DNA from: a virus
Taxonomy: Duplodnaviria; Heunggongvirae; Uroviricota; Caudoviricetes
Reading direction: 5' to 3' (one strand)
Length of the DNA stretch: 31,872 nt
IMG/VR virus record: IMGVR_UViG_3300045988_180666
The position numbers were made by a program, and so were the translations under genes. Numbering within the stretch: position 1 is the first letter of the stretch; every line of letters begins with the position of its first letter. The notes under the pieces were generated by a model. It saw nothing but the letters and a program-made list of their open reading frames with translations. It was not told the origin of the DNA and ran no database searches. Positions 1 through 31,872 of the stretch are shown piece after piece.

Positions 1-1362
1 CCGAAAGACCGCAAGGACCACCATAGTAAGCGTCAGCACCACGAAGGCAGACACGAAAACCGGATGTAGCACCAGACGTATTCCAGAAATAGCTAGTCCA
101 GTAGGTTGACTCGGATGCGCCCGTAGCGGTCGGGAAGTTCTCTAGATGCTCCATCGAGAGCGTCTTGATATAGCCTTCGCCCTTGGTCGGCGAGGTGCTG
201 TAAGCCACCATGCCATCGGTGGAACCTATCGTCCACGTGCCGTAGATGGACGGTGCCACGAGATGGGTCACGGAAGTGTCCTCGTTGCAACGCACCTGCT
301 CGTCATCCATGTGTCGCCACAATAAGCCGAAGCCATTTTTGTAGCCGAAGAAGGATGGTATCTTGGCGGTATAGACCACGGTGCCATCGTCTTTTTTGAC
401 CTCGTAGCTCGCCTCGCCGCAAGCGTCGCCAAGCTCGATGCCAGCCGACATCGGCACGACAGGGCGATAGCCGTTGTAACCACCCCAATCAGGCATCTGT
501 GTCACGCCAGCGCCGAGACCACCCTGGTAGAGACCGTTGGCATCTTTTTGGCTGTTGACGGCATCCTGGTCGTAGTGGGTGCCGAAGATGACCCCGAAGA
601 GCACGGAGATGGCAGAGGTGTGGCGCATGGTGGTGCAGAGCCAGCCTGTGCCGTTTTTGCGGGCAGCAGCACGCCAGTATTCGGTAGTCTGGTTGGTGGC
701 AGCCTTGCCCAGCATGGTGCGGTTGGTGTTATCTAACGTGGAGTCGTTGTTGCCGCCTCGGTAGTTTGTGCCCTCGTTGATGTAGCTCACCAGCTTGCCT
801 GTGCTGCGCTCTAGCGTGGCGAAGCCAGCGGCGGAGATGCTGCCCACAGGTATCTTGTAATTGTACTCGCCTGGTATCGGCGTAGGGCTGACCATCTCGT
901 AATGGAGTCTGCCCACGGTCTTGATGACCATGTACCACTCCTTGCCCCAGCCCCACTGGTAGTGCCCCTCTGAGCCATCGAGCTTGGCTGTCTCGCCGGT
1001 GGCATACTTGTGGTGGTCTTTGGAGTCGAGCTTGCGACGGGAGTGGTCATTCTTGACCAGATAACAGCCCAGACCCAGCTCCGTTGGTAGGGTCTGCAGT
1101 AACTCTAGCGAGCCCACATAAGTGGCGGCTTTAGGGGTTGCATTGTCGAGGTTCCACACTCGACCACACCAAGGATGCTGTCCCATTTGGACGGCGCTTT
1201 TGAGCGACATCTGCTCAGACCTGCCGGATTTTTTGTCGAAGACCTCGACAATCTTGTCAGTGGCGCTCATGTCTGACTGTGGGAGGTCGTCAACCTGTTG
1301 ACCTCCATCGAAAGCGGCTATGATAGCCTTGAGCTTACTCTCTTCTTCTGATGTTAATGCCA
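1..1362 (-). CDS. Phage structural/tail-associated protein. Start ATG at 1362; C-terminus runs off the left edge of the window.
   Basis: Manual translation from the ATG at 1362 (MALTSEEESKLKAIIAAFDGG...) reads open to position 1 with no stop I could find. It is absent from the ORF track because it is edge-truncated. It sits at the end of the tail-gene block. No catalytic motif recognised. Confidence 0.5.
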
Positions 1363-1385
1363 TAATAAAAATTATATTTAATCGA

Positions 1386-2150
1386 TTAAACAATGCGTAA
1401 TTTATCACCAACTTTTCTAAGCTTGCCCGATGCCGACAGGCGAAGGCGAGGCTGGCGCACGGTGATGCTGACCTCTTGCCAGAGCGGTGTGTTGGCGGTG
1501 GGGATGACCCAGAACTTGGTGGTGCCCTCGCCCTTGATGATGAGGTTGCCGCTTGGGTCTGCCACGAGCGAGTCGCCCTCGGCTCGCTGGAAGAGCACGC
1601 TCTGAGGGAGGTAGCTCGGCAGGATCTGCACGGCGATGCGCAGAGCCACCTTGTTGCGTAGGCTTATCTCGGGGAGATAGGTCAGGTTCATGCGAGCTGG
1701 CGCGATGAAGCCTGTGGTTATCTGAGCGGCGAGACCATCCATCTGCGCTATCTTGGCATCGGCTCGCTTGGATGCCGCGTCAGCCTCTGCAGCCTTGGTC
1801 TCTGCCAAGGCTGCCTGTGATGCTGCAGCCTCGCCCTGCTCGCCAGCCGCCTTGGCTGCGCTCTGGGCGAGGTTAGCCGCCTTGTTGGCATCGTCGGCCG
1901 CACCCTGCGCTCTGACGGTCGGTGTCTTGTCGAGCCACAAGCGCCACTTGGCGTTGGTATCTGAAGGAGTCGTCGTGTTGCCATCCTCTAGGGAGGCGAA
2001 GACTCCTGACGATGTGTGAACGATGTCGCCCTCGTCGTAGCCCTTGACGGTCTGGCCATCCTCATCTTGATAGGAGTAGCCCGACTGCCAGGTGCCCTGG
2101 TCGGTGAAGGCGACATTGCCCACGATAATGATGTTTGTGTTATCTGCCAT
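1386..2150 (-). CDS. Ala/Gln-rich coiled-coil virion (tail-associated) protein
   Basis: 254-aa ORF. It has a long AAKAAGEQGEAAASQAALAETKAAEADAASKRADAKIAQ low-complexity helical segment, as seen in fibre/needle-type proteins. It lies in the same operon as the tail fibre. Confidence 0.45.
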   Translation of the reverse strand: MADNTNIIIVGNVAFTDQGTWQSGYSYQDEDGQTVKGYDEGDIVHTSSGVFASLEDGNTTTPSDTNAKWRLWLDKTPTVRAQGAADDANKAANLAQSAAKAAGEQGEAAASQAALAETKAAEADAASKRADAKIAQMDGLAAQITTGFIAPARMNLTYLPEISLRNKVALRIAVQILPSYLPQSVLFQRAEGDSLVADPSGNLIIKGEGTTKFWVIPTANTPLWQEVSITVRQPRLRLSASGKLRKVGDKLRIV

Positions 2151-2156
2151 AATGAT

Positions 2157-2999
2157 TTATACTTTAATGACTAACTTGTTTCTGCGCTTGACAACGTGTT
2201 CAGCGACATGACTGCCGTAGTCGATCATGAGGAGTTTGTTGCGCCGTTGACGGAACGCCGGATACATGGCACCGCCTCGGGCGATGACTCCTGTATCGAC
2301 ATAGGTGTGCTTGGAGAGATCCCACTGCCACCAGTTGCCGTTGTCGCCCATCTTGGGTGGATGGTCGTTGAGCTCCTGGGCTAGGTTGGTCTGCTTCTCG
2401 CTCTCGGTGAGGGCTGTGAGCGTATCATCGATGCGCTTGTTCTCGGCGGTGACACGACCCGCCTCGGCGGCTATGCGAGCATTTTCGGCTGTCGCTCGCT
2501 TGATCTCTGAATCCATGCGAGCTTGCTCTTGGGACTGTCGGGTCTGCTCGGCAGCTTGTCTCTTGGCCTCGTTGCTCTCAATGGCAGCCTTGGAAGAGAG
2601 CGTGGCTTCGGTCGCCTGTTTGGCAGCCTCGGTCTGCGACTTGCTGGCACTGACCGCATCCTCTACCTTTTTGCGTTCGGCGGTGAGGTCAGTTGTCGCC
2701 TTGTTGACGCTAGCCGCCGCATCGTTGGCTTTGCCAGCTGCGGTGTTGGCCTCCTCTGTCGCCTGTTTCGCCTCCTCGATGCGGATATCCACATCTTTAG
2801 TCAAGAGTGACAGCGGTGCGATGACTTGCTTTTGCACACCGTCTTTGCTGTAGAGGGCGGGCATCGTACTGATGCCATCGAGCGAGGTGGCGAGCTCGCA
2901 AGAGAAGATGTTCTTGCTGTGCCGCTGTAGATATTCGTTGAACTTAGGTAAGAGCCGGGCGCATAGCGCCTCGAACTCTGTGTCATTCTCTATGCCCAT
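2157..2999 (-). CDS. Coiled-coil tail-associated protein
   Basis: 280-aa ORF. Central A/E/K/Q-rich heptad-like region (EEAKQATEEANTAAGKANDAAASVNKATTDL...) and a W-rich C-terminus (NGNWWQWDL). Tightly spaced with its neighbours. Confidence 0.45.
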   Translation of the reverse strand: MGIENDTEFEALCARLLPKFNEYLQRHSKNIFSCELATSLDGISTMPALYSKDGVQKQVIAPLSLLTKDVDIRIEEAKQATEEANTAAGKANDAAASVNKATTDLTAERKKVEDAVSASKSQTEAAKQATEATLSSKAAIESNEAKRQAAEQTRQSQEQARMDSEIKRATAENARIAAEAGRVTAENKRIDDTLTALTESEKQTNLAQELNDHPPKMGDNGNWWQWDLSKHTYVDTGVIARGGAMYPAFRQRRNKLLMIDYGSHVAEHVVKRRNKLVIKV

Positions 3000-3002
3000 A
3001 GG

Positions 3003-3299
3003 CTATGATTTTAAGATGTCCTGTTTCCACTCGGCAATCTTGGCGAAGACAGCCCCTGCCTCTTCATCGCTCAGCACGGCAGTGTTGATGCGACATGAGA
3101 GGTTGGTATCCATAAAGCTGATGTATCCAGCACCGCTCTCGGAGGCTGGTGCATCATCTTTGGACTCTGTACGTTTATAGACCTCACCGGAAAAAGAGAC
3201 CTTGTCATCTCGCTTTGTCTTGGTGAACTTGACGAAAACGCCTGTAACAACCTCAATCTCCTGGATGTCGGTTGTCGTAACTGTTGACTCTACCTTCAT
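3003..3299 (-). CDS. Hypothetical virion-module protein
   Basis: 98-aa ORF with a 3-nt gap to the upstream gene. Strand and spacing are consistent with the operon. Confidence 0.4.
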   Translation of the reverse strand: MKVESTVTTTDIQEIEVVTGVFVKFTKTKRDDKVSFSGEVYKRTESKDDAPASESGAGYISFMDTNLSCRINTAVLSDEEAGAVFAKIAEWKQDILKS

Positions 3300-3301
3300 A
3301 A

Positions 3302-3604
3302 TTAATCTTGCTCTATTAGTTTAACAATCTGACAATATACCCCTGGCACCAAGGAAGCCTTGGCGACCTCTTTGATCATGGTTAAGTCTTCGGTCGTACA
3401 CTCGACCTCACTTGGTTTAGTGTGCATCTGCACACTCAGGTTGTAGGCTCTCTTAAGAGACTCATCATCAGCCTTGACGCTGTTATTGCTTCCGTTGAAC
3501 AGATGAAGTCCGAGCACCTCATTCATCATCTGAGGCTGTCCGTTGCTGTCTGTCATCACCCCGCCCCTGTAGTTACGGATGGCGACCTTAAAATTTCTTT
3601 TCAT
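3302..3604 (-). CDS. Hypothetical virion-module protein
   Basis: 100-aa ORF directly downstream of the tail fibre gene. Confidence 0.4.
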   Translation of the reverse strand: MKRNFKVAIRNYRGGVMTDSNGQPQMMNEVLGLHLFNGSNNSVKADDESLKRAYNLSVQMHTKPSEVECTTEDLTMIKEVAKASLVPGVYCQIVKLIEQD

Positions 3605-3622
3605 ATCTGTCTAAGTTTAAAA

Positions 3623-6600
3623 TTAATATGCGTGGTTCAGCTTGCGCGCTGTGTATTTGGTCGTGTAGTCACTCACCTTGTTGCCCATGGTTGAGTTATA
3701 GACCAGCAGGAACGTCGCACTGTCGCCCTGTCCCATCTCTATGTAATCTTTGTTGCCGCAGTTCTCATCGAGAATCAAAGGTAACTCCTCTTTGTTCCAT
3801 GCGTAGGAATCGCTTTTGTCTTTGATCTTGTTGCGCCCATAAATGAAGAAGTTTGTCGTGCCTGGCTCAGCGACCACCGTAAATGTCACGGCGAAGTTGG
3901 TAGATGAGCCACAGCCTAATGCGCTGCGCACCTCAGACAGTGTTGGCAGCGTTATGCCGCTTGACGAGACGTAGCTGTAGATGAGCCAGACGTTATTCTC
4001 AGAAATCTTGGCATAGCCATTATAGATGGTGTTTTTTGTGCTAAGCGCATATCTGCTATACTTATATCCACCTATCCATCCATTGAGTACGCCATTGCCA
4101 GCACCTGTGAAAGCAAAATTATAGGCACCGTTTTTAGCCGAGAGTATGGCTGCGATATTGTAACCAAGCCCCCACCAGTCGCTGCTGTCCTCATTTTCGA
4201 ATCGAGCCACCGCACGCTGTCCTGATGACGCTGGTAGTACGTTGCCACCGATGCCCGCAAAGCATTTATGGGTATCGTTGCGAAATATGATGTATGCATC
4301 ATTGGTAAATGGGTCGTTTGTCAGACCCGTGCCCTGGATAGTGAATCCAGCGATCTTGCCCGCCAATGCCTCCATGGAGCCATCTTTGTTGATTTTGAAA
4401 TTGCTGTTGGCCGTGACCACACCGTTAAGGTTGATTTGGTCTGCCGTGATGGTGGCAGAGGAGATGCCGTTGGCAATCATTGTCTTGATGGTAGCCTCGG
4501 ATAGAATCTTGCCATCGACACCCTCGATTTTTGTAGTCAGCGCATTGTAGTCTGCCGTCACAAGCAAGCCACCTTTGTTTTTGAGCGTGCCATCGGCATT
4601 GAATCGCTCGCTCATCAGGGCGTTGTAGTCAGCGGTGGTGATAAGATAGCTCGTATCTTTGAGCTTGCCATTGGCATCGAAACGAGCAACTGCCGAAGAC
4701 CACGAATCGGCGTTTTGACTGACTAACGATATAGTCGGACCATAATCGTTGCGTATGTCTGAGCCTACGCTGTCGGCGTGTCTCCTGGCTTCGGCAACGG
4801 AACTGTTGAGGGCATTGTAGTTGTCAGACATAGTCCCTTGCAAAGTGTTTTTGGCTGCATTCAGCTCGTCTTTTGTCGCAGCCTTGCCCACCGTGGTATT
4901 GATGCCATTGACCGTTATCTTTAACTCAGCGAGTGCCGCCTTGGTGCCGTTGGCAGTATTGGTGACGCTCTCGACACGTGCAGTGATGCTGTCGATGTCG
5001 GTGTAGATGCCAGAAATTTTCTCGTTTGTGCTATCCTGCCAGGTGTTGATGAGGTCGATGCGACCTGCCTCTATCTCTATTCTTGACGAGAGTGTTGTGT
5101 TGAGTTCGCCGTATCTCTTATCGACATATAGGCGTATTGCCTCTTTCTCAGCGTCCAGCTCGATGCCGAGCTGAGTTGTGGTACCATTGACCTTGTCGAT
5201 GTTTTGTCCCAGCAGCTTGATGTTTTTGGCCGTCTGAAGTATTTGTGTCGAGACGGTCTTGCTCAGGTTGTCGAGCGGCTCGTCGGTGATGGTGAGCAGC
5301 GCGACGTAGATGTCTCCTGTATATCGGAGCACGAAGTCGCCGGTGCCATTCCACTTGCCATTTAGCTCTACCGTCTGCCACTCTGCCGAGTATGGCACGC
5401 TGACGCTCTGGGCTGACAGGTCGTTGGTCTTGCCTTCGACAGCCTTGCAACCCTCGAAGCCAAAGGTGAGGGTGCCAGCAGTCTTGGCGTAGATGCGAGC
5501 ACTTATATATAAGGTGTCTTGCACCTCGGTGTAGTCATCGCCAGTGGTGTTCATGCCATCCTCGCCTTTTTCTGCCGATGGCTGGGTATATTCCTTGTGG
5601 GTACCGGGTTTGCGGATGAGATCATTGGCTTGTTTGATGCCGCTGTCCTGTATGTGCAGCATGTTGCGACCCTCGTTGTTGTCGATGCTCACTCGGTGGT
5701 TGCCACTCACGGTGGCGGCACCATTGACCATGACAGGTAAGCCATTGGCATCGACCCAGAACTGGGACTCGTCTGTATCGTCGATGGTCCAGCCATCAAT
5801 GAGCTGCTCATCGTTATAGCCTATCGCCGTCAGAAACTGACCGTTATGGAGGTAGTTGTTCTCCTCTGTCGCCTCGTAGGAGGTCTGTGCGAAGCGGGTG
5901 GCGAACTGGTTCTGCAGCATCTGTATTTTGGTGTCGATGCTCTCACCTGTGCGGCGGAGCACGAAGTCGCCCGTGGCGTAGAGGTTCTGCAGGAACTCAC
6001 CGAAGCCTGATAGTGCACCGAAGAGTGGATGGGTGATGCCCCGTAAGTTGCCGAGGCGACCTTTGAGCGCATTGTCTGGGTCTGTCTTGAGACCATAGAT
6101 GATGTCCATGTAGGGCGTATCGCTGCCCACAGTCATCATCTGTATGATGCCCTTGCGGTCGGGGTCGGTGAGGTTGTCGACCCTAACAAAAGTGTCTCGC
6201 TTGGTGATGAGCTGCTCTGCGGTGGCACCCTCCATCGATGAGGTGAAGTTCTTGAACTTGACCCATGCTAGCATATCCTCGCCACTGCCCTCGCTGCCCA
6301 CCTCTGTCACGATAAGCTCGTATCGCTTGGTGACATAGTGATTGTTTTCGGTGGAGGGCATGCCATTGTACTGCTGCACCATCACGTAGTCATCCTTGCG
6401 GAATGGGTTGTACATCCTGCCCTCGTGGGTGTCGAGATAGACCCTGCCTGTCTCTGGATCGTAGTGGTCAACCTCTAGCATCGCCGTGAAGATGCGGTTG
6501 TCATTCTCGCCCAAGAGTTGGGAGATAATCATCTCGAAGATGCGCATGGTACCACGCACGATGAGATTATCGAGCTCTAGACCATACCTATTCTCTTGCA

Positions 6601-7102
6601 CCCCGGCAGCGTTGGTCGTGGGGTTGTTGGCGAGTCGCCAGCCCTTGCCATCGAGGAAGCCCGAGACGAAGTCGGGAGAGCCTATGGTATCGTCAAAACG
6701 AGCAGCGCCCTTGACGTGCAGCGCACTGACTGTCGCCAAGCCCCACGCCAGGATCTCTTCGATGCAAAGCTTGTAACCCCCATTCTCTTTTGTGGCGAGG
6801 CAGAAGCCTTTTTGACCAGCCTCGGAGTAGTCATCAGTGGCGATGGAGTGGGCGATGATGTCGCCCTCTTTGGAGAAAGAAAAGAGGTTGCCTATCTTGA
6901 TGCCCTTGAGAAAGGTGATGAGCCCATGGGCTGTATCGTCGTTGATGGCGGAGAGTTTATCGTTGTCAGCAGAGGAAGCATAGTCGAGCAGGGACAGGAA
7001 GGCGTTGCCAATGCGGCTTGCCGTATTGGCGTGCTTGACTCTCTCGTCACGGATGCCCTCGAAAGCCTCTCTGATTTTGTTGATGTCTTTATTTTCTGCC
7101 AT
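3623..7102 (-). CDS. Tail fibre / receptor-binding protein (1159 aa)
   Basis: Longest ORF in the window. It carries tandem TADYNAL repeats (LITTADYNALMSERF...LLVTADYNALTTKIEG), extended coiled-coil segments and a Gly/Asn-rich C-terminal domain. These are typical of phage fibres. A TATCTTTG -7 box lies 15 nt upstream. Confidence 0.6.
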   Translation of the reverse strand: MAENKDINKIREAFEGIRDERVKHANTASRIGNAFLSLLDYASSADNDKLSAINDDTAHGLITFLKGIKIGNLFSFSKEGDIIAHSIATDDYSEAGQKGFCLATKENGGYKLCIEEILAWGLATVSALHVKGAARFDDTIGSPDFVSGFLDGKGWRLANNPTTNAAGVQENRYGLELDNLIVRGTMRIFEMIISQLLGENDNRIFTAMLEVDHYDPETGRVYLDTHEGRMYNPFRKDDYVMVQQYNGMPSTENNHYVTKRYELIVTEVGSEGSGEDMLAWVKFKNFTSSMEGATAEQLITKRDTFVRVDNLTDPDRKGIIQMMTVGSDTPYMDIIYGLKTDPDNALKGRLGNLRGITHPLFGALSGFGEFLQNLYATGDFVLRRTGESIDTKIQMLQNQFATRFAQTSYEATEENNYLHNGQFLTAIGYNDEQLIDGWTIDDTDESQFWVDANGLPVMVNGAATVSGNHRVSIDNNEGRNMLHIQDSGIKQANDLIRKPGTHKEYTQPSAEKGEDGMNTTGDDYTEVQDTLYISARIYAKTAGTLTFGFEGCKAVEGKTNDLSAQSVSVPYSAEWQTVELNGKWNGTGDFVLRYTGDIYVALLTITDEPLDNLSKTVSTQILQTAKNIKLLGQNIDKVNGTTTQLGIELDAEKEAIRLYVDKRYGELNTTLSSRIEIEAGRIDLINTWQDSTNEKISGIYTDIDSITARVESVTNTANGTKAALAELKITVNGINTTVGKAATKDELNAAKNTLQGTMSDNYNALNSSVAEARRHADSVGSDIRNDYGPTISLVSQNADSWSSAVARFDANGKLKDTSYLITTADYNALMSERFNADGTLKNKGGLLVTADYNALTTKIEGVDGKILSEATIKTMIANGISSATITADQINLNGVVTANSNFKINKDGSMEALAGKIAGFTIQGTGLTNDPFTNDAYIIFRNDTHKCFAGIGGNVLPASSGQRAVARFENEDSSDWWGLGYNIAAILSAKNGAYNFAFTGAGNGVLNGWIGGYKYSRYALSTKNTIYNGYAKISENNVWLIYSYVSSSGITLPTLSEVRSALGCGSSTNFAVTFTVVAEPGTTNFFIYGRNKIKDKSDSYAWNKEELPLILDENCGNKDYIEMGQGDSATFLLVYNSTMGNKVSDYTTKYTARKLNHAY

Positions 7103-7154
7103 ATTTTTTATTTTGATGCAAAGATAGGTATGATGAGAACTATATAAAAATACG

Positions 7155-7613
7155 CTAGATCGGTGTGCCGAACATCTGCTTGAAGATGTCTGCCATCAGT
7201 CCCTGGTACTCATCGCCATAGAAGTAGCCCTCCATGTCGTTGAGCTTCATGATGGAGGCGTAGTACTTGCGATTGAACCATGGACGGCGCTGTCGTGGCT
7301 CGCCGAGGTTGTGCTTGGCACGGTACTCAGGGTCGAGGAACTCTAGGTCGCCGGGGTTGCCATGGTAATAGCCATTGCCTGTGCCCGTCTCTTGGTAGAG
7401 ACCGTAGAGCAGGAACTTGTGGGCTATCTGGCGAGAGGAACCGCCAAAGGATGTGGCTTGGACAGAGCTGAAGAGGGCACCGGTATGTCGGATGCGATAG
7501 TGGATGATTTTCTCTTTCCAGATATGCACCATCTCCTCTGCCCATCCTCGCTCGTAGGCGTAGATGTCCTCTTGTGAGACGGGTTGCTTGATGTCATTCG
7601 TTCCATTCCTCAT
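7155..7613 (-). CDS. Hypothetical structural protein
   Basis: 152-aa ORF; overlaps the upstream gene by 20 nt. Confidence 0.45.
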   Translation of the reverse strand: MRNGTNDIKQPVSQEDIYAYERGWAEEMVHIWKEKIIHYRIRHTGALFSSVQATSFGGSSRQIAHKFLLYGLYQETGTGNGYYHGNPGDLEFLDPEYRAKHNLGEPRQRRPWFNRKYYASIMKLNDMEGYFYGDEYQGLMADIFKQMFGTPI

Positions 7614-8124
7614 AATTATACTCCAGGTCTAGTGGCTCGCTCACGTCAAGATGGAACTCGACGCCTGTGAGACCGTTGATGAAATAGGCACCTATCTCTC
7701 GGCTGTCTATCTGGTCGCTGAGGGTGTAGGTGTTATAGTTGTCTTGCCAGTTGTATTTGTCGATGACAATCTTGCTCAGGAACTGTCGGAATATCTTGCG
7801 GCAGGTGTTGAGCTTCTCTTGTCGGTCGTTCATGTCGAACTGTTTGTATCGCATGAGAATCCACACGGTATAGGTCATCACCTTGCGATAGCTGCCATCG
7901 CCGTTGATGGCGACGTTGCCCTCGTTGGTGTCGTCGATGACCACGAAGTTTTTGCTCTTCGCCATATTCTGTAGCATGCCCTCAAACGAGGCAGGGGTGC
8001 TGCAGGTGGTTGGAGTGAAGCCAAGCTCGGAGGTGAGCTTGTTTTGGCGGGTGAGGTCTCTAAAGTAAGAGAAGGCATCGAACCCCACCTGAGTGTCGGG
8101 AGTCTTAACATCTGTACTGATCAT
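7594..8124 (-). CDS. Hypothetical structural protein
   Basis: 176-aa ORF; ATGA overlap with the upstream gene. Confidence 0.45.
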   Translation of the reverse strand: MISTDVKTPDTQVGFDAFSYFRDLTRQNKLTSELGFTPTTCSTPASFEGMLQNMAKSKNFVVIDDTNEGNVAINGDGSYRKVMTYTVWILMRYKQFDMNDRQEKLNTCRKIFRQFLSKIVIDKYNWQDNYNTYTLSDQIDSREIGAYFINGLTGVEFHLDVSEPLDLEYNYEEWNE

Positions 8125-8918
8125 GATTTTTGTTTTAATCGTTTGTCTAACTCGTCAGCCTCGCGAGCCTTGGCATCCAGTTCGGTGAGTGCTCGCCATA
8201 CGTCTGAGTCTCTAATCTGCCCTTCTTTGGTGATGTCGCCGCCCGTGAGGGCACGGATCTGGGCGTTCATCGCCTCTATCATATCGTAGTCGCCATCAGC
8301 TGAAGCTGGCTTGAAGAGGTGTGGAAAACTTGTGGAAAAGTTTTGCTTGACCCACATGAACCACAGGAAGGCACCCATCACCTCGACTGGCGTACACTCG
8401 ATATGTTCGGGTGGGTTGCCCTTGGCATCGAGATAGAGGTAGCGCATCATCTCTCTGAGCGGTGCGTCGCTCGACTGGTCTGACTGCAGAAACTGCTGGA
8501 AGTAGTTGTCGGCGATGAGGTAATGTTGAAATGGGTACTCGTGCAGCTCGATGTCGGCGGCTTGGAAAAGCCCGATATGATCGAGGCGGTTGTCTGCGCC
8601 CTTGCCGTCGAATATGTAGTCGAAGGCTTGGCAGAAGTCTTGCACTTGCCATAGCTGAAGGAAGAAGCGCACAGTCTTGCCACTGTCTAGCTGGGTTTGG
8701 CAGAGCCAGCCGTCTTTTTTCTCGTTGAGCACCTCGATGCCAGCGAAGCGAGCGAAGAGGTAGGTGCGCACCTGCCACTCTTGCCACCCTTGGGTGAGGA
8801 GGTAGAGCACGTAGCGCAGCTGGTCTTGGGTGAGCTCGCCCCAGGAGTGAGGCACGTGGAGGTTGAGCGTGCCGTCAGCCAGCAAAGAAGAAGGTTGTGT
8901 CGTCAGCATTGTTTTCAT
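8121..8918 (-). CDS. Hypothetical structural protein
   Basis: 265-aa ORF in the structural operon. Confidence 0.45.
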   Translation of the reverse strand: MKTMLTTQPSSLLADGTLNLHVPHSWGELTQDQLRYVLYLLTQGWQEWQVRTYLFARFAGIEVLNEKKDGWLCQTQLDSGKTVRFFLQLWQVQDFCQAFDYIFDGKGADNRLDHIGLFQAADIELHEYPFQHYLIADNYFQQFLQSDQSSDAPLREMMRYLYLDAKGNPPEHIECTPVEVMGAFLWFMWVKQNFSTSFPHLFKPASADGDYDMIEAMNAQIRALTGGDITKEGQIRDSDVWRALTELDAKAREADELDKRLKQKS

Positions 8919-9762
8919 AAGCTATATTGTGGCTAGCCTTGTAGGCGGTGGAATCTCTATATTTGGCGAAGTCATCGATGTTATCGTCTATGAGGGAGAG
9001 TAGGCTGAAGAAGAGTTTGTCTCTCGCCCTGAGGTCGATGGAATCGCCGTTTTTTGTGATATGGCACCCGATGAAATCGTAGATGCGCATGATGGCGACC
9101 CGATGGGAGGTGGTCGGGAACTGAGCCTTGCGCTCCTCTTCGAGCAACTGGTCTATCTGTGCATCGGAGAGCTCTCGGCGCAGGAAGGTCTCGGCTTGGT
9201 CTATCTCGCCCTTGTGCGCCACGAGGTCATCGAAGGTAAGCTTGCCGGGGATGCCGCAGAACTTGTTGAGGATGTATGGCGACCAAATGAAGGAGCGGAT
9301 GGTGTTGAAGGCTTGCAAGCTGTCAGCCCAGCCCTCGACCTGTCGCAATCGGTTGATGACGTTGTGCTGGGCGTAGTCTCGCCTGTAGGCAAGCTCGTGC
9401 TCCATGGCATCGACACGAGCCTGTGAGGCTGGGGCGATGTTGTCGTTGGAGACCACCCCGAAGCCGTTGTCGGTCATGATGATGTCGTGGGAGTGGAGAC
9501 TATCGAGGAAGGTGGCCAGTATGACATAGTCTCTGGCGTAGCGCTGCAGGGGCGAGTCTTCGGTCGAGACCGCTTGCTCGGCATCTGCGCCCACGACGGT
9601 GGCGATAAGATCGTCAAAATGGTTCTCGAAGGATGGCTGCATCTTGGTGAAGACATCCTCGGAGGCTGCCGCCACGAATGGCAGCAGCTGCTCGAACTGG
9701 TTTATATCAATCTGTATCATCTTGTTGCTTTGATTTTTGGTTGTTGGAAACTTGCTTGGCAT
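8875..9762 (-). CDS. Hypothetical structural protein. An alternative start (MIQIDINQF at 9720) would reduce the overlap with the upstream gene.
   Basis: 295-aa ORF. Starting at 9762 gives a 56-nt overlap with the upstream gene; the ATG at 9720 gives 14 nt. Confidence 0.4.
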   Translation of the reverse strand: MPSKFPTTKNQSNKMIQIDINQFEQLLPFVAAASEDVFTKMQPSFENHFDDLIATVVGADAEQAVSTEDSPLQRYARDYVILATFLDSLHSHDIIMTDNGFGVVSNDNIAPASQARVDAMEHELAYRRDYAQHNVINRLRQVEGWADSLQAFNTIRSFIWSPYILNKFCGIPGKLTFDDLVAHKGEIDQAETFLRRELSDAQIDQLLEEERKAQFPTTSHRVAIMRIYDFIGCHITKNGDSIDLRARDKLFFSLLSLIDDNIDDFAKYRDSTAYKASHNIAYENNADDTTFFFAG

Positions 9763-11113
9763 CCTTGTTCTCGTCGAGGGTGGTGAGCATGATGAGCGGC
9801 ACGTCTGGATAGACCTTCTGCTCCCAGTGGTTGAAGTAGATGACCACCCAGTGAACGGTCTCCATGAGGTCGTGGAACGCCTTCTCTATCGACTGCTTGA
9901 GGGTGAAGAGCTCTCGCTTGTCTGAGCCAGAGTTGTTGGTTTGGCTCTTGCCCGGTGTGGCGCCCACGAGATTAGGGTGGATGTTGTCGGCATAACACTG
10001 CATGTTGTTGCTCTCGGCGATGTCGTCGCTGTAGTCACCGCCATCCTTTGAGGTGTCGATGCGCGTGATGCGCACCATCTTTACCTCTTTGCCATCAGGT
10101 GTGGTGTAATAGCCCGCTATCCAGAGCTTGCCGCTATTCTCGATGCCTGAGATGAAGGAGCGGATTTTTTCTTTCTCCTTCAGCTTGCGCTCCTTTTGCT
10201 TTGCCTTGTCGGTGATGTGCTCCTCTTGGAAGATGCCACGCCAATAGTCGTTGTGTATCTCTACGAGGTAAGGGATGGCAGCGTGGTTTTTGAGCTTTGC
10301 CATCTTGCCGATGGCGATGAGCCGGGAGATGTCGTACCACTTGTCTCGGAAGATGGCGCTGTAGTAGGGCACGGGGTAGTATTGACTGCCAGGAGTAGGG
10401 AAGCGAGTCACGATGGCGAAGACTCTGTCTTTGCACTTTGCTCCACCCGTCTGTCTGGTCAGGGTCTGTCCGCTTTGACCGTCGAGCCCCATGCGCTGCT
10501 GTAGGTCGCCCAGTGGGTCTAGCTCGTCGAGGAGTGGCAGCACCTCGATGTTGTCGGGTTTGACGGCATTGCGCCAGTTGGTATAGAGCACGTATTCGGA
10601 GCGACCGTTTTTGCTCTGGGTGAACCGACAGTAGCACGCCTCTTTGTGCCGGATGCCCACGATGCGATCGCCCTTTTTGTTGAGGATGATGGCTGAGACA
10701 CAAAAGAAGAAGTACTTCATGTCTGTGATTTGCTCGAGGAAGAAGCGCGAGAGGTTGTTGTGCATCTTGAAGAGGTTGACCTCTTTGTCTTGTGTCGGAA
10801 GCTTTGTCTTGATGTCGTTGTACTGGAAGCCCATGCCGTAGCAGGTGAGCACGTTGAAGAGCTTGTTTTGCGCCATCACGCTGCTCTCGCCGATGTTTTT
10901 GATGAGCTGGTAGGGCAGCTTGTTGTCTGCCCCGAAGGGGATGTAGGTGTATCTTTGCTTGTCCACCTCTACGGAGACGGTGGGTGTGGTACCATCATCA
11001 TCGAAGATGGATGAGGACTCGACGAAGCCGCTGGTGGGCGACGAGGTCTGGTAATCGAGCACCTCGCCCATGGTGGCGTATGTGATGTCTATGTTATTGC
11101 TTTTGTCTGCCAT
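9707..11113 (-). CDS. Large virion protein (468 aa from ATG at 11113). Possibly the portal, but not established.
   Basis: The track ORF 9707..11284 begins at a non-ATG codon. The internal ATG at 11113 (MADKSNNIDITYATMG) sits 5 nt after the stop of the upstream gene at 11119. The size fits a portal, but no diagnostic motif was recognised. Confidence 0.45.
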   Translation of the reverse strand: MADKSNNIDITYATMGEVLDYQTSSPTSGFVESSSIFDDDGTTPTVSVEVDKQRYTYIPFGADNKLPYQLIKNIGESSVMAQNKLFNVLTCYGMGFQYNDIKTKLPTQDKEVNLFKMHNNLSRFFLEQITDMKYFFFCVSAIILNKKGDRIVGIRHKEACYCRFTQSKNGRSEYVLYTNWRNAVKPDNIEVLPLLDELDPLGDLQQRMGLDGQSGQTLTRQTGGAKCKDRVFAIVTRFPTPGSQYYPVPYYSAIFRDKWYDISRLIAIGKMAKLKNHAAIPYLVEIHNDYWRGIFQEEHITDKAKQKERKLKEKEKIRSFISGIENSGKLWIAGYYTTPDGKEVKMVRITRIDTSKDGGDYSDDIAESNNMQCYADNIHPNLVGATPGKSQTNNSGSDKRELFTLKQSIEKAFHDLMETVHWVVIYFNHWEQKVYPDVPLIMLTTLDENKDAKQVSNNQKSKQQDDTD

Positions 11114-11118
11114 AATCT

Positions 11119-11379
11119 TTATAAGTATATTGAATGGTCGTTGTATCTGAAGATGAAAATGTCTCTCACCTTGCGTATCTGGTGGTTGACTGGGTTGTAG
11201 AGGGTGTGGGTGCCGTTTTGCCAGGATGAGGACTTGACGAGCCATCCCCTGTACTGGATGATGGAACCATCGCCGCCCTTCCAACAGTCGATGTCAACGG
11301 GCGAGCGGTCGATGCGCGAGATGTCGAGGGCACGGCGCAGCTCGTTGATGTGTATTGCCTTGGGTGTCTTGTCTGCCAT
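11119..11379 (-). CDS. Hypothetical small protein
   Basis: 86-aa ORF between the 353-aa and 468-aa genes. Confidence 0.4.
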   Translation of the reverse strand: MADKTPKAIHINELRRALDISRIDRSPVDIDCWKGGDGSIIQYRGWLVKSSSWQNGTHTLYNPVNHQIRKVRDIFIFRYNDHSIYL

Positions 11380-11396
11380 ATATCTGAAGATGTTTT

Positions 11397-12458
11397 TTAG
11401 TTGAACGTATCGTCGAAGGAGTCGTCGAAGATGCGACCGCCCGTATTGTCGATGTTTTTGAACACGACATTCTGGACTCGCTGGGCATATTGGTAGCTGA
11501 AGGTGAACTCAGCCATGTCATCCAGCTCGTTGGTGCGCTCGCTCTTGGAGTCGGTGAAGGTAATCTCTTTGTCCTGTGTGTAGTCACGGAACAGATAGAT
11601 CTCATCGGAGCGCAGCAGGTCTTCGGCGAAGTGTGCCATGGACGGAGGAATAACACCTGTGTCGCCCTCGAAGGTGCGGGTCTCTTTGACGGAGTAGTTG
11701 ATCTTTTTGCCGCTGATGACGGCGCTCTTGCGCTCGAAGGTAGGTGCAATCTTCTTTTTGCCTAGGCAATAGAAGATCTCTTGGCACCCGAAGGAGTTGG
11801 TGAAGAGGAGCACCGGGTCGGCGACCGCCTCGGTATGGTCTATCTGGAAGTCTTGCACTCGCTTGCCCACGGTGACGGTGTAGGCGAAGAGGTCGCCACG
11901 GTCGGCATCGTAGTAACGGTCGGGCGAGACATCGAAGGTGGTGATGTTATTCACCGTATGGGTAGGGGTGGCATCGGCGGCGATATTGCCCTCCACGACC
12001 TTGCCGTCTTTGTAATATCGGGCTGTGACGGCGGCAGTGGTTCTGTCGGCACCTGCGGCATGGAGATATTCACGGTGTCCGAGCTGTGTGAGCTTGGCAC
12101 CATCGAGGAGGGTGAGGAAGTATTGGTCGAGGAACGACTGGCACGACATGTTGATGTCAACGGTGGCGTAGTAGGCGGTGAACTCGCACGACCAGTTGGC
12201 GACATCGCTCTCGCCATTGTGCTCGACAATCTTGATGGCGCACTTGGCGACCACGGTCGTGCGCACGGCATCGGAGATGAGCGTGCCGAGGTCGTAGATG
12301 GTGATGGTGCCAGCCACTGGGTAGTAAGTCTCGCTGAGCAGCTCTTCGCCCTCGCAGGTGATGGTAACGGTAGCGCGCTCGCCACCTATCTTGAAGGAGA
12401 AGGAGTCGAGCGCACTGGTGAACAATGGCGAAGATGGTTGGTTGGTAACTGTAATCAT
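11397..12458 (-). CDS. Hypothetical virion protein (353 aa)
   Basis: First gene after the terminator+promoter at 12484-12532. It has beta-rich composition. Confidence 0.45.
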   Translation of the reverse strand: MITVTNQPSSPLFTSALDSFSFKIGGERATVTITCEGEELLSETYYPVAGTITIYDLGTLISDAVRTTVVAKCAIKIVEHNGESDVANWSCEFTAYYATVDINMSCQSFLDQYFLTLLDGAKLTQLGHREYLHAAGADRTTAAVTARYYKDGKVVEGNIAADATPTHTVNNITTFDVSPDRYYDADRGDLFAYTVTVGKRVQDFQIDHTEAVADPVLLFTNSFGCQEIFYCLGKKKIAPTFERKSAVISGKKINYSVKETRTFEGDTGVIPPSMAHFAEDLLRSDEIYLFRDYTQDKEITFTDSKSERTNELDDMAEFTFSYQYAQRVQNVVFKNIDNTGGRIFDDSFDDTFN

Positions 12459-12483
12459 ATCAATGTCTCATTAAAACGATGCA

Positions 12484-12493
12484 AAGATAGGAA
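12484..12493 (-). promoter_or_regulatory. Bacteroides-type -7 box TATCTTTG(CA) for the 11397..12458 operon
   Basis: The plus strand reads tgcaaagata; the minus strand reads TATCTTTGCA about 22 nt upstream of the ATG at 12458. The same 10-mer occurs upstream of four other operons. Confidence 0.45.
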
Positions 12494-12532
12494 GGAAGGG
12501 GAGAAAATAAAAATACCTGATTGTCATCACGA
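12490..12532 (-). terminator. Rho-independent terminator (minus strand)
   Basis: Arms 12504-12515 and 12521-12532 form a 12-bp stem (UACCUGGUUGUC / GACAAUCAGGUA, one G-U) with a 5-nt loop. On the minus strand it is followed by UUUUUAUUUUCUCC. It lies about 100 nt after the stop of 12636..12947. Confidence 0.6.
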
Positions 12533-12635
12533 CAACCAGGTATCGACTCATGGAGCGGACCACGCCTTGTTAAGCCTAAGGCTCCATTCCGAGACTGTTT
12601 TATGTTGTAAATGAAAAAAAATGTGCTTGTCTTGC

Positions 12636-12947
12636 TTACTCTTCGGGCTGTGCGCAGTTGATTATCCAGACGAGTCTGCCACCCTCGACAGACTTCATCT
12701 TGAAGCCGTGCTCGACCATGTACTCGGTGATGACGGGGATGGGAGCGACGACCATGCCGCTGATGGCCTCTTGTATATCTTTGGAGGATAGGAAGTCAAC
12801 GCATTGGCTGTATGGGTCATCGCCCGGTGTGTCGCCCTCGAAGTAAGCGTCGAGCGCCATGCGCACATAGTCGATCTTGCTCTCTTGCTCTGACTGTTGC
12901 TGCTCGTCGCTGTTAGCACTGAAGCCCATCACACGCATACGTTTCAT
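12636..12947 (-). CDS. Hypothetical acidic small protein
   Basis: 103-aa ORF overlapping the upstream gene by 4 nt. Confidence 0.4.
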   Translation of the reverse strand: MKRMRVMGFSANSDEQQQSEQESKIDYVRMALDAYFEGDTPGDDPYSQCVDFLSSKDIQEAISGMVVAPIPVITEYMVEHGFKMKSVEGGRLVWIINCAQPEE

Positions 12948-13213
12948 GCCTCACCTCCTTTCGTCTCCAGTGCTATGTTGATGGTCTTGAAGAGCTTGCT
13001 CATGTGGTCGAAGTTGTTGAGCATGAGTAGCACTTTGTCGGCACCGCCGAGGTCTTCGACACAGTTGGTCACCACCTCGTCTGAGATAAGCACCTTTTTG
13101 ACTTGCTCTAGGTACTCGATGAAGTAGCTGAGCTGGTTGACATCCATCATTTCTACGAGCGCATTCCAGACCTCTGCTGTCATGTGCATATTTGTTGCGT
13201 TGTTTGTGTTCAT
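12944..13213 (-). CDS. Hypothetical small protein
   Basis: 89-aa ORF in an ATGA-coupled chain. Confidence 0.4.
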   Translation of the reverse strand: MNTNNATNMHMTAEVWNALVEMMDVNQLSYFIEYLEQVKKVLISDEVVTNCVEDLGGADKVLLMLNNFDHMSKLFKTINIALETKGGEA

Positions 13214-13575
13214 GCTACGACTCCTCCCATCAGATAACCACCAAAGAAAACCACTGCCATGAAGGCTGCGAAGCCTAGTGTGGCCTTGACCACCTCGCCG
13301 TAGGTCACGCTCTCGTCGCAGAGTGCGGTGAAGGTCTCGCTCTCGGTCTTGGCGAGCTTCTTGATTTCACACTTGAGGGTATTGATACCCTCCTCTACGC
13401 TGATGCCTGCAGGTCTCACCTGCGCATCACTAATTAAAATTGAATTCTGCATAATTGCCATCTTATAACCATTATAGACCGACCTTGATGTATAAATACA
13501 ATGGTGGCGGTCACATTCACCGTTGGTTATAAGATGGTAGCTTTCCCAGCGAAGGGCAAGTATCTTACGGATCAT
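13210..13575 (-). CDS. Small membrane protein (C-terminal transmembrane helix); holin-like candidate. The start may be the internal ATG near 13461.
   Basis: The C-terminus LGFAAFMAVVFFGGYLMGGVVA is a clear hydrophobic helix. No adjacent lysin was recognised, so the holin call is weak. Confidence 0.35.
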   Translation of the reverse strand: MIRKILALRWESYHLITNGECDRHHCIYTSRSVYNGYKMAIMQNSILISDAQVRPAGISVEEGINTLKCEIKKLAKTESETFTALCDESVTYGEVVKATLGFAAFMAVVFFGGYLMGGVVA

Positions 13576-13598
13576 GCAACCGCCATATTGAAAAGACC

Positions 13599-13619
13599 TT
13601 TTTCCCGCTGCCGGGAAAA
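13599..13619. terminator. Hairpin TTTTCCCG-CTGC-CGGGAAAA between the AT-rich block and the downstream gene
   Basis: 8-bp perfect stem with T/A runs built into the arms. The orientation is ambiguous. It is plausibly a weak terminator for the 13855-15112 operon. Confidence 0.3.
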
Positions 13620-13854
13620 TGATACTTTATAGGCATAAAAAAAGCCCACGGCGTGAAGCCTAGGCGAAACAGTCGCCATCGCTGAGTAGATTACTACTAT
13701 CTTATAACCGATGGCAAAAGTACGAAGAATAATTGGAACCGCCAAAAAAAAAGCGAGAAATTTTGAAATAAATGACTTTTTTATGTTTTAGAGCATAAAA
13801 CAAGGGGGTGAGGAACGAAAAAGCCCCGGATGCTCACGCACCCGAGGCTGACAG

Positions 13855-14247
13855 TTATTTTTGGAAATAAACTTTTAAAGGGATTGAATTCTCCACATTG
13901 CCAATTTTGAAAGAGAACTGATAGTTGCCCTCTGCAGGGAACTGGAGGTCGGAGAACTCAAAGATGAAGTTGCTGAAGAGAAACTCATCTGAAGGGTGTG
14001 GCTCAATCTTGGAATTGATGGGCTGGCCAAGAATCATCTTGCCAGTGCTCATCTCTGTAACCTCTGCCGAGAACTCTTGCTGAAGTTTGCTTTCCTCGCT
14101 GTTCATCTTAACTCTCGCTACCATGAAGAGGTTGCTCTTAGGCAGCGGTGCTTTTCTTACCACATAGTGGTCAAAAGTGCCCACGATGGTAAGTTTGCCG
14201 TCATTATCTTGTGCAAAGTCACACAATGCAAGAATATCTATGTTCAT
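13855..14247 (-). CDS. Hypothetical protein (130 aa), cargo block gene 3
   Basis: Lower GC than the phage core. ATGA-overlapped with gene 2. No recognisable domain. Confidence 0.5.
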   Translation of the reverse strand: MNIDILALCDFAQDNDGKLTIVGTFDHYVVRKAPLPKSNLFMVARVKMNSEESKLQQEFSAEVTEMSTGKMILGQPINSKIEPHPSDEFLFSNFIFEFSDLQFPAEGNYQFSFKIGNVENSIPLKVYFQK

Positions 14248-14684
14248 TTTATATGTCCTTTAATGTTAGACTCGATAGCCGAGTGTTTGAAAAGTTTTTT
14301 ATAATTGTCGAATGAATATTTGAGTTTGCTCACCGTGCGCTTGTTTGTGCTCACTAGGTTGGCTCCATGTCTGCCAGAGATGCCTTCCTTGGTATTGAAC
14401 TTCAGAGAATTTCTTTTGGAGTCAACCCAAAGCCTGATGGCATCGCCTTGTATCTTGTCACCCACATTGCCATGGACGTTGAGATCTTCTCGTATTTTCT
14501 TGTCCTCTTCGTTGAGCTCAAGAGCTTCGGTGATTTCTACGGAACTATTTCGGTCTAGTTCGTATAATGTCATCTTTTTGCCCGTGATAGGTTCCTCTTT
14601 GAGTCCCTTCCACTCAGCCCTTCTGGCAATGACATCAGCTTTTTTGCCCTCTATGATTTCACCTTCTTTGATATATATAGCCAT
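14244..14684 (-). CDS. Hypothetical basic protein (146 aa), cargo block gene 2
   Basis: Lys-rich. 1-nt overlap with gene 1. Confidence 0.5.
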   Translation of the reverse strand: MAIYIKEGEIIEGKKADVIARRAEWKGLKEEPITGKKMTLYELDRNSSVEITEALELNEEDKKIREDLNVHGNVGDKIQGDAIRLWVDSKRNSLKFNTKEGISGRHGANLVSTNKRTVSKLKYSFDNYKKLFKHSAIESNIKGHIK

Positions 14685-15112
14685 TATTGGATACTTTTTT
14701 GCATTGATTTTTCACTGAAAGAGAATACCTCAGCCATATCATCAGGCGAGGTGATGCTCATGAGCGATGGGCTGACCTCAAGAGCCACCTCAATGTCTTC
14801 AATGGAAGCATCTTTATCTTGTTTGATGATGTACTTATCCTCATGCTCTTCAATCTCTTTATCAAACTCTTCTTCGGTAATATTGCCGTCAAGCATTTCG
14901 CAATATAGTTTGAAGTAGTTGCGCTCACGTGTGCGGTTGTTAACGGCACGAGTCATCAACTCCTTGAGTCTGTCGGCAGTACTGATGTTGAAAAAGTTAG
15001 CCTTATTGGTAACACCAGCGAATGCAACCTTGCCAGTACCTTTGTCTTGTATAGCCACAACAGGGCTGCCATCAGTTTGGTATGTTGTATATATAGTCGT
15101 TGTATTGCTCAT
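14684..15112 (-). CDS. Hypothetical protein with a strongly acidic C-terminal half (142 aa), cargo block gene 1
   Basis: The C-terminus EEEFDKEIEEHEDKYIIKQDKDASIEDIEVALEVSPSLMSITSPDDMAEVFSF is very acidic. Its own TATCTTTG promoter lies about 30 nt upstream. Confidence 0.5.
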   Translation of the reverse strand: MSNTTTIYTTYQTDGSPVVAIQDKGTGKVAFAGVTNKANFFNISTADRLKELMTRAVNNRTRERNYFKLYCEMLDGNITEEEFDKEIEEHEDKYIIKQDKDASIEDIEVALEVSPSLMSITSPDDMAEVFSFSEKSMQKSIQ

Positions 15113-15139
15113 AATTCACATCCTGTTTATATTAACACG

Positions 15140-15149
15140 GTGCAAAGAT
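15140..15149 (-). promoter_or_regulatory. -7 box TATCTTTGCA for the three-gene cargo operon
   Basis: Plus strand tgcaaagata at 15140-15149; minus strand TATCTTTG. Same extended motif as the other phage promoters. Confidence 0.4.
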
Positions 15150-15265
15150 ACGGATATTTTTTGTAAATCGCAAATTTAATGATAAATTTAACAACAAAAA
15201 TTGCAATAAAGATTGGAAAATGGTATATAAAAAATGCTCGACCGCTTTTTGGCTCTTGCCAGACG

Positions 15266-15321
15266 CTTTCGCCGCAGGCGAAAATTTTTGGAAAATGAGG
15301 GGGAAGGTTTTAGCCTTCCCC
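15266..15321. terminator. Pair of adjacent hairpins downstream of radC: TTTCGCC-GCA-GGCGAAA+TTTTT (plus sense) and GGGGAAGG-TTTTAG-CCTTCCCC
   Basis: A 7-bp stem followed by ATTTTT on the plus strand, then an 8-bp GC-rich stem 20 nt beyond the RadC stop. Together they look like a bidirectional terminator module. Confidence 0.4.
15277..15297 (+). repeat. Direct repeat copy 1 (GGCGAAAATTTTTGGAAAATG). Copy 2 is at 16777-16797, with a degenerate third copy at 16734-16754.
   Basis: 19/21 identity between 15277-15297 and 16777-16797. The two copies bracket the radC/PRTase cassette. Confidence 0.6.
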
Positions 15322-15340
15322 TTACCTTATTATATATATA

Positions 15341-16024
15341 TTATAGCTTTCCTTTGTCGTGGTAGCTGTAGAAGCCATCCTCAGCCAAGATGATATGGTC
15401 CATCAAGAAAAGTCTCATCACCTCGCACGCCTTGGCTATCTTCTGCGTGAGCATATCGTCCGCCTTGCTCGGCTGCGTGCTGTTCGATGGGTGGTTGTGT
15501 GCCACGGCGATGATGGTTGCATTGTTGAGCACGGCTTCTTTCATTATCAGTCGAACGTCCACCGCTGTCTCGGTGATGCCTCCCTCGCTGAGCTTGGTGC
15601 ACTTTATCAGCCTAAAGTTTTGGTTCATCAGCACTACCCAAAAGCCCTCTGTCTCATTGCAGCCTATCATTGGGCGAAGATAGTTGTAGAGTGCCAGGCT
15701 GCTGCCTAGGTCGGTGTTTCTCGCTACCTTTTCCATTTGGTAGCGTCTGCCTAGCTCGATGGCTGCCTGTAGGGCTATCGCCTTGCAGTCTCCAATTCCT
15801 GGTACCACTTCCAGGTCTTCTATTCTCGCCTTGCCGATGTTGCGAAGCGAGTTGCCCATGATGTTATAAATCTGTCGTGCCTGCTCTTGGCTGTCCTTGG
15901 TACCTGCCCCTCTGTTGATTACCAAAGAAATCAAGTCAACGTTGGTAAGGGTGTCGAAACCTTGGTTATAGGCTCTGTACTGCGGTCTCTCCTCCATACA
16001 AAGATTGTTATAATTTTGTCTCAT
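15341..16024 (-). CDS. radC: RadC-like JAB/MPN-domain protein (UPF0758 family)
   Basis: N-terminal helix-hairpin-helix (LEVVPGIGDCKAIALQAAIELG). C-terminal JAB motif VAHNHPSNSTQPSKADDMLTQKI (HNHPSG..PS..D signature). Confidence 0.7.
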   Translation of the reverse strand: MRQNYNNLCMEERPQYRAYNQGFDTLTNVDLISLVINRGAGTKDSQEQARQIYNIMGNSLRNIGKARIEDLEVVPGIGDCKAIALQAAIELGRRYQMEKVARNTDLGSSLALYNYLRPMIGCNETEGFWVVLMNQNFRLIKCTKLSEGGITETAVDVRLIMKEAVLNNATIIAVAHNHPSNSTQPSKADDMLTQKIAKACEVMRLFLMDHIILAEDGFYSYHDKGKL

Positions 16025-16039
16025 ATCTTTTGTTATTTG

Positions 16040-16564
16040 TTAGTTATACATTCTCTTTGTTCTCGCTAGGAACATCGCTCCCATCACTTGTGCGCCACAT
16101 TCGGCTAGCTCGTTGGCGAACTCTCGGGCGGTCGCTCCGCTCGTCACCACGTCGTCGAAGATGATGACTTTCTTTCCGCTGAAGTACTCTCTATCGAGTG
16201 CCACTCTGTAGTCGAAGCTCTCACACACTCTGTCTGTGCTGAAGTGCTTGGCTGTGCGCTCTCCATAGATGGAAATGTGCTCGTTTCCGTTCTGTACCTT
16301 TGCGCCTTGGCTCACCTTTTGGGCGAAGCGAGAAAAGCGCTTGGTGTACTTCTTTGAGTTGGCTGCTGGAGCGCAAACCATCACGAAGTCGCTGGCTTTG
16401 TCGCCATAGGTGTTGACGAAAGAGCTGACCACCATATCGGCAGCTGCGTCTGTCGCCCACTGCTTTCCATCCTTGAAGGCAAAGATGAAGTTTCTCACTT
16501 GCTCTGCTTGTGCTGAGCGGTCGAAACGCTTGGAGCTGTACTCGTAATAATTGAAAGTTTTCAT
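16040..16564 (-). CDS. ComF/GntX-like type I phosphoribosyltransferase-domain protein (174 aa, no zinc finger)
   Basis: PRPP-binding motif VIIFDDVVTSGATA near the C-terminus. The FVMVCAPAANSKK...RFSRFAQ arrangement resembles the ComFC core. There is a 15-nt gap to radC. Confidence 0.6.
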   Translation of the reverse strand: MKTFNYYEYSSKRFDRSAQAEQVRNFIFAFKDGKQWATDAAADMVVSSFVNTYGDKASDFVMVCAPAANSKKYTKRFSRFAQKVSQGAKVQNGNEHISIYGERTAKHFSTDRVCESFDYRVALDREYFSGKKVIIFDDVVTSGATAREFANELAECGAQVMGAMFLARTKRMYN

Positions 16565-17359
16565 ACGCTTAAAATTTTTATTCTAGCCAGAGGGAGGAAG
16601 GAGCTTTTTTATTTGAACTCGTCTTTGCCTGCCCGTCTGAGAGTTTTTTTTATTCTGTCCGTCGGTCGTTTTTGTCGCTTTTTACGGTGCGATGCAGACG
16701 AGCGGAGAAGAGGTATGAAAGCCAAGGAATTTTGCAAAAAGTTTATGGAAAACCGTCATCTCTGATTGCGGAAGGCTGCCGAAAAGTTTTTGGAAAATAG
16801 ATTTATCGGTACTTGGTGCATGCCGTCCGCCGTACCTTTGCACCCGAAAAAGAGATAATGACCGATGGATAACCGATAAAGGGAAAAGCTCTCGGACAGG
16901 AAAAGCGGGCAAAGAAAAGGCTCTGCCTTACCTTGGTGGTTAAGCCTTAGCGACGTTTGAGCGCCATCACGGTCACCACCGCTTGAAAATTCGCAAATTT
17001 TAACCCTAGCGTATGAAATGAAAGATGGAAAATTTGCGTCATCAAAAACACCATGTTTTTCAGACTTCAGGAGGAAAAACATACCTTGGAGCGATGAAAT
17101 CGCAGCATTTGGCATGCTTCGACCCCGAGGTTGAAGATGCCGAATGTGTCGTTTTGCGACAGGTTTTCCACACCCACGGATTGGAAAACCCCGATTTTAT
17201 CGTGGTTTTAGGGATTCAAAGGGAAAATAATTCCCCTTTGTCGGCGATAGCACCCCCCACCGCCCTACGCCCGAGCGCGCCTTCCGCCCCCTTGGAAAAG
17301 ACGGAATATGTAAAAGACCGTTAACGTTTTTGTAGGAATGTAAAAAGCCAAAAGGCACG
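16565..17359. other. Non-coding region, purine-rich on the plus strand, with multiple inverted repeats. It contains no plausible ORF.
   Basis: Only short, low-complexity ORFs occur on either strand. It contains a 10-bp IR CGCAAATTTT/AAAATTTGCG (16997-17039) and a 9-bp IR GGTTTTCCA/TGGAAAACC (17165-17193). It also carries repeat copies 2 and 3 and recurring GGAAAA(C/T) motifs. Confidence 0.4.
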
Positions 17360-17392
17360 AAAAAAGGGAACACGCTTCGCAGCGCACTCCCC
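17360..17392 (-). terminator. Rho-independent terminator downstream of terL
   Basis: Minus-strand RNA GGGAGUGCGC-UGCGAA-GCGUGUUCCC gives a 10-bp stem including 3 G-U pairs, followed by UUUUUU. It lies about 70 nt after the terL stop. Confidence 0.55.
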
Positions 17393-17462
17393 TTATCGGC
17401 GGTCAAGCAAGAATGCCAGCCACCTAACTTATATAAGAATCGTACTATCTAAAGAAATCAAA

Positions 17463-19064
17463 CTATAGCATGGAACCCGTGGCGATGTAGCCATCAGCCT
17501 GAGGGTATTTCTCCATGCCAATCATGAGCGTGTCGTAGGCATCGGAGCCATCGGTGCGAGCCTCCAACTTATCCTCCTCGGTCTCAGCCAGCTTCTCGCC
17601 TCGCTTATCCTTCTTGCCGTTGTAGACCCCGGCCAGGCGGATGGAGATGAGCAGGTCTTCGTTGTTCTCGCTGTTGATCATCGAGCGATGCTCAGCCTTG
17701 CCGAGGAACATGCGGTTGAGCAGAAGCATCTTTTCGAGATGTCCCATCGGGTTGCCCAGATAGACCTCGTTGACATACCAGCCATGGTCGGTGAGGTAGT
17801 CGGTGATGAAGGTATGGAAGTCATCGTTCATCAGGGCGTAGTTGTTGCCCACGAAGGTGGAGTCGTAGTAGAAGTTGACCTCTTTGCACCGATGGTACTC
17901 ATAGTACTGCATGAACTTGTCGAGCAGGGCTGGCAGCTTCTCCTCATACTTCACGAAGATGCTCTTGAGGCAGCGTGCCTCGCCCCGCAGGTTGTCTTGT
18001 CCGACGGCTATCCAGTTGATGAGGGCGTTGGCATCGAAGGCGATGCAGAGCGGACGGTCGGGGTCAACGTCGGCATCCATTCTGGAATCTACATGCTTGA
18101 GCTTGTCGATGTCGTAGCCCAAGCCATCGAGGTAGGCGAGGTTGGGCGCCGTGTATAGGTTGGCATCCCTGAGGTTGGAGTAGAAGCCATCGAGCGAGAT
18201 GGAAGGTCGCTTGCACATGATGGAGGTCTGGAAGGTGAGGGCAGGGAGGTCTCGCTTCATCTGCTTGATGAACTCCATGCCGAGCACCTCGATGTTATAG
18301 ACCGATGAGTACTCTTTATAGAAGAGTGCCTTGGAGCGCAGTTGCGCCAGGAGCTGACCAATCTCTCGGAGTCGGCGCTGGGCATAGCCTGAGACATGGC
18401 CCGAGGTCTTGATGCGGTTGCGTATGTCATACTCCTCTACCACGAGCGAGGCGATGGCGTCGATGAGCAGCTGGTCGCAGTCTTTCTTGTAGTTGAGGAA
18501 CCAGGAGCCCTTCTTGGTCACGGGCATATCAGAGGTGATGAGCATGCCATGGTGGTAGTAGTGCTGGCCGAAGAGGTTGACGTTGCCTCGATTGGCAGGG
18601 AAGGTCTCGTCTTTGAGCTGTTCGAAGTTGATGAACTTCGCCTCGTCGATGTCGAGGTAGTCGAGCGAGAGGGAGTTGGAGGTACCCTTGCGGTCTTGCG
18701 AGATGATGGTACCGATGGAGCCGTTATAGAAAGAGATGGTGTTCTCCCAGTTGCTGGGCGGTATGACCGGGTCGGGCCATCCCAGTTTTTTGGGAGGCTT
18801 GACCCCGATGAGATAATGCTTGCCCCGGTGGAAGCCCCATCGCTCCCAGTGCTGAAGCATCGACGGTATGGTGTTGGTGAGGCATCGCTTGGTGTTGGCG
18901 GATACGAAGCCGCCGTTGCTGCCAGGCATGCGCTGCATGTTGCGCAGGTTGAAGGTGGCGTGGAGAATGCTCTTGCCGATGCCTCGACCGCCCACGACCA
19001 CGTTGTCGCGGGCGGAGATGAGGTTGACCTCCATCTGGGCTGGGTTGAGATATTGATCTATCAT
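17463..19064 (-). CDS. terL: Terminase large subunit
   Basis: Walker A GGRGIGKS near the N-terminus and Walker B LDYLDIDEAKF. Size is 533 aa. The start overlaps the upstream gene by 4 nt. Confidence 0.8.
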   Translation of the reverse strand: MIDQYLNPAQMEVNLISARDNVVVGGRGIGKSILHATFNLRNMQRMPGSNGGFVSANTKRCLTNTIPSMLQHWERWGFHRGKHYLIGVKPPKKLGWPDPVIPPSNWENTISFYNGSIGTIISQDRKGTSNSLSLDYLDIDEAKFINFEQLKDETFPANRGNVNLFGQHYYHHGMLITSDMPVTKKGSWFLNYKKDCDQLLIDAIASLVVEEYDIRNRIKTSGHVSGYAQRRLREIGQLLAQLRSKALFYKEYSSVYNIEVLGMEFIKQMKRDLPALTFQTSIMCKRPSISLDGFYSNLRDANLYTAPNLAYLDGLGYDIDKLKHVDSRMDADVDPDRPLCIAFDANALINWIAVGQDNLRGEARCLKSIFVKYEEKLPALLDKFMQYYEYHRCKEVNFYYDSTFVGNNYALMNDDFHTFITDYLTDHGWYVNEVYLGNPMGHLEKMLLLNRMFLGKAEHRSMINSENNEDLLISIRLAGVYNGKKDKRGEKLAETEEDKLEARTDGSDAYDTLMIGMEKYPQADGYIATGSML

Positions 19065-19690
19065 AGTGCTTTGTCCTCCTTGACTTCTTCTGTAGGTGTA
19101 TATTCCAAGAGCTGTTCGTCGTAGTCCTCGGCCTCGATCTTGACGAGATCCATGGAGTTGTCGGTGTATTTCTTGACGAGCTTCTTGATGGTCTGCATCA
19201 CGTTAGGGATGCGCTTGAGACCCAAGTGTCGTGGGTCGGTGGTAGGGATGAAGACCTGAGGCTGAATCTGGTCGTAGCCGTTGTCGGTAGGATCCTCTTT
19301 GTCGAGCAGGTGATATTTGCCGTATGCAGCTGCGGCGGCAGCCATGGCTCGGGCATCGCCCATGGAGTCGGCCTTGTCGTAGGTGCGCTGTATCATCTGG
19401 TCGAAGCGATAGCGGGCGAAGTCTTTTGACACTTTTTGCAGGTTGCCCAATATGAGCTTGATGAGGTGCAGGTCGTTGTAAGCCATCATGCGCTGCACCT
19501 TGTAGTCGTGCATATCTTTATAGACCAGCTCTTGGTCGCTCTTGCGAGGGTTGATGAGCCACCAGGCATAGAGGGCACGGATGCGCAAAATGCGGTCGCG
19601 CACTGGGGCGGGCACATTTTGCGCATCCATCTCTTCGGGTGTGCGGTCCATCAGTTCGATGATGGCATCGATGTTGGCGGGTTCTCTCAT
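19061..19690 (-). CDS. Putative terminase small subunit / packaging-associated protein
   Basis: 209 aa. Translationally coupled to terL and lies immediately upstream of it. No diagnostic motif was found, so the call rests on position only. Confidence 0.35.
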   Translation of the reverse strand: MREPANIDAIIELMDRTPEEMDAQNVPAPVRDRILRIRALYAWWLINPRKSDQELVYKDMHDYKVQRMMAYNDLHLIKLILGNLQKVSKDFARYRFDQMIQRTYDKADSMGDARAMAAAAAAYGKYHLLDKEDPTDNGYDQIQPQVFIPTTDPRHLGLKRIPNVMQTIKKLVKKYTDNSMDLVKIEAEDYDEQLLEYTPTEEVKEDKAL

Positions 19691-19968
19691 ATTCTAATCT
19701 CCTCTAACATTTGGTTCAGATATTCGTGTGTGCGCTGCACCGCCTGTGGCGAGCCAGCCGCAGCCAGGTCTAGCTTGTTTTTGCGTATCTGCTGGCGCAC
19801 CGTCGCCATGCCCAAGTAATAGACACGGTGAAGCTCGGAGTCGGGCTTCAGTATCTCGTCACGCAGATCGTCCTCGCTAATATCCAAAAGGACGGACATC
19901 TCGGATATCGGAGTCAACGTCTCCGCGAAGTCTTGCACTTTTTTGAGTAATTCCTGAGAAATTTCCAT
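19687..19968 (-). CDS. Small HTH-like protein (TerS N-terminal-like DNA-binding domain?)
   Basis: 93 aa. The ISEMSVLLDISEDDLRDEIL segment resembles a helix-turn-helix. The N-terminal region overlaps the previous gene by 92 nt. Confidence 0.35.
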   Translation of the reverse strand: MEISQELLKKVQDFAETLTPISEMSVLLDISEDDLRDEILKPDSELHRVYYLGMATVRQQIRKNKLDLAAAGSPQAVQRTHEYLNQMLEEIRI

Positions 19969-20452
19969 TGATTCTTAAGCTTTGAGTGTCACAATGAAGG
20001 GTATATCCGCCGAAGAGGTCGGCGAAGACCTGCGGGTCGGTGGTGATGATGGTTGACTCGTCACGGCTGCCGTAGGTCTGGTTTTGCGAGGTGACGACCG
20101 ACACGACGTGCTGGTCGTTGCGGAAGAGTGTCACCTTGGAGTGGTTTTGCCCCAGGAACACATCGTTGAAGCAGGTCTGCATCATGCGCCACAGCTGCAC
20201 GGTCTTTTTGCTCGCCTTGACATCGAGCAGCATCGTTGCCGACAGGATGCTGCCCGACTGGCGCATCAGGCGGAAGCCTCGCAGGAACTCCTCGGAGGTG
20301 GAGTAGGAAGACACCCACACATCTGCAGGGCCTATCTGGGAGAGAATCCACTTGATGAGACCGAGGGTGTGGAGGTGCCGCCCGAAGTAGGCTTGCGTCT
20401 GGGCATCGGCGATAGGACGGAGCAGGTCACTGACCTTGACCTTGGTCGGCAT
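19877..20452 (-). CDS. Hypothetical protein (191 aa)
   Basis: Open frame in the head-packaging operon. No domain recognised. Confidence 0.4.
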   Translation of the reverse strand: MPTKVKVSDLLRPIADAQTQAYFGRHLHTLGLIKWILSQIGPADVWVSSYSTSEEFLRGFRLMRQSGSILSATMLLDVKASKKTVQLWRMMQTCFNDVFLGQNHSKVTLFRNDQHVVSVVTSQNQTYGSRDESTIITTDPQVFADLFGGYTLHCDTQSLRINGNFSGITQKSARLRGDVDSDIRDVRPFGY

Positions 20453-21170
20453 TGGCGGCTAGCTTAGCCTTGGCTACACGGTCACGGTCGGCATTGGTAA
20501 CCTGGTATGAGTCGTAGGTGAGCATGTCGGCACGATAGCGCTTGTCGAGGTCGGAGAGTATCTTGAGAAGCTCGTATCGGTCGCATGGCTCAAGGCGCTC
20601 CATCGTCTTGAGCGTCTCGAAGGTCGATTTAATCTGCTTGTATCGCTTGGCGTTGGCATCCCAGAGAGCGGCAACCTCGGCAGGAAGGAACTCATGGTCG
20701 CTGCGCTTGCCCTTGCGGATGACCGCCACGCCATCGCTCTCGGAGGAAGGCAGCTCGGCATCATCGGTCGAGCCATCATCGTCGATGGAATCGGCATTTT
20801 TTGCGATTTCATTGCCATTTTCGTCGGTTTCATCGGTCTTTTTGGTCGTTTTCTCGGTCGTATCGGTCGTTTCTTCGGTCGTTGCCACAGGTACGCCCTC
20901 ACTGATGATGGCTTGCGCCTCTGGTATGACGATGGCATCCATCTGCTTGACCTCTTCGATGGTCATGCCATCGAGACGAATCTTCAGGAACTTATTCAGC
21001 TCATACTCGATGTTGGTGCGATAAACCTGTGGCTGTCGGGTGGCACGGAAATGGTAGAAGCGATTGCGGTTGAGACGGAAGAGCATGTCTGCGCCCTTGA
21101 TGATGTCAGCGTCGCTCTCGTGCTTGGCATTGAGCCACGCCTGTATCTGTTTGGTGAATTGATGATCCAT
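20427..21170 (-). CDS. Hypothetical protein with a central acidic Thr/Glu/Asp-rich low-complexity segment (start ATG 21170, MDHQFTKQIQ)
   Basis: The track ORF extends to 21302 through a non-ATG start. The ATG at 21170 follows the terminator at 21201-21231. It contains the segment TTEETTDTTEKTTKKTDETDENGNEIAKNADSIDDDGSTDDAE. Confidence 0.45.
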   Translation of the reverse strand: MDHQFTKQIQAWLNAKHESDADIIKGADMLFRLNRNRFYHFRATRQPQVYRTNIEYELNKFLKIRLDGMTIEEVKQMDAIVIPEAQAIISEGVPVATTEETTDTTEKTTKKTDETDENGNEIAKNADSIDDDGSTDDAELPSSESDGVAVIRKGKRSDHEFLPAEVAALWDANAKRYKQIKSTFETLKTMERLEPCDRYELLKILSDLDKRYRADMLTYDSYQVTNADRDRVAKAKLAANADQGQGQ

Positions 21171-21200
21171 ATATAAGAATGTTTTTGATGAAAAGAACAA

Positions 21201-21231
21201 AGGTGGCTCAGGCACGAAGCGAGAGCCACCT
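21201..21231 (-). terminator. Hairpin terminator after the 21287..21883 gene
   Basis: 9-bp perfect stem AGGTGGCTC/GAGCCACCT with a 12-nt loop. On the minus strand it is followed by UUGUUCUUUUCAUC. Confidence 0.45.
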
Positions 21232-21286
21232 AAGCTTTGAAGTTTAAACCGTATGTAGTTATGCAAAAATTTGGGCAAATGAACGT

Positions 21287-21883
21287 TTATGCCGCCTCCC
21301 ATACAGAGCCATCGGAACCCTTGATGTCTCCGGACTCAGTCTCGATCTTGCCAGGATAGAACGGTGTAGGGCAGAAGTCTGTCGCCTCGGTGTTGACGGT
21401 CGTGGTGCAAGCATCGGTCACGCCGCTGCCTGATGCCTGGCTGACGGTAATCTTAGGTGCGAATGCCTCGCAGCCGATGAGACGGGCACGACCCTTGCGG
21501 TCTTGCACCATCATGATGAGCTCGTCGTTGATAGCCATGGTAGCGAAGCCACTGATGTCCTCGTCGGTACCACCCACCACGAACTCGCCTTTGTTGAGGA
21601 ACGTAGCGGAAGGTGCCTCGCCCTGAGTCTCTGCAGTAAAATTGCTCTTGGCATCTACGAGGTCGAGACTGTGCCACTTGGCATCGCTCGCCAAGGTGAA
21701 GTCGCCTGTATATTGAGCCAGCTTAGCTGGGTCTGTGGTCTCGTCAGTTGCCGCTGGCAATGTTGGCCAAGTCAGAATCTGACTCTTCAAGATGAAGAAA
21801 ACACGAGGGCGAACGCCTGGGGCTATGCGAGCCCCAGGACATTTCTTAACTGATTTATATAAATCTTTTGTATTACAAGCCAT
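21287..21883 (-). CDS. Hypothetical virion protein (198 aa) immediately downstream of the capsid gene
   Basis: Position suggests a head decoration or head-tail joining role. No motif recognised. Confidence 0.45.
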   Translation of the reverse strand: MACNTKDLYKSVKKCPGARIAPGVRPRVFFILKSQILTWPTLPAATDETTDPAKLAQYTGDFTLASDAKWHSLDLVDAKSNFTAETQGEAPSATFLNKGEFVVGGTDEDISGFATMAINDELIMMVQDRKGRARLIGCEAFAPKITVSQASGSGVTDACTTTVNTEATDFCPTPFYPGKIETESGDIKGSDGSVWEAA

Positions 21884-21916
21884 AATTTTATCTCCTATAT
21901 ATAATAAGGTGAAACT

Positions 21917-23026
21917 TTACTCCTTGCCCTCAGCTCCGGTATCGTCTGCAGAAGAATTCTTCTGCTCTGCATCGCTAGCTGTGTTGCTGCTTGCAGGATC
22001 AGCACCTGAACCCTTTGTGATGAGCGATGTGGTACCATCGTTTGTGATGAACAGGGCTCGTTCTTTATTGATGCTCTCGTACTGGCAACCTAAGAACTTG
22101 GTGGCGATGAAGTCGAGCTTCCAAGGGTGGTACTTTTCTACGCTGATCTTCTCCTCGTCGCTGTTGTTTGCCTCGTTGACACCCACGAGCATATTGTTGC
22201 GAGTGGTGAGCTGGAAGAACGGAGCGTTCTTCTTGTTGATGAGTGGTACCATCTCAACGTTGTCGAAACCCTCGACGGTGTTGTGGTTGTAACCGGTATT
22301 GTATGGCACATTGCCAAACTTATTGAGGTAGTTGCGGTTGTAGAGATTGATGAACGCCTGTGGAACGTAGAGATAAAGCTTCTCTTCGCCAATCAGTTCT
22401 TCGTCAGCCTCCTCGCAAATGGCCTGTGCGAAGTCAACGGCGTTATCGCTGCTGATATTCTTACCACTGCCCAAAATATCTGAAACTTTGATGAGGTTGC
22501 CGAGGTCTCGAGACAGCTTGCCATTAGTCAACTCAGTCTTGGCGATGGTATCGAAACCATTGAAGAGGTCTTTTGAGCCTTTGCCCTCGTCGTTGCGCAC
22601 GGCATCGAAGAGGTGGAGGTTGAGGTTCTTGCCCAGCTTGAGCGCCAAGAGCTGCAGCACCTGAAGGGTGATTGGCACGTTCTTAAGCGCTTCGCCATTC
22701 ATGGCGTTGGCCCCCCAAATGGTGGAATAAACTGAGTTCGGGGAGAACTTGATGTCAACGTTGCCGAGGAACACCTGCAAAGTGCGAGGTGTAATCTTTA
22801 CGCCACCATCGCCCACGCGGTTCTCGTCGTATGGACCAAACTCTGCGTTGCCGAGCAACTCGCCCACGGTCTCTGAAACTCTGATGCCCGGGCGCAGGGT
22901 CATGTACTTGAGTGACTGAGCCAAGCCTTTGGTAGGCATCGTAATCAACTTCGAACGGTAAGTTTTCGCAGTGTTCTGCAGCTGTACATCGACATCTACA
23001 GGCACAATGAATTTATTATCTGCCAT
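21917..23026 (-). CDS. Major capsid protein (ATG at 23026, MADNKF...)
   Basis: 369-aa protein directly after the prohead protease/scaffold gene, in HK97-like order. The ATG is 2 nt after the protease stop. Confidence 0.55.
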   Translation of the reverse strand: MADNKFIVPVDVDVQLQNTAKTYRSKLITMPTKGLAQSLKYMTLRPGIRVSETVGELLGNAEFGPYDENRVGDGGVKITPRTLQVFLGNVDIKFSPNSVYSTIWGANAMNGEALKNVPITLQVLQLLALKLGKNLNLHLFDAVRNDEGKGSKDLFNGFDTIAKTELTNGKLSRDLGNLIKVSDILGSGKNISSDNAVDFAQAICEEADEELIGEEKLYLYVPQAFINLYNRNYLNKFGNVPYNTGYNHNTVEGFDNVEMVPLINKKNAPFFQLTTRNNMLVGVNEANNSDEEKISVEKYHPWKLDFIATKFLGCQYESINKERALFITNDGTTSLITKGSGADPASSNTASDAEQKNSSADDTGAEGKE

Positions 23027-23027
23027 A

Positions 23028-24053
23028 TTATGCAAACTGATTTAAAACATCCAACACTTGATCTGAGCAGAAATCCTCGACCTTGGTGTCATCGACAGCA
23101 GTGTGCGTGTCGCCACCAGGCTCTCCCTCCAGATCCTTCACTTTATCCTTCAGGTCATCTCTCTCCTTTTCGAGATTCTTGACCTTAGTCTCTAACTCCT
23201 TCTTCTCGTCCTTGACCTTCTGAAGCTCTGTGTCTTTGTCGGTCACGGCCTTGGAGTCGGCAGCGATCTTATCCTCCAGTTTCTGCATCTGCTCCTGTGA
23301 GATTGTGCAGTTCTTTGCGGAATCTTCTGCCTCAATGCCCTCGATATTGAGGACATTGTTGATGTGAGTCCATTTTTTGATCATATTAATAATTTTATTT
23401 TGTGATTTATCTTTGCCGAATAATCGGTCGATGATGCTTGGCTTTTTATCATACCAGGAGTTAACAACCTCTGGGAGAACAGGAAGGTTGTTGTACTTGA
23501 TGAAGTCTTGCGTCTGCTCGGTGATGTCGGCAGGCTTGCCATCCATGGCTTCATCGACGAGACCCAGTTCGATGCACTCATCGACGGTGTGCCACATCGC
23601 TTCGGACATCACCTTGACGATGTCCTCGTGCTTCTTGCCCGAGCGATCGCAGTAAACGTTGGCGATGATGTTGTCGATTTTCTGCTGGTTCTCTTGCTGT
23701 TTTTGAAGTTGCTCGATGAGCGAGCCTATCTGCTCCTCGTTGAGCGCAGACCACACAAACTGCTCGGTAGAGCACTTGTGTACCAGGAGCAAGCTATATT
23801 TGCTCATGCGAATCTTGCTGGCACCCATCGCACAGATGGTGGCAGCAGAGGCAGAGAAGCCCGCCTGGAAGTCAACGGTCACGTCGCCATGGGACTTGAA
23901 CATCTGACAGATGGCGAGACCTGCGGAGACCTCGCCACCCAAGGAGTCGATGGCAACATCGACGTGCTTATCTTTGTTGGCCTTAAGAACATCGCGAACC
24001 ATGAGCTTGGTCCACGAGCCAATATATCCTGTGATAGAAATTTGGTACTTCAT
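23028..24053 (-). CDS. ClpP-like (S14) prohead protease fused to a C-terminal coiled-coil scaffold domain
   Basis: The N-terminal half has ClpP-like segments (DSLGGEVSAGLAICQ, FSASAATICAMGASK). The C-terminal roughly 100 aa is a K/E-rich coiled coil (KDTELQKVKDEKKELETKVKNLEKERDDLKDKVKDLE). Confidence 0.65.
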   Translation of the reverse strand: MKYQISITGYIGSWTKLMVRDVLKANKDKHVDVAIDSLGGEVSAGLAICQMFKSHGDVTVDFQAGFSASAATICAMGASKIRMSKYSLLLVHKCSTEQFVWSALNEEQIGSLIEQLQKQQENQQKIDNIIANVYCDRSGKKHEDIVKVMSEAMWHTVDECIELGLVDEAMDGKPADITEQTQDFIKYNNLPVLPEVVNSWYDKKPSIIDRLFGKDKSQNKIINMIKKWTHINNVLNIEGIEAEDSAKNCTISQEQMQKLEDKIAADSKAVTDKDTELQKVKDEKKELETKVKNLEKERDDLKDKVKDLEGEPGGDTHTAVDDTKVEDFCSDQVLDVLNQFA

Positions 24054-24085
24054 ATATCTTTGCGATTTTTACGGCGCAAAGATAT
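24054..24085. promoter_or_regulatory. 11-bp perfect inverted repeat ATATCTTTGCG-N10-CGCAAAGATAT abutting the protease start codon. Each arm contains a TATCTTTG -7 box.
   Basis: Read directly from the sequence. The right arm gives a minus-strand -7 box about 30 nt upstream of ATG 24053. The left arm gives a plus-strand copy. Confidence 0.5.
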
Positions 24086-24113
24086 ATAATAATGTATAAG
24101 GATAAAAAAACTT

Positions 24114-24533
24114 TTATTGGATGATTTGGAGCGGTTTTATCACGTCAGACCATGTCACGGTATAAGTGATGAGCGATGAGTCTGTGTGTGAGCTTGGCAT
24201 ATTTTCGGTGCGAGTGAGCACCGGGAAGGGACGCTGGTCTCTGCCCAGAAGATAGGCGCACCCATCGGCGGTAGTCACCTTGTAGGCGAGCGGGTGAACC
24301 TCTGAGTCTATCTGCTCGCTCGACTTGAAGGTGAGCTTTGAAGTGAAAATGCGAACCTTGGACTCAATTTTGTCGGTGATTTCACAACTCGACGGCATTT
24401 TGCACTTTATCTGCTGGAAGACTGCACTTGCAGGAATGATGCAAAGATTTTTGGCTGGGAAGATGACAGCCTTGAGGTCATCGGCTCTCACGACCTCAAT
24501 CTTGATGATGTTTTTGATGTATGACATAAGCAT
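24114..24533 (-). CDS. Hypothetical protein (139 aa)
   Basis: Open frame between the 24613 gene and the protease gene. Confidence 0.4.
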   Translation of the reverse strand: MLMSYIKNIIKIEVVRADDLKAVIFPAKNLCIIPASAVFQQIKCKMPSSCEITDKIESKVRIFTSKLTFKSSEQIDSEVHPLAYKVTTADGCAYLLGRDQRPFPVLTRTENMPSSHTDSSLITYTVTWSDVIKPLQIIQ

Positions 24534-24612
24534 GAAAATTTATCTTTTTGTTTGGAATCGACGGATATTTCGGTTTTGTTCGGAGTTGTTTGCAGAGACG
24601 GAAAAATTTGTA

Positions 24613-25209
24613 TTAATCTTTGCTAAATCTTGTTGTAGATGTTAAATTTACGCCTCTTTTTGCGTGTTGATCACGCATTCTGTAGAAACATTGGCGTACG
24701 GTATCCTCGTAATCGATGCCAATGCCATGCTGTTCGCACCATGCCGAAATGAGCGATGAAAGCTTGCATGAGCGGTCGGCGATGTCTTTGAGCGAAGCCC
24801 AGAGATCCATCTTGAAGAGGTCGGAAATCATCTCTTTGACGGCACGTCTGGCACGTGGCCCGAGGTAGTTGTACTCTCGCACAGGCTTAGCCTTGGAGTC
24901 AGGCAGCTCGATGGCAAGATACTCTTCGGGATGGGTGAGCCATCGGCTCTGCTCGAACTCCTCGTCGTGGAAGGTATGCTTGACACTTTGGTGCAGTTGG
25001 CTGGCATCAGCCTGCTGCATCTCTTGGATGTTCTCTTGGTCGATAGGCGATAGGTTGACAACGGGAGGTCTGCTGGTGAACTTGCGGAGCACAGCCACCT
25101 CGTTGCCGATGGCAGGGAAGACCACTGGGTTGCCATAAGCTCGGTAAGCCCATTGTCTGATGTGGGTAGGAACTTTGATGTAAACAATTGGATTCATATA
25201 GCTATGCAA
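24613..25209 (-). CDS. Hypothetical protein (about 198 aa; alternative start MNPIVYIK at 25197)
   Basis: First gene downstream of the promoter at 25217-25226. Confidence 0.45.
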   Translation of the reverse strand: MHSYMNPIVYIKVPTHIRQWAYRAYGNPVVFPAIGNEVAVLRKFTSRPPVVNLSPIDQENIQEMQQADASQLHQSVKHTFHDEEFEQSRWLTHPEEYLAIELPDSKAKPVREYNYLGPRARRAVKEMISDLFKMDLWASLKDIADRSCKLSSLISAWCEQHGIGIDYEDTVRQCFYRMRDQHAKRGVNLTSTTRFSKD

Positions 25210-25216
25210 TTTTCGT

Positions 25217-25226
25217 GCAAAGATAC
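25217..25226 (-). promoter_or_regulatory. -7 box TATCTTTGCA for the head/packaging operon
   Basis: Plus strand tgcaaagata; the -33 element is non-canonical. Confidence 0.4.
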
Positions 25227-25299
25227 AAAGAAAATTTGAAATAACTAACGATAATCGGTAAAAACTAACTTTTATCAGTAAATTTGGTGTGATATAATT

Positions 25300-25600
25300 T
25301 CGTCCGAAAAGTTTGTATTTTTGTATCGTACAAACAAGGCTCTGTAACTAGCTGATAATCAATACTATTTTTGTGATACAATTTTCTGATACAGAAATTG
25401 TAACTCTTTAGCTTTTGTAACTTGGGGTTTTGTCGAGGTCGAAGACCTGTAGGAGAAGGGGCTTGTTACAAACTTGAAAAACTTTGTAACAGAGTTGTAA
25501 CGCAACTTTGTAAACATCGGCAAGGCGGCTTAACTCCATCTTTTATAATTATTTACCTCTTTTGCCAACATTATGTTACAGAGTTACAAAGGATTTGTAT
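25300..25600. repeat. Iteron array: about 12 copies of TTGTAAC / GTTACAA and TTGTAT variants. Putative replication origin or regulator-binding array.
   Basis: Copies at 25343, 25398, 25415, 25465 (inverted), 25484, 25495, 25508 (TTGTAAA), 25575 and 25584 (inverted). There is also a TTGTA-TCG-TACAA palindrome at 25321-25333. The array lies just downstream of the primase-helicase gene. Confidence 0.5.
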
Positions 25601-25731
25601 AAAATAAAAGAAAGGGGTGTGGGGAAAACGATGGCACGGGGCGTGAAGGAGGATAGGGAAGGCCCATCGAGACACCCAGGACACCCCCATTGGCCAATGG
25701 AGGGGTAGCGAGACGAAACATCGCCCATGGC

Positions 25732-25770
25732 AACGAAAAAAGGGAGCGACGGCCAATGCGCATCGCTCCC
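25732..25770 (-). terminator. Strong rho-independent terminator for the primase operon
   Basis: Stem GGGAGCGA/TCGCTCCC (8 bp) with a 12-nt loop. On the minus strand it is followed by UUUUUUCGUU. Confidence 0.65.
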
Positions 25771-25951
25771 TCGTAACATGGGAAAAGAATTATAAATCAG
25801 CAAAAATCTGCCTATGAAATCAGCCCTCGTCTGCTTGCAAAAATAGTGAAAAATTGCTTGAAAATTTAGCCGAAAATATTTGCATAATTCAGATATTTTT
25901 TGTACCTTTGCACTATAACTTGGGGCTATCTATTCTATTATATATGGATGG

Positions 25952-28906
25952 CTAGAAAGGTTTATCACTATCTTTATCTACCTTGCTCCAGTCAATGGTA
26001 GATTGATATTCACCCCCAGCTGCAGGGACATCAGCCTTGGCAGCTTGTTTATCCTCTTTTTTATCATCACTCTTCTTGCTTCGGAGATAGATCATCTCGA
26101 CAGGGCTGCCGTCTGGGTTAGCTGGATCGCGTCTGATGATGCGGTGCTGGCTGTTGCAGAGATCAGCTGGGTTCAGCTCTTGGATGTATGGACACAGCTC
26201 GACGAAGGCTCTGAGCTTTTTGGTGAAGCTCTGTGTGGTCGCCTTGTTGATGCCTGAGAACTGCTTGAAGTCATTGAACGCACGCTCTCTCACGATAAAT
26301 GTATCGAGTCGCTCGCTCTCTTCTGAGAAGTAGGATGCAGCCCAGTCTTCGAAGTTGACACCCATGTCGGCCTTGAACTTGCGCTTGATGATGTTATCCA
26401 TCGGTGGCATGATCTTGATAGGTTCGCCAGCCAAGGAGAGATAGAAACGACAGCACTGCAGGAAAAAGTTGATGTCAGCATTCCACTCATCCTCAGTGTA
26501 TGTCTTTGAGAAGAGATCTTCGTCGAAGTCATCACGGATGCTTCGGGTCTCTTGGTAATCATTCTCCTCTGTGCGCTGATGGTAATAGTCGGAGAACACC
26601 ATATAGAGCAGTCTCGCCTCTGAGGAAGGGTCGAAGTCTGCCGGCACGTAGTTGGTGGTGAAGGCAATCTTCGGGCTATCCTCGAAAGGAATTGTGAAGC
26701 TCTGGTTGTTCTTTGGGTTGACTGTCATATCTGAAGTAATGTTATCGTAAAATAAACCTGTGTTGAGATAGCGGTCACAGTCATCGAGGAGCAGCATCTG
26801 GGTGTGCTGTGTCACCTGATCGAAGACGTGTGGGTTGTCCATCAGCTTAGGGTTGCGTCCGGAAAGCTTGACTGTTTTCATCAGCAGTGAAAGCGTCTTG
26901 AAGAAGAAACTCTTACCGGAACGGCCGTTGCACTCGTTGTTTTCACCAATCTTGTTGTCCATCGCCATCGGAGCCCAAGCCCTGGATGGTGCCTTGTAAT
27001 GATGGAGCATGTAGCCGAAGGTGAAAATCTTGTTTATCAAGTTCTGCTTTTGCTCTTGTATCTCGTTGTCGGCAAGCCCTTCGCCAGCGATGTCGAAGAG
27101 GTGTGCCTTGTGGTATGCCTCTTTCTCCTCGATGCTCTTGTCCTCAAAAGCATACTCTAGCTCTTTGCGCCAGTAGGTGCGAGAGGCGTTGATGAGATAG
27201 CCGAAGAAGTGGGACTTCACGTTCTTGACCTCGATGTCGAACTTCGGCCTGCCATCCTCGTCGATGGTTCGGGTGATGGAGAACATGTCATCCAACTTCT
27301 TGAAGTTGTGGTTGATGACATTCTCTTGCCAAACATAGTTTTTGAGCGAGCTGCCCTCACGCTGGTACTCGTTTAGTCCATCTTTGGTGACCTCGACGCT
27401 GACACGAGGGAAGAAGAACAACTGCGAGTGGTTGGTGTAGCTGGTGAAGTCTAGCGTAATCTCTTGGAGCGAGTCGAGCGCCGATGCCGACAGCTTTGGC
27501 GTGTTGAGCACCAAGTTAAGGATGTCACGCTTCTCAGCTCTCTCGATGACCCATTGGCGGCAGAACTCACGGATGTCTCTCGTGGTGATGAGCTTGACGA
27601 TGTTGCCCGTGATGCGAACATATTTGGTGATGGTCGAGTTGTCATCGTGCAAGGTATAGAAACCATTGAGACGAAGAAAATTGTAGAGGCACGCCGTGTC
27701 GATGTAGTGGTCCCAGGTGTTAGCCTTTTTGTTGAGCTTGCTCACCCAAAATCGGGCTGGCATCGCCAGTGTCATGAGGTTGCGGAAGTCTTTGCGAGTA
27801 TTGCGCAGCTCCATCCAGTCTCGCAGGTCTTTGCGCCCCTTGCCACGGTTGTCGTGGTAGGTGCGAAGCCAAGAAGGCAACCATATCGTATGGATGTCGA
27901 TGAAGCGCAGGGCAAGCTCTGTGCCCTTGGCGATGCCCGTCTCGTCGATGTCGGGTATATTGTAGAGCACCTCGACATACTTCATAATCTCTCGGTACTC
28001 CTCGTCGCTGAGCTTGTAGGTCTCGGAGTTGAACCATAACGGGTTGTAGCCCATGGAACGGCAGCAGAGACTGTCACGCTCGCCACTGCAGATGAAAGCC
28101 TCGGGAAGTTTCTTCTCCTTGTAAGGCTTGGACTCGTCTGTGTTGGTCTTGTTGTACTCAGCCTCTTCACGGCGGTTGAACTCGTGATAGGCAGCCTTCA
28201 GCTCAGCTAGGCCATTGATGTATTGCTTAGGCTTGATGCCGTCTGGGGTGTAAGAGAATCGCCACTGCTTTTGGTAGTTGAGAGGCTCATATATCTTGTA
28301 GAACTTAACCTCAGGCTTGTCGCCTTCAGCTGGGCGAACCAAGCACTCACGCATAAAGATAGGGTAGTGCTCGTTGCTGTGCTTAATCTTGACCTTGCGG
28401 TCTTTGACGTATCCTATCCACTTGGCGGAATGCCAGTTGAGCGCATCGACGTGCTCTTGCTTGACGTTTGGACCCAGTACCTTCAGTTCATCTTCGGTGA
28501 ACTTCTCGTTCAGCTCGAAAGGTCTGGTACCATCTTTCTCGTTGATGGTGGCATCACGCTCTGTGAACGTAGGCTTGTTGACCTCTTTTTTGAGTTCATC
28601 GCTAACGTTGTATTCGGAAGCCAGTCGCAGGATAGCATCAGGAAAGCGGTCGATGCACTTCTCTCTCATGTAGAGGTCGATAGGTGACTCGGCAGATCCG
28701 TCGCCGCCGAAGTCTGTCACTCGCCAGCAGTCTTTGAACTTTTTGAGACTGCAGGAAGGTGTTTTCTCATTGCGGATGGCAAAGTGCTTTTTAGGCGTGC
28801 CAGTCGTGCAATATTTCTGGATGCATTCTTTTGCGTCCGGGTATAGTGAGATGATGATGTCGAGACCATCATCTGTAGCTTGATAAATTTGTTCTGCTTT
28901 GATCAT
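25952..28906 (-). CDS. Primase-helicase with a P4/D5-family C-terminal NTPase domain (start ATG 28906)
   Basis: Walker A GRSGKS...LLLDDCD in the C-terminal third. The large N-terminal region is primase-like. The track start at 28936 is a TTG; the ATG at 28906 (MIKAEQIYQ) is preferred. Confidence 0.65.
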   Translation of the reverse strand: MIKAEQIYQATDDGLDIIISLYPDAKECIQKYCTTGTPKKHFAIRNEKTPSCSLKKFKDCWRVTDFGGDGSAESPIDLYMREKCIDRFPDAILRLASEYNVSDELKKEVNKPTFTERDATINEKDGTRPFELNEKFTEDELKVLGPNVKQEHVDALNWHSAKWIGYVKDRKVKIKHSNEHYPIFMRECLVRPAEGDKPEVKFYKIYEPLNYQKQWRFSYTPDGIKPKQYINGLAELKAAYHEFNRREEAEYNKTNTDESKPYKEKKLPEAFICSGERDSLCCRSMGYNPLWFNSETYKLSDEEYREIMKYVEVLYNIPDIDETGIAKGTELALRFIDIHTIWLPSWLRTYHDNRGKGRKDLRDWMELRNTRKDFRNLMTLAMPARFWVSKLNKKANTWDHYIDTACLYNFLRLNGFYTLHDDNSTITKYVRITGNIVKLITTRDIREFCRQWVIERAEKRDILNLVLNTPKLSASALDSLQEITLDFTSYTNHSQLFFFPRVSVEVTKDGLNEYQREGSSLKNYVWQENVINHNFKKLDDMFSITRTIDEDGRPKFDIEVKNVKSHFFGYLINASRTYWRKELEYAFEDKSIEEKEAYHKAHLFDIAGEGLADNEIQEQKQNLINKIFTFGYMLHHYKAPSRAWAPMAMDNKIGENNECNGRSGKSFFFKTLSLLMKTVKLSGRNPKLMDNPHVFDQVTQHTQMLLLDDCDRYLNTGLFYDNITSDMTVNPKNNQSFTIPFEDSPKIAFTTNYVPADFDPSSEARLLYMVFSDYYHQRTEENDYQETRSIRDDFDEDLFSKTYTEDEWNADINFFLQCCRFYLSLAGEPIKIMPPMDNIIKRKFKADMGVNFEDWAASYFSEESERLDTFIVRERAFNDFKQFSGINKATTQSFTKKLRAFVELCPYIQELNPADLCNSQHRIIRRDPANPDGSPVEMIYLRSKKSDDKKEDKQAAKADVPAAGGEYQSTIDWSKVDKDSDKPF

Positions 28907-28933
28907 AATTCTTTTCCATTGTAAATTTGCTTG

Positions 28934-28964
28934 CAAAATTATTGCAAAGCGAGTTCAAAACAAA
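28934..28964 (-). promoter_or_regulatory. Canonical Bacteroides promoter: -33 TTTG (28964-28961), 19-nt spacer, -7 TAATTTTG (28941-28934)
   Basis: Read from the sequence. The spacing matches the TTTG / TAnnTTTG consensus. It lies 27 nt upstream of ATG 28906. Confidence 0.5.
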
Positions 28965-29074
28965 ATACTTATTTTTTGTCGCATAGAGCCTTTGGCTCAT
29001 ACTCGACGTATCTGTGGAGAGGGTGGCAGTATCTGCCATTGATGCAGTTGCTGCCATCCTCGCACTTTTGGCAT

Positions 29075-29386
29075 TTAATCGGTGGCATCGACTTTTATAT
29101 CAAAAGTGTCGTTGTGTAGCAACATCTTGGTATGAACATAAATTGGCTTTTGCTCATCCTCATCCCATCCAACCTCTCGGAAGTCTCTGCCATCGATATA
29201 GCATTCGGTGGCGTATCCTTTGTCGGTCCACTCTACGATATGGTCTTTGTCGAACTCGTCTCTTGCTGGCACTGTAGCCAGAACACGAGTGCCAAACTTG
29301 CTGTAGCTAATCTCGTGTATGGTTACGTTAGGATATTTCTCGATGATTGCCTCCTCGATAGATTTTGTCTTAGTCTTCTTTTTCAT
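29075..29386 (-). CDS. Hypothetical early protein (103 aa)
   Basis: AT-rich early region. Confidence 0.45.
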   Translation of the reverse strand: MKKKTKTKSIEEAIIEKYPNVTIHEISYSKFGTRVLATVPARDEFDKDHIVEWTDKGYATECYIDGRDFREVGWDEDEQKPIYVHTKMLLHNDTFDIKVDATD

Positions 29387-29576
29387 TGTTCTTCATTCTG
29401 AATTTAACAATACCTGCCACGATGCCGTCTTCTTGGTCATCGTAGAACATATTTAAATCTGTTGTGCCCTTATGGAGTGTACCATAGGACACGTCAACGG
29501 CAACGCTGGCATCCTCGAAATCTTTGAGGATGGCTTGAAGCTGTTTGCTGTTGCATCTGACTGTCATTTTTCCCAT
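29370..29576 (-). CDS. Hypothetical early protein (68 aa)
   Basis: Short ORF coupled to its neighbours. Confidence 0.35.
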   Translation of the reverse strand: MGKMTVRCNSKQLQAILKDFEDASVAVDVSYGTLHKGTTDLNMFYDDQEDGIVAGIVKFRMKNNEKED

Positions 29577-29788
29577 GATCCATCATTGATAATTTGCTCG
29601 ATGACCTCTCTGTCGATGGCACGCCAAGTATTGGTGCGCATCTTATTGTAGATGGTGTTCTGGCTCATCTCTAGCTTTAGCTGCAGTGTGGCCATGAACT
29701 TGCTTCTCTTTTTGCGTGGTATCTCATTATACCATGCGAGGATGATATTTTCATCATCATTTTTTTGTTTTTTTCTTGCATATTCCAA
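29564..29788 (-). CDS. Cro/excisionase-like small DNA-binding protein
   Basis: 74 aa. The segment MATLQLKLEMSQNTIYNKMRTNTW resembles an HTH. It is divergent from the repressor gene. A TAACTTTG -7 box lies 21 nt upstream. Confidence 0.45.
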   Translation of the reverse strand: MEYARKKQKNDDENIILAWYNEIPRKKRSKFMATLQLKLEMSQNTIYNKMRTNTWRAIDREVIEQIINDGSWEK

Positions 29789-29902
29789 TATTTATTATTA
29801 ATTTTGTTGCAAAGTTAGTAATAAAAATCGGAAAATACTAACGAAAGTAAGTAAAAACACCTACGATAATAGGTTAAATATTATTAATTAAATTAGGTAA
29901 TT
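29789..29902. promoter_or_regulatory. Divergent switch region between the Cro-like and repressor genes, with an 11-mer direct repeat TATTATTAATT at each end
   Basis: Copies at 29793-29803 and 29879-29889. TAACTTTG (minus strand) at 29817-29810. Contains motifs shared with the region at 25244-25269. Confidence 0.5.
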
Positions 29903-30280
29903 ATGTTTAATGGTCAGATAATCAGAAAGTTAATGTCGGATGCTGGCTTAACTAAAAAAGAGTTTGAAAGACGTATGTTCGGTAGTAAATCGACCGACCT
30001 CAACCATTTGGAAAAAGCGAAGAATCTTCGCAGTGACACTCTCGAACGTCTGCGTGATGTGTTGAAGTGCTCTATGGATGACTTCTTTACAGCACCCTCA
30101 TGGGCTGAGAACGGAAAGGGGACAGTCGTAGGCTCTAACAATGTGCTGTCAACAGTAGCCATCGGCAACGAAGTGATGGAAGCCCAATATCTCAAGGAGT
30201 TGCTCTTGGAGAAGGACAAACGCATCAGCACTTTGGAAAATTATATCAAGCTTCTGGAGACTAACTTAAATAAGGACTAA
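29903..30280 (+). CDS. XRE-family HTH transcriptional repressor (CI-like)
   Basis: The N-terminus LTKKEFERRMFGSKSTDLNHLEKAKNLRSDTLERLRDVL is HTH_XRE-like. The C-terminus has a coiled coil. It is divergent from the cro-like gene. Confidence 0.6.
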   Translation: MFNGQIIRKLMSDAGLTKKEFERRMFGSKSTDLNHLEKAKNLRSDTLERLRDVLKCSMDDFFTAPSWAENGKGTVVGSNNVLSTVAIGNEVMEAQYLKELLLEKDKRISTLENYIKLLETNLNKD

Positions 30281-30510
30281 TACGAAACATAATTCGTAAG
30301 ATGAATCCTTATATATAATAAGGTGTATAAAATATATCGTATAATCTCAGCAGTGATATCCAACTCGTTAGTCCTGCCGCCGCAACTAGTTTCGGGTAAG
30401 AAGTTGGTAAACAACATCTTATCCGATTTCTGTTTTTCTATTGGAACTATATCAGAACGAAATACTTTCCATTCCACATTCCTTTGATATTCAATATTTA
30501 ACACTTATTA

Positions 30511-30566
30511 TTTGCGTATATTGAATAAAAGTGCTACTTTTGCACATTGATAATTTATTGTGCAAC
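30511..30566 (+). promoter_or_regulatory. TetR gene promoter and operator: -33 TTTG, -7 TACTTTTG, 26-bp palindrome
   Basis: -33 TTTG at 30511-30514, a 20-nt spacer, then -7 TACTTTTG at 30535-30542. The palindrome TTGCACA-N12-TGTGCAA (30540-30565) overlaps the predicted transcription start. Confidence 0.55.
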
Positions 30567-30591
30567 CAAATCTCGATGGAGGTACTTCGTT

Positions 30592-31188
30592 ATGTCAATA
30601 TCAAAAACTAGACAGAAATTAGTGGATGTCGCTCGACAACTCTTTGCAAAGAACGGAATCGCCAATACAACGATGAATGACATCGCTGTGGCTTCTGGTA
30701 AGGGACGTCGCACGCTTTATACCTATTTTAGTCGTAAGGAGGACGTCTATTACGCAGTGATAGAGTCGGAATTGGAGCGCCTTTCTGACAAACTTGACGA
30801 AGTGGCCGCCAGTAAGATTCGACCTCAAGACAAAATCATCGAATTGATTTATACCCACTTGAGCATGATCAAGGAGACTGTTGTCAGAAATGGAAATCTG
30901 AGAGCTGAGTTCTTCCGCAATATTTGGATGGTGGAAAAGGCTCGCAAGAATTTCGATGAAGACGAGATAGAACTTCTCAGGAAGGTTTATTCCGAGGGCA
31001 AGGCGGACGGCGAGTTTGACATCGATAATGTAGATTTGGTGGCTGACATCACACACTATTGCATCAAAGGTCTCGAAGTTCCGTTTATCTATGGGCGATT
31101 GGGACATGGCTTGAACGTGGAGTCGAGCAAACCGCTGGTTGCCAAGGTTGTCTATGGTGCTTTAGGAAAGTCGGGAATGAAGTTGTAA
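30592..31188 (+). CDS. TetR/AcrR-family transcriptional regulator
   Basis: The N-terminus RQKLVDVARQLFAKNGIANTTMNDIAVASGKGRRTLYTYF is a classic TetR HTH. ATG at 30592. Confidence 0.75.
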   Translation: MSISKTRQKLVDVARQLFAKNGIANTTMNDIAVASGKGRRTLYTYFSRKEDVYYAVIESELERLSDKLDEVAASKIRPQDKIIELIYTHLSMIKETVVRNGNLRAEFFRNIWMVEKARKNFDEDEIELLRKVYSEGKADGEFDIDNVDLVADITHYCIKGLEVPFIYGRLGHGLNVESSKPLVAKVVYGALGKSGMKL

Positions 31189-31329
31189 GAGATTGCTTGC
31201 TAGAATAGCGAAATGCTCTTTTTCTGTTATTCAAAGTATATTGAATGATGGACTAAACTTTCTTGCAAATTCTCAGCAAATCACAAATTGAATAATATAA
31301 AGTGTTAAATATCAAATAAATAAAAAGAA

Positions 31330-31872
31330 AATGGGATTATTAACAGGTAAGACAGCCCTTATTACAGGTGCTGCACGCGGCATCGGTAAAGCTGTCGCAA
31401 TGAAATTCGCATCAGAAGGTGCTAACATCGCATTCACAGACCTAGTTCTCAATGACGACATGGCTGCTGGTTTGGAAGCTACTCGTAAGGAAATCGAGGC
31501 TCTTGGCGTAACATGCCGTGCTTATGCTGGTAACGCTGCTGATTTCGCGGAGACAGACAAGACTGTTAAGCAGATTCATGCTGACTTCGGTTCTATCGAT
31601 ATTTTGGTTAACAACGCTGGTATCACTAAGGATGGTTTGATGCTCCGTATGAGCGAGGCTCAGTGGGATGCTGTGTTGAACGTTAACTTGAAGTCTGCTT
31701 TCAACTTCATCCACGCTTGTTCTCCTATCATGCTCCGTCAGCGCAGCGGTTCTATCATCAACATGGCTTCTGTAGTAGGTGTTCATGGTAACGCAGGTCA
31801 GTGCAACTATGCAGCTTCTAAGGCTGGTATGATTGCTTTGGCTAAGTCTATCGCTCAGGAGTTGGGTCCTAA
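31330..31872 (+). CDS. fabG: SDR-family 3-oxoacyl-ACP reductase (FabG-like), C-terminus beyond the window edge
   Basis: Manual translation: MGLLTGKTALITGAARGIGKAV...NNAGITKDG...YAASKAG. It has the TGxxxGIG Rossmann motif, NNAG and YxxxK. It is absent from the track because it is edge-truncated. Confidence 0.65.

Follow-up and report, generated by a model that had tools for sequence, protein, structure and literature searches.

Phage morons are said to have been defined for HK97, HK022 and lambda by Juhala et al. in 2000 and by Hendrix and colleagues, and bor and lom of lambda and gp15 of HK97 are examples of such genes. Defence hot spots are another described setting for accessory genes of prophages and satellites, with P2 and P4 as examples. 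The locus described here consists of three small genes, which we call A, B and C, and lies in a virus-derived window (the whole stretch of DNA that we analyzed, 31,872 nucleotides of IMG/VR virus record IMGVR_UViG_3300045988_180666). It resembles the morons of HK97, HK022 and lambda in that it is a promoter-gene(s)-terminator unit of deviant composition lying between conserved genes, in that it is present in some close relatives and absent from others, and in that late regions and prophage ends are among its locations. It differs from them in that three coupled genes are involved instead of one, in that its carriers are Bacteroidota phages and its promoter is of the Bacteroidota type, and in that A, B and C have no homology to any characterized moron product. 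Our main reading, to which we give a probability of roughly 40%, is that A, B and C form a toxin-antitoxin-like conflict module that would be expressed from the prophage. The features of the locus are the following.

15300..15321, minus strand: terminator-like hairpin (8-bp G+C-rich stem, T-rich tail) that closes the upstream RadC/PRTase unit.
13855..15215, minus strand: mosaic block, i.e. the cassette as it is exchanged, promoter region included, delimited by homology breakpoints in relatives.
15143..15174, minus strand: predicted Bacteroidota-type promoter (-33 element TTTG at 15174-15171, 20-nt spacer, -7 element TATCTTTG at 15150-15143).
15131..15146, minus strand: left palindrome arm TTTGCACCGTGTTAAT, a possible operator or 5'-UTR element, which overlaps the -7 box and whose right arm is decayed here.
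14684..15112, minus strand: gene A (142 aa, pI 4.6).
14244..14684, minus strand: gene B (146 aa, pI 9.4), mostly beta and the most conserved of the three.
13855..14247, minus strand: gene C (130 aa, pI 5.0), encoding a full-length DUF6941 protein (Pfam).
13822..13849, minus strand: intrinsic-terminator-like hairpin and T-run (12-bp stem with 8 G-C pairs, then TTTTTCGTT).
13715..13746, minus strand: next predicted bipartite promoter (TTTG-N20-TACTTTTG), which begins the following unit and bounds the cassette on its downstream side.

The three small coupled open reading frames are exactly as the first-pass annotation, made from the sequence alone, had described them: A shares 1 nt with B, and B shares 4 nt with C, and these overlaps suggest that their translation is coupled. 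When compared to homologues that are 77-87% identical, A, B and C have dN/dS values of 0.05-0.07 (0.07 for C), and all three are real genes under strong purifying selection. The 90%-identity clusters holding these proteins contain 119-207 member sequences each, the exact proteins are each found on at least 1000 contigs, and the exact B protein is found in 6,548 indexed blocks of a public assembly collection. The GC content of the three genes (0.42-0.43, with GC3 of 0.46-0.55) is lower than that of their long neighbours, which mostly have a GC content of 0.50-0.60 and GC3 of 0.65-0.81. The same annotation had claimed a GC content below that of the flanking phage core, and the values are 0.42 for the three genes as opposed to 0.51 elsewhere in the window; the cassette as a whole stands at 0.424 against 0.508 for the window, the kind of base composition that characterizes a phage moron. 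That this composition is foreign, as had also been claimed, holds for the deviation itself but not as a simple signature of import, because the cassette is 5-16 points lower in GC than its carrier in 13 of the 13 other phage contexts measured and tracks the GC content of that carrier.

The private promoter that had been placed near 15140 is borne out at the level of motifs, with TATCTTTG forming the 3' half of a bipartite TTTG-N20-TATCTTTG pattern at 15174-15143. Using the -7 consensus of Bacteroidota promoters from PMC4747536, we counted six occurrences of the bipartite pattern TTTG-N20-TAnnTTTG in the window when 0.23 were expected, again at the motif level, and 37 occurrences of TAnnTTTG alone when 12 were expected. 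In seven other contexts, A is likewise preceded by such a -7 box, at a distance of 32-61 nt. The terminator had been placed at 13599, and this assignment had to be given up: the hairpin at 13619-13600 is preceded by the next promoter (13746-13715) and appears to be part of the leader of the operon that follows, while the terminator of the cassette would be the hairpin at 13849-13822, which begins five bases past the stop codon of C. Comparable hairpins followed by a T-run are found after C in six other loci (L005, L183, L187, L192, L196 and L198). In several backbones the cassette brings its own -7 box and in several a terminator-like hairpin, both not always being found in the same backbone. 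The next promoter is itself part of a block (13764-13210) that is conserved together with the downstream genes. A, B and C are flanked, as far as motifs and hairpins can tell, by the promoters and terminators of neighbouring units on both sides and make up one predicted transcription unit. The intergenic region ahead of the cassette is bounded on its upstream side by the hairpin at 15300..15321. Folding of the leader RNA at 13632-13712, in a search for a structured sRNA, gave a non-significant z-score of -1.0, and the window was scanned for tRNAs and Rfam families with no match.

In some relatives, the cassette promoter also carries a palindrome with 16-nt arms that overlap the -7 box and whose complementarity reaches 100% in L191, 94% in L192 and 81% in L183, the L191-type palindrome reading TTTGCACCGTGTTAAT-N-ATTAACACGGTGCAAA. 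No inverted repeat was detected at the cassette promoter of the window, and the palindrome is also missing from several other cassette lineages. It is possibly an operator or a 5'-UTR element.

A comparison of presence and absence among relatives, which the first-pass annotation had proposed, gave a positive answer: of 40 related viral contigs, 24 have the cassette and 16 lack it, independently of the neighbouring PRTase-RadC block, all four combinations of the two being observed. Presence in all relatives and homology to virion proteins, either of which had been named beforehand as speaking against a moron, were not seen. The breakpoints are sharp in sequence comparisons. Where PRTase-RadC is missing from a relative, its homology to the window stops at 16984 and restarts at 15215; where a relative has extra cargo after C, homology stops at 13855 and restarts at 13764. 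Taken with its own predicted promoter and terminator and its deviant GC content, this pattern of presence and absence upholds the moron interpretation, and we consider that the block is very probably an autonomous mobile moron.

Between phages whose flanking 353-aa gene shares only 75-79% identity, the proteins A, B and C share 95-100% (99-100% in most cases), and the order A-B-C is kept in at least six phage backbones. The cassette follows a 533-aa gene in the backbone of the window; it lies beside a giant polyvalent-protein gene in another backbone, upstream of tape-measure genes in others, at the early/late junction in another and, in yet another, at a prophage end between lysis genes and the integrase. 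It moves among prophages of the gut bacterium Segatella (Prevotella) copri, and we propose that the complete promoter-A-B-C-terminator cassette would be exchanged by recombination between temperate phages of Segatella/Prevotella and of related Bacteroidota. Among GenBank phages, a nucleotide similarity search with positions 11000-19100 of the window gave no match; A, B and C are absent from 50,697 GenBank phage records, and B is absent from the plasmids of PLSDB. The labels 'TerL' (17463-19064) and 'MCP' (11397-12458) that were attached to neighbouring genes have a weak PHROG match (E 1e-4) or no basis, and these genes serve here as conserved flanking markers only; a ClpP-like protease at 23028-24053 suggests that the head module lies elsewhere than these labels would place it.

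The location of the cassette in late or structural regions of several backbones makes late expression during the lytic cycle possible, a point against the conflict-module reading. The tape-measure gene of several backbones has the cassette, or a solitary A, just upstream or just downstream of it, and tail assembly chaperones are also small and acidic proteins, so that A, B and C might be viewed as accessory proteins of the virion or of its assembly, similar for instance to tail assembly chaperones. This is very unlikely when confronted with the rest of the data: the cassette is dispensable (16 of 40 close relatives do without it), its position varies by backbone and includes a prophage end beside an integrase, it has its own predicted promoter and terminator, its proteins have no match in the structural category of PHROGs, and a Foldseek search of BFVD with the model of B found no structural neighbour (TM below 0.25). 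Tail assembly chaperone genes would be expected as a pair immediately upstream of the tape-measure gene in all relatives; the cassette lies about 6.7 kb from the 1159-aa gene of the window phage, which has its own small overlapping gene pair upstream of that gene.

The slot that the cassette occupies in this phage lineage is hypervariable and otherwise holds defence-type and toxin-antitoxin genes. Its alternative cargo includes a SocA/Panacea antitoxin adjoining a small membrane protein, the candidate defence protein PDC-S02 (E 2e-14) and a ShosT/PsyrT-like PRTase adjoining RadC. Anti-defence genes and other morons also gather in such slots, so that association with one carries little evidential weight. 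A defence or anti-defence function of the cassette is plausible, and the slot content favours defence or toxin-antitoxin; we rate a conflict or defence-type function, taken broadly, at somewhat less than an even chance.

The distribution of the individual genes is asymmetric. B was never found without A, in 38 of 38 complete loci and also in the distant loci L253 and L254, while A occurs alone in L197 and in L202-L206. B lies between A and C, its linkage to A being obligate and that to C being kept almost always, and in one backbone B-C is cleanly present or absent directly past the stop codon of A. Under the conflict-module proposal, the three cytoplasmic proteins would be expressed in the lysogen and would most likely act jointly, through physical interaction. 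The basic, highly conserved and beta-rich B would be the effector; the acidic A may neutralize B, regulate it or both, via its Arg-rich helix and its C-terminal HTH-like motif; and C, the DUF6941 protein, could assist as an accessory partner, for instance an adaptor or a stabilizer. The outcome would be that competing phages are excluded or that the prophage is stabilized. This particular distribution of toxin, antitoxin and accessory roles over B, A and C is a tentative one, and we regard it as doubtful.

Protein A had drawn attention in the first-pass annotation for its acidic tail, from which a DNA mimic of the Ocr/ArdA type had been suggested. The tail is real, with 20 D/E against 6 K/R in residues 73-142 (29% D/E, net charge -14), and it follows an N-terminal half with a pI of 9.5. 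The protein as a whole has 18% D/E, a net charge of -10 and a pI of 4.6, and the neighbours encoded at 12636-13213 are similarly acidic (pI 4.4-4.5). With Ocr (T7 gp0.3) and ArdA, A shares a small size, acidity, a phage-borne gene and an acidic stretch of about 70 aa. The mimic itself found no backing from either sequence or fold: A had no match to the Ocr or ArdA families of Pfam at E<=0.1, the same being true of 112 diverse members of the A family at E<=0.01, no significant match in PHROGs and no sequence match in the PDB. Structure prediction suggests that A consists of a variable three-stranded beta unit at the N-terminus, a long helix carrying NNRTRERNYF and an acidic helical C-terminal domain, a model in which neither a fold resembling known mimics nor a B-DNA-like array of carboxylates is seen. 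The best-conserved feature of A is in fact basic, namely the Arg-rich helix with its invariant NNRTRERNYF, and the N-terminus is hypervariable across the family. The tail would rather be a folded helical domain with an HTH-like ending, as indicated by the motif DDMAEVFSFSEKSMQKSI at the C-terminus, a sequence pattern that coincides with predicted helices. Pfam scans of the 112 family members returned scattered weak matches only (SHOCT in four of them, for instance), and HTH models gave one weak match (RecQ-1-like_HTH, E 0.001) and none to the common HTH families. We set aside a 367-aa protein (P0368) in which an A domain seemed to be fused to another region as a probable assembly or gene-calling chimera, because its N-terminal part looked like what we presume to be a fragment of a glycerate kinase.

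The family-wide acidity of A (median net charge -12, pI 4.1-5.2 and tail net charge -12 over the 112 members) could also be seen as the mark of an anti-defence cassette, one that would be expressed early to inhibit host immunity, with the acidic domain of A serving as a mimic or decoy of nucleic acid and with B and C inhibiting other targets. The three proteins are small and soluble and have no recognized fold, they are encoded behind a private promoter, the N-terminus of A is as hypervariable as an arms race would predict, and stand-alone copies of A exist in other phages. However, A resembles neither Ocr nor ArdA nor any solved protein in sequence or structure, its invariant core is basic and its overall acidity modest in the terms given above, and its acidic part is predicted to be a compact helical domain with an HTH-like end instead of an elongated array of charges. 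The other residents of the slot are of defence or toxin-antitoxin type and not known anti-defence genes, and the backbone that has the cassette at a prophage end beside the integrase places it in a typical site for lysogen-expressed genes. We therefore find the anti-defence explanation unlikely.

None of the three products had been credited with a recognizable domain, which is right for A and B, two families that appear undescribed in sequence searches, and wrong for C, which matches Pfam PF22091 (DUF6941) with an E-value of 6.3e-21 and 75.5 bits (cut-off 27) over model positions 2-124 of 125. No toxin, antitoxin or defence match was obtained for A, B or C in Pfam, PHROGs, NCBIfam or PADLOC 2.0, including a search of the PADLOC-DB 2.0 HMMs at E<=0.1. 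The models of A and B, although confident, have no significant structural neighbour. Searches of PDB sequences with B gave nothing significant (solute-binding proteins came best, E 0.004), nor did sequence and profile searches of the PDB with C (best matches to pilins or Ig-V domains, E 0.09-2), which is probably a beta sandwich. That B and C might derive from a duplicated gene was rejected, profile-profile comparison showing no relation between them. A literature search for DUF6941 or PF22091 returned no match.

C is a full-length DUF6941 member; its chromosomal relatives stand alone, whereas C is obligatory as third gene of the mobile operon in this cassette family. In 79 loci, chromosomal DUF6941 genes are monocistronic with no A or B nearby, which rules out an obligate linkage of the family to A and B, and the members from Chitinophagaceae, Treponema and other groups lie among housekeeping genes and not in defence islands, which speaks against the conflict-module reading. 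That such relatives are ordinary chromosomal genes, adjoining DnaK, FtsH or Pmp3 in some genomes, would fit a regulatory or lysogenic-conversion module with no defence system, in which A would be a small regulator that binds DNA or RNA and B and C would be cofactors that tune host or phage expression or physiology. The predicted HTH-like C-terminus and Arg-rich invariant helix of A point the same way, as do a weak PHROG match to a 'transcriptional regulator' family (E 0.024) and the palindrome over the cassette promoter of relatives. We judge such a module to be quite improbable.

Segatella copri is among the most abundant human gut bacteria, and to our knowledge few such conflict systems have been tested in Bacteroidota. 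The cassette is cleanly delimited, highly mobile, strongly selected and clonable at about 1.4 kb, which makes it a candidate for a new mechanism of phage-phage or phage-host conflict in this phylum, and two of its proteins may represent new folds. A bolder extension of the conflict-module reading, which we put forward as speculative and not as the likely outcome, is that A, B and C constitute an anti-phage or addiction system of prophages that has three components and has not been described before, made of two families without detectable fold relatives and a recruited DUF6941 protein and carried by recombination into many temperate phages of Segatella/Prevotella from the human gut, the orphan A genes found elsewhere then being counter-defence 'antitoxins'.

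Compared to known systems, the locus shares with defence hot spots (P2/P4) and with ShosTA, PanA-type and PDC-S02 loci the use of one variable slot between conserved phage genes for exchangeable cargo of defence or toxin-antitoxin character; unlike known defence systems, its proteins have no PADLOC 2.0 match, and their class is given by association only. Tripartite TAC systems also have a third small gene, but C is a DUF6941 protein with no SecB match. A, B and C differ from type II toxin-antitoxin and TAC systems in having no sequence or fold similarity to known toxins, antitoxins or SecB-like chaperones, yet they resemble these systems in being small, translationally coupled genes within a single promoter/terminator unit, an acidic product followed by a basic one, in that the basic B is never alone while the acidic A is found as an orphan, and in that a palindrome is located at the promoter in some of the cassette lineages.

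The three minus-strand open reading frames proposed by the first-pass annotation, here called A, B and C after their order in the cassette, were all found exactly where it had placed them. Together with the signals that flank them, they read as follows:

15321-15300, minus strand: terminator-like hairpin closing the upstream RadC gene
15174-15143, minus strand: predicted bipartite promoter of the cassette (pattern match), 31 nt before the ATG of A
14684..15112, minus strand: gene A, ORF of 142 aa
14244..14684, minus strand: gene B, ORF of 146 aa
13855..14247, minus strand: gene C, ORF of 130 aa
13849-13822, minus strand: cassette terminator, a strong hairpin with a T-run, five bases past C
13746-13715, minus strand: second full promoter (bipartite pattern match), start of the next unit

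The A stop codon and the B ATG overlap by 1 nt, and B and C by 4 nt (ATGA). All three are genuine genes under selection, with dN/dS values of 0.05-0.07 against homologues of 77-87% protein identity, wherever dS is unsaturated. Their GC of 0.42-0.43 and GC3 of 0.46-0.55 compare with mostly 0.50-0.60 and 0.65-0.81 for long genes elsewhere in the window (0.505 GC overall), so that the lower GC previously attributed to them holds against most of their neighbours. Since the cassette lies 5-16 points (mean 9) under the GC of its carrier in 13 of 13 other contexts and follows the carrier's own GC, this low GC is intrinsic to the cassette and does not point to a single recent import.

The motif TATCTTTGCA, which had been claimed as a private promoter near 15140, proved to be the -7 half of the full bipartite pattern: a -33 TTTG is found 20 nt 5' of it, and the rule of Bayley et al. 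2000 reportedly sets this spacing at 19-21 nt. Across its 31.9 kb, the window has six copies of TTTG-N19-21-TAnnTTTG, where shuffled sequence would give 0.23. TAnnTTTG is the Bacteroidota -7 consensus as quoted in PMC4747536. The hairpin near 13599, previously taken for the cassette terminator, sits downstream of the second promoter and is therefore part of the next operon's leader. Flanking terminators and promoters thus bracket the cassette as terminator / promoter-A-B-C-terminator / promoter. Several other backbones likewise have a TAnnTTTG box, 32-61 nt before gene A, and several have a hairpin terminator after C, box and terminator not always occurring in the same one. Some lineages have a palindrome that overlaps the -7 box, with arms of 16 nt (TTTGCACCGTGTTAAT / ATTAACACGGTGCAAA), as in three of the related loci (L-numbers) that we compared with the window:

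L191, 1658-1690: promoter palindrome, arm complementarity 100% (perfect)
L192, 5944-5976: promoter palindrome, arm complementarity 94%
L183, 5951-5983: promoter palindrome, arm complementarity 81%

The window retains just the left arm (15131-15146), the right arm having decayed. The palindrome may act as an operator or form a hairpin in the 5' UTR.

A check for presence/absence polymorphism was positive: among 60 related IMG/VR contigs gathered via the conserved 353-aa flanking gene, 40 span both flanking markers (this gene and the 533-aa gene), and A-B-C is present in 24 of these and absent from 16. The neighbouring PRTase-RadC pair, which forms a separate exchangeable block (~15216-16983), varies independently, with both units in 20 contigs, A-B-C only in 4, PRTase-RadC only in 4 and neither in 12. 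Pairwise DNA alignments placed mosaic breakpoints at 15215 and 13855, and phages whose 353-aa genes are only 75-79% identical share A, B and C at 95-100% identity (mostly 99-100%), indicating recent exchange.

The A-B-C order is retained down to 33-47% A identity, and the cassette occupies at least five further backbones, in which it is found after early genes and facing a convergent polyvalent-protein gene (~5,300 aa), within structural modules upstream of tape-measure genes, at the early/late junction before a ClpP-like protease, or, where an integrated prophage ends, between holin-amidase lysis genes and an integrase (L250-L252). The giant polyvalent protein that abuts the cassette in L001-L004 (~9390-16429, minus strand) carries MuF_C, ART-PolyVal, ddrB-ParB, PBECR and LPD domains. 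A reverse transcriptase gene (RVT_1) lies ~3 kb upstream of the L250-L252 cassette and is possibly part of a diversity-generating retroelement; in L251, no gene was called at the expected position of C, which may be disrupted. Because the cassette is dispensable, changes position between backbones and has a private promoter and terminator, it is very improbable that it serves as a virion or assembly accessory. Altogether, its own promoter and terminator, its breakpoints and its presence or absence in relatives bear out the self-contained three-gene moron first proposed, and we consider, with a probability of roughly 0.9, that the cassette is an autonomous, mobile, dispensable and selected accessory unit.

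In the window lineage, a hypervariable 3-7 kb island of small low-GC genes separates the 533-aa gene from the 89/103/353-aa genes:

L022-L081, homologous to window ~13200-17460: hypervariable accessory island with alternative cargo among relatives

Among this cargo are a protein with a SocA/Panacea antitoxin domain (E 7e-18) and an adjoining 123-aa protein that is probably membrane-spanning, judging from its hydrophobic C-terminal half, DUF2335 and DUF5053 proteins, a lipoprotein-like 132-aa protein and a 338-aa protein with a match (E 2e-14) to PDC-S02, a candidate defence family of PADLOC. In the window itself, a ComF/ShosT-like PRTase (16040-16564, minus strand; PADLOC ShosT 1.6e-9, PsyrT 9e-9) adjoins a RadC-JAB protein (15341-16024, minus strand; Pfam 1e-35), the two forming a candidate toxin-antitoxin or defence pair. 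The SocA/Panacea, PDC-S02 and ShosT-like cargo indicates that the slot collects toxin-antitoxin and defence-type genes.

The cassette is extremely common in human gut metagenomes. Exact matches to window proteins came from Segatella copri assemblies (4.4-Mb contigs) and "Caudoviricetes sp." metagenome-assembled genomes; the exact A, B and C proteins are each on at least 1000 contigs, and that of B in 6,548 indexed blocks of the assembly collection. None of the three was found among 50,697 GenBank phage records, B was absent from PLSDB plasmids, and nothing on DUF6941 (PF22091), the family of C, was found in the literature searched. A Cro/C1-type HTH gene (29903-30280, plus strand), likely the lysogeny switch, diverges from the long minus-strand operon, which fits a temperate phage; it is followed by a TetR-family regulator (30547-31188, plus strand) with its own bipartite promoter (30511-30542). 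A ClpP-like protease (23028-24053, minus strand) and the 372-aa gene that follows it (21917-23035, minus strand) suggest a head module at 21.9-24 kb. Late-gene order is essentially unannotated in this phage group: the "terminase" label of the 533-aa gene (17463-19064, minus strand) is weak (PHROG E 1e-4), and no family was assigned to the 353-aa gene (11397-12458, minus strand).

B was never found without A, and all 38 complete loci of a viral scan seeded with B read A-B-C. One distant A protein (P0350) is followed by clear B and C, and a very distant one (P0453), on a contig of just 1.6 kb, by a distant B and no visible C. A does stand alone in L197 and L202-L206. L202 and L207 share a backbone of 96.8% identity as far as the A stop codon, beyond which B-C is present in L207 and missing in L202, both loci lying immediately upstream of a tape-measure gene. 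The lone A of L197 comes after a tape-measure gene, with its own -7 box and terminator; the A reading frame of L207 is apparently interrupted close to a poly-A run.

Protein A, which had no match in Pfam, PHROG, NCBIfam or PADLOC, belongs to a sizeable undescribed family of 391 representative clusters (exhaustive profile search), whose members are mostly of 130-190 aa; the N-terminus varies, and a C-terminal region of ~100 residues is conserved. No Pfam family emerged from a Pfam scan of 112 members. Its AlphaFold model (pLDDT 84.8) consists of three beta strands (residues 5-33), a helix (42-74) and four short helices, and the invariant core NNRTRERNYF is on a long helix. The last two helices bear DDMAEVFSFSEKSMQKSI, where other members have ...EIFGIS..., and this region, judged by its sequence pattern, may form a helix-turn-helix-like motif, with no significant match. 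The acidity of A, noted earlier, stands (pI 4.6, net charge -10; family median -12); its reading as an Ocr/ArdA-like DNA mimic is unsupported, since the charge is borne by a compact, folded domain that adjoins a basic helix, and a decoy role for this domain is still conceivable. As a whole, the cassette is unlikely to be an anti-defence module, and a regulatory or lysogenic-conversion module is slightly less probable again.

B is basic (pI 9.4) and the best conserved of the three: from one backbone to another its identity is 52-59%, that of A 42-46% and that of C 25-28%. It has abundant invariant polar residues, in motifs such as EGxK, YELDRN, HGxVGD...GDAI and KEGxSGRHGA. Contrary to the initial view that none of the three proteins has a recognisable domain, C is a full-length DUF6941 protein. 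Members of this family turned up in 280 species genomes, mostly from Chitinophagaceae and Ferruginibacter or from Treponema and other spirochaetes, with one from Pirellulales. At the chromosomal loci examined (L083-L161), DUF6941 genes are monocistronic and single-copy, with variable housekeeping neighbours (such as DnaK, TonB-like (TonB_C)/GldM, Orn/Arg decarboxylase, FtsH and Pmp3) and neither A nor B nearby. In Chitinophagaceae/Ferruginibacter and termite-gut Treponema, the neighbours that recur are DnaK, a protein with a TonB_C/GldM domain and Orn/Arg decarboxylase, a hint that the ancestral family has a role in housekeeping or stress.

We tentatively favour a conflict or defence function for the cassette, a reading that falls a little short of even odds. 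A-B-C would then be a toxin-antitoxin-like module expressed from the prophage, with B as effector, A as its neutraliser and/or regulator and C as accessory partner, although this specific assignment of roles is doubtful. The support is circumstantial: a coupled pair in which an acidic gene precedes a basic one, a B never found without A when lone A is tolerated, the promoter palindrome of relatives and the defence and toxin-antitoxin genes that the slot holds. No homology of A, B or C to known toxins, antitoxins or defence proteins was found. A further reading, also doubtful, would make A-B-C a new defence or addiction system of prophages with three components, in which orphan A genes serve as counter-defence. 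With two undescribed protein families without fold relatives (A and B) and DUF6941, the cassette is a good, compact candidate for experiment.

The architecture of the cassette is that of a textbook moron placed in a variable slot of a prophage; its content is uncharacterised. Between 13855 and 13575 (minus strand), the second promoter is followed by two terminator-like hairpins (~13662-13637 and 13619-13600) and then by the next gene, which starts at 13575. No Rfam match was found there (fold z-score -1.0); with a promoter and leader terminators before a long operon, the arrangement resembles the PR'-tR' antitermination layout of lambda. ShosT has been characterised as a PRTase toxin (PMC11961720), and the window pair differs from ShosTA in that its PRTase has an unusual partner, RadC, where ShosTA has the DprA-like ShosA.

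Follow-up and report, generated by a model that had tools for sequence, protein, structure and literature searches.

On balance, we read the two-gene cassette that follows terL in this tailed phage as a leading-region-type module with an Frpo-like single-strand promoter, lodged in a phage accessory hotspot. The observations behind this reading concern the anatomy and variability of the cassette, the covariation and strand bias of its long hairpin, the geometry of the promoter boxes within that hairpin, and the folds and families of the two encoded proteins. The window is the whole stretch of 31,872 nucleotides that was analysed, and all coordinates refer to it. The features on which the argument draws are as follows.

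15216 to 16983, minus strand: the insert at its maximal extent, defined against the cassette-less relatives L046, L065, L056 and L077.
15247 to 16876, minus strand: the insert at its minimal extent, defined against L090.
15267 to 15283, strand undefined: a small conserved hairpin at the 3' end of the cassette, TTTCGCC-GCA-GGCGAAA.
15277 to 15297, plus strand: repeat copy 1, made up of the terminator T-tract and half of the small hairpin.
15300 to 15321, minus strand: an intrinsic terminator hairpin 3' of radC, with a T-tract that extends into repeat copy 1.
15341 to 16024, minus strand: RadC, with an N-terminal HhH-type UPF0758_N domain and a JAB domain with an intact HxHx7Sx2D motif.
16040 to 16564, minus strand: PRT, a ComF/ShosT-like phosphoribosyltransferase (PRTase) of 174 aa without a zinc finger, assigned by family and fold matches.
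16565 to 16621, minus strand: the leader that separates the PRT start codon from the base of the hairpin (AAAAAGCTC...CCTCTG..AGAATAAA), recognised by block conservation.
16622 to 16915, plus strand: a long imperfect hairpin of about 294 nt (5' arm 16622-16765, 3' arm 16770-16915), whose ends read TCTTTGCCTGCC...GGCGGGCAAAGA.
16738 to 16753, plus strand: degenerate repeat copy 3, which forms the 5' arm of the long hairpin's top stem.
16770 to 16780, plus strand: the conserved apex sequence GGAAGGCTGCC, nearly invariant in alignment A4 and used as the anchor for collection scans.
16778 to 16799, plus strand: repeat copy 2, the 3' arm of the same top stem (helix 8).
16813 to 16816, plus strand: a -33-like box, CTTG, in the 3' arm; all of its bases pair with the invariant CAAG at 16723-16726 (helix 6).
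16833 to 16840, plus strand: a -7 box, TACCTTTG, on the 3' arm and partly within an internal loop.

The two genes lie on the minus strand with 15 nt between them, and their coordinates bear out the tight operon of a ComF-like PRTase and a RadC/JAB protein that a sequence-only reading of this DNA had described. The terminator after radC keeps its position in close relatives, and the leader is conserved in blocks across loci in which PRT is only about 50% identical. A gene for a ClpP-like prohead protease lies upstream of terL, and throughout a wide clade of Prevotella/Segatella phages terL is followed, as here, by PRT-RadC. The proteins encoded downstream of the cassette, previously called virion genes, gave no informative family matches. 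Rfam scans at the gathering threshold and at E ≤ 5 returned nothing relevant, searches for tRNA and tmRNA found none, and no recombinase or integrase gene was found adjoining the cassette.

The site of the cassette is a hypervariable accessory island downstream of terL in this Segatella/Prevotella phage. About 33 of about 55 assessable close relatives carry the cassette; in the remainder terL is joined directly to the next gene, or the site holds other cargo or a cassette remnant. Presence and absence vary among relatives at least 92% alike in TerL, with three junction types and one remnant, and the proposal of a discrete, dispensable module at a variable locus holds up, given that the module is absent, replaced or decayed where it is not intact. 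The deletion junctions are of three independent types, 16984/15215, 16877/15246 and 16931/15436. Since the "empty" site of L090 retains the outer hairpin arm, it is a deletion product. The best explanation for these sites is that the cassette probably comes and goes as a whole, through illegitimate or short-homology events that do not involve the 21-nt repeats discussed below.

A conserved noncoding element was first revealed by the single match of a blastn comparison with INPHARED phages. The hairpin is long and imperfect and, in the predicted fold, is formed by one specific strand, as in Frpo/ssi elements; the folding strand is the plus strand, which is the template strand of PRT-radC. Folded as DNA, the plus strand of the window copy reaches -52.1 kcal/mol (z=-4.45) and the minus strand -36 kcal/mol (z=-1.3). 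Across 13 diverse copies (alignment A4), the 47 pairs of the structure are 90.4% paired, compared with 39-50% when slid, and compensatory changes occur at 25 pairs; the observed values were reached in 0 of 500 shuffles. The hairpin profile matches its own reverse strand. RNAalifold assigns the template strand 47 pairs at -13.8 and the other strand 21 pairs at -5.1, and, among 26 non-redundant copies, 24 have the more stable fold on the template strand (Wilcoxon p=4e-5). G.T mismatches outnumber A.C mismatches by 42 to 10, an asymmetry that favours the template strand and arises in part from structure prediction on that same strand. Two other accounts of the element were rejected: a sense-strand RNA leader, whose fold has z=-1.3, and an invertible promoter flanked by GTCATTATCTCT and AGAGATGAC, for the whole element is one hairpin and these short repeats are not conserved in L001.

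The 3' arm carries CTTG and GTAnnTTnG, both invariant in A4. CTTG is separated from the -7 box by 16 nt in this copy and by 16-19 nt in the hairpin family as a whole, which gives the pattern CTTG, 16-19 nt, TAnnTT[T/C]G; the Bacteroidota sigma-A consensus is TAnnTTTG, and its -7 box spans positions -12 to -5 (PMC9723704). The predicted transcription start lies near 16845 on the 3' arm, equivalent to about 16685 on the template arm. Six columns of the -7 box are unpaired in the consensus structure, and the predicted fold of the window copy agrees. The stretch from the terL stop codon to the PRT ATG contains a single TAnnTTTG, the -7 box just described, which lies on the strand that is "wrong" for duplex DNA. 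Most other minus-strand genes in the window have a TAnnTTTG on the sense strand just upstream, whereas PRT has only the inverted box of the hairpin. By geometry alone, the boxes are oriented with the folded plus strand as template for PRT-radC, which lie to the left on the minus strand. The boxes on this 3' arm of the plus strand face PRT-radC only when the template strand is single-stranded and folded. A plain rightward antisense promoter at 16833 was also considered and set aside; its transcript would not include the 5' arm, so the covariation would be unexplained. The candidate hairpin promoter, the unusual feature of this locus, had not been picked up in the sequence-only reading.

We suggest that the region from about 15216 to 16983 forms a self-contained operon consisting, in minus-strand order, of the hairpin of about 294 nt, a leader of about 120 nt, PRTase, RadC and the terminator, and that the hairpin may be the Bacteroidota counterpart of the Frpo/ssi single-stranded DNA (ssDNA) promoters of conjugative plasmids. 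When single-stranded, the plus strand, which is the operon template, would fold, and its 3' arm would supply the non-template -33 (CTTG) and -7 (TACCTTTG) boxes within a duplex stem, the -7 box being partly pre-melted. RNA polymerase would take the 5' arm as template from about 16685, exit the hairpin and go on to transcribe PRT and radC. The boxes point away from PRT-radC in ordinary duplex DNA, and on account of this misdirection we infer that expression is coupled to the single-stranded state of the element. Entry, replication, resection and cruciform extrusion are candidates for that state, and its timing, like transcription from ssDNA itself, is proposed here as part of the model. The PRT-RadC products might serve the element by acting on nucleotide pools or on DNA that is incoming or single-stranded, the PRTase, a relative of ComFC and of the ShosT toxin, as a PRPP-binding protein and RadC as a protein with HhH and metallo-hydrolase parts. 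It counts against this reading that the entry of a tailed dsDNA phage involves no obligatory ssDNA stage; read-through from terL could also express PRT-radC in duplex DNA. Single-strand promoters account for the ability of conjugative plasmids to express anti-defence genes while they are not yet double-stranded. To our knowledge, such promoters are known essentially from proteobacterial plasmids, where they have been found by similarity to Frpo or by their -35/-10 boxes.

A wider version of the model can be put forward only tentatively. Prevotella/Segatella tailed phages might sense their own single-stranded genome via a folded host-sigma promoter, switching on the ComFC-like/RadC module, and the promoter might be a Bacteroidota equivalent of Frpo that defines a conjugative leading-region regulon. 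The triggers could be resection by host nucleases, displaced-strand replication or an unrecognised route of ssDNA transfer. The module switched on would serve ssDNA handling or counter-defence, and the regulon would comprise about a dozen uncharacterised small protein families.

The hairpin family has 253 occurrences, and its members precede about 12 gene families at a fixed distance. The genes behind them include those for a ParB-like protein and a PcfJ operon, and one copy adjoins a Mob_Pre relaxase, ArdC-N/MPTase polyvalent proteins and SSB. In loci with two copies both hairpins lie on the same strand (18 of 18), and tandem hairpin-gene-hairpin-gene arrays occur. In distant phages, a hairpin unrelated in sequence but of the same layout precedes PRT. 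Most of the small proteins encoded behind family hairpins have no Pfam or NCBIfam match. The wider copies were gathered by a pattern that includes the boxes, so the presence of boxes in them is by construction; the evidence independent of this pattern consists only of the 13 copies in A4, which were gathered by homology or context, and of the strand-bias tests.

This layout has much in common with the Frpo/ssi elements of F-like and IncI conjugative plasmids, which likewise have a long imperfect hairpin in the template strand, sigma boxes in the stem that face the downstream genes, a partly mismatched -10-equivalent, a position upstream of early establishment or anti-defence genes, several co-oriented copies, and ssb- or ardC-type genes nearby (PMC11541004). 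The boxes here are instead of the Bacteroidota sigma-A type (TTTG/TAnnTTTG) rather than -35/-10, and the element, which is likened to Frpo/ssi by layout and whose function is predicted, sits beside terL in a tailed dsDNA phage. Given the different promoter consensus, sequence homology to the F-plasmid Frpo is unlikely. A limited literature search found no report of ssDNA promoters in Bacteroidota or in tailed phages. If our reading is correct, this would be the first such promoter in a tailed phage and would imply a functionally important single-stranded stage in its life cycle. It would also provide a covariance-model handle on the sets of genes that the abundant conjugative elements of gut Bacteroidales express early, with the roughly 12 unannotated families as candidate establishment or anti-defence genes, and would tie the enigmatic ComF-like PRTase and RadC families to the single-stranded state, which would open both to experiment. 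Should the promoter idea prove wrong, an ordinary variable moron remains.

The PRTase has a type I PRTase fold with a PRPP-binding loop (AF2 model built from 40 diverse sequences; a set of 7 close sequences gave an unusable pLDDT of 57), and both the fold and the best sequence family uphold its earlier description as ComF-like. It differs from ComFC of H. pylori (PDB 7p0h) in that its N-terminus starts at the PRTase core, with no four-cysteine zinc finger or other Cys cluster, in its score against TIGR00201 (ComF), which at 31.5 bits lies far below the curated cut-off of 233.55, and in being phage-borne, outside any ComFA, ComEC or DprA context. Residues D137, D138 and R76 are invariant in 40 diverse members. 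The DD motif, a conserved Arg after strand 2 that is shared with ComFC, and the occurrence of solo and C-terminally fused forms agree with the polyvalent-protein PRTase clade of Iyer et al. (2017; PMC5512222), for which neither a fixed PRT-RadC pair after terL nor a hairpin promoter was described. Many of the 1544 representatives among its relatives are C-terminal domains of proteins of 500-1000 aa; Pfam and PHROGs searches with the N-terminal parts of the large fusions gave no match, and a MuF fusion was not confirmed. A word-indexed homologue search returned close relatives only.

RadC matches PF04002 at 122.5 bits (gathering threshold 22.1), full-length together with UPF0758_N, and its HxHx7Sx2D motif reads HNHPSNSTQPSKAD in the translation. 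It is thus a full match to the RadC/YeeS-type JAB family, with no domain-level difference. Iyer et al. (2017; PMC5512222) had already documented PRTase and RadC domains, both standing alone and fused to others, in phages and conjugative elements; they predicted RadC to be a nucleic-acid-processing enzyme and placed both domains in the entry-stage repertoire of these elements. In view of this and of the clade-wide terL-PRT-RadC order, the earlier statement that the pair is not a standard phage function was too strong. A conflict or DNA-processing role for PRT-RadC is plausible, as a biochemical role that we infer from these families.

The two proteins might alternatively form a toxin-antitoxin-like or defence pair of a temperate phage, acting in abortive infection or superinfection exclusion like ShosTA/PsyrTA; the PRTase would then be a PRPP-dependent toxin and RadC, in place of DprA, its neutraliser of DNA-repair type. 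PADLOC, applied here without a curated cut-off, matches the PRTase to ShosT at E=1.6e-9, a weak score of 36 bits, and to PsyrT at 9e-9. The PRTase has 174 aa, however, as against about 430 or about 690 aa in those toxins; its partner is RadC and is not DprA-like, and the pair is carried by a phage and not in a host defence island. Moreover, the nearest relatives of PRT either stand alone or form the C-terminal domain of large mobile-element proteins, and PRT is not obligatorily paired, since hairpin-driven operons of relaxase-type elements, and also distant phages, have it without RadC. A defence pair would be compatible with the hairpin promoter but would leave it unexplained, and we consider this alternative unlikely.

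We regard it as less likely still that the hairpin acts at another level, whether as an sso/ssi-like origin or primer-RNA site, as an attC-like site, or as an RNA structure, which in the sense mRNA could be an RNase III or leader element and could otherwise belong to an antisense RNA. Work by Masai and Arai from 1997, and that on ssoA/ssoU, reportedly indicates that Frpo and sso alike rely on RNA polymerase acting on a folded strand and are able to prime DNA synthesis. The tandem hairpin-gene arrays look like cassette arrays, and both strands are able to form the hairpin. Against such roles, the fixed distance to the start codon, the constant orientation and the gene-facing boxes suit a promoter. 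A structure in the sense RNA is disfavoured by the strand bias, and an antisense RNA would require a conserved promoter within unrelated downstream genes. The hairpin ends without the R''/R' cores of an integron attC site (RYYYAAC...GTTRRRY), and no integrase lies nearby. The ssoA/ssoU elements and the promoters of phage N4 share with the present element a strand-specific folded DNA that is recognised by RNA polymerase. An sso element gives a short primer RNA ending in its loop, and the early promoters of N4 are hairpins of 5-7 bp read by the virion polymerase; here, by contrast, a stem of about 95 bp carries host sigma-A boxes that read outward into genes. A priming role could coexist with the promoter role that we favour.

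An ordinary moron, expressed by read-through or from an unrecognised duplex promoter and with the inverted repeat as a palindrome bound by a regulatory protein, is in our view very unlikely. The one terminator between terL and the hairpin, at 16927..16908, is weak, and the apex sequence is highly conserved, as would be expected of a binding site. Nevertheless, compensatory changes along about 47 pairs over about 290 nt, together with the strand bias, would be unexpected for a protein site in duplex DNA, and the invariant positions coincide with the sigma-A boxes.

It had also been proposed that 21-nt direct repeats bracket the cassette and mediated its acquisition and exchange. The two flanks do share CGAAAA(G)TTTTTGGAAAAT beyond chance, with a local alignment score of 15.5 that was reached by 1 of 1000 dinucleotide shuffles. 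The reported identity of 19/21 is attained with a 1-nt insertion (CGAAAA-TTTTTGGAAAAT vs CGAAAAGTTTTTGGAAAAT) but not ungapped, and nowhere else in the window is the 21-mer at 15277-15297 matched, ungapped, with three or fewer mismatches. The second copy occupies 16778-16799, rather than starting at 16777, and the third 16738-16753, rather than starting at 16734. The top stem that holds these two copies is a quasi-palindromic A5/T5 sequence, and each copy is accounted for by a hairpin arm or the terminator tail. In diverged cassettes the similarity of the flanks is not kept (alignment scores of 9-13.5, against a shuffle mean of 9.5). With cassette-less relatives as reference, the repeats do not mark the insert boundaries but lie inside it, the 3' copy about 30-60 nt and the 5' copy about 78-185 nt in, and the cassette-less sites have no copy left. 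Although the locus is variable, all three junction types miss the repeats and no recombinase gene stands beside the cassette, and site-specific or short-homology recombination between the repeats is thus highly improbable and, as a model for the cassette, largely refuted. A 20-nt repeat just outside the insert (15202-15221 and 17014-17033) was likewise rejected as a target duplication, as both of its copies are present in the cassette-less L046.

All genes from 11 to 29 kb lie on the minus strand, among them the pair studied here, a ComF/ShosT-like phosphoribosyltransferase gene (PRT) and radC, which are 15 nt apart with PRT on the upstream side.

15341..16024, minus strand: RadC, 227 aa, Pfam PF04002 (E=1.2e-35), with an N-terminal UPF0758_N and the JAB metal motif HNHPSNSTQPSKAD
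16040..16564, minus strand: PRT, 174 aa, with the PRPP loop VIIFDDVVTSGAT, Pfam Pribosyltran (E=4.5e-7)
17463..19064, minus strand: terL, upstream of PRT, with ~900 nt between them that hold no credible ORF

A ClpP-type prohead protease gene lies further upstream, beyond terL. The source element is a Segatella/Prevotella phage or prophage, since a 100% identical PRT gene is present in one Segatella copri MAG and in many IMG/VR contigs (~44 kb). Two genes close to the window's right end (29903-31188) are on the opposite, plus strand, one of the Cro/CI HTH type and one of the TetR family; because related contigs stop ~14 kb upstream of PRT, a lysogeny module may lie here, or else a junction with host DNA.

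The sequence-only reading had taken PRT and radC to be an exchangeable cassette, and comparison of 72 loci with a related TerL bears out the cassette. PRT and RadC occupy the same place in 33 of the ~55 assessable close relatives (TerL at least 92%), whereas terL is joined straight to a homologue of g142, the next gene after the cassette, in six relatives; others carry alternative cargo (a HicA/HicB-like pair, a 179-aa plus 123-aa pair, DUF5053 or a 338-aa protein), and L042 retains the radC 3' end alone. The locus is thus variable even among relatives with TerL of at least 92%, in many of which the pair is absent or replaced. PRT with RadC directly behind it is also found in phages with a TerL identity of just 52% and in 16/16 Prevotella/Segatella genome loci with PRT at least 36% identical, and wherever the DNA suffices in these distant phages and genome loci, the pair stands immediately downstream of terL. 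The pair has a long history in this phage clade and can be dispensed with; it is neither universal core nor a one-off acquisition. The protein families were known before, as was their occurrence in mobile elements; new is the way in which these parts are combined, as a fixed PRT-RadC pair behind terL. More broadly, this phage group has a hypervariable accessory island in the spacer from terL to the next conserved genes (~13800-16984, and the equivalent site in L042-L090). The next gene (14684..15112) has a canonical Bacteroidota promoter upstream of it (15139-15153, minus; TTTG, 20 nt, TATCTTTG), and as this promoter region precedes different genes in L044, L055 and L062, promoter sequence common to several modules may supply the homology used in module shuffling.

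The same reading had the cassette bracketed by a 21-nt direct repeat, with copies at 15277 and 16777 and a degenerate third at 16734. No second ungapped match with up to 3 mismatches to the 21-mer at 15277-15297 exists in the window; copy 2 does reach 19/21, but only with a 1-nt insertion and at 16778-16799, and the degenerate copy is present at 16738-16753. The best local alignment between the flanks scores 15.5, reached by 1/1000 dinucleotide shuffles, so that flank similarity exceeds chance in this genome; relatives with a diverged cassette score 9-13.5, where shuffles average 9.5. As boundaries the repeats fail. Homology breaks at 16984|15215 against the cassette-less L046, L065, L056 and L077, at 16877|15246 against L090 and at 16931|15436 against L042; the repeats are internal to all three intervals, and no copy of the repeat core remains in the cassette-less spacers. 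The outer 3' arm of a hairpin between PRT and terL is still present in L090, which is therefore a deletion product, and end points that differ between lineages indicate illegitimate deletions. This hairpin's top stem accounts for copies 2 and 3, one on each arm, and the arms resemble direct repeats because the stem is a quasi-palindromic A5-G/C-T5 sequence; copy 1 is the radC terminator T-tract plus half of a small hairpin. A 20-nt direct repeat (15202-15221 / 17014-17033, 75% identical) sits immediately outside the maximal insert; its reading as a target duplication was rejected, as both copies occur, diverged, in cassette-less L046.

For the whole 5.3-kb region, the sole phage-database match was 126 nt of noncoding PRT leader, to a contig with an ArdC-like protein gene. 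Long conserved blocks fill the 330 nt upstream of PRT in aligned loci whose PRT proteins are only ~50% identical, and a profile built on these aligned sequences also hits the same sites on the opposite strand (e.g. E=1e-11); the element is therefore a long imperfect palindrome, predicted to fold as one hairpin (16622-16915). Across 13 diverse copies, pairing at the 47 consensus pairs holds in 90.4%, compared with 39-50% when partners are slid by 1-3 columns, and both sides change in 25 pairs, compared with 7-15 in the slid controls; none of 500 shuffles reached any observed covariation measure. Modelling places the fold on the plus strand, the PRT-radC template strand. Predicted DNA fold energies are -52.1 kcal/mol (z=-4.45) for the plus and -36 kcal/mol (z=-1.3) for the minus strand, RNAalifold finds 47 pairs (-13.8) in the template orientation but just 21 (-5.1) in the sense orientation, and the template strand is more stable in 24/26 non-redundant copies from two collections (Wilcoxon p=4e-5). 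G.T cells outnumber A.C cells by 42 to 10, an asymmetry partly due to structure prediction on that strand.

Bacteroidota sigma-A boxes are TTTG and TAnnTTTG (-12 to -5) (PMC9723704). TAnnTTTG is enriched in the window (37 observed, 12 expected) and lies in sense orientation directly upstream of most minus-strand genes (7119, 12482, 13715, 15143, 24077, 25218, 28934). Between terL and PRT there is no sense-strand TAnnTTTG, the sole copy there being the inverted one in the hairpin, and in duplex DNA the hairpin promoter would point towards terL. The family-invariant columns on the 3' arm are CTTG (16813-16816) and GTAnnTTnG (16832-16840); the 5'-arm CAAG that pairs with CTTG, and the apex GGAAGGCTGCC, are invariant or nearly so. 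In the predicted structure the -33 box is wholly paired and the -7 box partly within an internal loop. On the folded plus strand, the 3' arm would act as non-template strand and the 5' arm would be read from apex to base, so that polymerase would leave the hairpin and continue into the PRT and radC template; the predicted start at ~16685 would give a ~120-nt leader. The architecture of Frpo/ssi single-strand promoters was reportedly set out by Masai and Arai in 1997. The hairpin's box and strand layout has, by its geometry, the same architecture as these promoters of conjugative plasmids (PMC11541004). We are modestly inclined to regard the cassette as a leading-region-type module, in which a predicted single-strand promoter, a ComF/ShosT-like PRTase, RadC and a terminator occupy a post-terL accessory hotspot. 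Candidate single-stranded states in a dsDNA phage would include a strand displaced in replication, terminus resection and cruciform extrusion. The literature searched yielded no report of single-strand promoters in Bacteroidota. A 13-mer in the PRT coding region (GTACCTTTGCGCC; 16294-16306, plus), nearly identical to the -7 box region at 16832-16844, may be a coding-sequence coincidence or a weak antisense promoter.

A serious rival as to role, which fits alongside the promoter finding, is that PRT-RadC acts as a ShosTA-like toxin/neutraliser pair. PADLOC matches PRT to the ShosT (1.6e-9) and PsyrT (9e-9) toxins; in ShosT a PRTase activity is coupled to a pyrophosphatase activity, and a DprA-like partner that binds ssDNA neutralises the toxin (PMC11961720, PMC12961424). 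The top NCBIfam model is comF, at 31.5 bits, below its cut-off of 233.6, and the PRT protein lacks a zinc finger; ComFC binds ssDNA and handles the incoming strand (PMC9005727). Iyer et al. (2017) placed PRTase and RadC domains in an entry-stage protein set of phages and conjugative elements, proposing that the former make or sense nucleotides as DNA enters and that the latter process nucleic acids (PMC5512222). By profile search the PRT family comprises 1544 cluster representatives, many of them C-terminal domains of 500-1000-aa proteins. An alignment of 40 diverse members shows invariant Y9, K31, P66, R76, H107, D137, D138 and G157 and gave an AlphaFold model with pLDDT 94.

Profile-filtered pattern scans of viral and metagenome contigs found 253 hairpin places, in which the boxes are present by construction, as the pattern contained them. 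The first downstream ORF belongs to one of about a dozen families, and the hairpin keeps a constant distance to the start codon.

Families of the first ORF downstream of the hairpin (places)
161 aa: 61
PRT: 43
156 aa: 25
64 aa: 20
119 aa: 18
193 aa, with a weak DUF1281_C match: 14
Also a ParB-like protein, a PcfJ operon and others

One hairpin region holds genes for a Mob_Pre relaxase, two ArdC-N/MPTase polyvalent proteins, an SSB and a peptidoglycan hydrolase. In these non-phage contexts, PRT-family genes occur without RadC within the putatively hairpin-driven gene strings. At L210:7749-8834, L001:3893-5118 and many of L191-L390, the hairpin stands ahead of about a dozen small unannotated families, in elements with a Mob_Pre relaxase, ArdC-N/MPTase proteins and SSB; these families are candidates for early or establishment genes in Bacteroidales mobile elements. 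The hairpin often occurs as two co-oriented copies ~1.5 kb apart; both copies share a strand in 18/18 two-copy loci, which are not mutually independent.

On each strand the spacer at 16930-17462 is predicted to fold more stably than its shuffles (z=-4.7 and -3.0), and Rfam gives no match to it. Within it, at ~17252-17313 (minus), lies a conserved element, ACATATTCCG-(variable hairpin)-GCGTAGGGCGGTGGGGGG, whose two motifs stand together at 79/82 places across the retrieved loci, each time on the downstream side of terL. In the window this element separates terL from the cassette, and in the distant phages L095 and L119-L126 it comes after radC. Its candidate roles are ncRNA, packaging site and protein-binding site. 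Upstream of PRT, these distant phages carry a second type of long hairpin, unrelated by sequence.

L095:7606-8110, L119:5621-6010, and in L121 and L124-L126; template strand: second-type hairpin with TAnnTT[T/C]G on the 3' arm

Follow-up and report, generated by a model that had tools for sequence, protein, structure and literature searches.

What occupies nearly 900 nucleotides without a credible gene in the compact genome of a tailed phage? The window, by which we mean the whole 31,872-nt stretch of Caudoviricetes DNA that was analyzed (IMG/VR record IMGVR_UViG_3300045988_180666), contains such a gap at 16565–17462, between the gene for the terminase large subunit (TerL) and a two-gene cassette encoding a phosphoribosyltransferase (PRTase) and a RadC-family protein. 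An initial annotation, made from the letters alone, had proposed one or more structured plus-strand RNAs, a long structured 5′ leader that might be a riboswitch, or a pac or recombination site. The features that flank the gap are:

15300–15325 (approximate): terminator-like stem after RadC, read from the sequence
15341–16024, minus strand: RadC-family JAB protein, 227 aa, second gene of the cassette (PF04002, 1.2e-35; NF000642, 1.1e-51)
16040–16564, minus strand: ComF/ShosT-like type I PRTase, 174 aa, first gene downstream of the hairpin described below
17463–19064, minus strand: TerL, 533 aa (phrog_2, 1e-4; 34% identity over 98% of the length to annotated TerL of Microcystis phages)

The PRTase matches PF00156 (4.5e-7) and, far under the cut-off, TIGR00201 comF (1.6e-7); its PADLOC matches are ShosT (1.6e-9), PsyrT (9e-9), and the PRTase of retron III-A (2e-4). 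Solved structures do not identify it as a ShosT, since the PRPP loop alone matches. A retron is not indicated: no reverse transcriptase domain was found in the scanned ORFs, and the gap is flanked by TerL on one side and by PRTase and RadC on the other. A tailed double-stranded-DNA (pro)phage is indicated by TerL, a ClpP-like protease, and a long ORF at the tape-measure position; no relaxase, oriT context, or conjugation genes were found among the approximately 25 ORFs scanned, and no close cultured relative informative on packaging or replication mode was found. The same layout is found again in (pro)phages of Prevotella, Segatella, Phocaeicola, and Bacteroides whose sequences have diverged, with the gene order TerL, gap, PRTase, RadC constant, and the element has approximately 60 homologs.

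A Constrained Non-coding Region Composed of Two Modules

The gap is free of credible ORFs, as first described, the longest ORFs being 119, 99, 76, and 69 aa. Across 29 related sequences, substitutions in 16565–17462 are spread evenly over the three codon phases (approximately 0.30/0.33/0.36), whereas 55–96% of the substitutions in the flanking genes fall in a single phase. A 99-aa plus-strand ORF (17025–17324) and the 119-aa minus-strand ORF, which are ORFs in some relatives, were considered as hidden protein genes and rejected because they lack a codon-phase signal. A coding gene at this place in homologous phages would have pointed to a decayed pseudogene; no homolog has one, and the region is therefore not a decayed pseudogene. 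Approximately 860 nt are 77–99% identical in relatives, and per-site variation is approximately 0.07–0.17 compared with approximately 0.25 at the third codon positions of TerL and PRTase. We confirm that 16565–17462 is non-coding and under constraint.

The plus strand had been called purine-rich, which is weakly the case (a fraction of 0.528, compared with 0.485 in the whole window, 0.424 in PRTase/RadC, and 0.514 in TerL). The GGAAAA runs are real, with nine occurrences against 1.2 expected, and TGGAAAA occurs 16 times in the window (4.3 expected), six of these inside the region. The reported density of hairpins also holds: where 0.18 perfect local hairpins with stems of 9 bp or more are expected, the region has four, a number that none of 300 shuffles reached. 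Two stems that had been singled out exist at slightly different places: the arms of the 10-bp stem, given as 16997–17039, lie at 16992–17001 and 17029–17038, and those of the 9-bp stem, given as 17165–17193, lie at 17162–17170 and 17182–17190. Further local features of the right half of the gap are:

17053–17061 and 17074–17082: arms of a local hairpin missing from the initial annotation
17217–17226 and 17231–17240: near-hairpin with arms that are 90% complementary
17311–17334: palindrome around CGTTAACG
17360–17392, minus strand: TerL intrinsic terminator, GGGAGUGCGC...GCGUGUUCCC followed by U6, read from the sequence

This terminator and the PRTase start codon (ATG, 16564–16562) place the gap directly after the terL terminator and directly upstream of the PRTase gene, in agreement with the position first assigned to it. 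The gap had been treated as one unit; our comparison divides it into two modules, of which 16559–16983 moves with the PRTase–RadC cassette and is lost together with it, and 16984–17440 is present in all relatives. Also overlooked were the long-range pairing, by which 16559–17018 forms a single giant hairpin, and a promoter within that hairpin.

A Giant Hairpin Conserved across Diverged Prophages

The hairpin has the following parts:

16559–17018, plus strand: giant imperfect hairpin of nested inverted repeats, with a 5′ arm (16559–16726), an apex (16727–16811), and a 3′ arm (16812–17018)
16633–16900, plus strand: conserved hairpin core of approximately 270 nt, comprising helices 1–8 of alignment A3, among them helix 5 (16702–16706 with 16826–16830)
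16727–16811, plus strand: apex region, which contains two conserved blocks, GGAAAACC (16747–16754) and CGGAAGGCTGCCG (16769–16781), as well as two small hairpins
16950–16994, plus strand: side branch of the 3′ arm

Folded as RNA, the plus strand of the hairpin has a minimum free energy (MFE) of −175.6 kcal/mol (z −8.1), a centroid identical to the MFE structure, and 167 pairs of which 25 are G-U; the minus strand of the same region reaches −127.4 kcal/mol (z −2.35). With DNA parameters (481 nt), the corresponding values are −84.5 (z −5.6) on the plus strand versus −64.5 (z −2.0) on the minus strand, and a 480-nt scan ranks the hairpin as the top GC-corrected single-stranded-DNA (ssDNA) fold in the 31.9-kb window; a raw 300-nt scan of ssDNA energy was swamped by GC-rich genes and is uninformative. 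The outermost 19 pairs (16559–16577 with 16995–17018) cover the PRTase start codon and are specific to the sub-clade, the outer helix not being conserved in the L068 and L041 clades.

The core is supported by covariation in 11 diverged sequences: at 52 long-range pairs, 92.1% of cells are paired versus 45–49% with slid partners, 18 pairs have changed on both sides versus 3–7 with slid partners, and none of 500 shuffles equaled these figures. In families beyond BLAST alignment to the window, the same gap folds with z-scores of −7 to −15. The arm covariation could result from template-switch correction as well as from selection. As ssDNA (295 nt), the core has an energy of −50.8 kcal/mol (z −3.9) on the plus strand, compared with −33.9 (z −0.95) for the minus strand. 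The plus-strand value falls short of the heuristic of −75 kcal/mol per 300 nt for plasmid ssDNA promoters (PMC12672017), and the fold relies on G-T wobbles, which are better suited to RNA.

The strand that is the template of the cassette folds better in 18 of 20 representatives, and counts of G.T versus A.C in the window clade are 14:4, 14:3, and 12:3. We do not regard this bias as universal proof of template-strand folding, a use that is undercut by the orientation-neutral count (166 G.T versus 108 A.C overall, with the Prevotella clade at approximately 1:1); because the plus strand is rich in G+T, its composition could account for some of the bias.

The two apex blocks are nearly invariant between families, and the apex together with the promoter (16723–16848) shares 74.6% identity with a segment between genes in an unrelated faecal phage (L073, L111, and L130). 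We considered whether this phage family offers a further instance of the hairpin and rejected it: it has the apex and promoter in common with the window, and the giant hairpin fold is absent. A search of viral contigs for the motif GTACTTGG...CGTCCRCCGTA found, beyond the window family, only this faecal phage family, the other matches being chance occurrences inside genes. The faecal phage also codes for an ArdC-like protein. In the phage of the window, inverted repeats also form at other promoter regions.

A Bacteroidota-Type Promoter within the Hairpin

The sole Bacteroidota-type promoter of the gap, CTTG-N17-TACCTTTGCA (16812–16843, plus strand), lies at the start of the 3′ arm and is directed from the apex toward the base of the hairpin. 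Its two elements are:

16812–16815, plus strand: −33-like element CTTG, the first 3′-arm pairs after the apex, paired with CAAG at 16723–16726 (invariant helix 8 in A3)
16833–16843, plus strand: −7 box TACCTTTG plus GCA in an internal loop, with 16834–16837 unpaired opposite the variable 16693–16697

The −7 box is the only TAnnTTTG on either strand of 16565–17462. This motif occurs 37 times in the window (12 expected), just 5′ of most minus-strand genes, and the intergenic boxes of the phage have the form TAnnTTTGCA, whose extended GCA the hairpin box shares. A scan for the sigma-70 consensus promoter gave no matches, which is uninformative for a host whose promoters have Bacteroidota boxes. 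Covarying pairs join the −33 element and the spacer to the 5′ arm, and the loop strand facing the −7 box is variable.

This design extends to the diverged families, in which we found CTTG-N17–19-TAnnTT(T/C)G. The −7 box is conserved with variation at its nn positions (the L041 clade, for example, has TAAATTTG); boxes of the Prevotella clade are off consensus (TAACTTCG or TAAATTCG), with TTCG instead of TTTG. Sixteen of 20 diverged representatives place the −33 element at the first pair past the apex and pair 12–20 of the 20–24 spacer bases, and in 12 of these 16 the −7 box has 4–6 of its eight bases unpaired, with pairing restarting at the last G. Upstream of PRTase, the gene strand has no such box in any locus with the hairpin (approximately 30 loci inspected directly), and one or two gene-strand terminators stand between TerL and the hairpin. 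More distant PRTase homologs (L171–L188) proved to be chromosomal comF genes with ordinary promoters and served as a negative control: in Segatella, the chromosomal comF homologs have a normal promoter on the gene strand and lack the hairpin. To our knowledge, a host-type promoter within a conserved giant hairpin has not previously been described in tailed phages, and our literature search found no report of an ssDNA promoter for a tailed phage apart from the unrelated N4 system.

A Possible Promoter on Single-Stranded DNA

The direction of the promoter, from apex to base, means that on a folded plus strand it would transcribe the 5′ arm and then PRTase–RadC in sense. An arrangement of this kind, in which the 3′ arm carries the boxes and the genes are located 5′ of the hairpin, is known from Frpo, whose stem-loop reconstitutes −35 and −10 boxes and drives downstream genes from a single strand; in duplex form, elements of the Frpo type are reportedly inactive (PMC9849209, PMC11541004, PMC12672017). 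Both in Frpo and at this locus the genes lie on the strand of the hairpin and 5′ of it, and that strand is therefore their template. We tentatively posit, with somewhat less than even confidence, that the left half of the gap is an Frpo-like promoter working on ssDNA, built like Frpo and ssi but with Bacteroidota −33 and −7 boxes.

Under this hypothesis, the plus strand, when single-stranded, would fold back over 16633–16900 and, in the clade of the window, over 16559–17018. The 3′ arm would serve as the non-template promoter strand, with CTTG at 16812 and TACCTTTGCA at 16833–16843, so that the −33 element and spacer would be presented as a duplex and the −7 box in a preformed bubble. RNA polymerase would start opposite the 5′ arm at approximately 16684, copy this arm, and continue into PRTase and RadC. 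The predicted start is:

16680–16686, minus strand: predicted start of the PRTase–RadC mRNA, opposite approximately 16845–16847, placed from pairs 16838–16844/16686–16692 and 16847–16852/16678–16683

The predicted leader is approximately 120 nt long here and 112–130 nt in most families. This start on the folded strand is proposed; what was computed directly is the fold with its conservation and covariation, which boxes are present, where they lie and which way they point, the absence of gene-strand boxes, and the linkage of the element to the cassette downstream of TerL in many Bacteroidales (pro)phages. In double-stranded DNA the boxes would face away from the operon, which, without a promoter of its own and behind the TerL terminator, should then be silent. 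The boxes match the full consensus and so probably fire in double-stranded DNA too, away from the operon. Candidate sources of the single strand are replication intermediates, 5′–3′ resection from a packaging-side DNA end, and DNA uptake.

Compared with the features that characterize plasmid ssDNA promoters, the locus has a non-coding element directly upstream of the genes to be driven, the base of the hairpin abutting the PRTase ATG; a long stem-loop whose stability as a single strand is supported by the DNA z-scores and the cross-family covariation; both host boxes at the proper spacing, CTTG-N17-TACCTTTGCA fitting the phage's own promoters; and boxes on the non-template (3′) arm, with PRTase–RadC on the opposite strand, 5′ of the hairpin, and templated by the strand that carries it. 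Plasmid elements are located on DNA known to be single-stranded, the T-strand leading region near oriT, and here the context is a tailed prophage. The weak points of the ssDNA-promoter hypothesis are thus the source of the single plus strand and a strand bias that is not universal.

We suggest, more tentatively still, a switch that responds to the state of the DNA, in which PRTase–RadC, with its resemblance to a ShosT-type toxin and to competence proteins that act on ssDNA, would be transcribed only when the template strand is exposed and folded. Jointly with such a switch, and with the same reserve, the range of ssDNA promoters would widen from proteobacterial conjugative plasmids to include phages and promoters of the Bacteroidota type. 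If the switch exists, the constant place of the element just downstream of TerL might, no less tentatively, be linked to which strand gets exposed.

The leading-region ssDNA promoters of conjugative plasmids time the first burst of anti-defense gene expression. Prophages with the architecture described here are widespread among major genera of the human gut (Prevotella/Segatella, Phocaeicola, and Bacteroides), and the cassette behind the hairpin comprises two genes related to toxin–antitoxin defense and DNA-uptake proteins. If the ssDNA-promoter hypothesis is correct, these phage genes could be wired to the physical state of phage DNA, and the element would offer a handle on the timing of a single-stranded stage in these phage genomes as well as a self-limiting promoter part for Bacteroides engineering. 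If it acts as RNA, it would represent a family of large structured leaders with an antisense promoter that is absent from Rfam. On either reading, the element and its approximately 60 homologs make the question directly testable.

Alternative Explanations

Control at the RNA level is possible though unlikely. Transcription would come from TerL read-through or an unrecognized promoter, the hairpin in the mRNA leader would be an RNase III, stability, or translation element, and the plus-strand promoter would produce a cis-antisense RNA. The G-U-rich pairs and the stronger z-score with RNA than with DNA parameters are consistent with this model, as are the hairpin base over the start codon in this clade and a full-consensus promoter expected to function in double-stranded DNA; among Prevotella-clade members, the gene strand folds as well as the other. 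In the clade of the window, however, the gene strand folds poorly (RNA z −2.35; DNA core z −0.95), and the helix over the start codon is not conserved beyond the sub-clade. The gene strand also has no promoter box, and after TerL it passes one or two good terminators before reaching the hairpin; the long gene-strand leader envisaged in the initial annotation, which would lie behind the TerL terminator, is disfavored for the same reasons. RNA-level control also leaves unexplained why the −33 element and spacer pair with the far arm but the −7 box does not. The antisense RNA, running rightward from approximately 16846, might pair perfectly with the upstream half of the leader and remodel it like a type I antitoxin guarding a ShosT-like toxin, a variant that we judge unlikely to the same degree; the resemblance of the PRTase to the toxin ShosT (PMC11961720) speaks for it. 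The antitoxin-like RNA first suggested for the gap is not supported as one of the ToxI kind, tandem repeats being absent from 16400–17600.

It is quite unlikely, in our view, that the element acts as double-stranded DNA, either as a protein-binding, recombination, packaging, or replication site or as an invertible promoter that flips toward PRTase, with the promoter as it stands making an antisense or orphan transcript. Its constant position next to TerL and the enrichment of TGGAAAA and GGAAAA, as with repeated binding sites, favor such a role. Invertible promoters are common in Bacteroidales, and if the two arms recombined outside the box, the promoter would come to face PRTase. Against inversion, the promoter is antisense and 259–262 nt from the PRTase start in all nine metagenome contigs that carry PRTase, cassette-spanning viral loci are co-linear with the window over approximately 860 nt, and no inverted ("ON") copy was seen among the contigs and the approximately 30 loci inspected, although rare inversion would be compatible with this count. 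Site-specific inversion would also not call for the pairing, with compensatory changes, that continues across the segment to be inverted, and the strand asymmetry in the window clade is unexpected if the duplex is what is recognized. Relatives that delete the hairpin and the cassette are otherwise intact, and the hairpin is therefore not an essential pac or ori site.

A still less probable explanation, very unlikely in our estimate, is the one first offered for the gap: one or more structured plus-strand RNAs, with the hairpin, module A (described below), or both acting as a regulator, decoy, or antitoxin. Much of its basis stands, as the region is non-coding, constrained beyond synonymous sites, and structured, with better folds on the plus strand, antisense to all neighboring genes, in both the hairpin and the three-way junction of module A. 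It is the identity of the RNA that does not hold as stated. No conserved plus-strand promoter was found upstream of the 5′ arm that would give an RNA spanning both arms of the main hairpin, nor a conserved antisense promoter within the PRTase ORF that would do the same; the sole plus-strand promoter lies inside the hairpin, and its transcript would therefore miss the 5′ arm. A plus-strand terminator is absent, and the relatives that keep module A have lost the hairpin promoter. The locus resembles GOLLD, ROOL, HEARO, and riboswitches as a long conserved structured non-coding element of phage or prophage DNA, but unlike them it matches none of 4227 Rfam models, either at the gathering score (whole window) or at E ≤ 10 (16400–17600), and the riboswitch suggestion is likewise not supported; a search for tRNA and tmRNA found none. 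Finally, we regard as extremely unlikely the view that the element has no function and is a decaying inverted duplication of a promoter-plus-leader unit hitch-hiking with the cassette. Quasi-palindromes can be maintained through template switching, and the inverted repeats at other promoter regions of the phage would fit such an origin, but the hairpin is maintained across families with unalignable sequences, all families have kept the one-sided −7 box, and variation is below that of synonymous sites.

Relationship to Known Systems

Like Frpo, ssi, and ssp of the conjugative plasmids F, ColIb-P9, and pESBL, the element is a non-coding sequence of approximately 300 nt directly upstream of genes, with a long imperfect stem-loop that rebuilds host boxes. 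The likeness is one of architecture, sequence homology not being expected across phyla. It differs in using Bacteroidota −33/−7 rather than sigma-70 −35/−10 boxes, in residing downstream of TerL in a tailed prophage rather than in a leading region next to oriT, and in having a weaker predicted DNA fold and full-consensus boxes that are probably active in the duplex too.

In the minus-strand origin of filamentous phages (M13/f1) and the sso of rolling-circle plasmids, an ssDNA hairpin mimics a promoter that host RNA polymerase reads one way only, producing a short primer for complementary-strand synthesis that is required for replication. The element studied here shares the predicted promoter mimicry by a hairpin in single-stranded DNA in one orientation; it is, however, dispensable, being deleted with the cassette in relatives, and is tied to an operon. 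The virion RNA polymerase of phage N4 uses hairpin promoters with 5–7-bp stems and 3-nt loops and is itself phage encoded (PMC4496689, PMC13434306). N4 is also a tailed phage in which a promoter is recognized via a DNA hairpin, as predicted here, but our element has a stem of approximately 100 bp or more and host sigma-A boxes. Bacteroidales invertons similarly place a promoter between inverted repeats beside a gene without its own promoter; here the contigs examined contained no inverted copy, and the repeats are approximately 100 nt or longer and covary through the promoter. With respect to cargo, the cassette is analogous to the toxin–antitoxin defense systems ShosTA and PsyrTA, which are prophage-borne and combine a PRTase-fold protein with a "competence/DNA-processing" protein (PMC11961720), except that the partner is RadC (JAB) rather than the DprA-like ShosA and that the PRPP loop is the only part resembling solved ShosT.

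Module A and the TerL Terminator

The right half of the gap, retained where the hairpin is lost, has two principal parts:

17019–17359, no strand assigned: module A, a highly conserved non-coding element present in all relatives, including those without the cassette
17084–17213, plus strand: three-way junction in module A, containing the hairpin at 17162–17190 and present in both the MFE and centroid structures

Module A contains long invariant runs in a 25-sequence alignment (A2). Relatives such as L008 and L018 keep it, with window position 16984 joined to 15215, and it may be a pac or recombination site. The consensus fold of the three-way junction is better on the plus strand (−53.3) than on the minus strand (−40.5); few of its pairs are broken, A-U/G-U and U-A/U-G alternations occur, and double changes are few. 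The consensus fold of the TerL terminator, in contrast, is better on the minus strand (−23.7 versus −13.5) and includes a compensatory U-A/A-U pair.

Non-coding status of the gap between terL and the PRTase gene

The region 16565–17462 is bordered by the following features.

17463–19064, minus strand: TerL, terminase large subunit (533 aa), matching phrog_2
17360–17392, minus strand: intrinsic terminator after TerL
16040–16564, minus strand: PRTase (174 aa), PF00156
15341–16024, minus strand: RadC-family protein, the next gene after the PRTase gene

TerL is 34% identical to the annotated TerL of Microcystis phages across 98% of its length. The initial annotation described the gap as free of ORFs, dense in hairpins and purine-rich on the plus strand; this observation is real, and of more interest than was described. 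The longest ORF is 119 aa, in line with the first claim. We gathered 72 related viral loci via TerL, and in those that carry PRTase–RadC the gap is 77–99% identical across about 860 nt. Substitutions in the gap (29 sequences) are distributed equally over the three codon phases, whereas 55–96% of those in the flanking genes fall in one phase; given this lack of periodicity, 16565–17462 is non-coding on both strands. Per-site variation in the gap (0.07–0.17) is lower than at third codon positions of the neighboring genes (about 0.25). A 99-aa plus-strand ORF (17025–17324), present as an ORF of 72–99 aa in many relatives, shows no codon periodicity and was taken as non-coding. The gap contains four local hairpins with perfect stems of 9 bp or more, versus 0.18 expected, which bears out the hairpin density; the hairpins originally named are present, a few bases from the positions assigned to them. 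The purine excess is slight (fraction 0.528), and the enrichment of GGAAAA and TGGAAAA is genuine. The Rfam scan that had been proposed matched nothing in the gap, tRNA and tandem-repeat searches of the gap were also negative, and the element is outside all curated RNA families.

A giant hairpin containing an antisense promoter

The inverted repeats in the left half of the gap are nested.

16559–17018, plus strand: giant hairpin, a single fold of 16550–17030 with 167 pairs
16833–16840, plus strand: −7 box TACCTTTG, the sole TAnnTTTG of the gap, both strands considered

Folded as RNA, the plus strand of 16550–17030 has a minimum free energy of −175.6 kcal/mol (z = −8.1; centroid identical to the minimum-energy structure) versus −127.4 kcal/mol (z = −2.35) for the minus strand; DNA parameters give −84.5 (z −5.6) versus −64.5 (z −2.0). 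The corresponding values for the conserved core (16628–16922) are −50.8 (z −3.9) and −33.9 (z −0.95). With correction for GC content, the giant hairpin is the most stable 480-nt single-stranded DNA fold in a scan of the whole window. A helix at its base that includes the start codon is present in the window's sub-clade alone, and start-codon sequestration is therefore not conserved.

The Bacteroidota sigma-A −7 box, TAnnTTTG, occurs 37 times in the window, three-fold more than the 12 copies expected, and is located directly upstream of most minus-strand genes; from this enrichment and placement we infer that the host belongs to the Bacteroidota. The real promoters of this phage read TAnnTTTGCA, and the box in the hairpin is followed by GCA and preceded, with 17-nt spacing, by CTTG. 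The hairpin promoter is in the 3′ arm, starts at the first pair past the apex and is directed from apex to base. Its −33 element and spacer are paired with 16698–16726, and four bases of the −7 box are unpaired and face the non-complementary 16693–16697, with pairing restarting at the box's final G. A TAnnTTTG scan of both strands of the gap found no gene-strand box.

The comparison was extended to loci with TerL at just 52% identity (L057–L072), loci found via PRTase homologues (L107–L110) and about 20 genome loci of Prevotella, Segatella, Phocaeicola and Bacteroides (L150–L170). Most consist of TerL, 0.5–1.5 kb of non-coding DNA, and then PRTase and RadC; the diverged gaps have no BLAST alignment to the window, yet reach folding z values of −7 to −15. 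Of 20 representatives, 16 have an antisense [C/T]TTG-N15-20-TAnnTT(T/C)G at 230–330 nt from the ATG, with the −33 element at the first pair past the apex, 12–20 of 20–24 spacer bases paired to the 5′ arm and, in 12 of the 16, 4–6 of the 8 bases of the −7 box unpaired; no representative has a gene-strand box close to the ATG. A covariation check found pairing of the arms maintained: over 52 long-range pairs in an 11-sequence alignment of diverged hairpins, 92.1% of cells are paired versus 45–49% with partners slid, 18 pairs have changes on both sides versus 3–7 when slid, and 0 of 500 shuffles reach the observed values. The promoter spacer is among the covarying helices, and the loop strand facing the −7 box is variable. 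In Segatella, the chromosomal comF homologues lack a hairpin and have an ordinary promoter on the gene strand.

Three loci have 1.3–3.9 kb upstream of the PRTase homologue in which no ORF starting with ATG reaches 110 aa (L162, 2494–3835; L166, 2624–3946; L168, 1–3898), with a promoter-like box 500–560 nt from the ATG in L162 and L168; these stretches may represent the element in enlarged form or further non-coding elements. A family of unrelated faecal phages (L073, 3890–4173; also L111 and L130) has a 130-nt homologue of the apex and promoter, 74.6% identical and intergenic, with flanking genes on the opposite strand and an ArdC-like anti-restriction gene nearby; on folding, this homologue does not form the giant hairpin.

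Possible functions of the hairpin

We tentatively predict that the left-half hairpin is a single-stranded-DNA promoter. In the folded plus strand, transcription would use the 5′ arm as template, with the 3′ arm as the non-template strand, and proceed into PRTase–RadC, yielding an mRNA in the sense orientation that begins with a leader of about 120 nt. Conjugative plasmids are described as having promoters of the same geometry that act on single-stranded DNA, Frpo among them (PMC9849209, PMC11541004, PMC12672017). A promoter of this type would jointly account for the hairpin, for where the boxes lie and which way they point, for a spacer that is paired next to a −7 box that is not, and for the missing gene-strand promoter and the operon linkage. 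The cassette composed of hairpin, PRTase and RadC is transcribed away from TerL in every case, and a DNA end on the terminase side followed by 5′–3′ resection would leave exactly the template (plus) strand. The weaknesses of this prediction are that no known step exposes a single plus strand in a tailed double-stranded-DNA phage, that the fold is only modestly stable as DNA and rich in G-T pairs, that one clade has an off-consensus box, that the L073 sister family lacks the hairpin despite sharing its apex and promoter, and that the promoter is probably also active in duplex DNA.

The template-strand fold is better in 18 of 20 representatives. An orientation-neutral arm-versus-arm count gives a more guarded picture, with 166 G.T to 108 A.C overall; the window clade shows ratios of 14:4, 14:3 and 12:3, and the Prevotella clade one of about 1:1. 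Composition alone predicts 1.0–1.4. The strand preference is therefore real in the window clade and not universal. Cumulative GC skew climbs steadily over all 31.9 kb, the plus strand being G-/T-rich and nearly all genes being on the minus strand, and this composition bias could contribute to the G.T-type asymmetry of plus-strand hairpins. The hairpin might also act in an RNA leader accompanied by an antisense promoter, a reading that ranks next and that we regard as rather unlikely; a gene-strand RNA covering both arms would require read-through of the TerL terminators. The more stable plus-strand fold could suit a free-standing plus-strand RNA, which is a shade less probable than a duplex-DNA site or inverton; a plus-strand RNA covering both arms lacks any conserved promoter. 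The duplex-DNA site or inverton, which the placement of a promoter within inverted repeats might suggest, is itself improbable: the viral loci align co-linearly with it throughout, the loci inspected show no gene-strand box, no inverted (ON) promoter segment turned up among the loci inspected or nine extra metagenome contigs, and the promoter is antisense in 9/9 of these contigs. Absence of any function is very improbable.

The PRTase matches the PADLOC models of ShosT (1.6e-9) and PsyrT (9e-9) and, weakly, that of the retron III-A PRTase; its comF match falls far below the curated cut-off, and its alignment with the solved ShosT is limited to the PRPP loop. ShosT is a PRTase toxin neutralized by a DprA-like DNA-binding protein (PMC11961720). 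In contrast to the ShosT system with its DprA-like partner, the PRTase of the window is partnered with RadC. In natural transformation, ComF, DprA and RadC are all tied to incoming single-stranded DNA, a link that fits the single-strand theme of the cassette and proves nothing. The nearest known analogue of the element is the plasmid single-stranded-DNA promoter; if the element is one, it would add a new variant to that class, from a host group and a kind of mobile element that are both new to it.

Module A and other non-coding sites

Relatives with other cargo retain the TerL-proximal part of the gap alone (window 16984–17440). L008-type loci join window 16984 to 15215, L052 retains sequence down to 16877, and L004 retains sequence down to 16931 plus the 3′ end of RadC; these boundaries look like independent deletions of the cassette. 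Module A (17019–17359) contains long near-invariant runs across 25 relatives, together with the following fold.

17084–17213, plus strand: three-way junction in module A, fold −53.3 versus −40.5 on the minus strand

This junction has A-U/G-U alternations and a few double changes; the minus strand is favored in folds of the hairpin 17217–17240 and of the TerL terminator. Since module A is retained where the cassette and its promoter are lost, it is an independent element, and it could be a site for packaging or terminase binding, or else a single-strand element in its own right. In L016 and L003, module A is broken by insertions of about 80–110 nt (columns 360–450 of the 25-sequence alignment) that hold tandem GGTACGGACTT-like repeats and GCAAAC(C)TTG repeats.

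The TGGAAAA heptamer occurs 16 times in the window versus 4.3 expected, nearly always on the plus strand, with six copies in the gap (16746, 16791, 17026, 17164 on the minus strand, 17182 and 17293) and two just past RadC near the cassette boundary at 15215 (15214–15220 and 15289–15295); it could be a repeated protein-binding site. A perfect 13-bp inverted repeat, ATATATCTTTGCG / CGCAAAGATATAT, with TAnnTTTG boxes on both strands is located at 24052–24087, between a ClpP-like protease gene (23028–24053) and a 139-aa gene, and could represent back-to-back promoters or a hairpin. A second large ORF-free gap (25210–25951; 740 nt, AT-rich) has six TAnnTTTG boxes over both strands and 54-nt arms (25210–25263 and 25865–25918) that are 70% complementary, and is probably a divergent control region. 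The non-coding stretch 13576–13854, upstream of a 121-aa gene, is a GC-corrected outlier in single-strand folding on both strands and contains two imperfect local inverted repeats of 17 nt.

Follow-up and report, generated by a model that had tools for sequence, protein, structure and literature searches.

The lysis-lysogeny decision of lambda is governed by the CI/Cro switch, which acts on the tripartite operators OR1-3 and OL1-3, built from 17-bp sites; in its heteroimmune relatives, operators and recognition regions are both changed. In mycobacteriophage L5, gp71 binds stoperators, asymmetric 13-bp sites that are scattered over the genome in dozens of copies and act on elongation, and in coliphage 186, the direct targets of CI repression include pB, a distant promoter that gates late functions through the late-gene activator B. 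The human gut is rich in temperate phages of Prevotella/Segatella and Bacteroides, and the sigma-A promoters of the Bacteroidota are composed of a -33 element, TTTG, and a -7 element, TAnnTTTG. The CI protein of the P2-like phage 186 does not undergo RecA-dependent self-cleavage, is countered by the antirepressor Tum, and has flanking sites, FL and FR (PMC7708051). CI of the lactococcal phage TP901-1 is likewise a small repressor without a cleavage domain; its palindromic operators are OR, OL, and OD, one of which lies beyond a gene (PMC7250872). Our literature search found no paper defining the operators of lysis-lysogeny switches in temperate phages of Prevotella/Segatella or Bacteroides, and a 2026 preprint on Bacteroidales prophage repressors treats operators only in its background on lambda.

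Here, we analyzed a DNA stretch of 31,872 nucleotides (the window), which is a temperate phage (a prophage-like element) of the Segatella (Prevotella) copri type. Most of its genes are on the minus strand. A candidate repressor gene diverges from an early operon that comprises genes for proteins of 74, 68, and 103 aa and a primase-like gene of 994 aa (25952-28936). This last gene is followed by a noncoding stretch of 740 nt and then by a second promoter with two hypothetical genes behind it. Next come a gene for a ClpP-type head maturation protease, which has a further -7 box of its own at 24084, and more genes of the morphogenesis side, with a weak terminase match. The gene order is the same in the cultured temperate Bacteroides phage BT-TP2 (PMC12694917). 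Together with the context of the HTH gene, this order makes it reasonable to read the 29.8-kb region as a repressor/cro region. Scans of the window with Rfam (at gathering thresholds) and for tRNAs gave no match; thus, the intergenic regions hold no known RNA.

For comparison, we used 62 related elements, 30 from genomes and 32 from viral contigs, with both promoters of each anchored on the -7 box. One close relative, L003 (contig CAVCRI010000336.1), is found in a metagenome-assembled genome labelled Lachnospiraceae, probably because of a binning error rather than a host jump. At 30370-30386, the sequence AGTCCTGCCGCCGCAAC is kept in nearly all relatives with enough flanking sequence, with a single substitution in one of them, and the flanking sequences of the relatives diverge directly after it. 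This sequence is probably the core of the attachment site and the right end of the element, in which case the TetR gene at 30547-31188 would belong to the host flank. The window contains no second copy of AGTCCTGCCGCCGCAAC.

A preliminary description of this DNA had pointed to a 17-mer shared by the repressor/cro region and the region upstream of the second promoter, and had proposed it as an operator motif. The match at 15 of 17 positions is borne out (AATCGGTAAAAACTAAC versus AATCGGAAAATACTAAC, on the same strand), and so are two shared shorter words, ACGATAAT (25248-25255 and 29863-29870) and GTAAAAAC (25258-25265 and 29851-29858). As described, one copy lies in the divergent intergenic region, and the two loci are at opposite sides of the replication module. 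This intergenic region separates the Cro/C1-type HTH gene from a gene with a Cro-like predicted fold, and the two promoters are 4.6 kb apart. A search of the window for this one 17-mer returns just these two copies where 0.05 would be expected, although this test was chosen post hoc. As a fairer test, we asked whether the 754-nt and the 114-nt intergenic regions have some 17-mer in common at 15 or more positions, which is the case in 10 of 300 mononucleotide shuffles (about 3%). Likewise, the upstream regions of the two promoters agree in register at 28 of 60 positions, and comparisons with other AT-rich promoters reach up to 31 of 60 (25225 versus 13722). The window by itself is therefore suggestive, with a match weakly above chance, and the evidential weight comes from the related elements.

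The 17-mer is not a generic repeat, an outcome that would have spoken against the proposal. Its degenerate form occurs in 18 stretches among 2.9 million viral contigs, four of which lie on contigs already among our relatives, and both copies are found together on one contig only, a near-identical relative. As a conserved unit, however, the 17-mer had to be rejected, since even with up to three mismatches allowed it is absent at the orthologous positions in the 30 genome-derived relatives. What had been seen as an operator-like motif does mark repressor-type cis elements at both loci, but the 17-mer itself is not the operator unit: it consists of half of one 14-bp site, a T-rich spacer, and half of the next site, and, measured from the respective -7 boxes, its two copies are offset by one site.

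Comparison with the relatives supports the operator idea in this other format, in which both promoters carry arrays of putative 14-bp operators (Table 1). On the minus strand, the sites have the form C-Y-N-A-N6-T-W-A-G, and two or three of them precede each -7 box; the window's entire wider clade shares this layout at both promoters. Their centers are 20 to 22 bp apart, about two helical turns, with spacers of 6 to 8 nt, and all of them (X1 to X3, Xa and Xb, and the weak Xc) fall within -68 to -13 relative to the -7 boxes. As in a lambda-type array, multiple mutually similar, two-fold-symmetric sites overlap promoter elements, and a second array with the same recognition sequence is located at a distant promoter of the same phage. 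The alternative unit TTAG-N6/7/8-CTAA, in whose frame the motif was first described, was discarded, since the spacer length in it is not fixed (6 to 8 nt), while every site and lineage has the 4-N6-4 arrangement unchanged. Xc aligns with X3 of the early array in relatives of the L001 type (CTCAATTTTTATTTG versus CTAATTTTTATTCG) and, on the basis of this alignment, is a possible third site of the second array.

Table 1. Positions of genes, promoter elements, and putative operator sites in the window
Feature	Position	Strand	Sequence	Remarks
Candidate repressor gene, 125 aa	29903-30280	+		Cro/C1 HTH, Pfam HTH_26
Cro-like gene, 74 aa	29564-29788	-		First in early operon; predicted fold
Hypothetical gene, 194 aa	24613-25197	-		First behind second promoter
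Hypothetical gene, 139 aa	24114-24533	-		Next after 194-aa gene
Early -7 box	29810-29817	-	TAACTTTG	TAnnTTTG; drives 74-, 68-, and 103-aa genes and primase-like gene
Putative site X3	29818-29831	-	CCGATTTTTATTAC	Abuts early -7 box; from weight matrix and relatives
Putative site X2	29838-29851	-	CTTACTTTCGTTAG	TTAG half ends 20 nt upstream of -7 box (-33 position)
Putative site X1	29860-29873	-	CCTATTATCGTAGG	Palindromic outer bases CCTA/TAGG
Second-promoter -7 box	25218-25225	-	TATCTTTG	20 nt upstream of ATG of 194-aa gene
Putative site Xb	25245-25258	-	CCGATTATCGTTAG	TTAG half ends 19 nt upstream of -7 box (-33 position)
Putative site Xa	25265-25278	-	CTGATAAAAGTTAG	6 nt upstream of Xb
Possible site Xc	25226-25240	-	TTCAAATTTTCTTTG	Weakest site; between -33 position and -7 box
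Inverted -7 box	29799-29806	+	TAATTTTG	3 nt from early -7 box
Possible extra operator-like site	30261-30274		CTAACTTAAATAAG	3' end of repressor gene; weight-matrix score 13-14
17-mer, copy 1	25253-25269	-		Xb left half CCGATT, spacer TTTTTA, Xa right half GTTAG
17-mer, copy 2	29826-29842	-		X3 left half CCGATT, spacer TATTTT, X2 right half GTTAG

In the window, the sites are degenerate, X2 and Xa alone being within one mismatch of CTAA-N6-TTAG. Still, a weight matrix trained without the window's clade places Xb first, Xa second, and X2 third among the distinct sites of the 31.9-kb window, all three within its top five scores, although the rank of Xa is not independent because its exact 14-mer entered the training set through relatives. 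Only two further sites in the window score highly, the one at the end of the repressor gene and another at 17424-17437. In some relatives, the palindromes are complete. X3 is a perfect CTAA-N6-TTAG in L036, L039, and L057, and in L001 and L053 (14 to 15 kb each) this perfect form occurs exactly four times, always inside the two promoter arrays; 0.25 occurrences would be expected by chance, and none of 200 shuffles reaches four. All five sites keep the 4-N6-4 format and the 6- to 8-nt spacings in 34 related elements. A chance resemblance between two AT-rich intergenic regions would be in keeping with the 3% of shuffles that reach a match of at least 15 of 17, and also with the count of the loose site pattern, which is not enriched across the window (13 found, 10.5 expected). 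Yet orthologous positions retain the sites, and the 34 relatives as well as independent lineages repeat the pattern, so that coincidence is hardly credible.

A Bacteroidota sigma-A promoter is expected to have TAnnTTTG about 20 to 100 nt upstream of the start codon, with a T-rich -33 element another 19 to 21 nt upstream; a sigma-70 promoter scan was disregarded because it does not apply to Bacteroidota. The -7 boxes of both predicted promoters are present and conserved, and their -33 position holds TTAG, which is part of an operator site, rather than TTTG. At the second promoter, the T-rich spacer and the flanking half-sites (GTTAG-T-run-C-Y-N-A) persist even in clades whose early regions are unrelated. 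Given the TTAG at -33 and this deeply conserved spacer, part of the similarity may be promoter or UP-like sequence. Taken to its end, this argument would make the whole similarity a matter of host-polymerase promoter architecture, with a -33-like TTAG and UP-like or bent T-tracts at helical-repeat spacing, and would leave the 25.2-kb site without an operator role. The position of TTAG, exactly at -33 in both promoters, the persistence of the second-promoter sequence beyond the early regions, and the unexceptional similarity of the two promoters within the window all fit such an account. However, the other -7-box promoters of the window (28941, 24084, 15150, 13722, 12489, and 7126) are without the sites, and several of them show the usual TTTG at -33; the sole exception, an inverted box at 25903-25910, has a similar upstream region that does not vary by repressor type. 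Nor would host-polymerase sequence be expected to undergo the matched palindrome switches of L010, L012, and L028 described below, and the four perfect palindromes confined to the arrays of L001 and L053 are far beyond chance. We consider promoter architecture as the full explanation improbable.

The sites change in concert with the repressor type. Elements whose repressor is 65% identical to that of the window have ATTAG/CTAAT at all sites of both promoters, versus GTTAG in the window; in detail, the base before TTAG is G at all four window sites and A at all four sites of the L001 type. The differences between the repressors of the two types cluster in residues 27 to 45, the HTH recognition region. 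Early and late sites agree at 9.0 and 11.5 of 14 positions within types, compared with 6.8 and 7.8 across types, a contrast whose permutation P value is inflated by the relatedness of the elements. More distant lineages have palindromes of their own. Those of L012 differ from the window's and are common to both promoters (ATCCTAATAAAGTAGGAT/ATCCTTATAAACAAGGAT), as are those of L028 (ATCCTGACACATAAGGAT/ACCCTTAAACATAAGGAT), and L010 likewise has its own palindrome at both promoters. In all three, the distances from palindrome to -7 box at the two promoters agree to within 1 nt, and the elements encode their own divergent repressor homologs (144 to 151 aa) and Cro-like proteins.

Across 11 representative elements, early and late regions of the same lineage agree in register at 21.0 of 36 positions, and those of different lineages at 16.1 of 36. 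The clade of L004 to L008, L013, and L026 has no convincing motif shared by the early and late regions beyond TTGGAT at the -33 position. What the sequences show directly is the arrays, where they lie with respect to the promoters, how they are conserved, and how they vary among lineages. The concerted change suggests that the sites follow a lineage-specific trans factor, which would not be expected of elements read by the host polymerase, and it stems from essentially one deep split and three distant lineages, that is, from few independent events.

The candidate for this factor is the 125-aa protein. It matches Pfam HTH_26 (PF13443) over residues 7 to 63 (E = 7e-7; 29.8 bits, with a cut-off of 22) and PHROG 3, "transcriptional repressor" (E = 5.9e-5), and its gene has the layout of an immunity repressor gene, divergent from the small Cro-like gene that heads the early operon. 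According to the alignment of the types, its C terminus is a short, heptad-rich helical segment that is nearly invariant. Pfam returned no Peptidase_S24 match in this protein; the S24 domain for C-terminal oligomerization and RecA-stimulated autocleavage that defines the lambda family is thus missing. The Cro-like protein has a predicted fold of the lambda CI/Cro HTH type. In its gene, the A run at 29760-29766 has seven residues in the window and eight in the closest relatives (L031 to L033). With seven, the usual ATG (29779-29781) no longer leads into the reading frame, which is open only from a TTG at 29788. A sequencing error in the homopolymer could account for this difference, as could a disabling mutation or phase variation of the run.

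The arrays might also be genuine and the second promoter be regulated by another protein, either the Cro-like protein of 72/74 aa or an activator encoded by the element. Both promoters have TTAG in place of the TTTG consensus at -33 and may depend on a factor, and sites centered near -39 and -60 would suit activation of class I/II type at such poor -33 elements. As for the Cro-like protein, it has the predicted HTH fold and diverges faster between types than the repressor does (52 to 58% versus 65 to 83% identity). Nevertheless, X3 and Xc fill the spacer between -33 and -7, which is a position for repression, a divergent CI-like gene beside the array is the classical immunity layout, and the HTH differences of the CI-like protein track the operator type. 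We regard a regulator of the second promoter other than the CI-like protein as unlikely.

The early promoter has a further feature. The inverted -7 box next to it forms the arrangement TAnnTTTG-N3/4-CAAAnnTA. All lineages examined retain this arrangement at the early promoter; the second promoter lacks it. This box is a candidate promoter of the repressor gene. If it serves as such, the array would lie within a repressor leader of about 90 nt, which implies negative autoregulation; no site for positive autoregulation is evident. Moreover, if both boxes are promoters, their separation of 3 nt means that two polymerases cannot bind simultaneously.

Taken together, these results make it reasonably probable, in our judgment, that the arrays are bound cooperatively by dimers of the 125-aa HTH protein, which silence both the early/replication operon and the operon with which the morphogenesis side begins. 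The binding protein, the sign of regulation, the cooperativity, and any looping are what we infer. In a lysogen, dimers of this Cro/C1-type protein would occupy both arrays. Since the sites cover the -33 position and the spacer between -33 and -7, the bound protein would occlude RNA polymerase at both promoters; occupancy of the early array would shut off the early/replication operon, and the second operon, 4.6 kb downstream, would be silenced in the same way. The Cro-like protein would probably compete for the early array. Because the repressor has no autocleavage domain, induction would presumably need an antirepressor or a similar route. There is indeed a predicted promoter downstream of the 25.2-kb sites, as the preliminary description held, but its label as a head/packaging or late promoter goes too far, since it first drives two hypothetical genes and the protease gene is preceded by the separate -7 box at 24084.

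A more elaborate and doubtful version would have the two arrays and a third cluster, past the repressor gene, looped by repressor oligomers, with the inverted -7 boxes acting as a minimal Bacteroidota switch. Within the loops would lie the repressor gene together with the entire early/replication module and its iteron-rich, origin-like region described below. In such a switch, the lytic and lysogenic polymerases would be physically exclusive at -7 boxes that are inverted and 3 to 4 bp apart. The inversion of the -7 boxes is conserved across all lineages of the phage family.

Further sequences of possible regulatory interest lie outside the two arrays. The relatives have one or two operator-like sites at the same position as the extra site in the 3' end of the repressor gene; the L001 type has two, 20 bp apart. 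Between the end of this gene and the att-like core, there is an AT-rich palindrome, CCTTATATATAATAAGG, at 30308-30324, and the relatives keep lineage-specific palindromes in the same interval. The stretch 30261-30330 may hold a third operator cluster or arm sites for a recombinase. The site at 17424-17437 (CTAACTTATATAAG) reaches the scores of the promoter sites on either strand, is found shortly after the stop codon of a terminase-like open reading frame, and has no -7 box nearby; it may be due to chance or be an isolated repressor site. About 65 nt upstream of the second -7 box, the minus-strand element CTTTTCGGACGAAATTATATCAC (25288-25310) is conserved far deeper than its surroundings and is recognizable in L004 to L008, L013, L015, and L026.

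The noncoding stretch after the primase-like gene (25300-25950) has several features of its own. Six of the 10 TTGTAAC/GTTACAA heptamers of the window, in both orientations, fall within 25398-25589, and the expectation for the whole window is 2.3. The same heptamer is repeated after the primase-like gene in the relatives and in Bacteroides phage BT-TP2, and the clusters look like the iterons of a replication origin. Closer to the primase-like gene, the second promoter region recurs as an inverted copy at 25865-25918 (54 nt, 70% complementary). The -7 box of this copy (TACCTTTG, 25903-25910, plus strand) points antisense into the 3' end of the primase-like gene. This copy is almost invariant among L001 to L003 and contains CCGA-N6-TTGC. 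We did not count it as a type-specific operator, because it is identical in elements with different repressor types; it may serve as an antisense promoter or as another regulatory site. A minus-strand -7 box at 25838-25845 is followed about 100 nt later by a G+C-rich hairpin and a T run (25741-25771), a combination that suggests a short noncoding transcript. The stretch from box to hairpin (25741-25845) has no Rfam match, and the box is inside a 45-nt segment that is absent from L001 to L003.

The analysis yields a testable operator consensus, CTAA-N6-TTAG, with lineage variants, mapped onto promoters of the Bacteroidota -33/-7 type. It also leads to the prediction that the early operon and another one, 4.6 kb away, are both silenced by a single small repressor that has no cleavage domain. 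Such sites could be used to predict immunity groups among these prophages, to obtain inducible or derepressed phage variants, and to supply repressor/operator parts for Bacteroidota genetics.

Among known systems, lambda offers the most familiar parallel. Here, too, an HTH repressor gene diverges from a cro-like gene, partly symmetric operators about two helical turns apart overlap the promoter, a second array lies kilobases away, and operators and recognition regions are altered among relatives. The OL/OR-style pair suggested by the preliminary description is thus apt as topology, but the correspondence ends there, as both regulated promoters face the same direction and the repressor lacks a LexA/S24-type domain. 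Behind the second promoter lies the morphogenesis side, not an early leftward operon, the sites measure 14 bp (4-N6-4) instead of 17 bp, and the promoters are of the Bacteroidota -33/-7 type. In place of an S24/LexA-like domain, the 125-aa repressor ends in a short helical C terminus, and the -7 boxes are inverted 3 nt apart. The element falls outside the lambda CI family, which it resembles in function and topology.

Coliphage 186 shares with this element a repressor without self-cleavage, distal sites, and a distant second promoter, whereas its proteins and operators are unrelated in sequence, and its pR and pL promoters are convergent. With TP901-1, the element has in common separated palindromic operators at divergent promoters, to which the possible third cluster past the repressor gene may be compared. 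The TP901-1 sites, however, are within 1 kb and serve the switch promoters only, while the second array here is 4.6 kb off, at another operon. Finally, as in L5, one repressor would act at sites outside the switch and silence downstream operons, but in place of scattered asymmetric stoperators the element has two, possibly three, palindromic arrays close to promoters.

Follow-up and report, generated by a model that had tools for sequence, protein, structure and literature searches.

A conserved, lineage-specific heptamer array upstream of the p198 gene in temperate siphophages of Bacteroidota, tentatively read as a replication origin

A dense cluster of TTGTAAC repeats in the genome of a temperate siphophage of Segatella/Prevotella type raises the question of which protein docks there and what the docking starts. 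The window (the whole stretch of DNA analysed, 31,872 nucleotides) has its genes on the minus strand, and the repeats lie in a 753-bp gap (25198-25951) between the gene of a 984-aa primase-helicase and that of an uncharacterised 194-aa protein, p198. To our knowledge, these Bacteroidales phages have so far lacked a defined origin, late switch or packaging signal. The original prediction saw here a classic origin resting on four pillars, i.e., iterons, a GC clamp with a palindrome, an AT-rich unwinding region and adjacency to a P4/D5-type primase-helicase, and offered a platform for a late-gene regulator as the alternative. The iteron array proved to be a real, previously undescribed cis-element, whereas the other three pillars failed. 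Since the array is real, conserved and iteron-like, and since the neighbouring primase-helicase ends in a winged helix, a phage replication origin like those on which self-loading primase-helicases act (SaPI Rep/PriRep, P4 alpha) stays the single most likely reading, held tentatively and at somewhat less than an even chance. Both the identity of the protein bound to the sites and the start of replication at this place are what we infer.

The heptamer array in the window and in related phages

The window has 10 exact copies of TTGTAAC/GTTACAA where 2.3 are expected, a count that 0 of 100 dinucleotide-preserving shuffles attained, and 6 of these copies fall in 25398-25589. Counting one-off and TTGTAT/GATACA variants, 15-16 sites with a TACA(A/G) core, GTTACAA being dominant, are found in 25310-25600, which bears out the predicted cluster of about twelve TTGTAAC/TTGTAT copies in 300 bp as far above chance, conserved and iteron-like. 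The gap holds 8 of the 14 GTTACA hexamers of the window, and one 300-bp bin contains 10 TACAA against a window mean of 0.69. The array is the strongest 6-/7-mer cluster in the window and the only such cluster there; in the complete genome of phage Leef_1 it is likewise the sole repeat cluster outside a coding repeat.

The sites form several clusters (Table 1), within which they are mostly 9-11 bp apart and present in both orientations. Opposite orientations are set around short A/T spacers, as in the central head-to-head pair with its A/T-rich spacer, and a single conserved AT-rich core is not evident. The 8-bp tandem pair that leads the array recurs in L046 (TAACTTTG), L052 (TAATTTTG) and Leef_1 (TAATTTTG).

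An equivalent array lies just upstream of the p198 homologue in more than 150 related loci, its conservation extending over 43 close and more than 100 distant loci. The TACA core is kept, and the flanking bases vary by lineage (GTTACA, ATTACA, GATACA, TCACAA, TCTACA, ACTACA, CCTACA). Within one lineage all copies of the array change together, a concerted change that marks them as putative protein-binding iterons. The region 25310-25600 thus appears as a conserved, lineage-specific set of about 15 putative heptamer binding sites, xxTACA[A], spelled here GTTACAA with GATACAA variants. Because the TTGTAAC repeats are kept with lineage-specific spelling in hundreds of related Bacteroidota phages, they can be taken for a genuine protein-docking platform, either an origin or a head-gene switch.

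Repeats of this kind could also be a chance or compositional by-product of AT-rich, promoter-dense intergenic DNA, such as overlapping Bacteroidetes -7 boxes (TAnnTTTG), with no dedicated binder. TTTGTAxx and the -7 consensus overlap in TTTG, several copies give rise to TAnnTTTG strings, and promoter-like elements occur on both strands of the region. However, the enrichment goes far beyond that of the shuffles, the sites are conserved while the spacers drift, and the motifs change in concert to forms having neither TA nor TTTG (TCACAA, TTCAACA); already disfavoured by these comparative data, a by-product deserves next to no credence. The array was also considered as a set of CI operators, which was rejected as the CI/early region has no such motifs.

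Table 1. Features of the gap and of the two genes that border it (strand left empty where none applies).
Feature	Coordinates	Strand	Remarks
p198 gene	24613-25197	-	194 aa; uncharacterised family (141-200 aa); directly downstream of array; predicted alpha/beta (winged-helix-like) N-part and three-helix C-part
-7 box TATCTTTG(CA) of p198 promoter	25218-25225	-	promoter has TATCTTTGCA, a consensus Bacteroidetes -7 box
Operator-like element GTTAGTTTTTACCGATT upstream of p198 promoter	25253-25269	-	one further match in window, 29826-29842; 0 expected
Highly conserved non-repeat block CTTTTCGGACGAAATTATATCACACCAA	25284-25311	-	near-invariant in 43 relatives; recognisable in L052 and BT-TP2
Promoter-proximal site cluster	25310-25348		two TTGTAT, GTACAAA, CTGTAAC; 88-120 bp upstream of p198 -7 box
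Site cluster	25372-25422		two GATACA and two TTGTAAC
Central site cluster	25464-25516		holds 28-bp palindrome TGTTACAAACTT-GAAA-AACTTTGTAACA (25464-25491); half-sites conserved, spacer varies
Leading tandem pair TTGTAAC-TC-TGTAACA	25574-25589	-	8-bp spacing; makes -7-box-like TAACTCTG; invariant in relatives
Variable pyrimidine-rich tract (C>G, U>A) behind terminator	25607-25735	-	poorly conserved in sequence; C-rich in most relatives
C-box CCCCACACCCC at end of pyrimidine tract	25614-25624	-	conserved; invariant or nearly so in 43 relatives
Intrinsic terminator of early/replication operon, GGGAGCGAUG...CGUCGCUCCC then U6	25736-25770	-	RNA fold -24.9 kcal/mol, z = -4.4
Clade-specific insertion of ~45 nt in AT-rich stretch	25797-25841		alignment columns 115-160 of the intergenic region (IGR)
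Bacteroidetes-type promoter-like element (TTTG-N20-TACCTTTG)	25879-25910	+	antisense into primase 3' end
Primase-helicase ORF	25952-28906	-	984 aa from ATG; Toprim-like motif and Walker A motif (GRSGKS); TTG at 28936 would give 994 aa
C-terminal winged-helix domain of primase-helicase	26078-26401	-	candidate origin-binding domain; resembles P4 origin-binding domain (P4-alpha/SaPI-Rep kind)

Terminator, GC-rich block and AT-rich stretch

The hairpin between the primase-helicase gene and the array is a strong intrinsic (Rho-independent) terminator. Its stem is conserved, C-to-U changes in the 5' arm being G-U compatible on the minus strand only, and an equivalent terminator lies ahead of the array in BT-TP2, Leef_1 and L083/L085/L138. 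Counterparts of the C-box behind it are CCCCACACCCCC in Leef_1 and CCCCGACACCCC in L056.

The perfect 14-bp palindrome, CCATTGGCCAATGG, was found as predicted at 25687-25700, but it is held by a 38-nt clade-specific insertion (about 25676-25714) inside the pyrimidine-rich tract that is present in only 5 of 43 relatives (the window, WIN, and L002-L005), and a 1-nt deletion breaks it in L004 and L005. The motif expected to recur in the terminator loop does so (GGCCAATG at 25751-25758), although that loop lacks sequence conservation. Conservation within the gap is lowest in the GC-rich block; neither the proposed GC clamp nor the palindrome is conserved, and the palindrome, which belongs to a lineage-specific insertion, gives no indication of a function and stands outside the mechanism. 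A small ORF or a structured RNA in this block was rejected owing to non-triplet indels and absence of conservation. Searches of Rfam covariance models gave no match at the gathering threshold or at E <= 1, the tRNA search found none, and a blastn search with the gap had no match among GenBank phages.

The composition of the AT-rich stretch agrees with the unwinding region that had been proposed (GC 0.27-0.32 at 25800-25950), but the stretch is partly insertion and partly a conserved promoter-like block. The antisense promoter-like element is at least 90% conserved in 43 distinct relatives and is also present in the L052 clade, without being universal in the wider family. A model in which divergent promoters flank every array fails, as the antisense promoter occurs in the window clade and L052 clade only. 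The surroundings of the element (25865-25918) and the p198 promoter region together make up an inverted repeat of 54 nt with 70% complementarity.

The primase-helicase and the proposed origin

The primase-helicase is 67% identical to gp6 of Bacteroides phage BT-TP2 and 36% identical to the 'DNA primase/TOPRIM' of Leef_1. Its assignment to the P4/D5 type stood as far as the Toprim-like motif, GRSGKS, the 36% homologue and the P4-like winged helix are concerned, but sequence searches of Pfam, NCBIfam and PDB gave no match. A PHROGs search of primase and p198 returned essentially nothing, and a weak whole-length profile match was obtained to primase-helicases of the DnaG/DUF927 type (hhalign E 1.6e-4, probability 50%). 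Among close relatives the C-terminal domain is 55-64% identical against 86-97% for the rest of the protein, a faster divergence that is as expected of a putative specificity domain; in recognition-helix alignments the primase recognition helix is nearly invariant.

In the proposed origin, the hexameric primase-helicase would dock on the repeats through its C-terminal winged-helix domains. The repeats are spaced by about one helical turn and arranged in both orientations about short spacers rich in AT; DNA lying between repeat sets of opposite orientation would then melt, and the helicase would load itself. The early-operon terminator would bound the origin element upstream and the p198 promoter downstream. 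Because one immunity-type operator is common to the p198 promoter and the early promoter, the origin would not fire in the lysogen. The GC-skew profile has no inflection and is uninformative here, all genes being on one strand, and no DnaA box (TTATCCACA, up to 1 mismatch) occurs in 25198-25951, which is likewise uninformative here.

Phage P4 carries octamer repeats, direct and inverted, near the alpha gene, a layout similar to that of the array. Like P4 alpha (origin-binding domain PDB 1KA8), the protein here would unite primase, SF3-type helicase and C-terminal winged helix in one polypeptide, but it has no sequence similarity to alpha, and the repeats are unrelated in sequence. P4 requires both ori and crr, set apart from each other, whereas one cluster only is found here. 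SaPI origins have 6-12 penta- or hexamer iterons directly downstream of rep, in opposite orientations with an AT-rich centre, and their Rep has a C-terminal winged helix (PMC9371898). The array resembles SaPI/PICI origins in its short repeats (5-7 bp) in 6-12 or more copies, in both orientations around AT-rich DNA, in its place between a primase-helicase gene upstream and the next (packaging/late) module downstream, in the winged-helix domain that ends the helicase, as in Rep/PriRep, and in a repeat spelling that differs between related elements (PMC9371898). Unlike them, it shows several clusters and no single central AT-rich block, remains with the downstream p198 through exchanges of the upstream module and can lie kilobases away from the primase; host phylum and helicase family also differ.

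The array adjoins the primase gene in the window and most loci, and it is downstream of the primase-helicase wherever that gene was in view, inserted genes always lying before the terminator. Such genes part it from the primase in Leef_1, L194, L197, L219 and L220; in Leef_1, a Polaribacter phage, it follows an integrase gene, and 5.6 kb with 11 genes separate it from the primase upstream. In the clade of L181, L186, L201-L208 and L217 it comes after genes for the tape measure and tail, and the short contigs show no primase. Upstream neighbours thus include two primase types, integrase, methylase, DUF4417, BRCT protein and tape-measure/tail genes. Adjacency to the primase, predicted as an origin hallmark, breaks in Leef_1 and other prophages, whereas an array of the lineage's own motif is directly upstream of p198 in nearly all of the >150 distinct loci (weak in L215, L213, L054 and L076). 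The companion of the array, as judged from these loci, is p198 with the head module, and adjacency to primase is not a family property; p198 as sole invariant neighbour speaks against an origin.

The motifs xTTACA, GATACA and TCACA accompany the primase type of the window, and mostly xCTACA the DnaG type (exceptions being TCAACA in L211 and CACACA in L222); motif class is a clade trait, congruent with the p198 tree as much as with primase type (identity matrices, NJ tree with motif classes), and none of the covariation comparisons told the primase winged helix from p198 as binder. Architecture and TACA core are shared by phages whose primase-helicase is very different, and no profile similarity was detected by hhalign between the C-terminal domains of the two primase types. 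The divergence of the IGR and of p198 follows that of the head proteins and not that of the primase: between the window and the L016 clade the helicase is 99% and its C-domain 95% identical, the IGR 80% and p198 77%.

p198 as an alternative partner of the array

The p198 family comprises 382 cluster representatives, none annotated, and sequence searches of Pfam, NCBIfam and PDB returned essentially nothing for p198. The p198 model comprises two small domains, and the structures closest to them are DNA-binding domains of winged-helix and three-helix type, the matches being weak and generic. In BT-TP2 the protein in the same position, gp8, is a 'transcriptional regulator' in the depositors' annotation. 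p198 identity follows p139, protease and capsid rather than primase. In 19 of 20 lineages a consensus -7 box precedes the p198 start by 13-48 bp, Leef_1 (L165) having none within 300 bp, and the proximal cluster lies ~65-95 bp from this box across lineages, as read from the sequences by eye. The second operator-like copy (29826-29842) adjoins the early promoter and a CI-like gene; phage-specific matching operator pairs occur also in L017, L025, L037, L071 and L059.

The array may accordingly be looked at as the control region of a p198-led unit (p198, p139, then protease, capsid onward). p198 itself would bind the repeats upstream of its own housekeeping-type promoter in a multi-copy nucleoprotein complex that switches or tunes the head genes at the early/late junction, array and p198 being a co-inherited cis/trans pair. 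The constant position upstream of p198, whatever lies further upstream, the spacing to the -7 box, the co-divergence with head genes, the predicted DNA-binding folds of the p198 model and the gp8 annotation all favour this, as does the gene slot, which is held by the late activators RinA, ArpU and Alt in Gram-positive siphophages. Like RinA, ArpU and Alt/LtrC, p198 is a small putative DNA-binding protein encoded exactly between replication module and morphogenesis genes. The targets of those activators are one or a few sites beyond the downstream end of the activator gene, whereas 10-15 sites lie upstream of p198, and p198 belongs to none of the recognised families (RinA/ArpU/Alt/Q-like), with only weak matches to three-helix or sigma region 4-like folds. 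The site number, spread over 300-400 bp, is far above that of known phage late activators and typical of origins, centromeres and pac sites. Unlike promoters of the RinA/ArpU/Alt/Q-like systems, the p198 promoter has the look of a constitutive promoter under operator control and not of one that depends on an activator, because it has a near-consensus -7 box and the immunity-type operator common to the early promoter. The motif, confined to one cluster, cannot coordinate several late promoters, as no second cluster exists in the genome. In addition, p198 similarity and motif are mismatched, with different motifs at 43-48% identity (window against L138 and L085 clades) and the same or similar motif at <23% (BT-TP2 gp8, Leef_1 gp39). 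The regulatory platform, already the alternative in the original prediction, is nearly as well supported as the origin and makes a plausible, if rather doubtful, explanation.

p198 could also be a replication initiator and the array its iteron origin, a plasmid-like module recruiting whichever primase-helicase the phage carries. Iteron plasmids combine Rep and iterons with an operator at the rep promoter, and here too the repeats are directly upstream of a small DNA-binding-type gene, invariantly adjacent to it, with an operator-bearing promoter between; the lineage-specific spelling resembles incompatibility groups, the p198 promoter is co-regulated with the early promoter, and a common architecture across two primase types would be explained. 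However, p198 co-evolves with head and not with replication proteins, the repeats are 7-8 bp rather than 17-22 bp, the gap has no DnaA boxes, and the operator is not a half-iteron but the immunity-type site. With 141-200 aa p198 is small for a two-winged-helix Rep, and its model shows neither the RepE-like two-winged-helix fold nor a fold or family membership of Rep/O type. An initiator role of p198 is quite improbable.

A packaging recognition site (cosB- or pac-like), with p198 as small terminase-like DNA-recognition subunit heading the morphogenesis genes, would account for a multi-site cis element that is unique and stands where the head/packaging block begins, and for the size and N-terminal winged-helix-like domain of p198, which are typical of small terminases; lambda Nu1 and P1 pac are the basis of that comparison. 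Several metagenomic contigs also end inside the gap (L112, L116, L126, L128, L185, L189, L195, L198, L206), but such ends are expected from assembly breaks in repeat arrays. The array does not adjoin terS/terL, as a cos or pac site would: the large terminase (TerL, 17463-19064) is 5.5 kb downstream, after endonuclease-like and 209-aa genes, in the usual HNH-TerS-TerL layout. Leef_1 has predicted cos 3' ends and its record start appears to lie away from the array, and the p198 promoter has an early-type operator. Packaging is therefore a very improbable role.

Partition centromeres of type II/Ib, e.g., R1 parC with ParR, have at least ten short, helically phased repeats that flank the promoter of the binder's operon and double as operator. 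The array similarly has ten or more short phased repeats at the promoter of a putative binder, but no ParM or ParA-type NTPase is next to p198 and head genes follow; BT-TP2 and relatives, unlike such plasmids, are reported as chromosomally integrated prophages and were found within large Bacteroidales chromosomal contigs. Sequences like BT-TP2 have been reported in many strains (PMC12694917).

Array and p198 could, finally, be an undescribed portable cis/trans module of Bacteroidota temperate siphophages, in which p198 and the primase winged helix would both act on the same repeats, coupling origin firing physically to the head-gene switch at one nucleoprotein complex, and in which specificity would be re-set between lineages by two heptamer bases. 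As a whole this proposal is unlikely. Array and p198 together range from gut Segatella, Bacteroides and Phocaeicola to marine Polaribacter.

The cultured, inducible phages BT-TP1 and BT-TP2 of B. thetaiotaomicron carry the same GTTACAA array, which lies at about 4.95-5.45 kb in BT-TP2, so that the question is directly testable. These phages are abundant prophages of dominant human-gut Bacteroidales, and a recognisable conserved cis-element with lineage-specific spelling and an invariant orphan partner gene gives a direct handle on their replication or late-gene timing. For Bacteroides genetics, the array lineages would supply naturally occurring orthogonal protein-DNA pairs, e.g., for shuttle-vector origins or orthogonal operators, and the array also serves as a marker of module boundaries in prophage annotation.

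Gene order and features of the window

Nearly all genes of the ORF list lie on the minus strand of the window, a temperate siphophage-like element with Bacteroidetes-type promoters (TAnnTTTG) in its intergenic regions. The CI-like repressor and the divergent small early genes form the lysogeny switch, and the TetR-family gene may be cargo or flanking host DNA. The 139-aa gene (p139) is followed on the minus strand by genes for ClpP-type protease, capsid, endonuclease-like protein, 209-aa protein and large terminase (TerL). Among the genes after these are one for a probable portal (ORF list) and one for a large protein resembling a tail fibre (phrog_22546, no assigned function). What looks like an accessory (moron) island comprises the RadC-like and phosphoribosyltransferase genes together with those of lower GC at 13.8-15.1 kb. 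Close relatives are plentiful in IMG/VR, a Segatella copri MAG has one, and the primase of the cultured temperate Bacteroides phage BT-TP2 is 67% identical to that of the window.

Features of the window and of the gap between primase-helicase and p198
Feature	Position	Strand	Remarks
RadC-like JAB domain protein (PF04002, E 1e-35) and phosphoribosyltransferase-domain protein	15341-16564	-	between terminase and remaining morphogenesis genes
TerL	17463-19064	-	
209-aa helical protein	19061-19690	-	
Endonuclease-like gene (phrog_16945)	19877-20452	-	
p198, 194 aa, uncharacterised	24613-25197	-	after gap, then 139-aa gene
p198 promoter TATCTTTGCA	gap, directly before p198		conserved across gap alignment
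17-nt operator-like element GTTAGTWTTTWCCGATT	25253-25269	-	upstream of p198 promoter
Non-repeat block CTTTTCGGACGAAATTATATCACACCAA	gap, p198 side of array		conserved across gap alignment
GTTACAA/GATACAA sites	array		conserved across gap alignment
Tandem repeat pair TTGTAACTCTGTAACA	within array		conserved across gap alignment
C-box CCCCACACCCC	25614-25624	-	conserved; just upstream of first repeat pair
38-nt insertion with palindrome CCATTGGCCAATGG (14 bp)	~25676-25714		clade-specific, window's closest relatives only
Terminator hairpin and U-run	25736-25770	-	-24.9 kcal/mol, z -4.4; conserved
~45-nt insertion	25797-25841		clade-specific; inside "AT-rich unwinding region"
Antisense promoter-like element TTTG-N20-TACCTTTG	25879-25910	+	conserved block (25865-25918) right after primase stop; near-consensus Bacteroidetes promoter
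Primase-helicase, 984 aa	25952-28906	-	then 753-bp gap
Primase C-terminal winged-helix region	26078-26401	-	compared among relatives
Small early gene(s)	29370-29788	-	divergent partner of CI-like repressor gene
Second copy of GTTAGTWTTTWCCGATT	29826-29842	-	beside early promoter next to CI-like gene
CI-like HTH repressor (phrog_3)	29903-30280	+	divergent from small early operon
TetR-family gene	30547-31188	+	right of CI-like gene

The repeat array and its surroundings

The array is real, conserved and lineage-specific, and judged from sequence comparison it is a platform for protein binding, placed at the early/late junction with the terminator on one side and the p198 promoter on the other. 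The TTGTAAC/GTTACAA repeats of the original prediction are real, with 10 exact copies in the window against 2.3 expected, six of them inside 192 bp, and 15-16 TACA(A/G)-core sites in 25310-25600 when variants are counted. No other 6- or 7-mer in the window clusters as strongly, and the array is the only iteron-like cluster both here and in the genome of Polaribacter phage Leef_1.

Distant relatives, reached through primase homologues (54-69% identity), p198 homologues, GTDB Bacteroidales genomes and further viral contigs, have a 400-750-bp gap upstream of the p198 homologue, in nearly all with 6-15 copies of one heptamer; the array is weak in a few (e.g., L215, L213, L054, L076). The spellings include GTTACA, ATTACA, GATACA, (A/T)TCACAA, TTCTACA, (C)ACTACA, GCTACA, CCTACA, CACACA and, once, TTCAACA, and all copies within one phage change together. 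Spacing inside clusters is mostly 9-11 bp, with copies in both orientations. Such concerted change, spacing and orientation point to sites for a co-evolving DNA-binding protein. Promoter debris was rejected, and so was an RNA, as the window has no Rfam match. Several metagenomic or MAG contigs (L112, L116, L126, L128, L185, L189, L195, L198, L206) end inside the gap, probably by assembly breaks at repeats or, less probably, at true DNA ends.

The gap was aligned in 43 distinct versions, 72-99% identical to the window. Within the array a 28-bp palindrome has fixed half-sites and a drifting spacer, and changes in the terminator stem are G-U compatible on the minus strand only. The antisense promoter-like element points into the primase 3' end; all 43 close relatives have kept it, as has the L052 clade. 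The sequence around it pairs with the p198 promoter region as a 54-nt inverted repeat (70% complementary), and the two share a CCGA-N29-TAnnTTTG spacing (read by eye). This element could yield an RNA antisense to the primase, or it could serve outward transcription under common control.

The palindrome, a repeated GGCCAATG and the AT-rich stretch had been predicted together with the repeats and were found at the positions given. Of all segments of the gap the GC-rich block varies most, the palindrome is already broken in two of the window's closest relatives, and the ~45-nt insertion contributes an extra sense-strand -7-like box (TATTTTTG, 25838-25845). Since the palindrome and part of the AT-rich stretch are clade-specific insertions and the GC block varies, the proposed GC clamp, palindrome and DUE lack comparative support, and the palindrome and GC-rich element belong to no conserved mechanism. 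A better reading of the GC-rich block is that of a pyrimidine-rich tract following the terminator of the early operon, conceivably with a Rho-loading role.

Origin, head-gene control or packaging

The last 165 residues of the primase-helicase are predicted to fold into a winged helix (pLDDT >90 over the domain). This C-domain is the fastest-evolving part of the protein: in phages with primase N-terminal and helicase parts 86-97% identical, the winged-helix region is 55-64% and the extreme tail <45% identical. The divergent C-terminus may mark a mosaic boundary, or it may be a specificity domain under diversification. A winged-helix domain of just this kind is what SaPI Rep and PriRep helicases use; they bind penta- or hexamer iterons, 6-12 in number, that directly follow rep and surround an AT-rich centre (PMC9371898). 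The array being conserved and iteron-like, the SaPI/P4-type origin, stripped of its palindrome and GC element, is the likeliest single reading, though less likely than not. The motif classes partition by primase type and equally by p198 clade, so covariation cannot name the binder; an origin with p198 as initiator is improbable.

Proximity to the primase does not hold as a general property. The upstream neighbour is in some relatives a different, DnaG/DUF927-type primase-helicase, and in others such a helicase followed by a methylase or DUF4417; up to 5 kb of other genes, or tape-measure and tail genes, precede the array in some. In the sister group L083/L084, L138-L164 and L168-L200, which consists of Bacteroides and Phocaeicola prophages, the p198/head module and the architecture of the array are the same and go with a DnaG (Zn-ribbon, DNAG_N, Toprim)/DUF927-type primase-helicase of 1065-1111 aa. 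A GerE/LuxR-type regulator is also found in the early operon of L083/L084, loci with annotated early genes.

On the linkage of the array, Leef_1 gives the decisive comparison. The primases of Leef_1 and of the window share 36% identity. Leef_1 gp39, which alone matches the p198 model credibly in structure (Foldseek probability 0.99), heads the protease/capsid block; the primase lies 11 genes and 5.6 kb upstream of it, and an integrase gene directly precedes it. The 520-bp gap upstream of gp39 contains, besides a terminator and CCCCACACCCCC, a TGTAATTTTGTAATC pair and 13 copies of (G)ATTACA(A). The C-box CCCCACACCCC(C) is common to the window and Leef_1 (~29110-29121), despite this primase identity and p198 homology detectable at fold level only.

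Identity of p198 tracks p139, protease and capsid, not primase. Within the clade of the window, divergence of the gap matches that of p198 (73-80% identity), while primase helicase and C-domain can still be 95-99% identical, which places the recombination boundary at the primase 3' end. On these comparisons the array belongs to the right-hand (p198/head) module. Control of the head-gene unit by p198 bound to the array is a reading nearly as likely as the origin. The inserted genes are extensions of the early operon; all lie upstream of the terminator and none between terminator and array, so the linkage argument against an origin is weakened.

A small remaining share of probability falls to packaging or other roles. 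A pac/cos site at the array is unlikely, as the usual cos-type cluster lies 5.5 kb away, where the endonuclease-like, 209-aa and TerL genes resemble the HNH-TerS-TerL layout of cos phages; the 186-bp gap 19691-19876 would be the candidate cos region. For Leef_1, cos 3' ends are predicted (PMC8776804), and the origin of its record lies elsewhere than the array.

p198 and its promoter

The p198 family has 382 cluster representatives in a library of 1.84 billion proteins, and no Pfam domain was found in it. An iteron or operator array is a familiar kind of element; no description of this array or the p198 family was found in the BT-TP2 or Leef_1 annotation, nor in the literature consulted. In the AF2 model of p198 (pLDDT 87), a small alpha/beta N-terminal part carrying the invariant loop [IL]P[DE]SKAKP is followed by a C-terminal part of three helices, and p198 is plausibly a DNA-binding protein.

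A consensus -7 box is part of the p198 promoter, and 19 of the 20 lineages examined have a similar one a short distance upstream of p198. The 17-mer GTTAGTWTTTWCCGATT occurs twice in the window, with 0 occurrences expected, and L017, L025, L037, L071 and L059 each carry their own matching, phage-specific operator-like pair. The pair suggests an immunity-type operator shared by the p198 and early promoters. p198 therefore looks directly immunity-controlled, which is unusual for a purely late gene.
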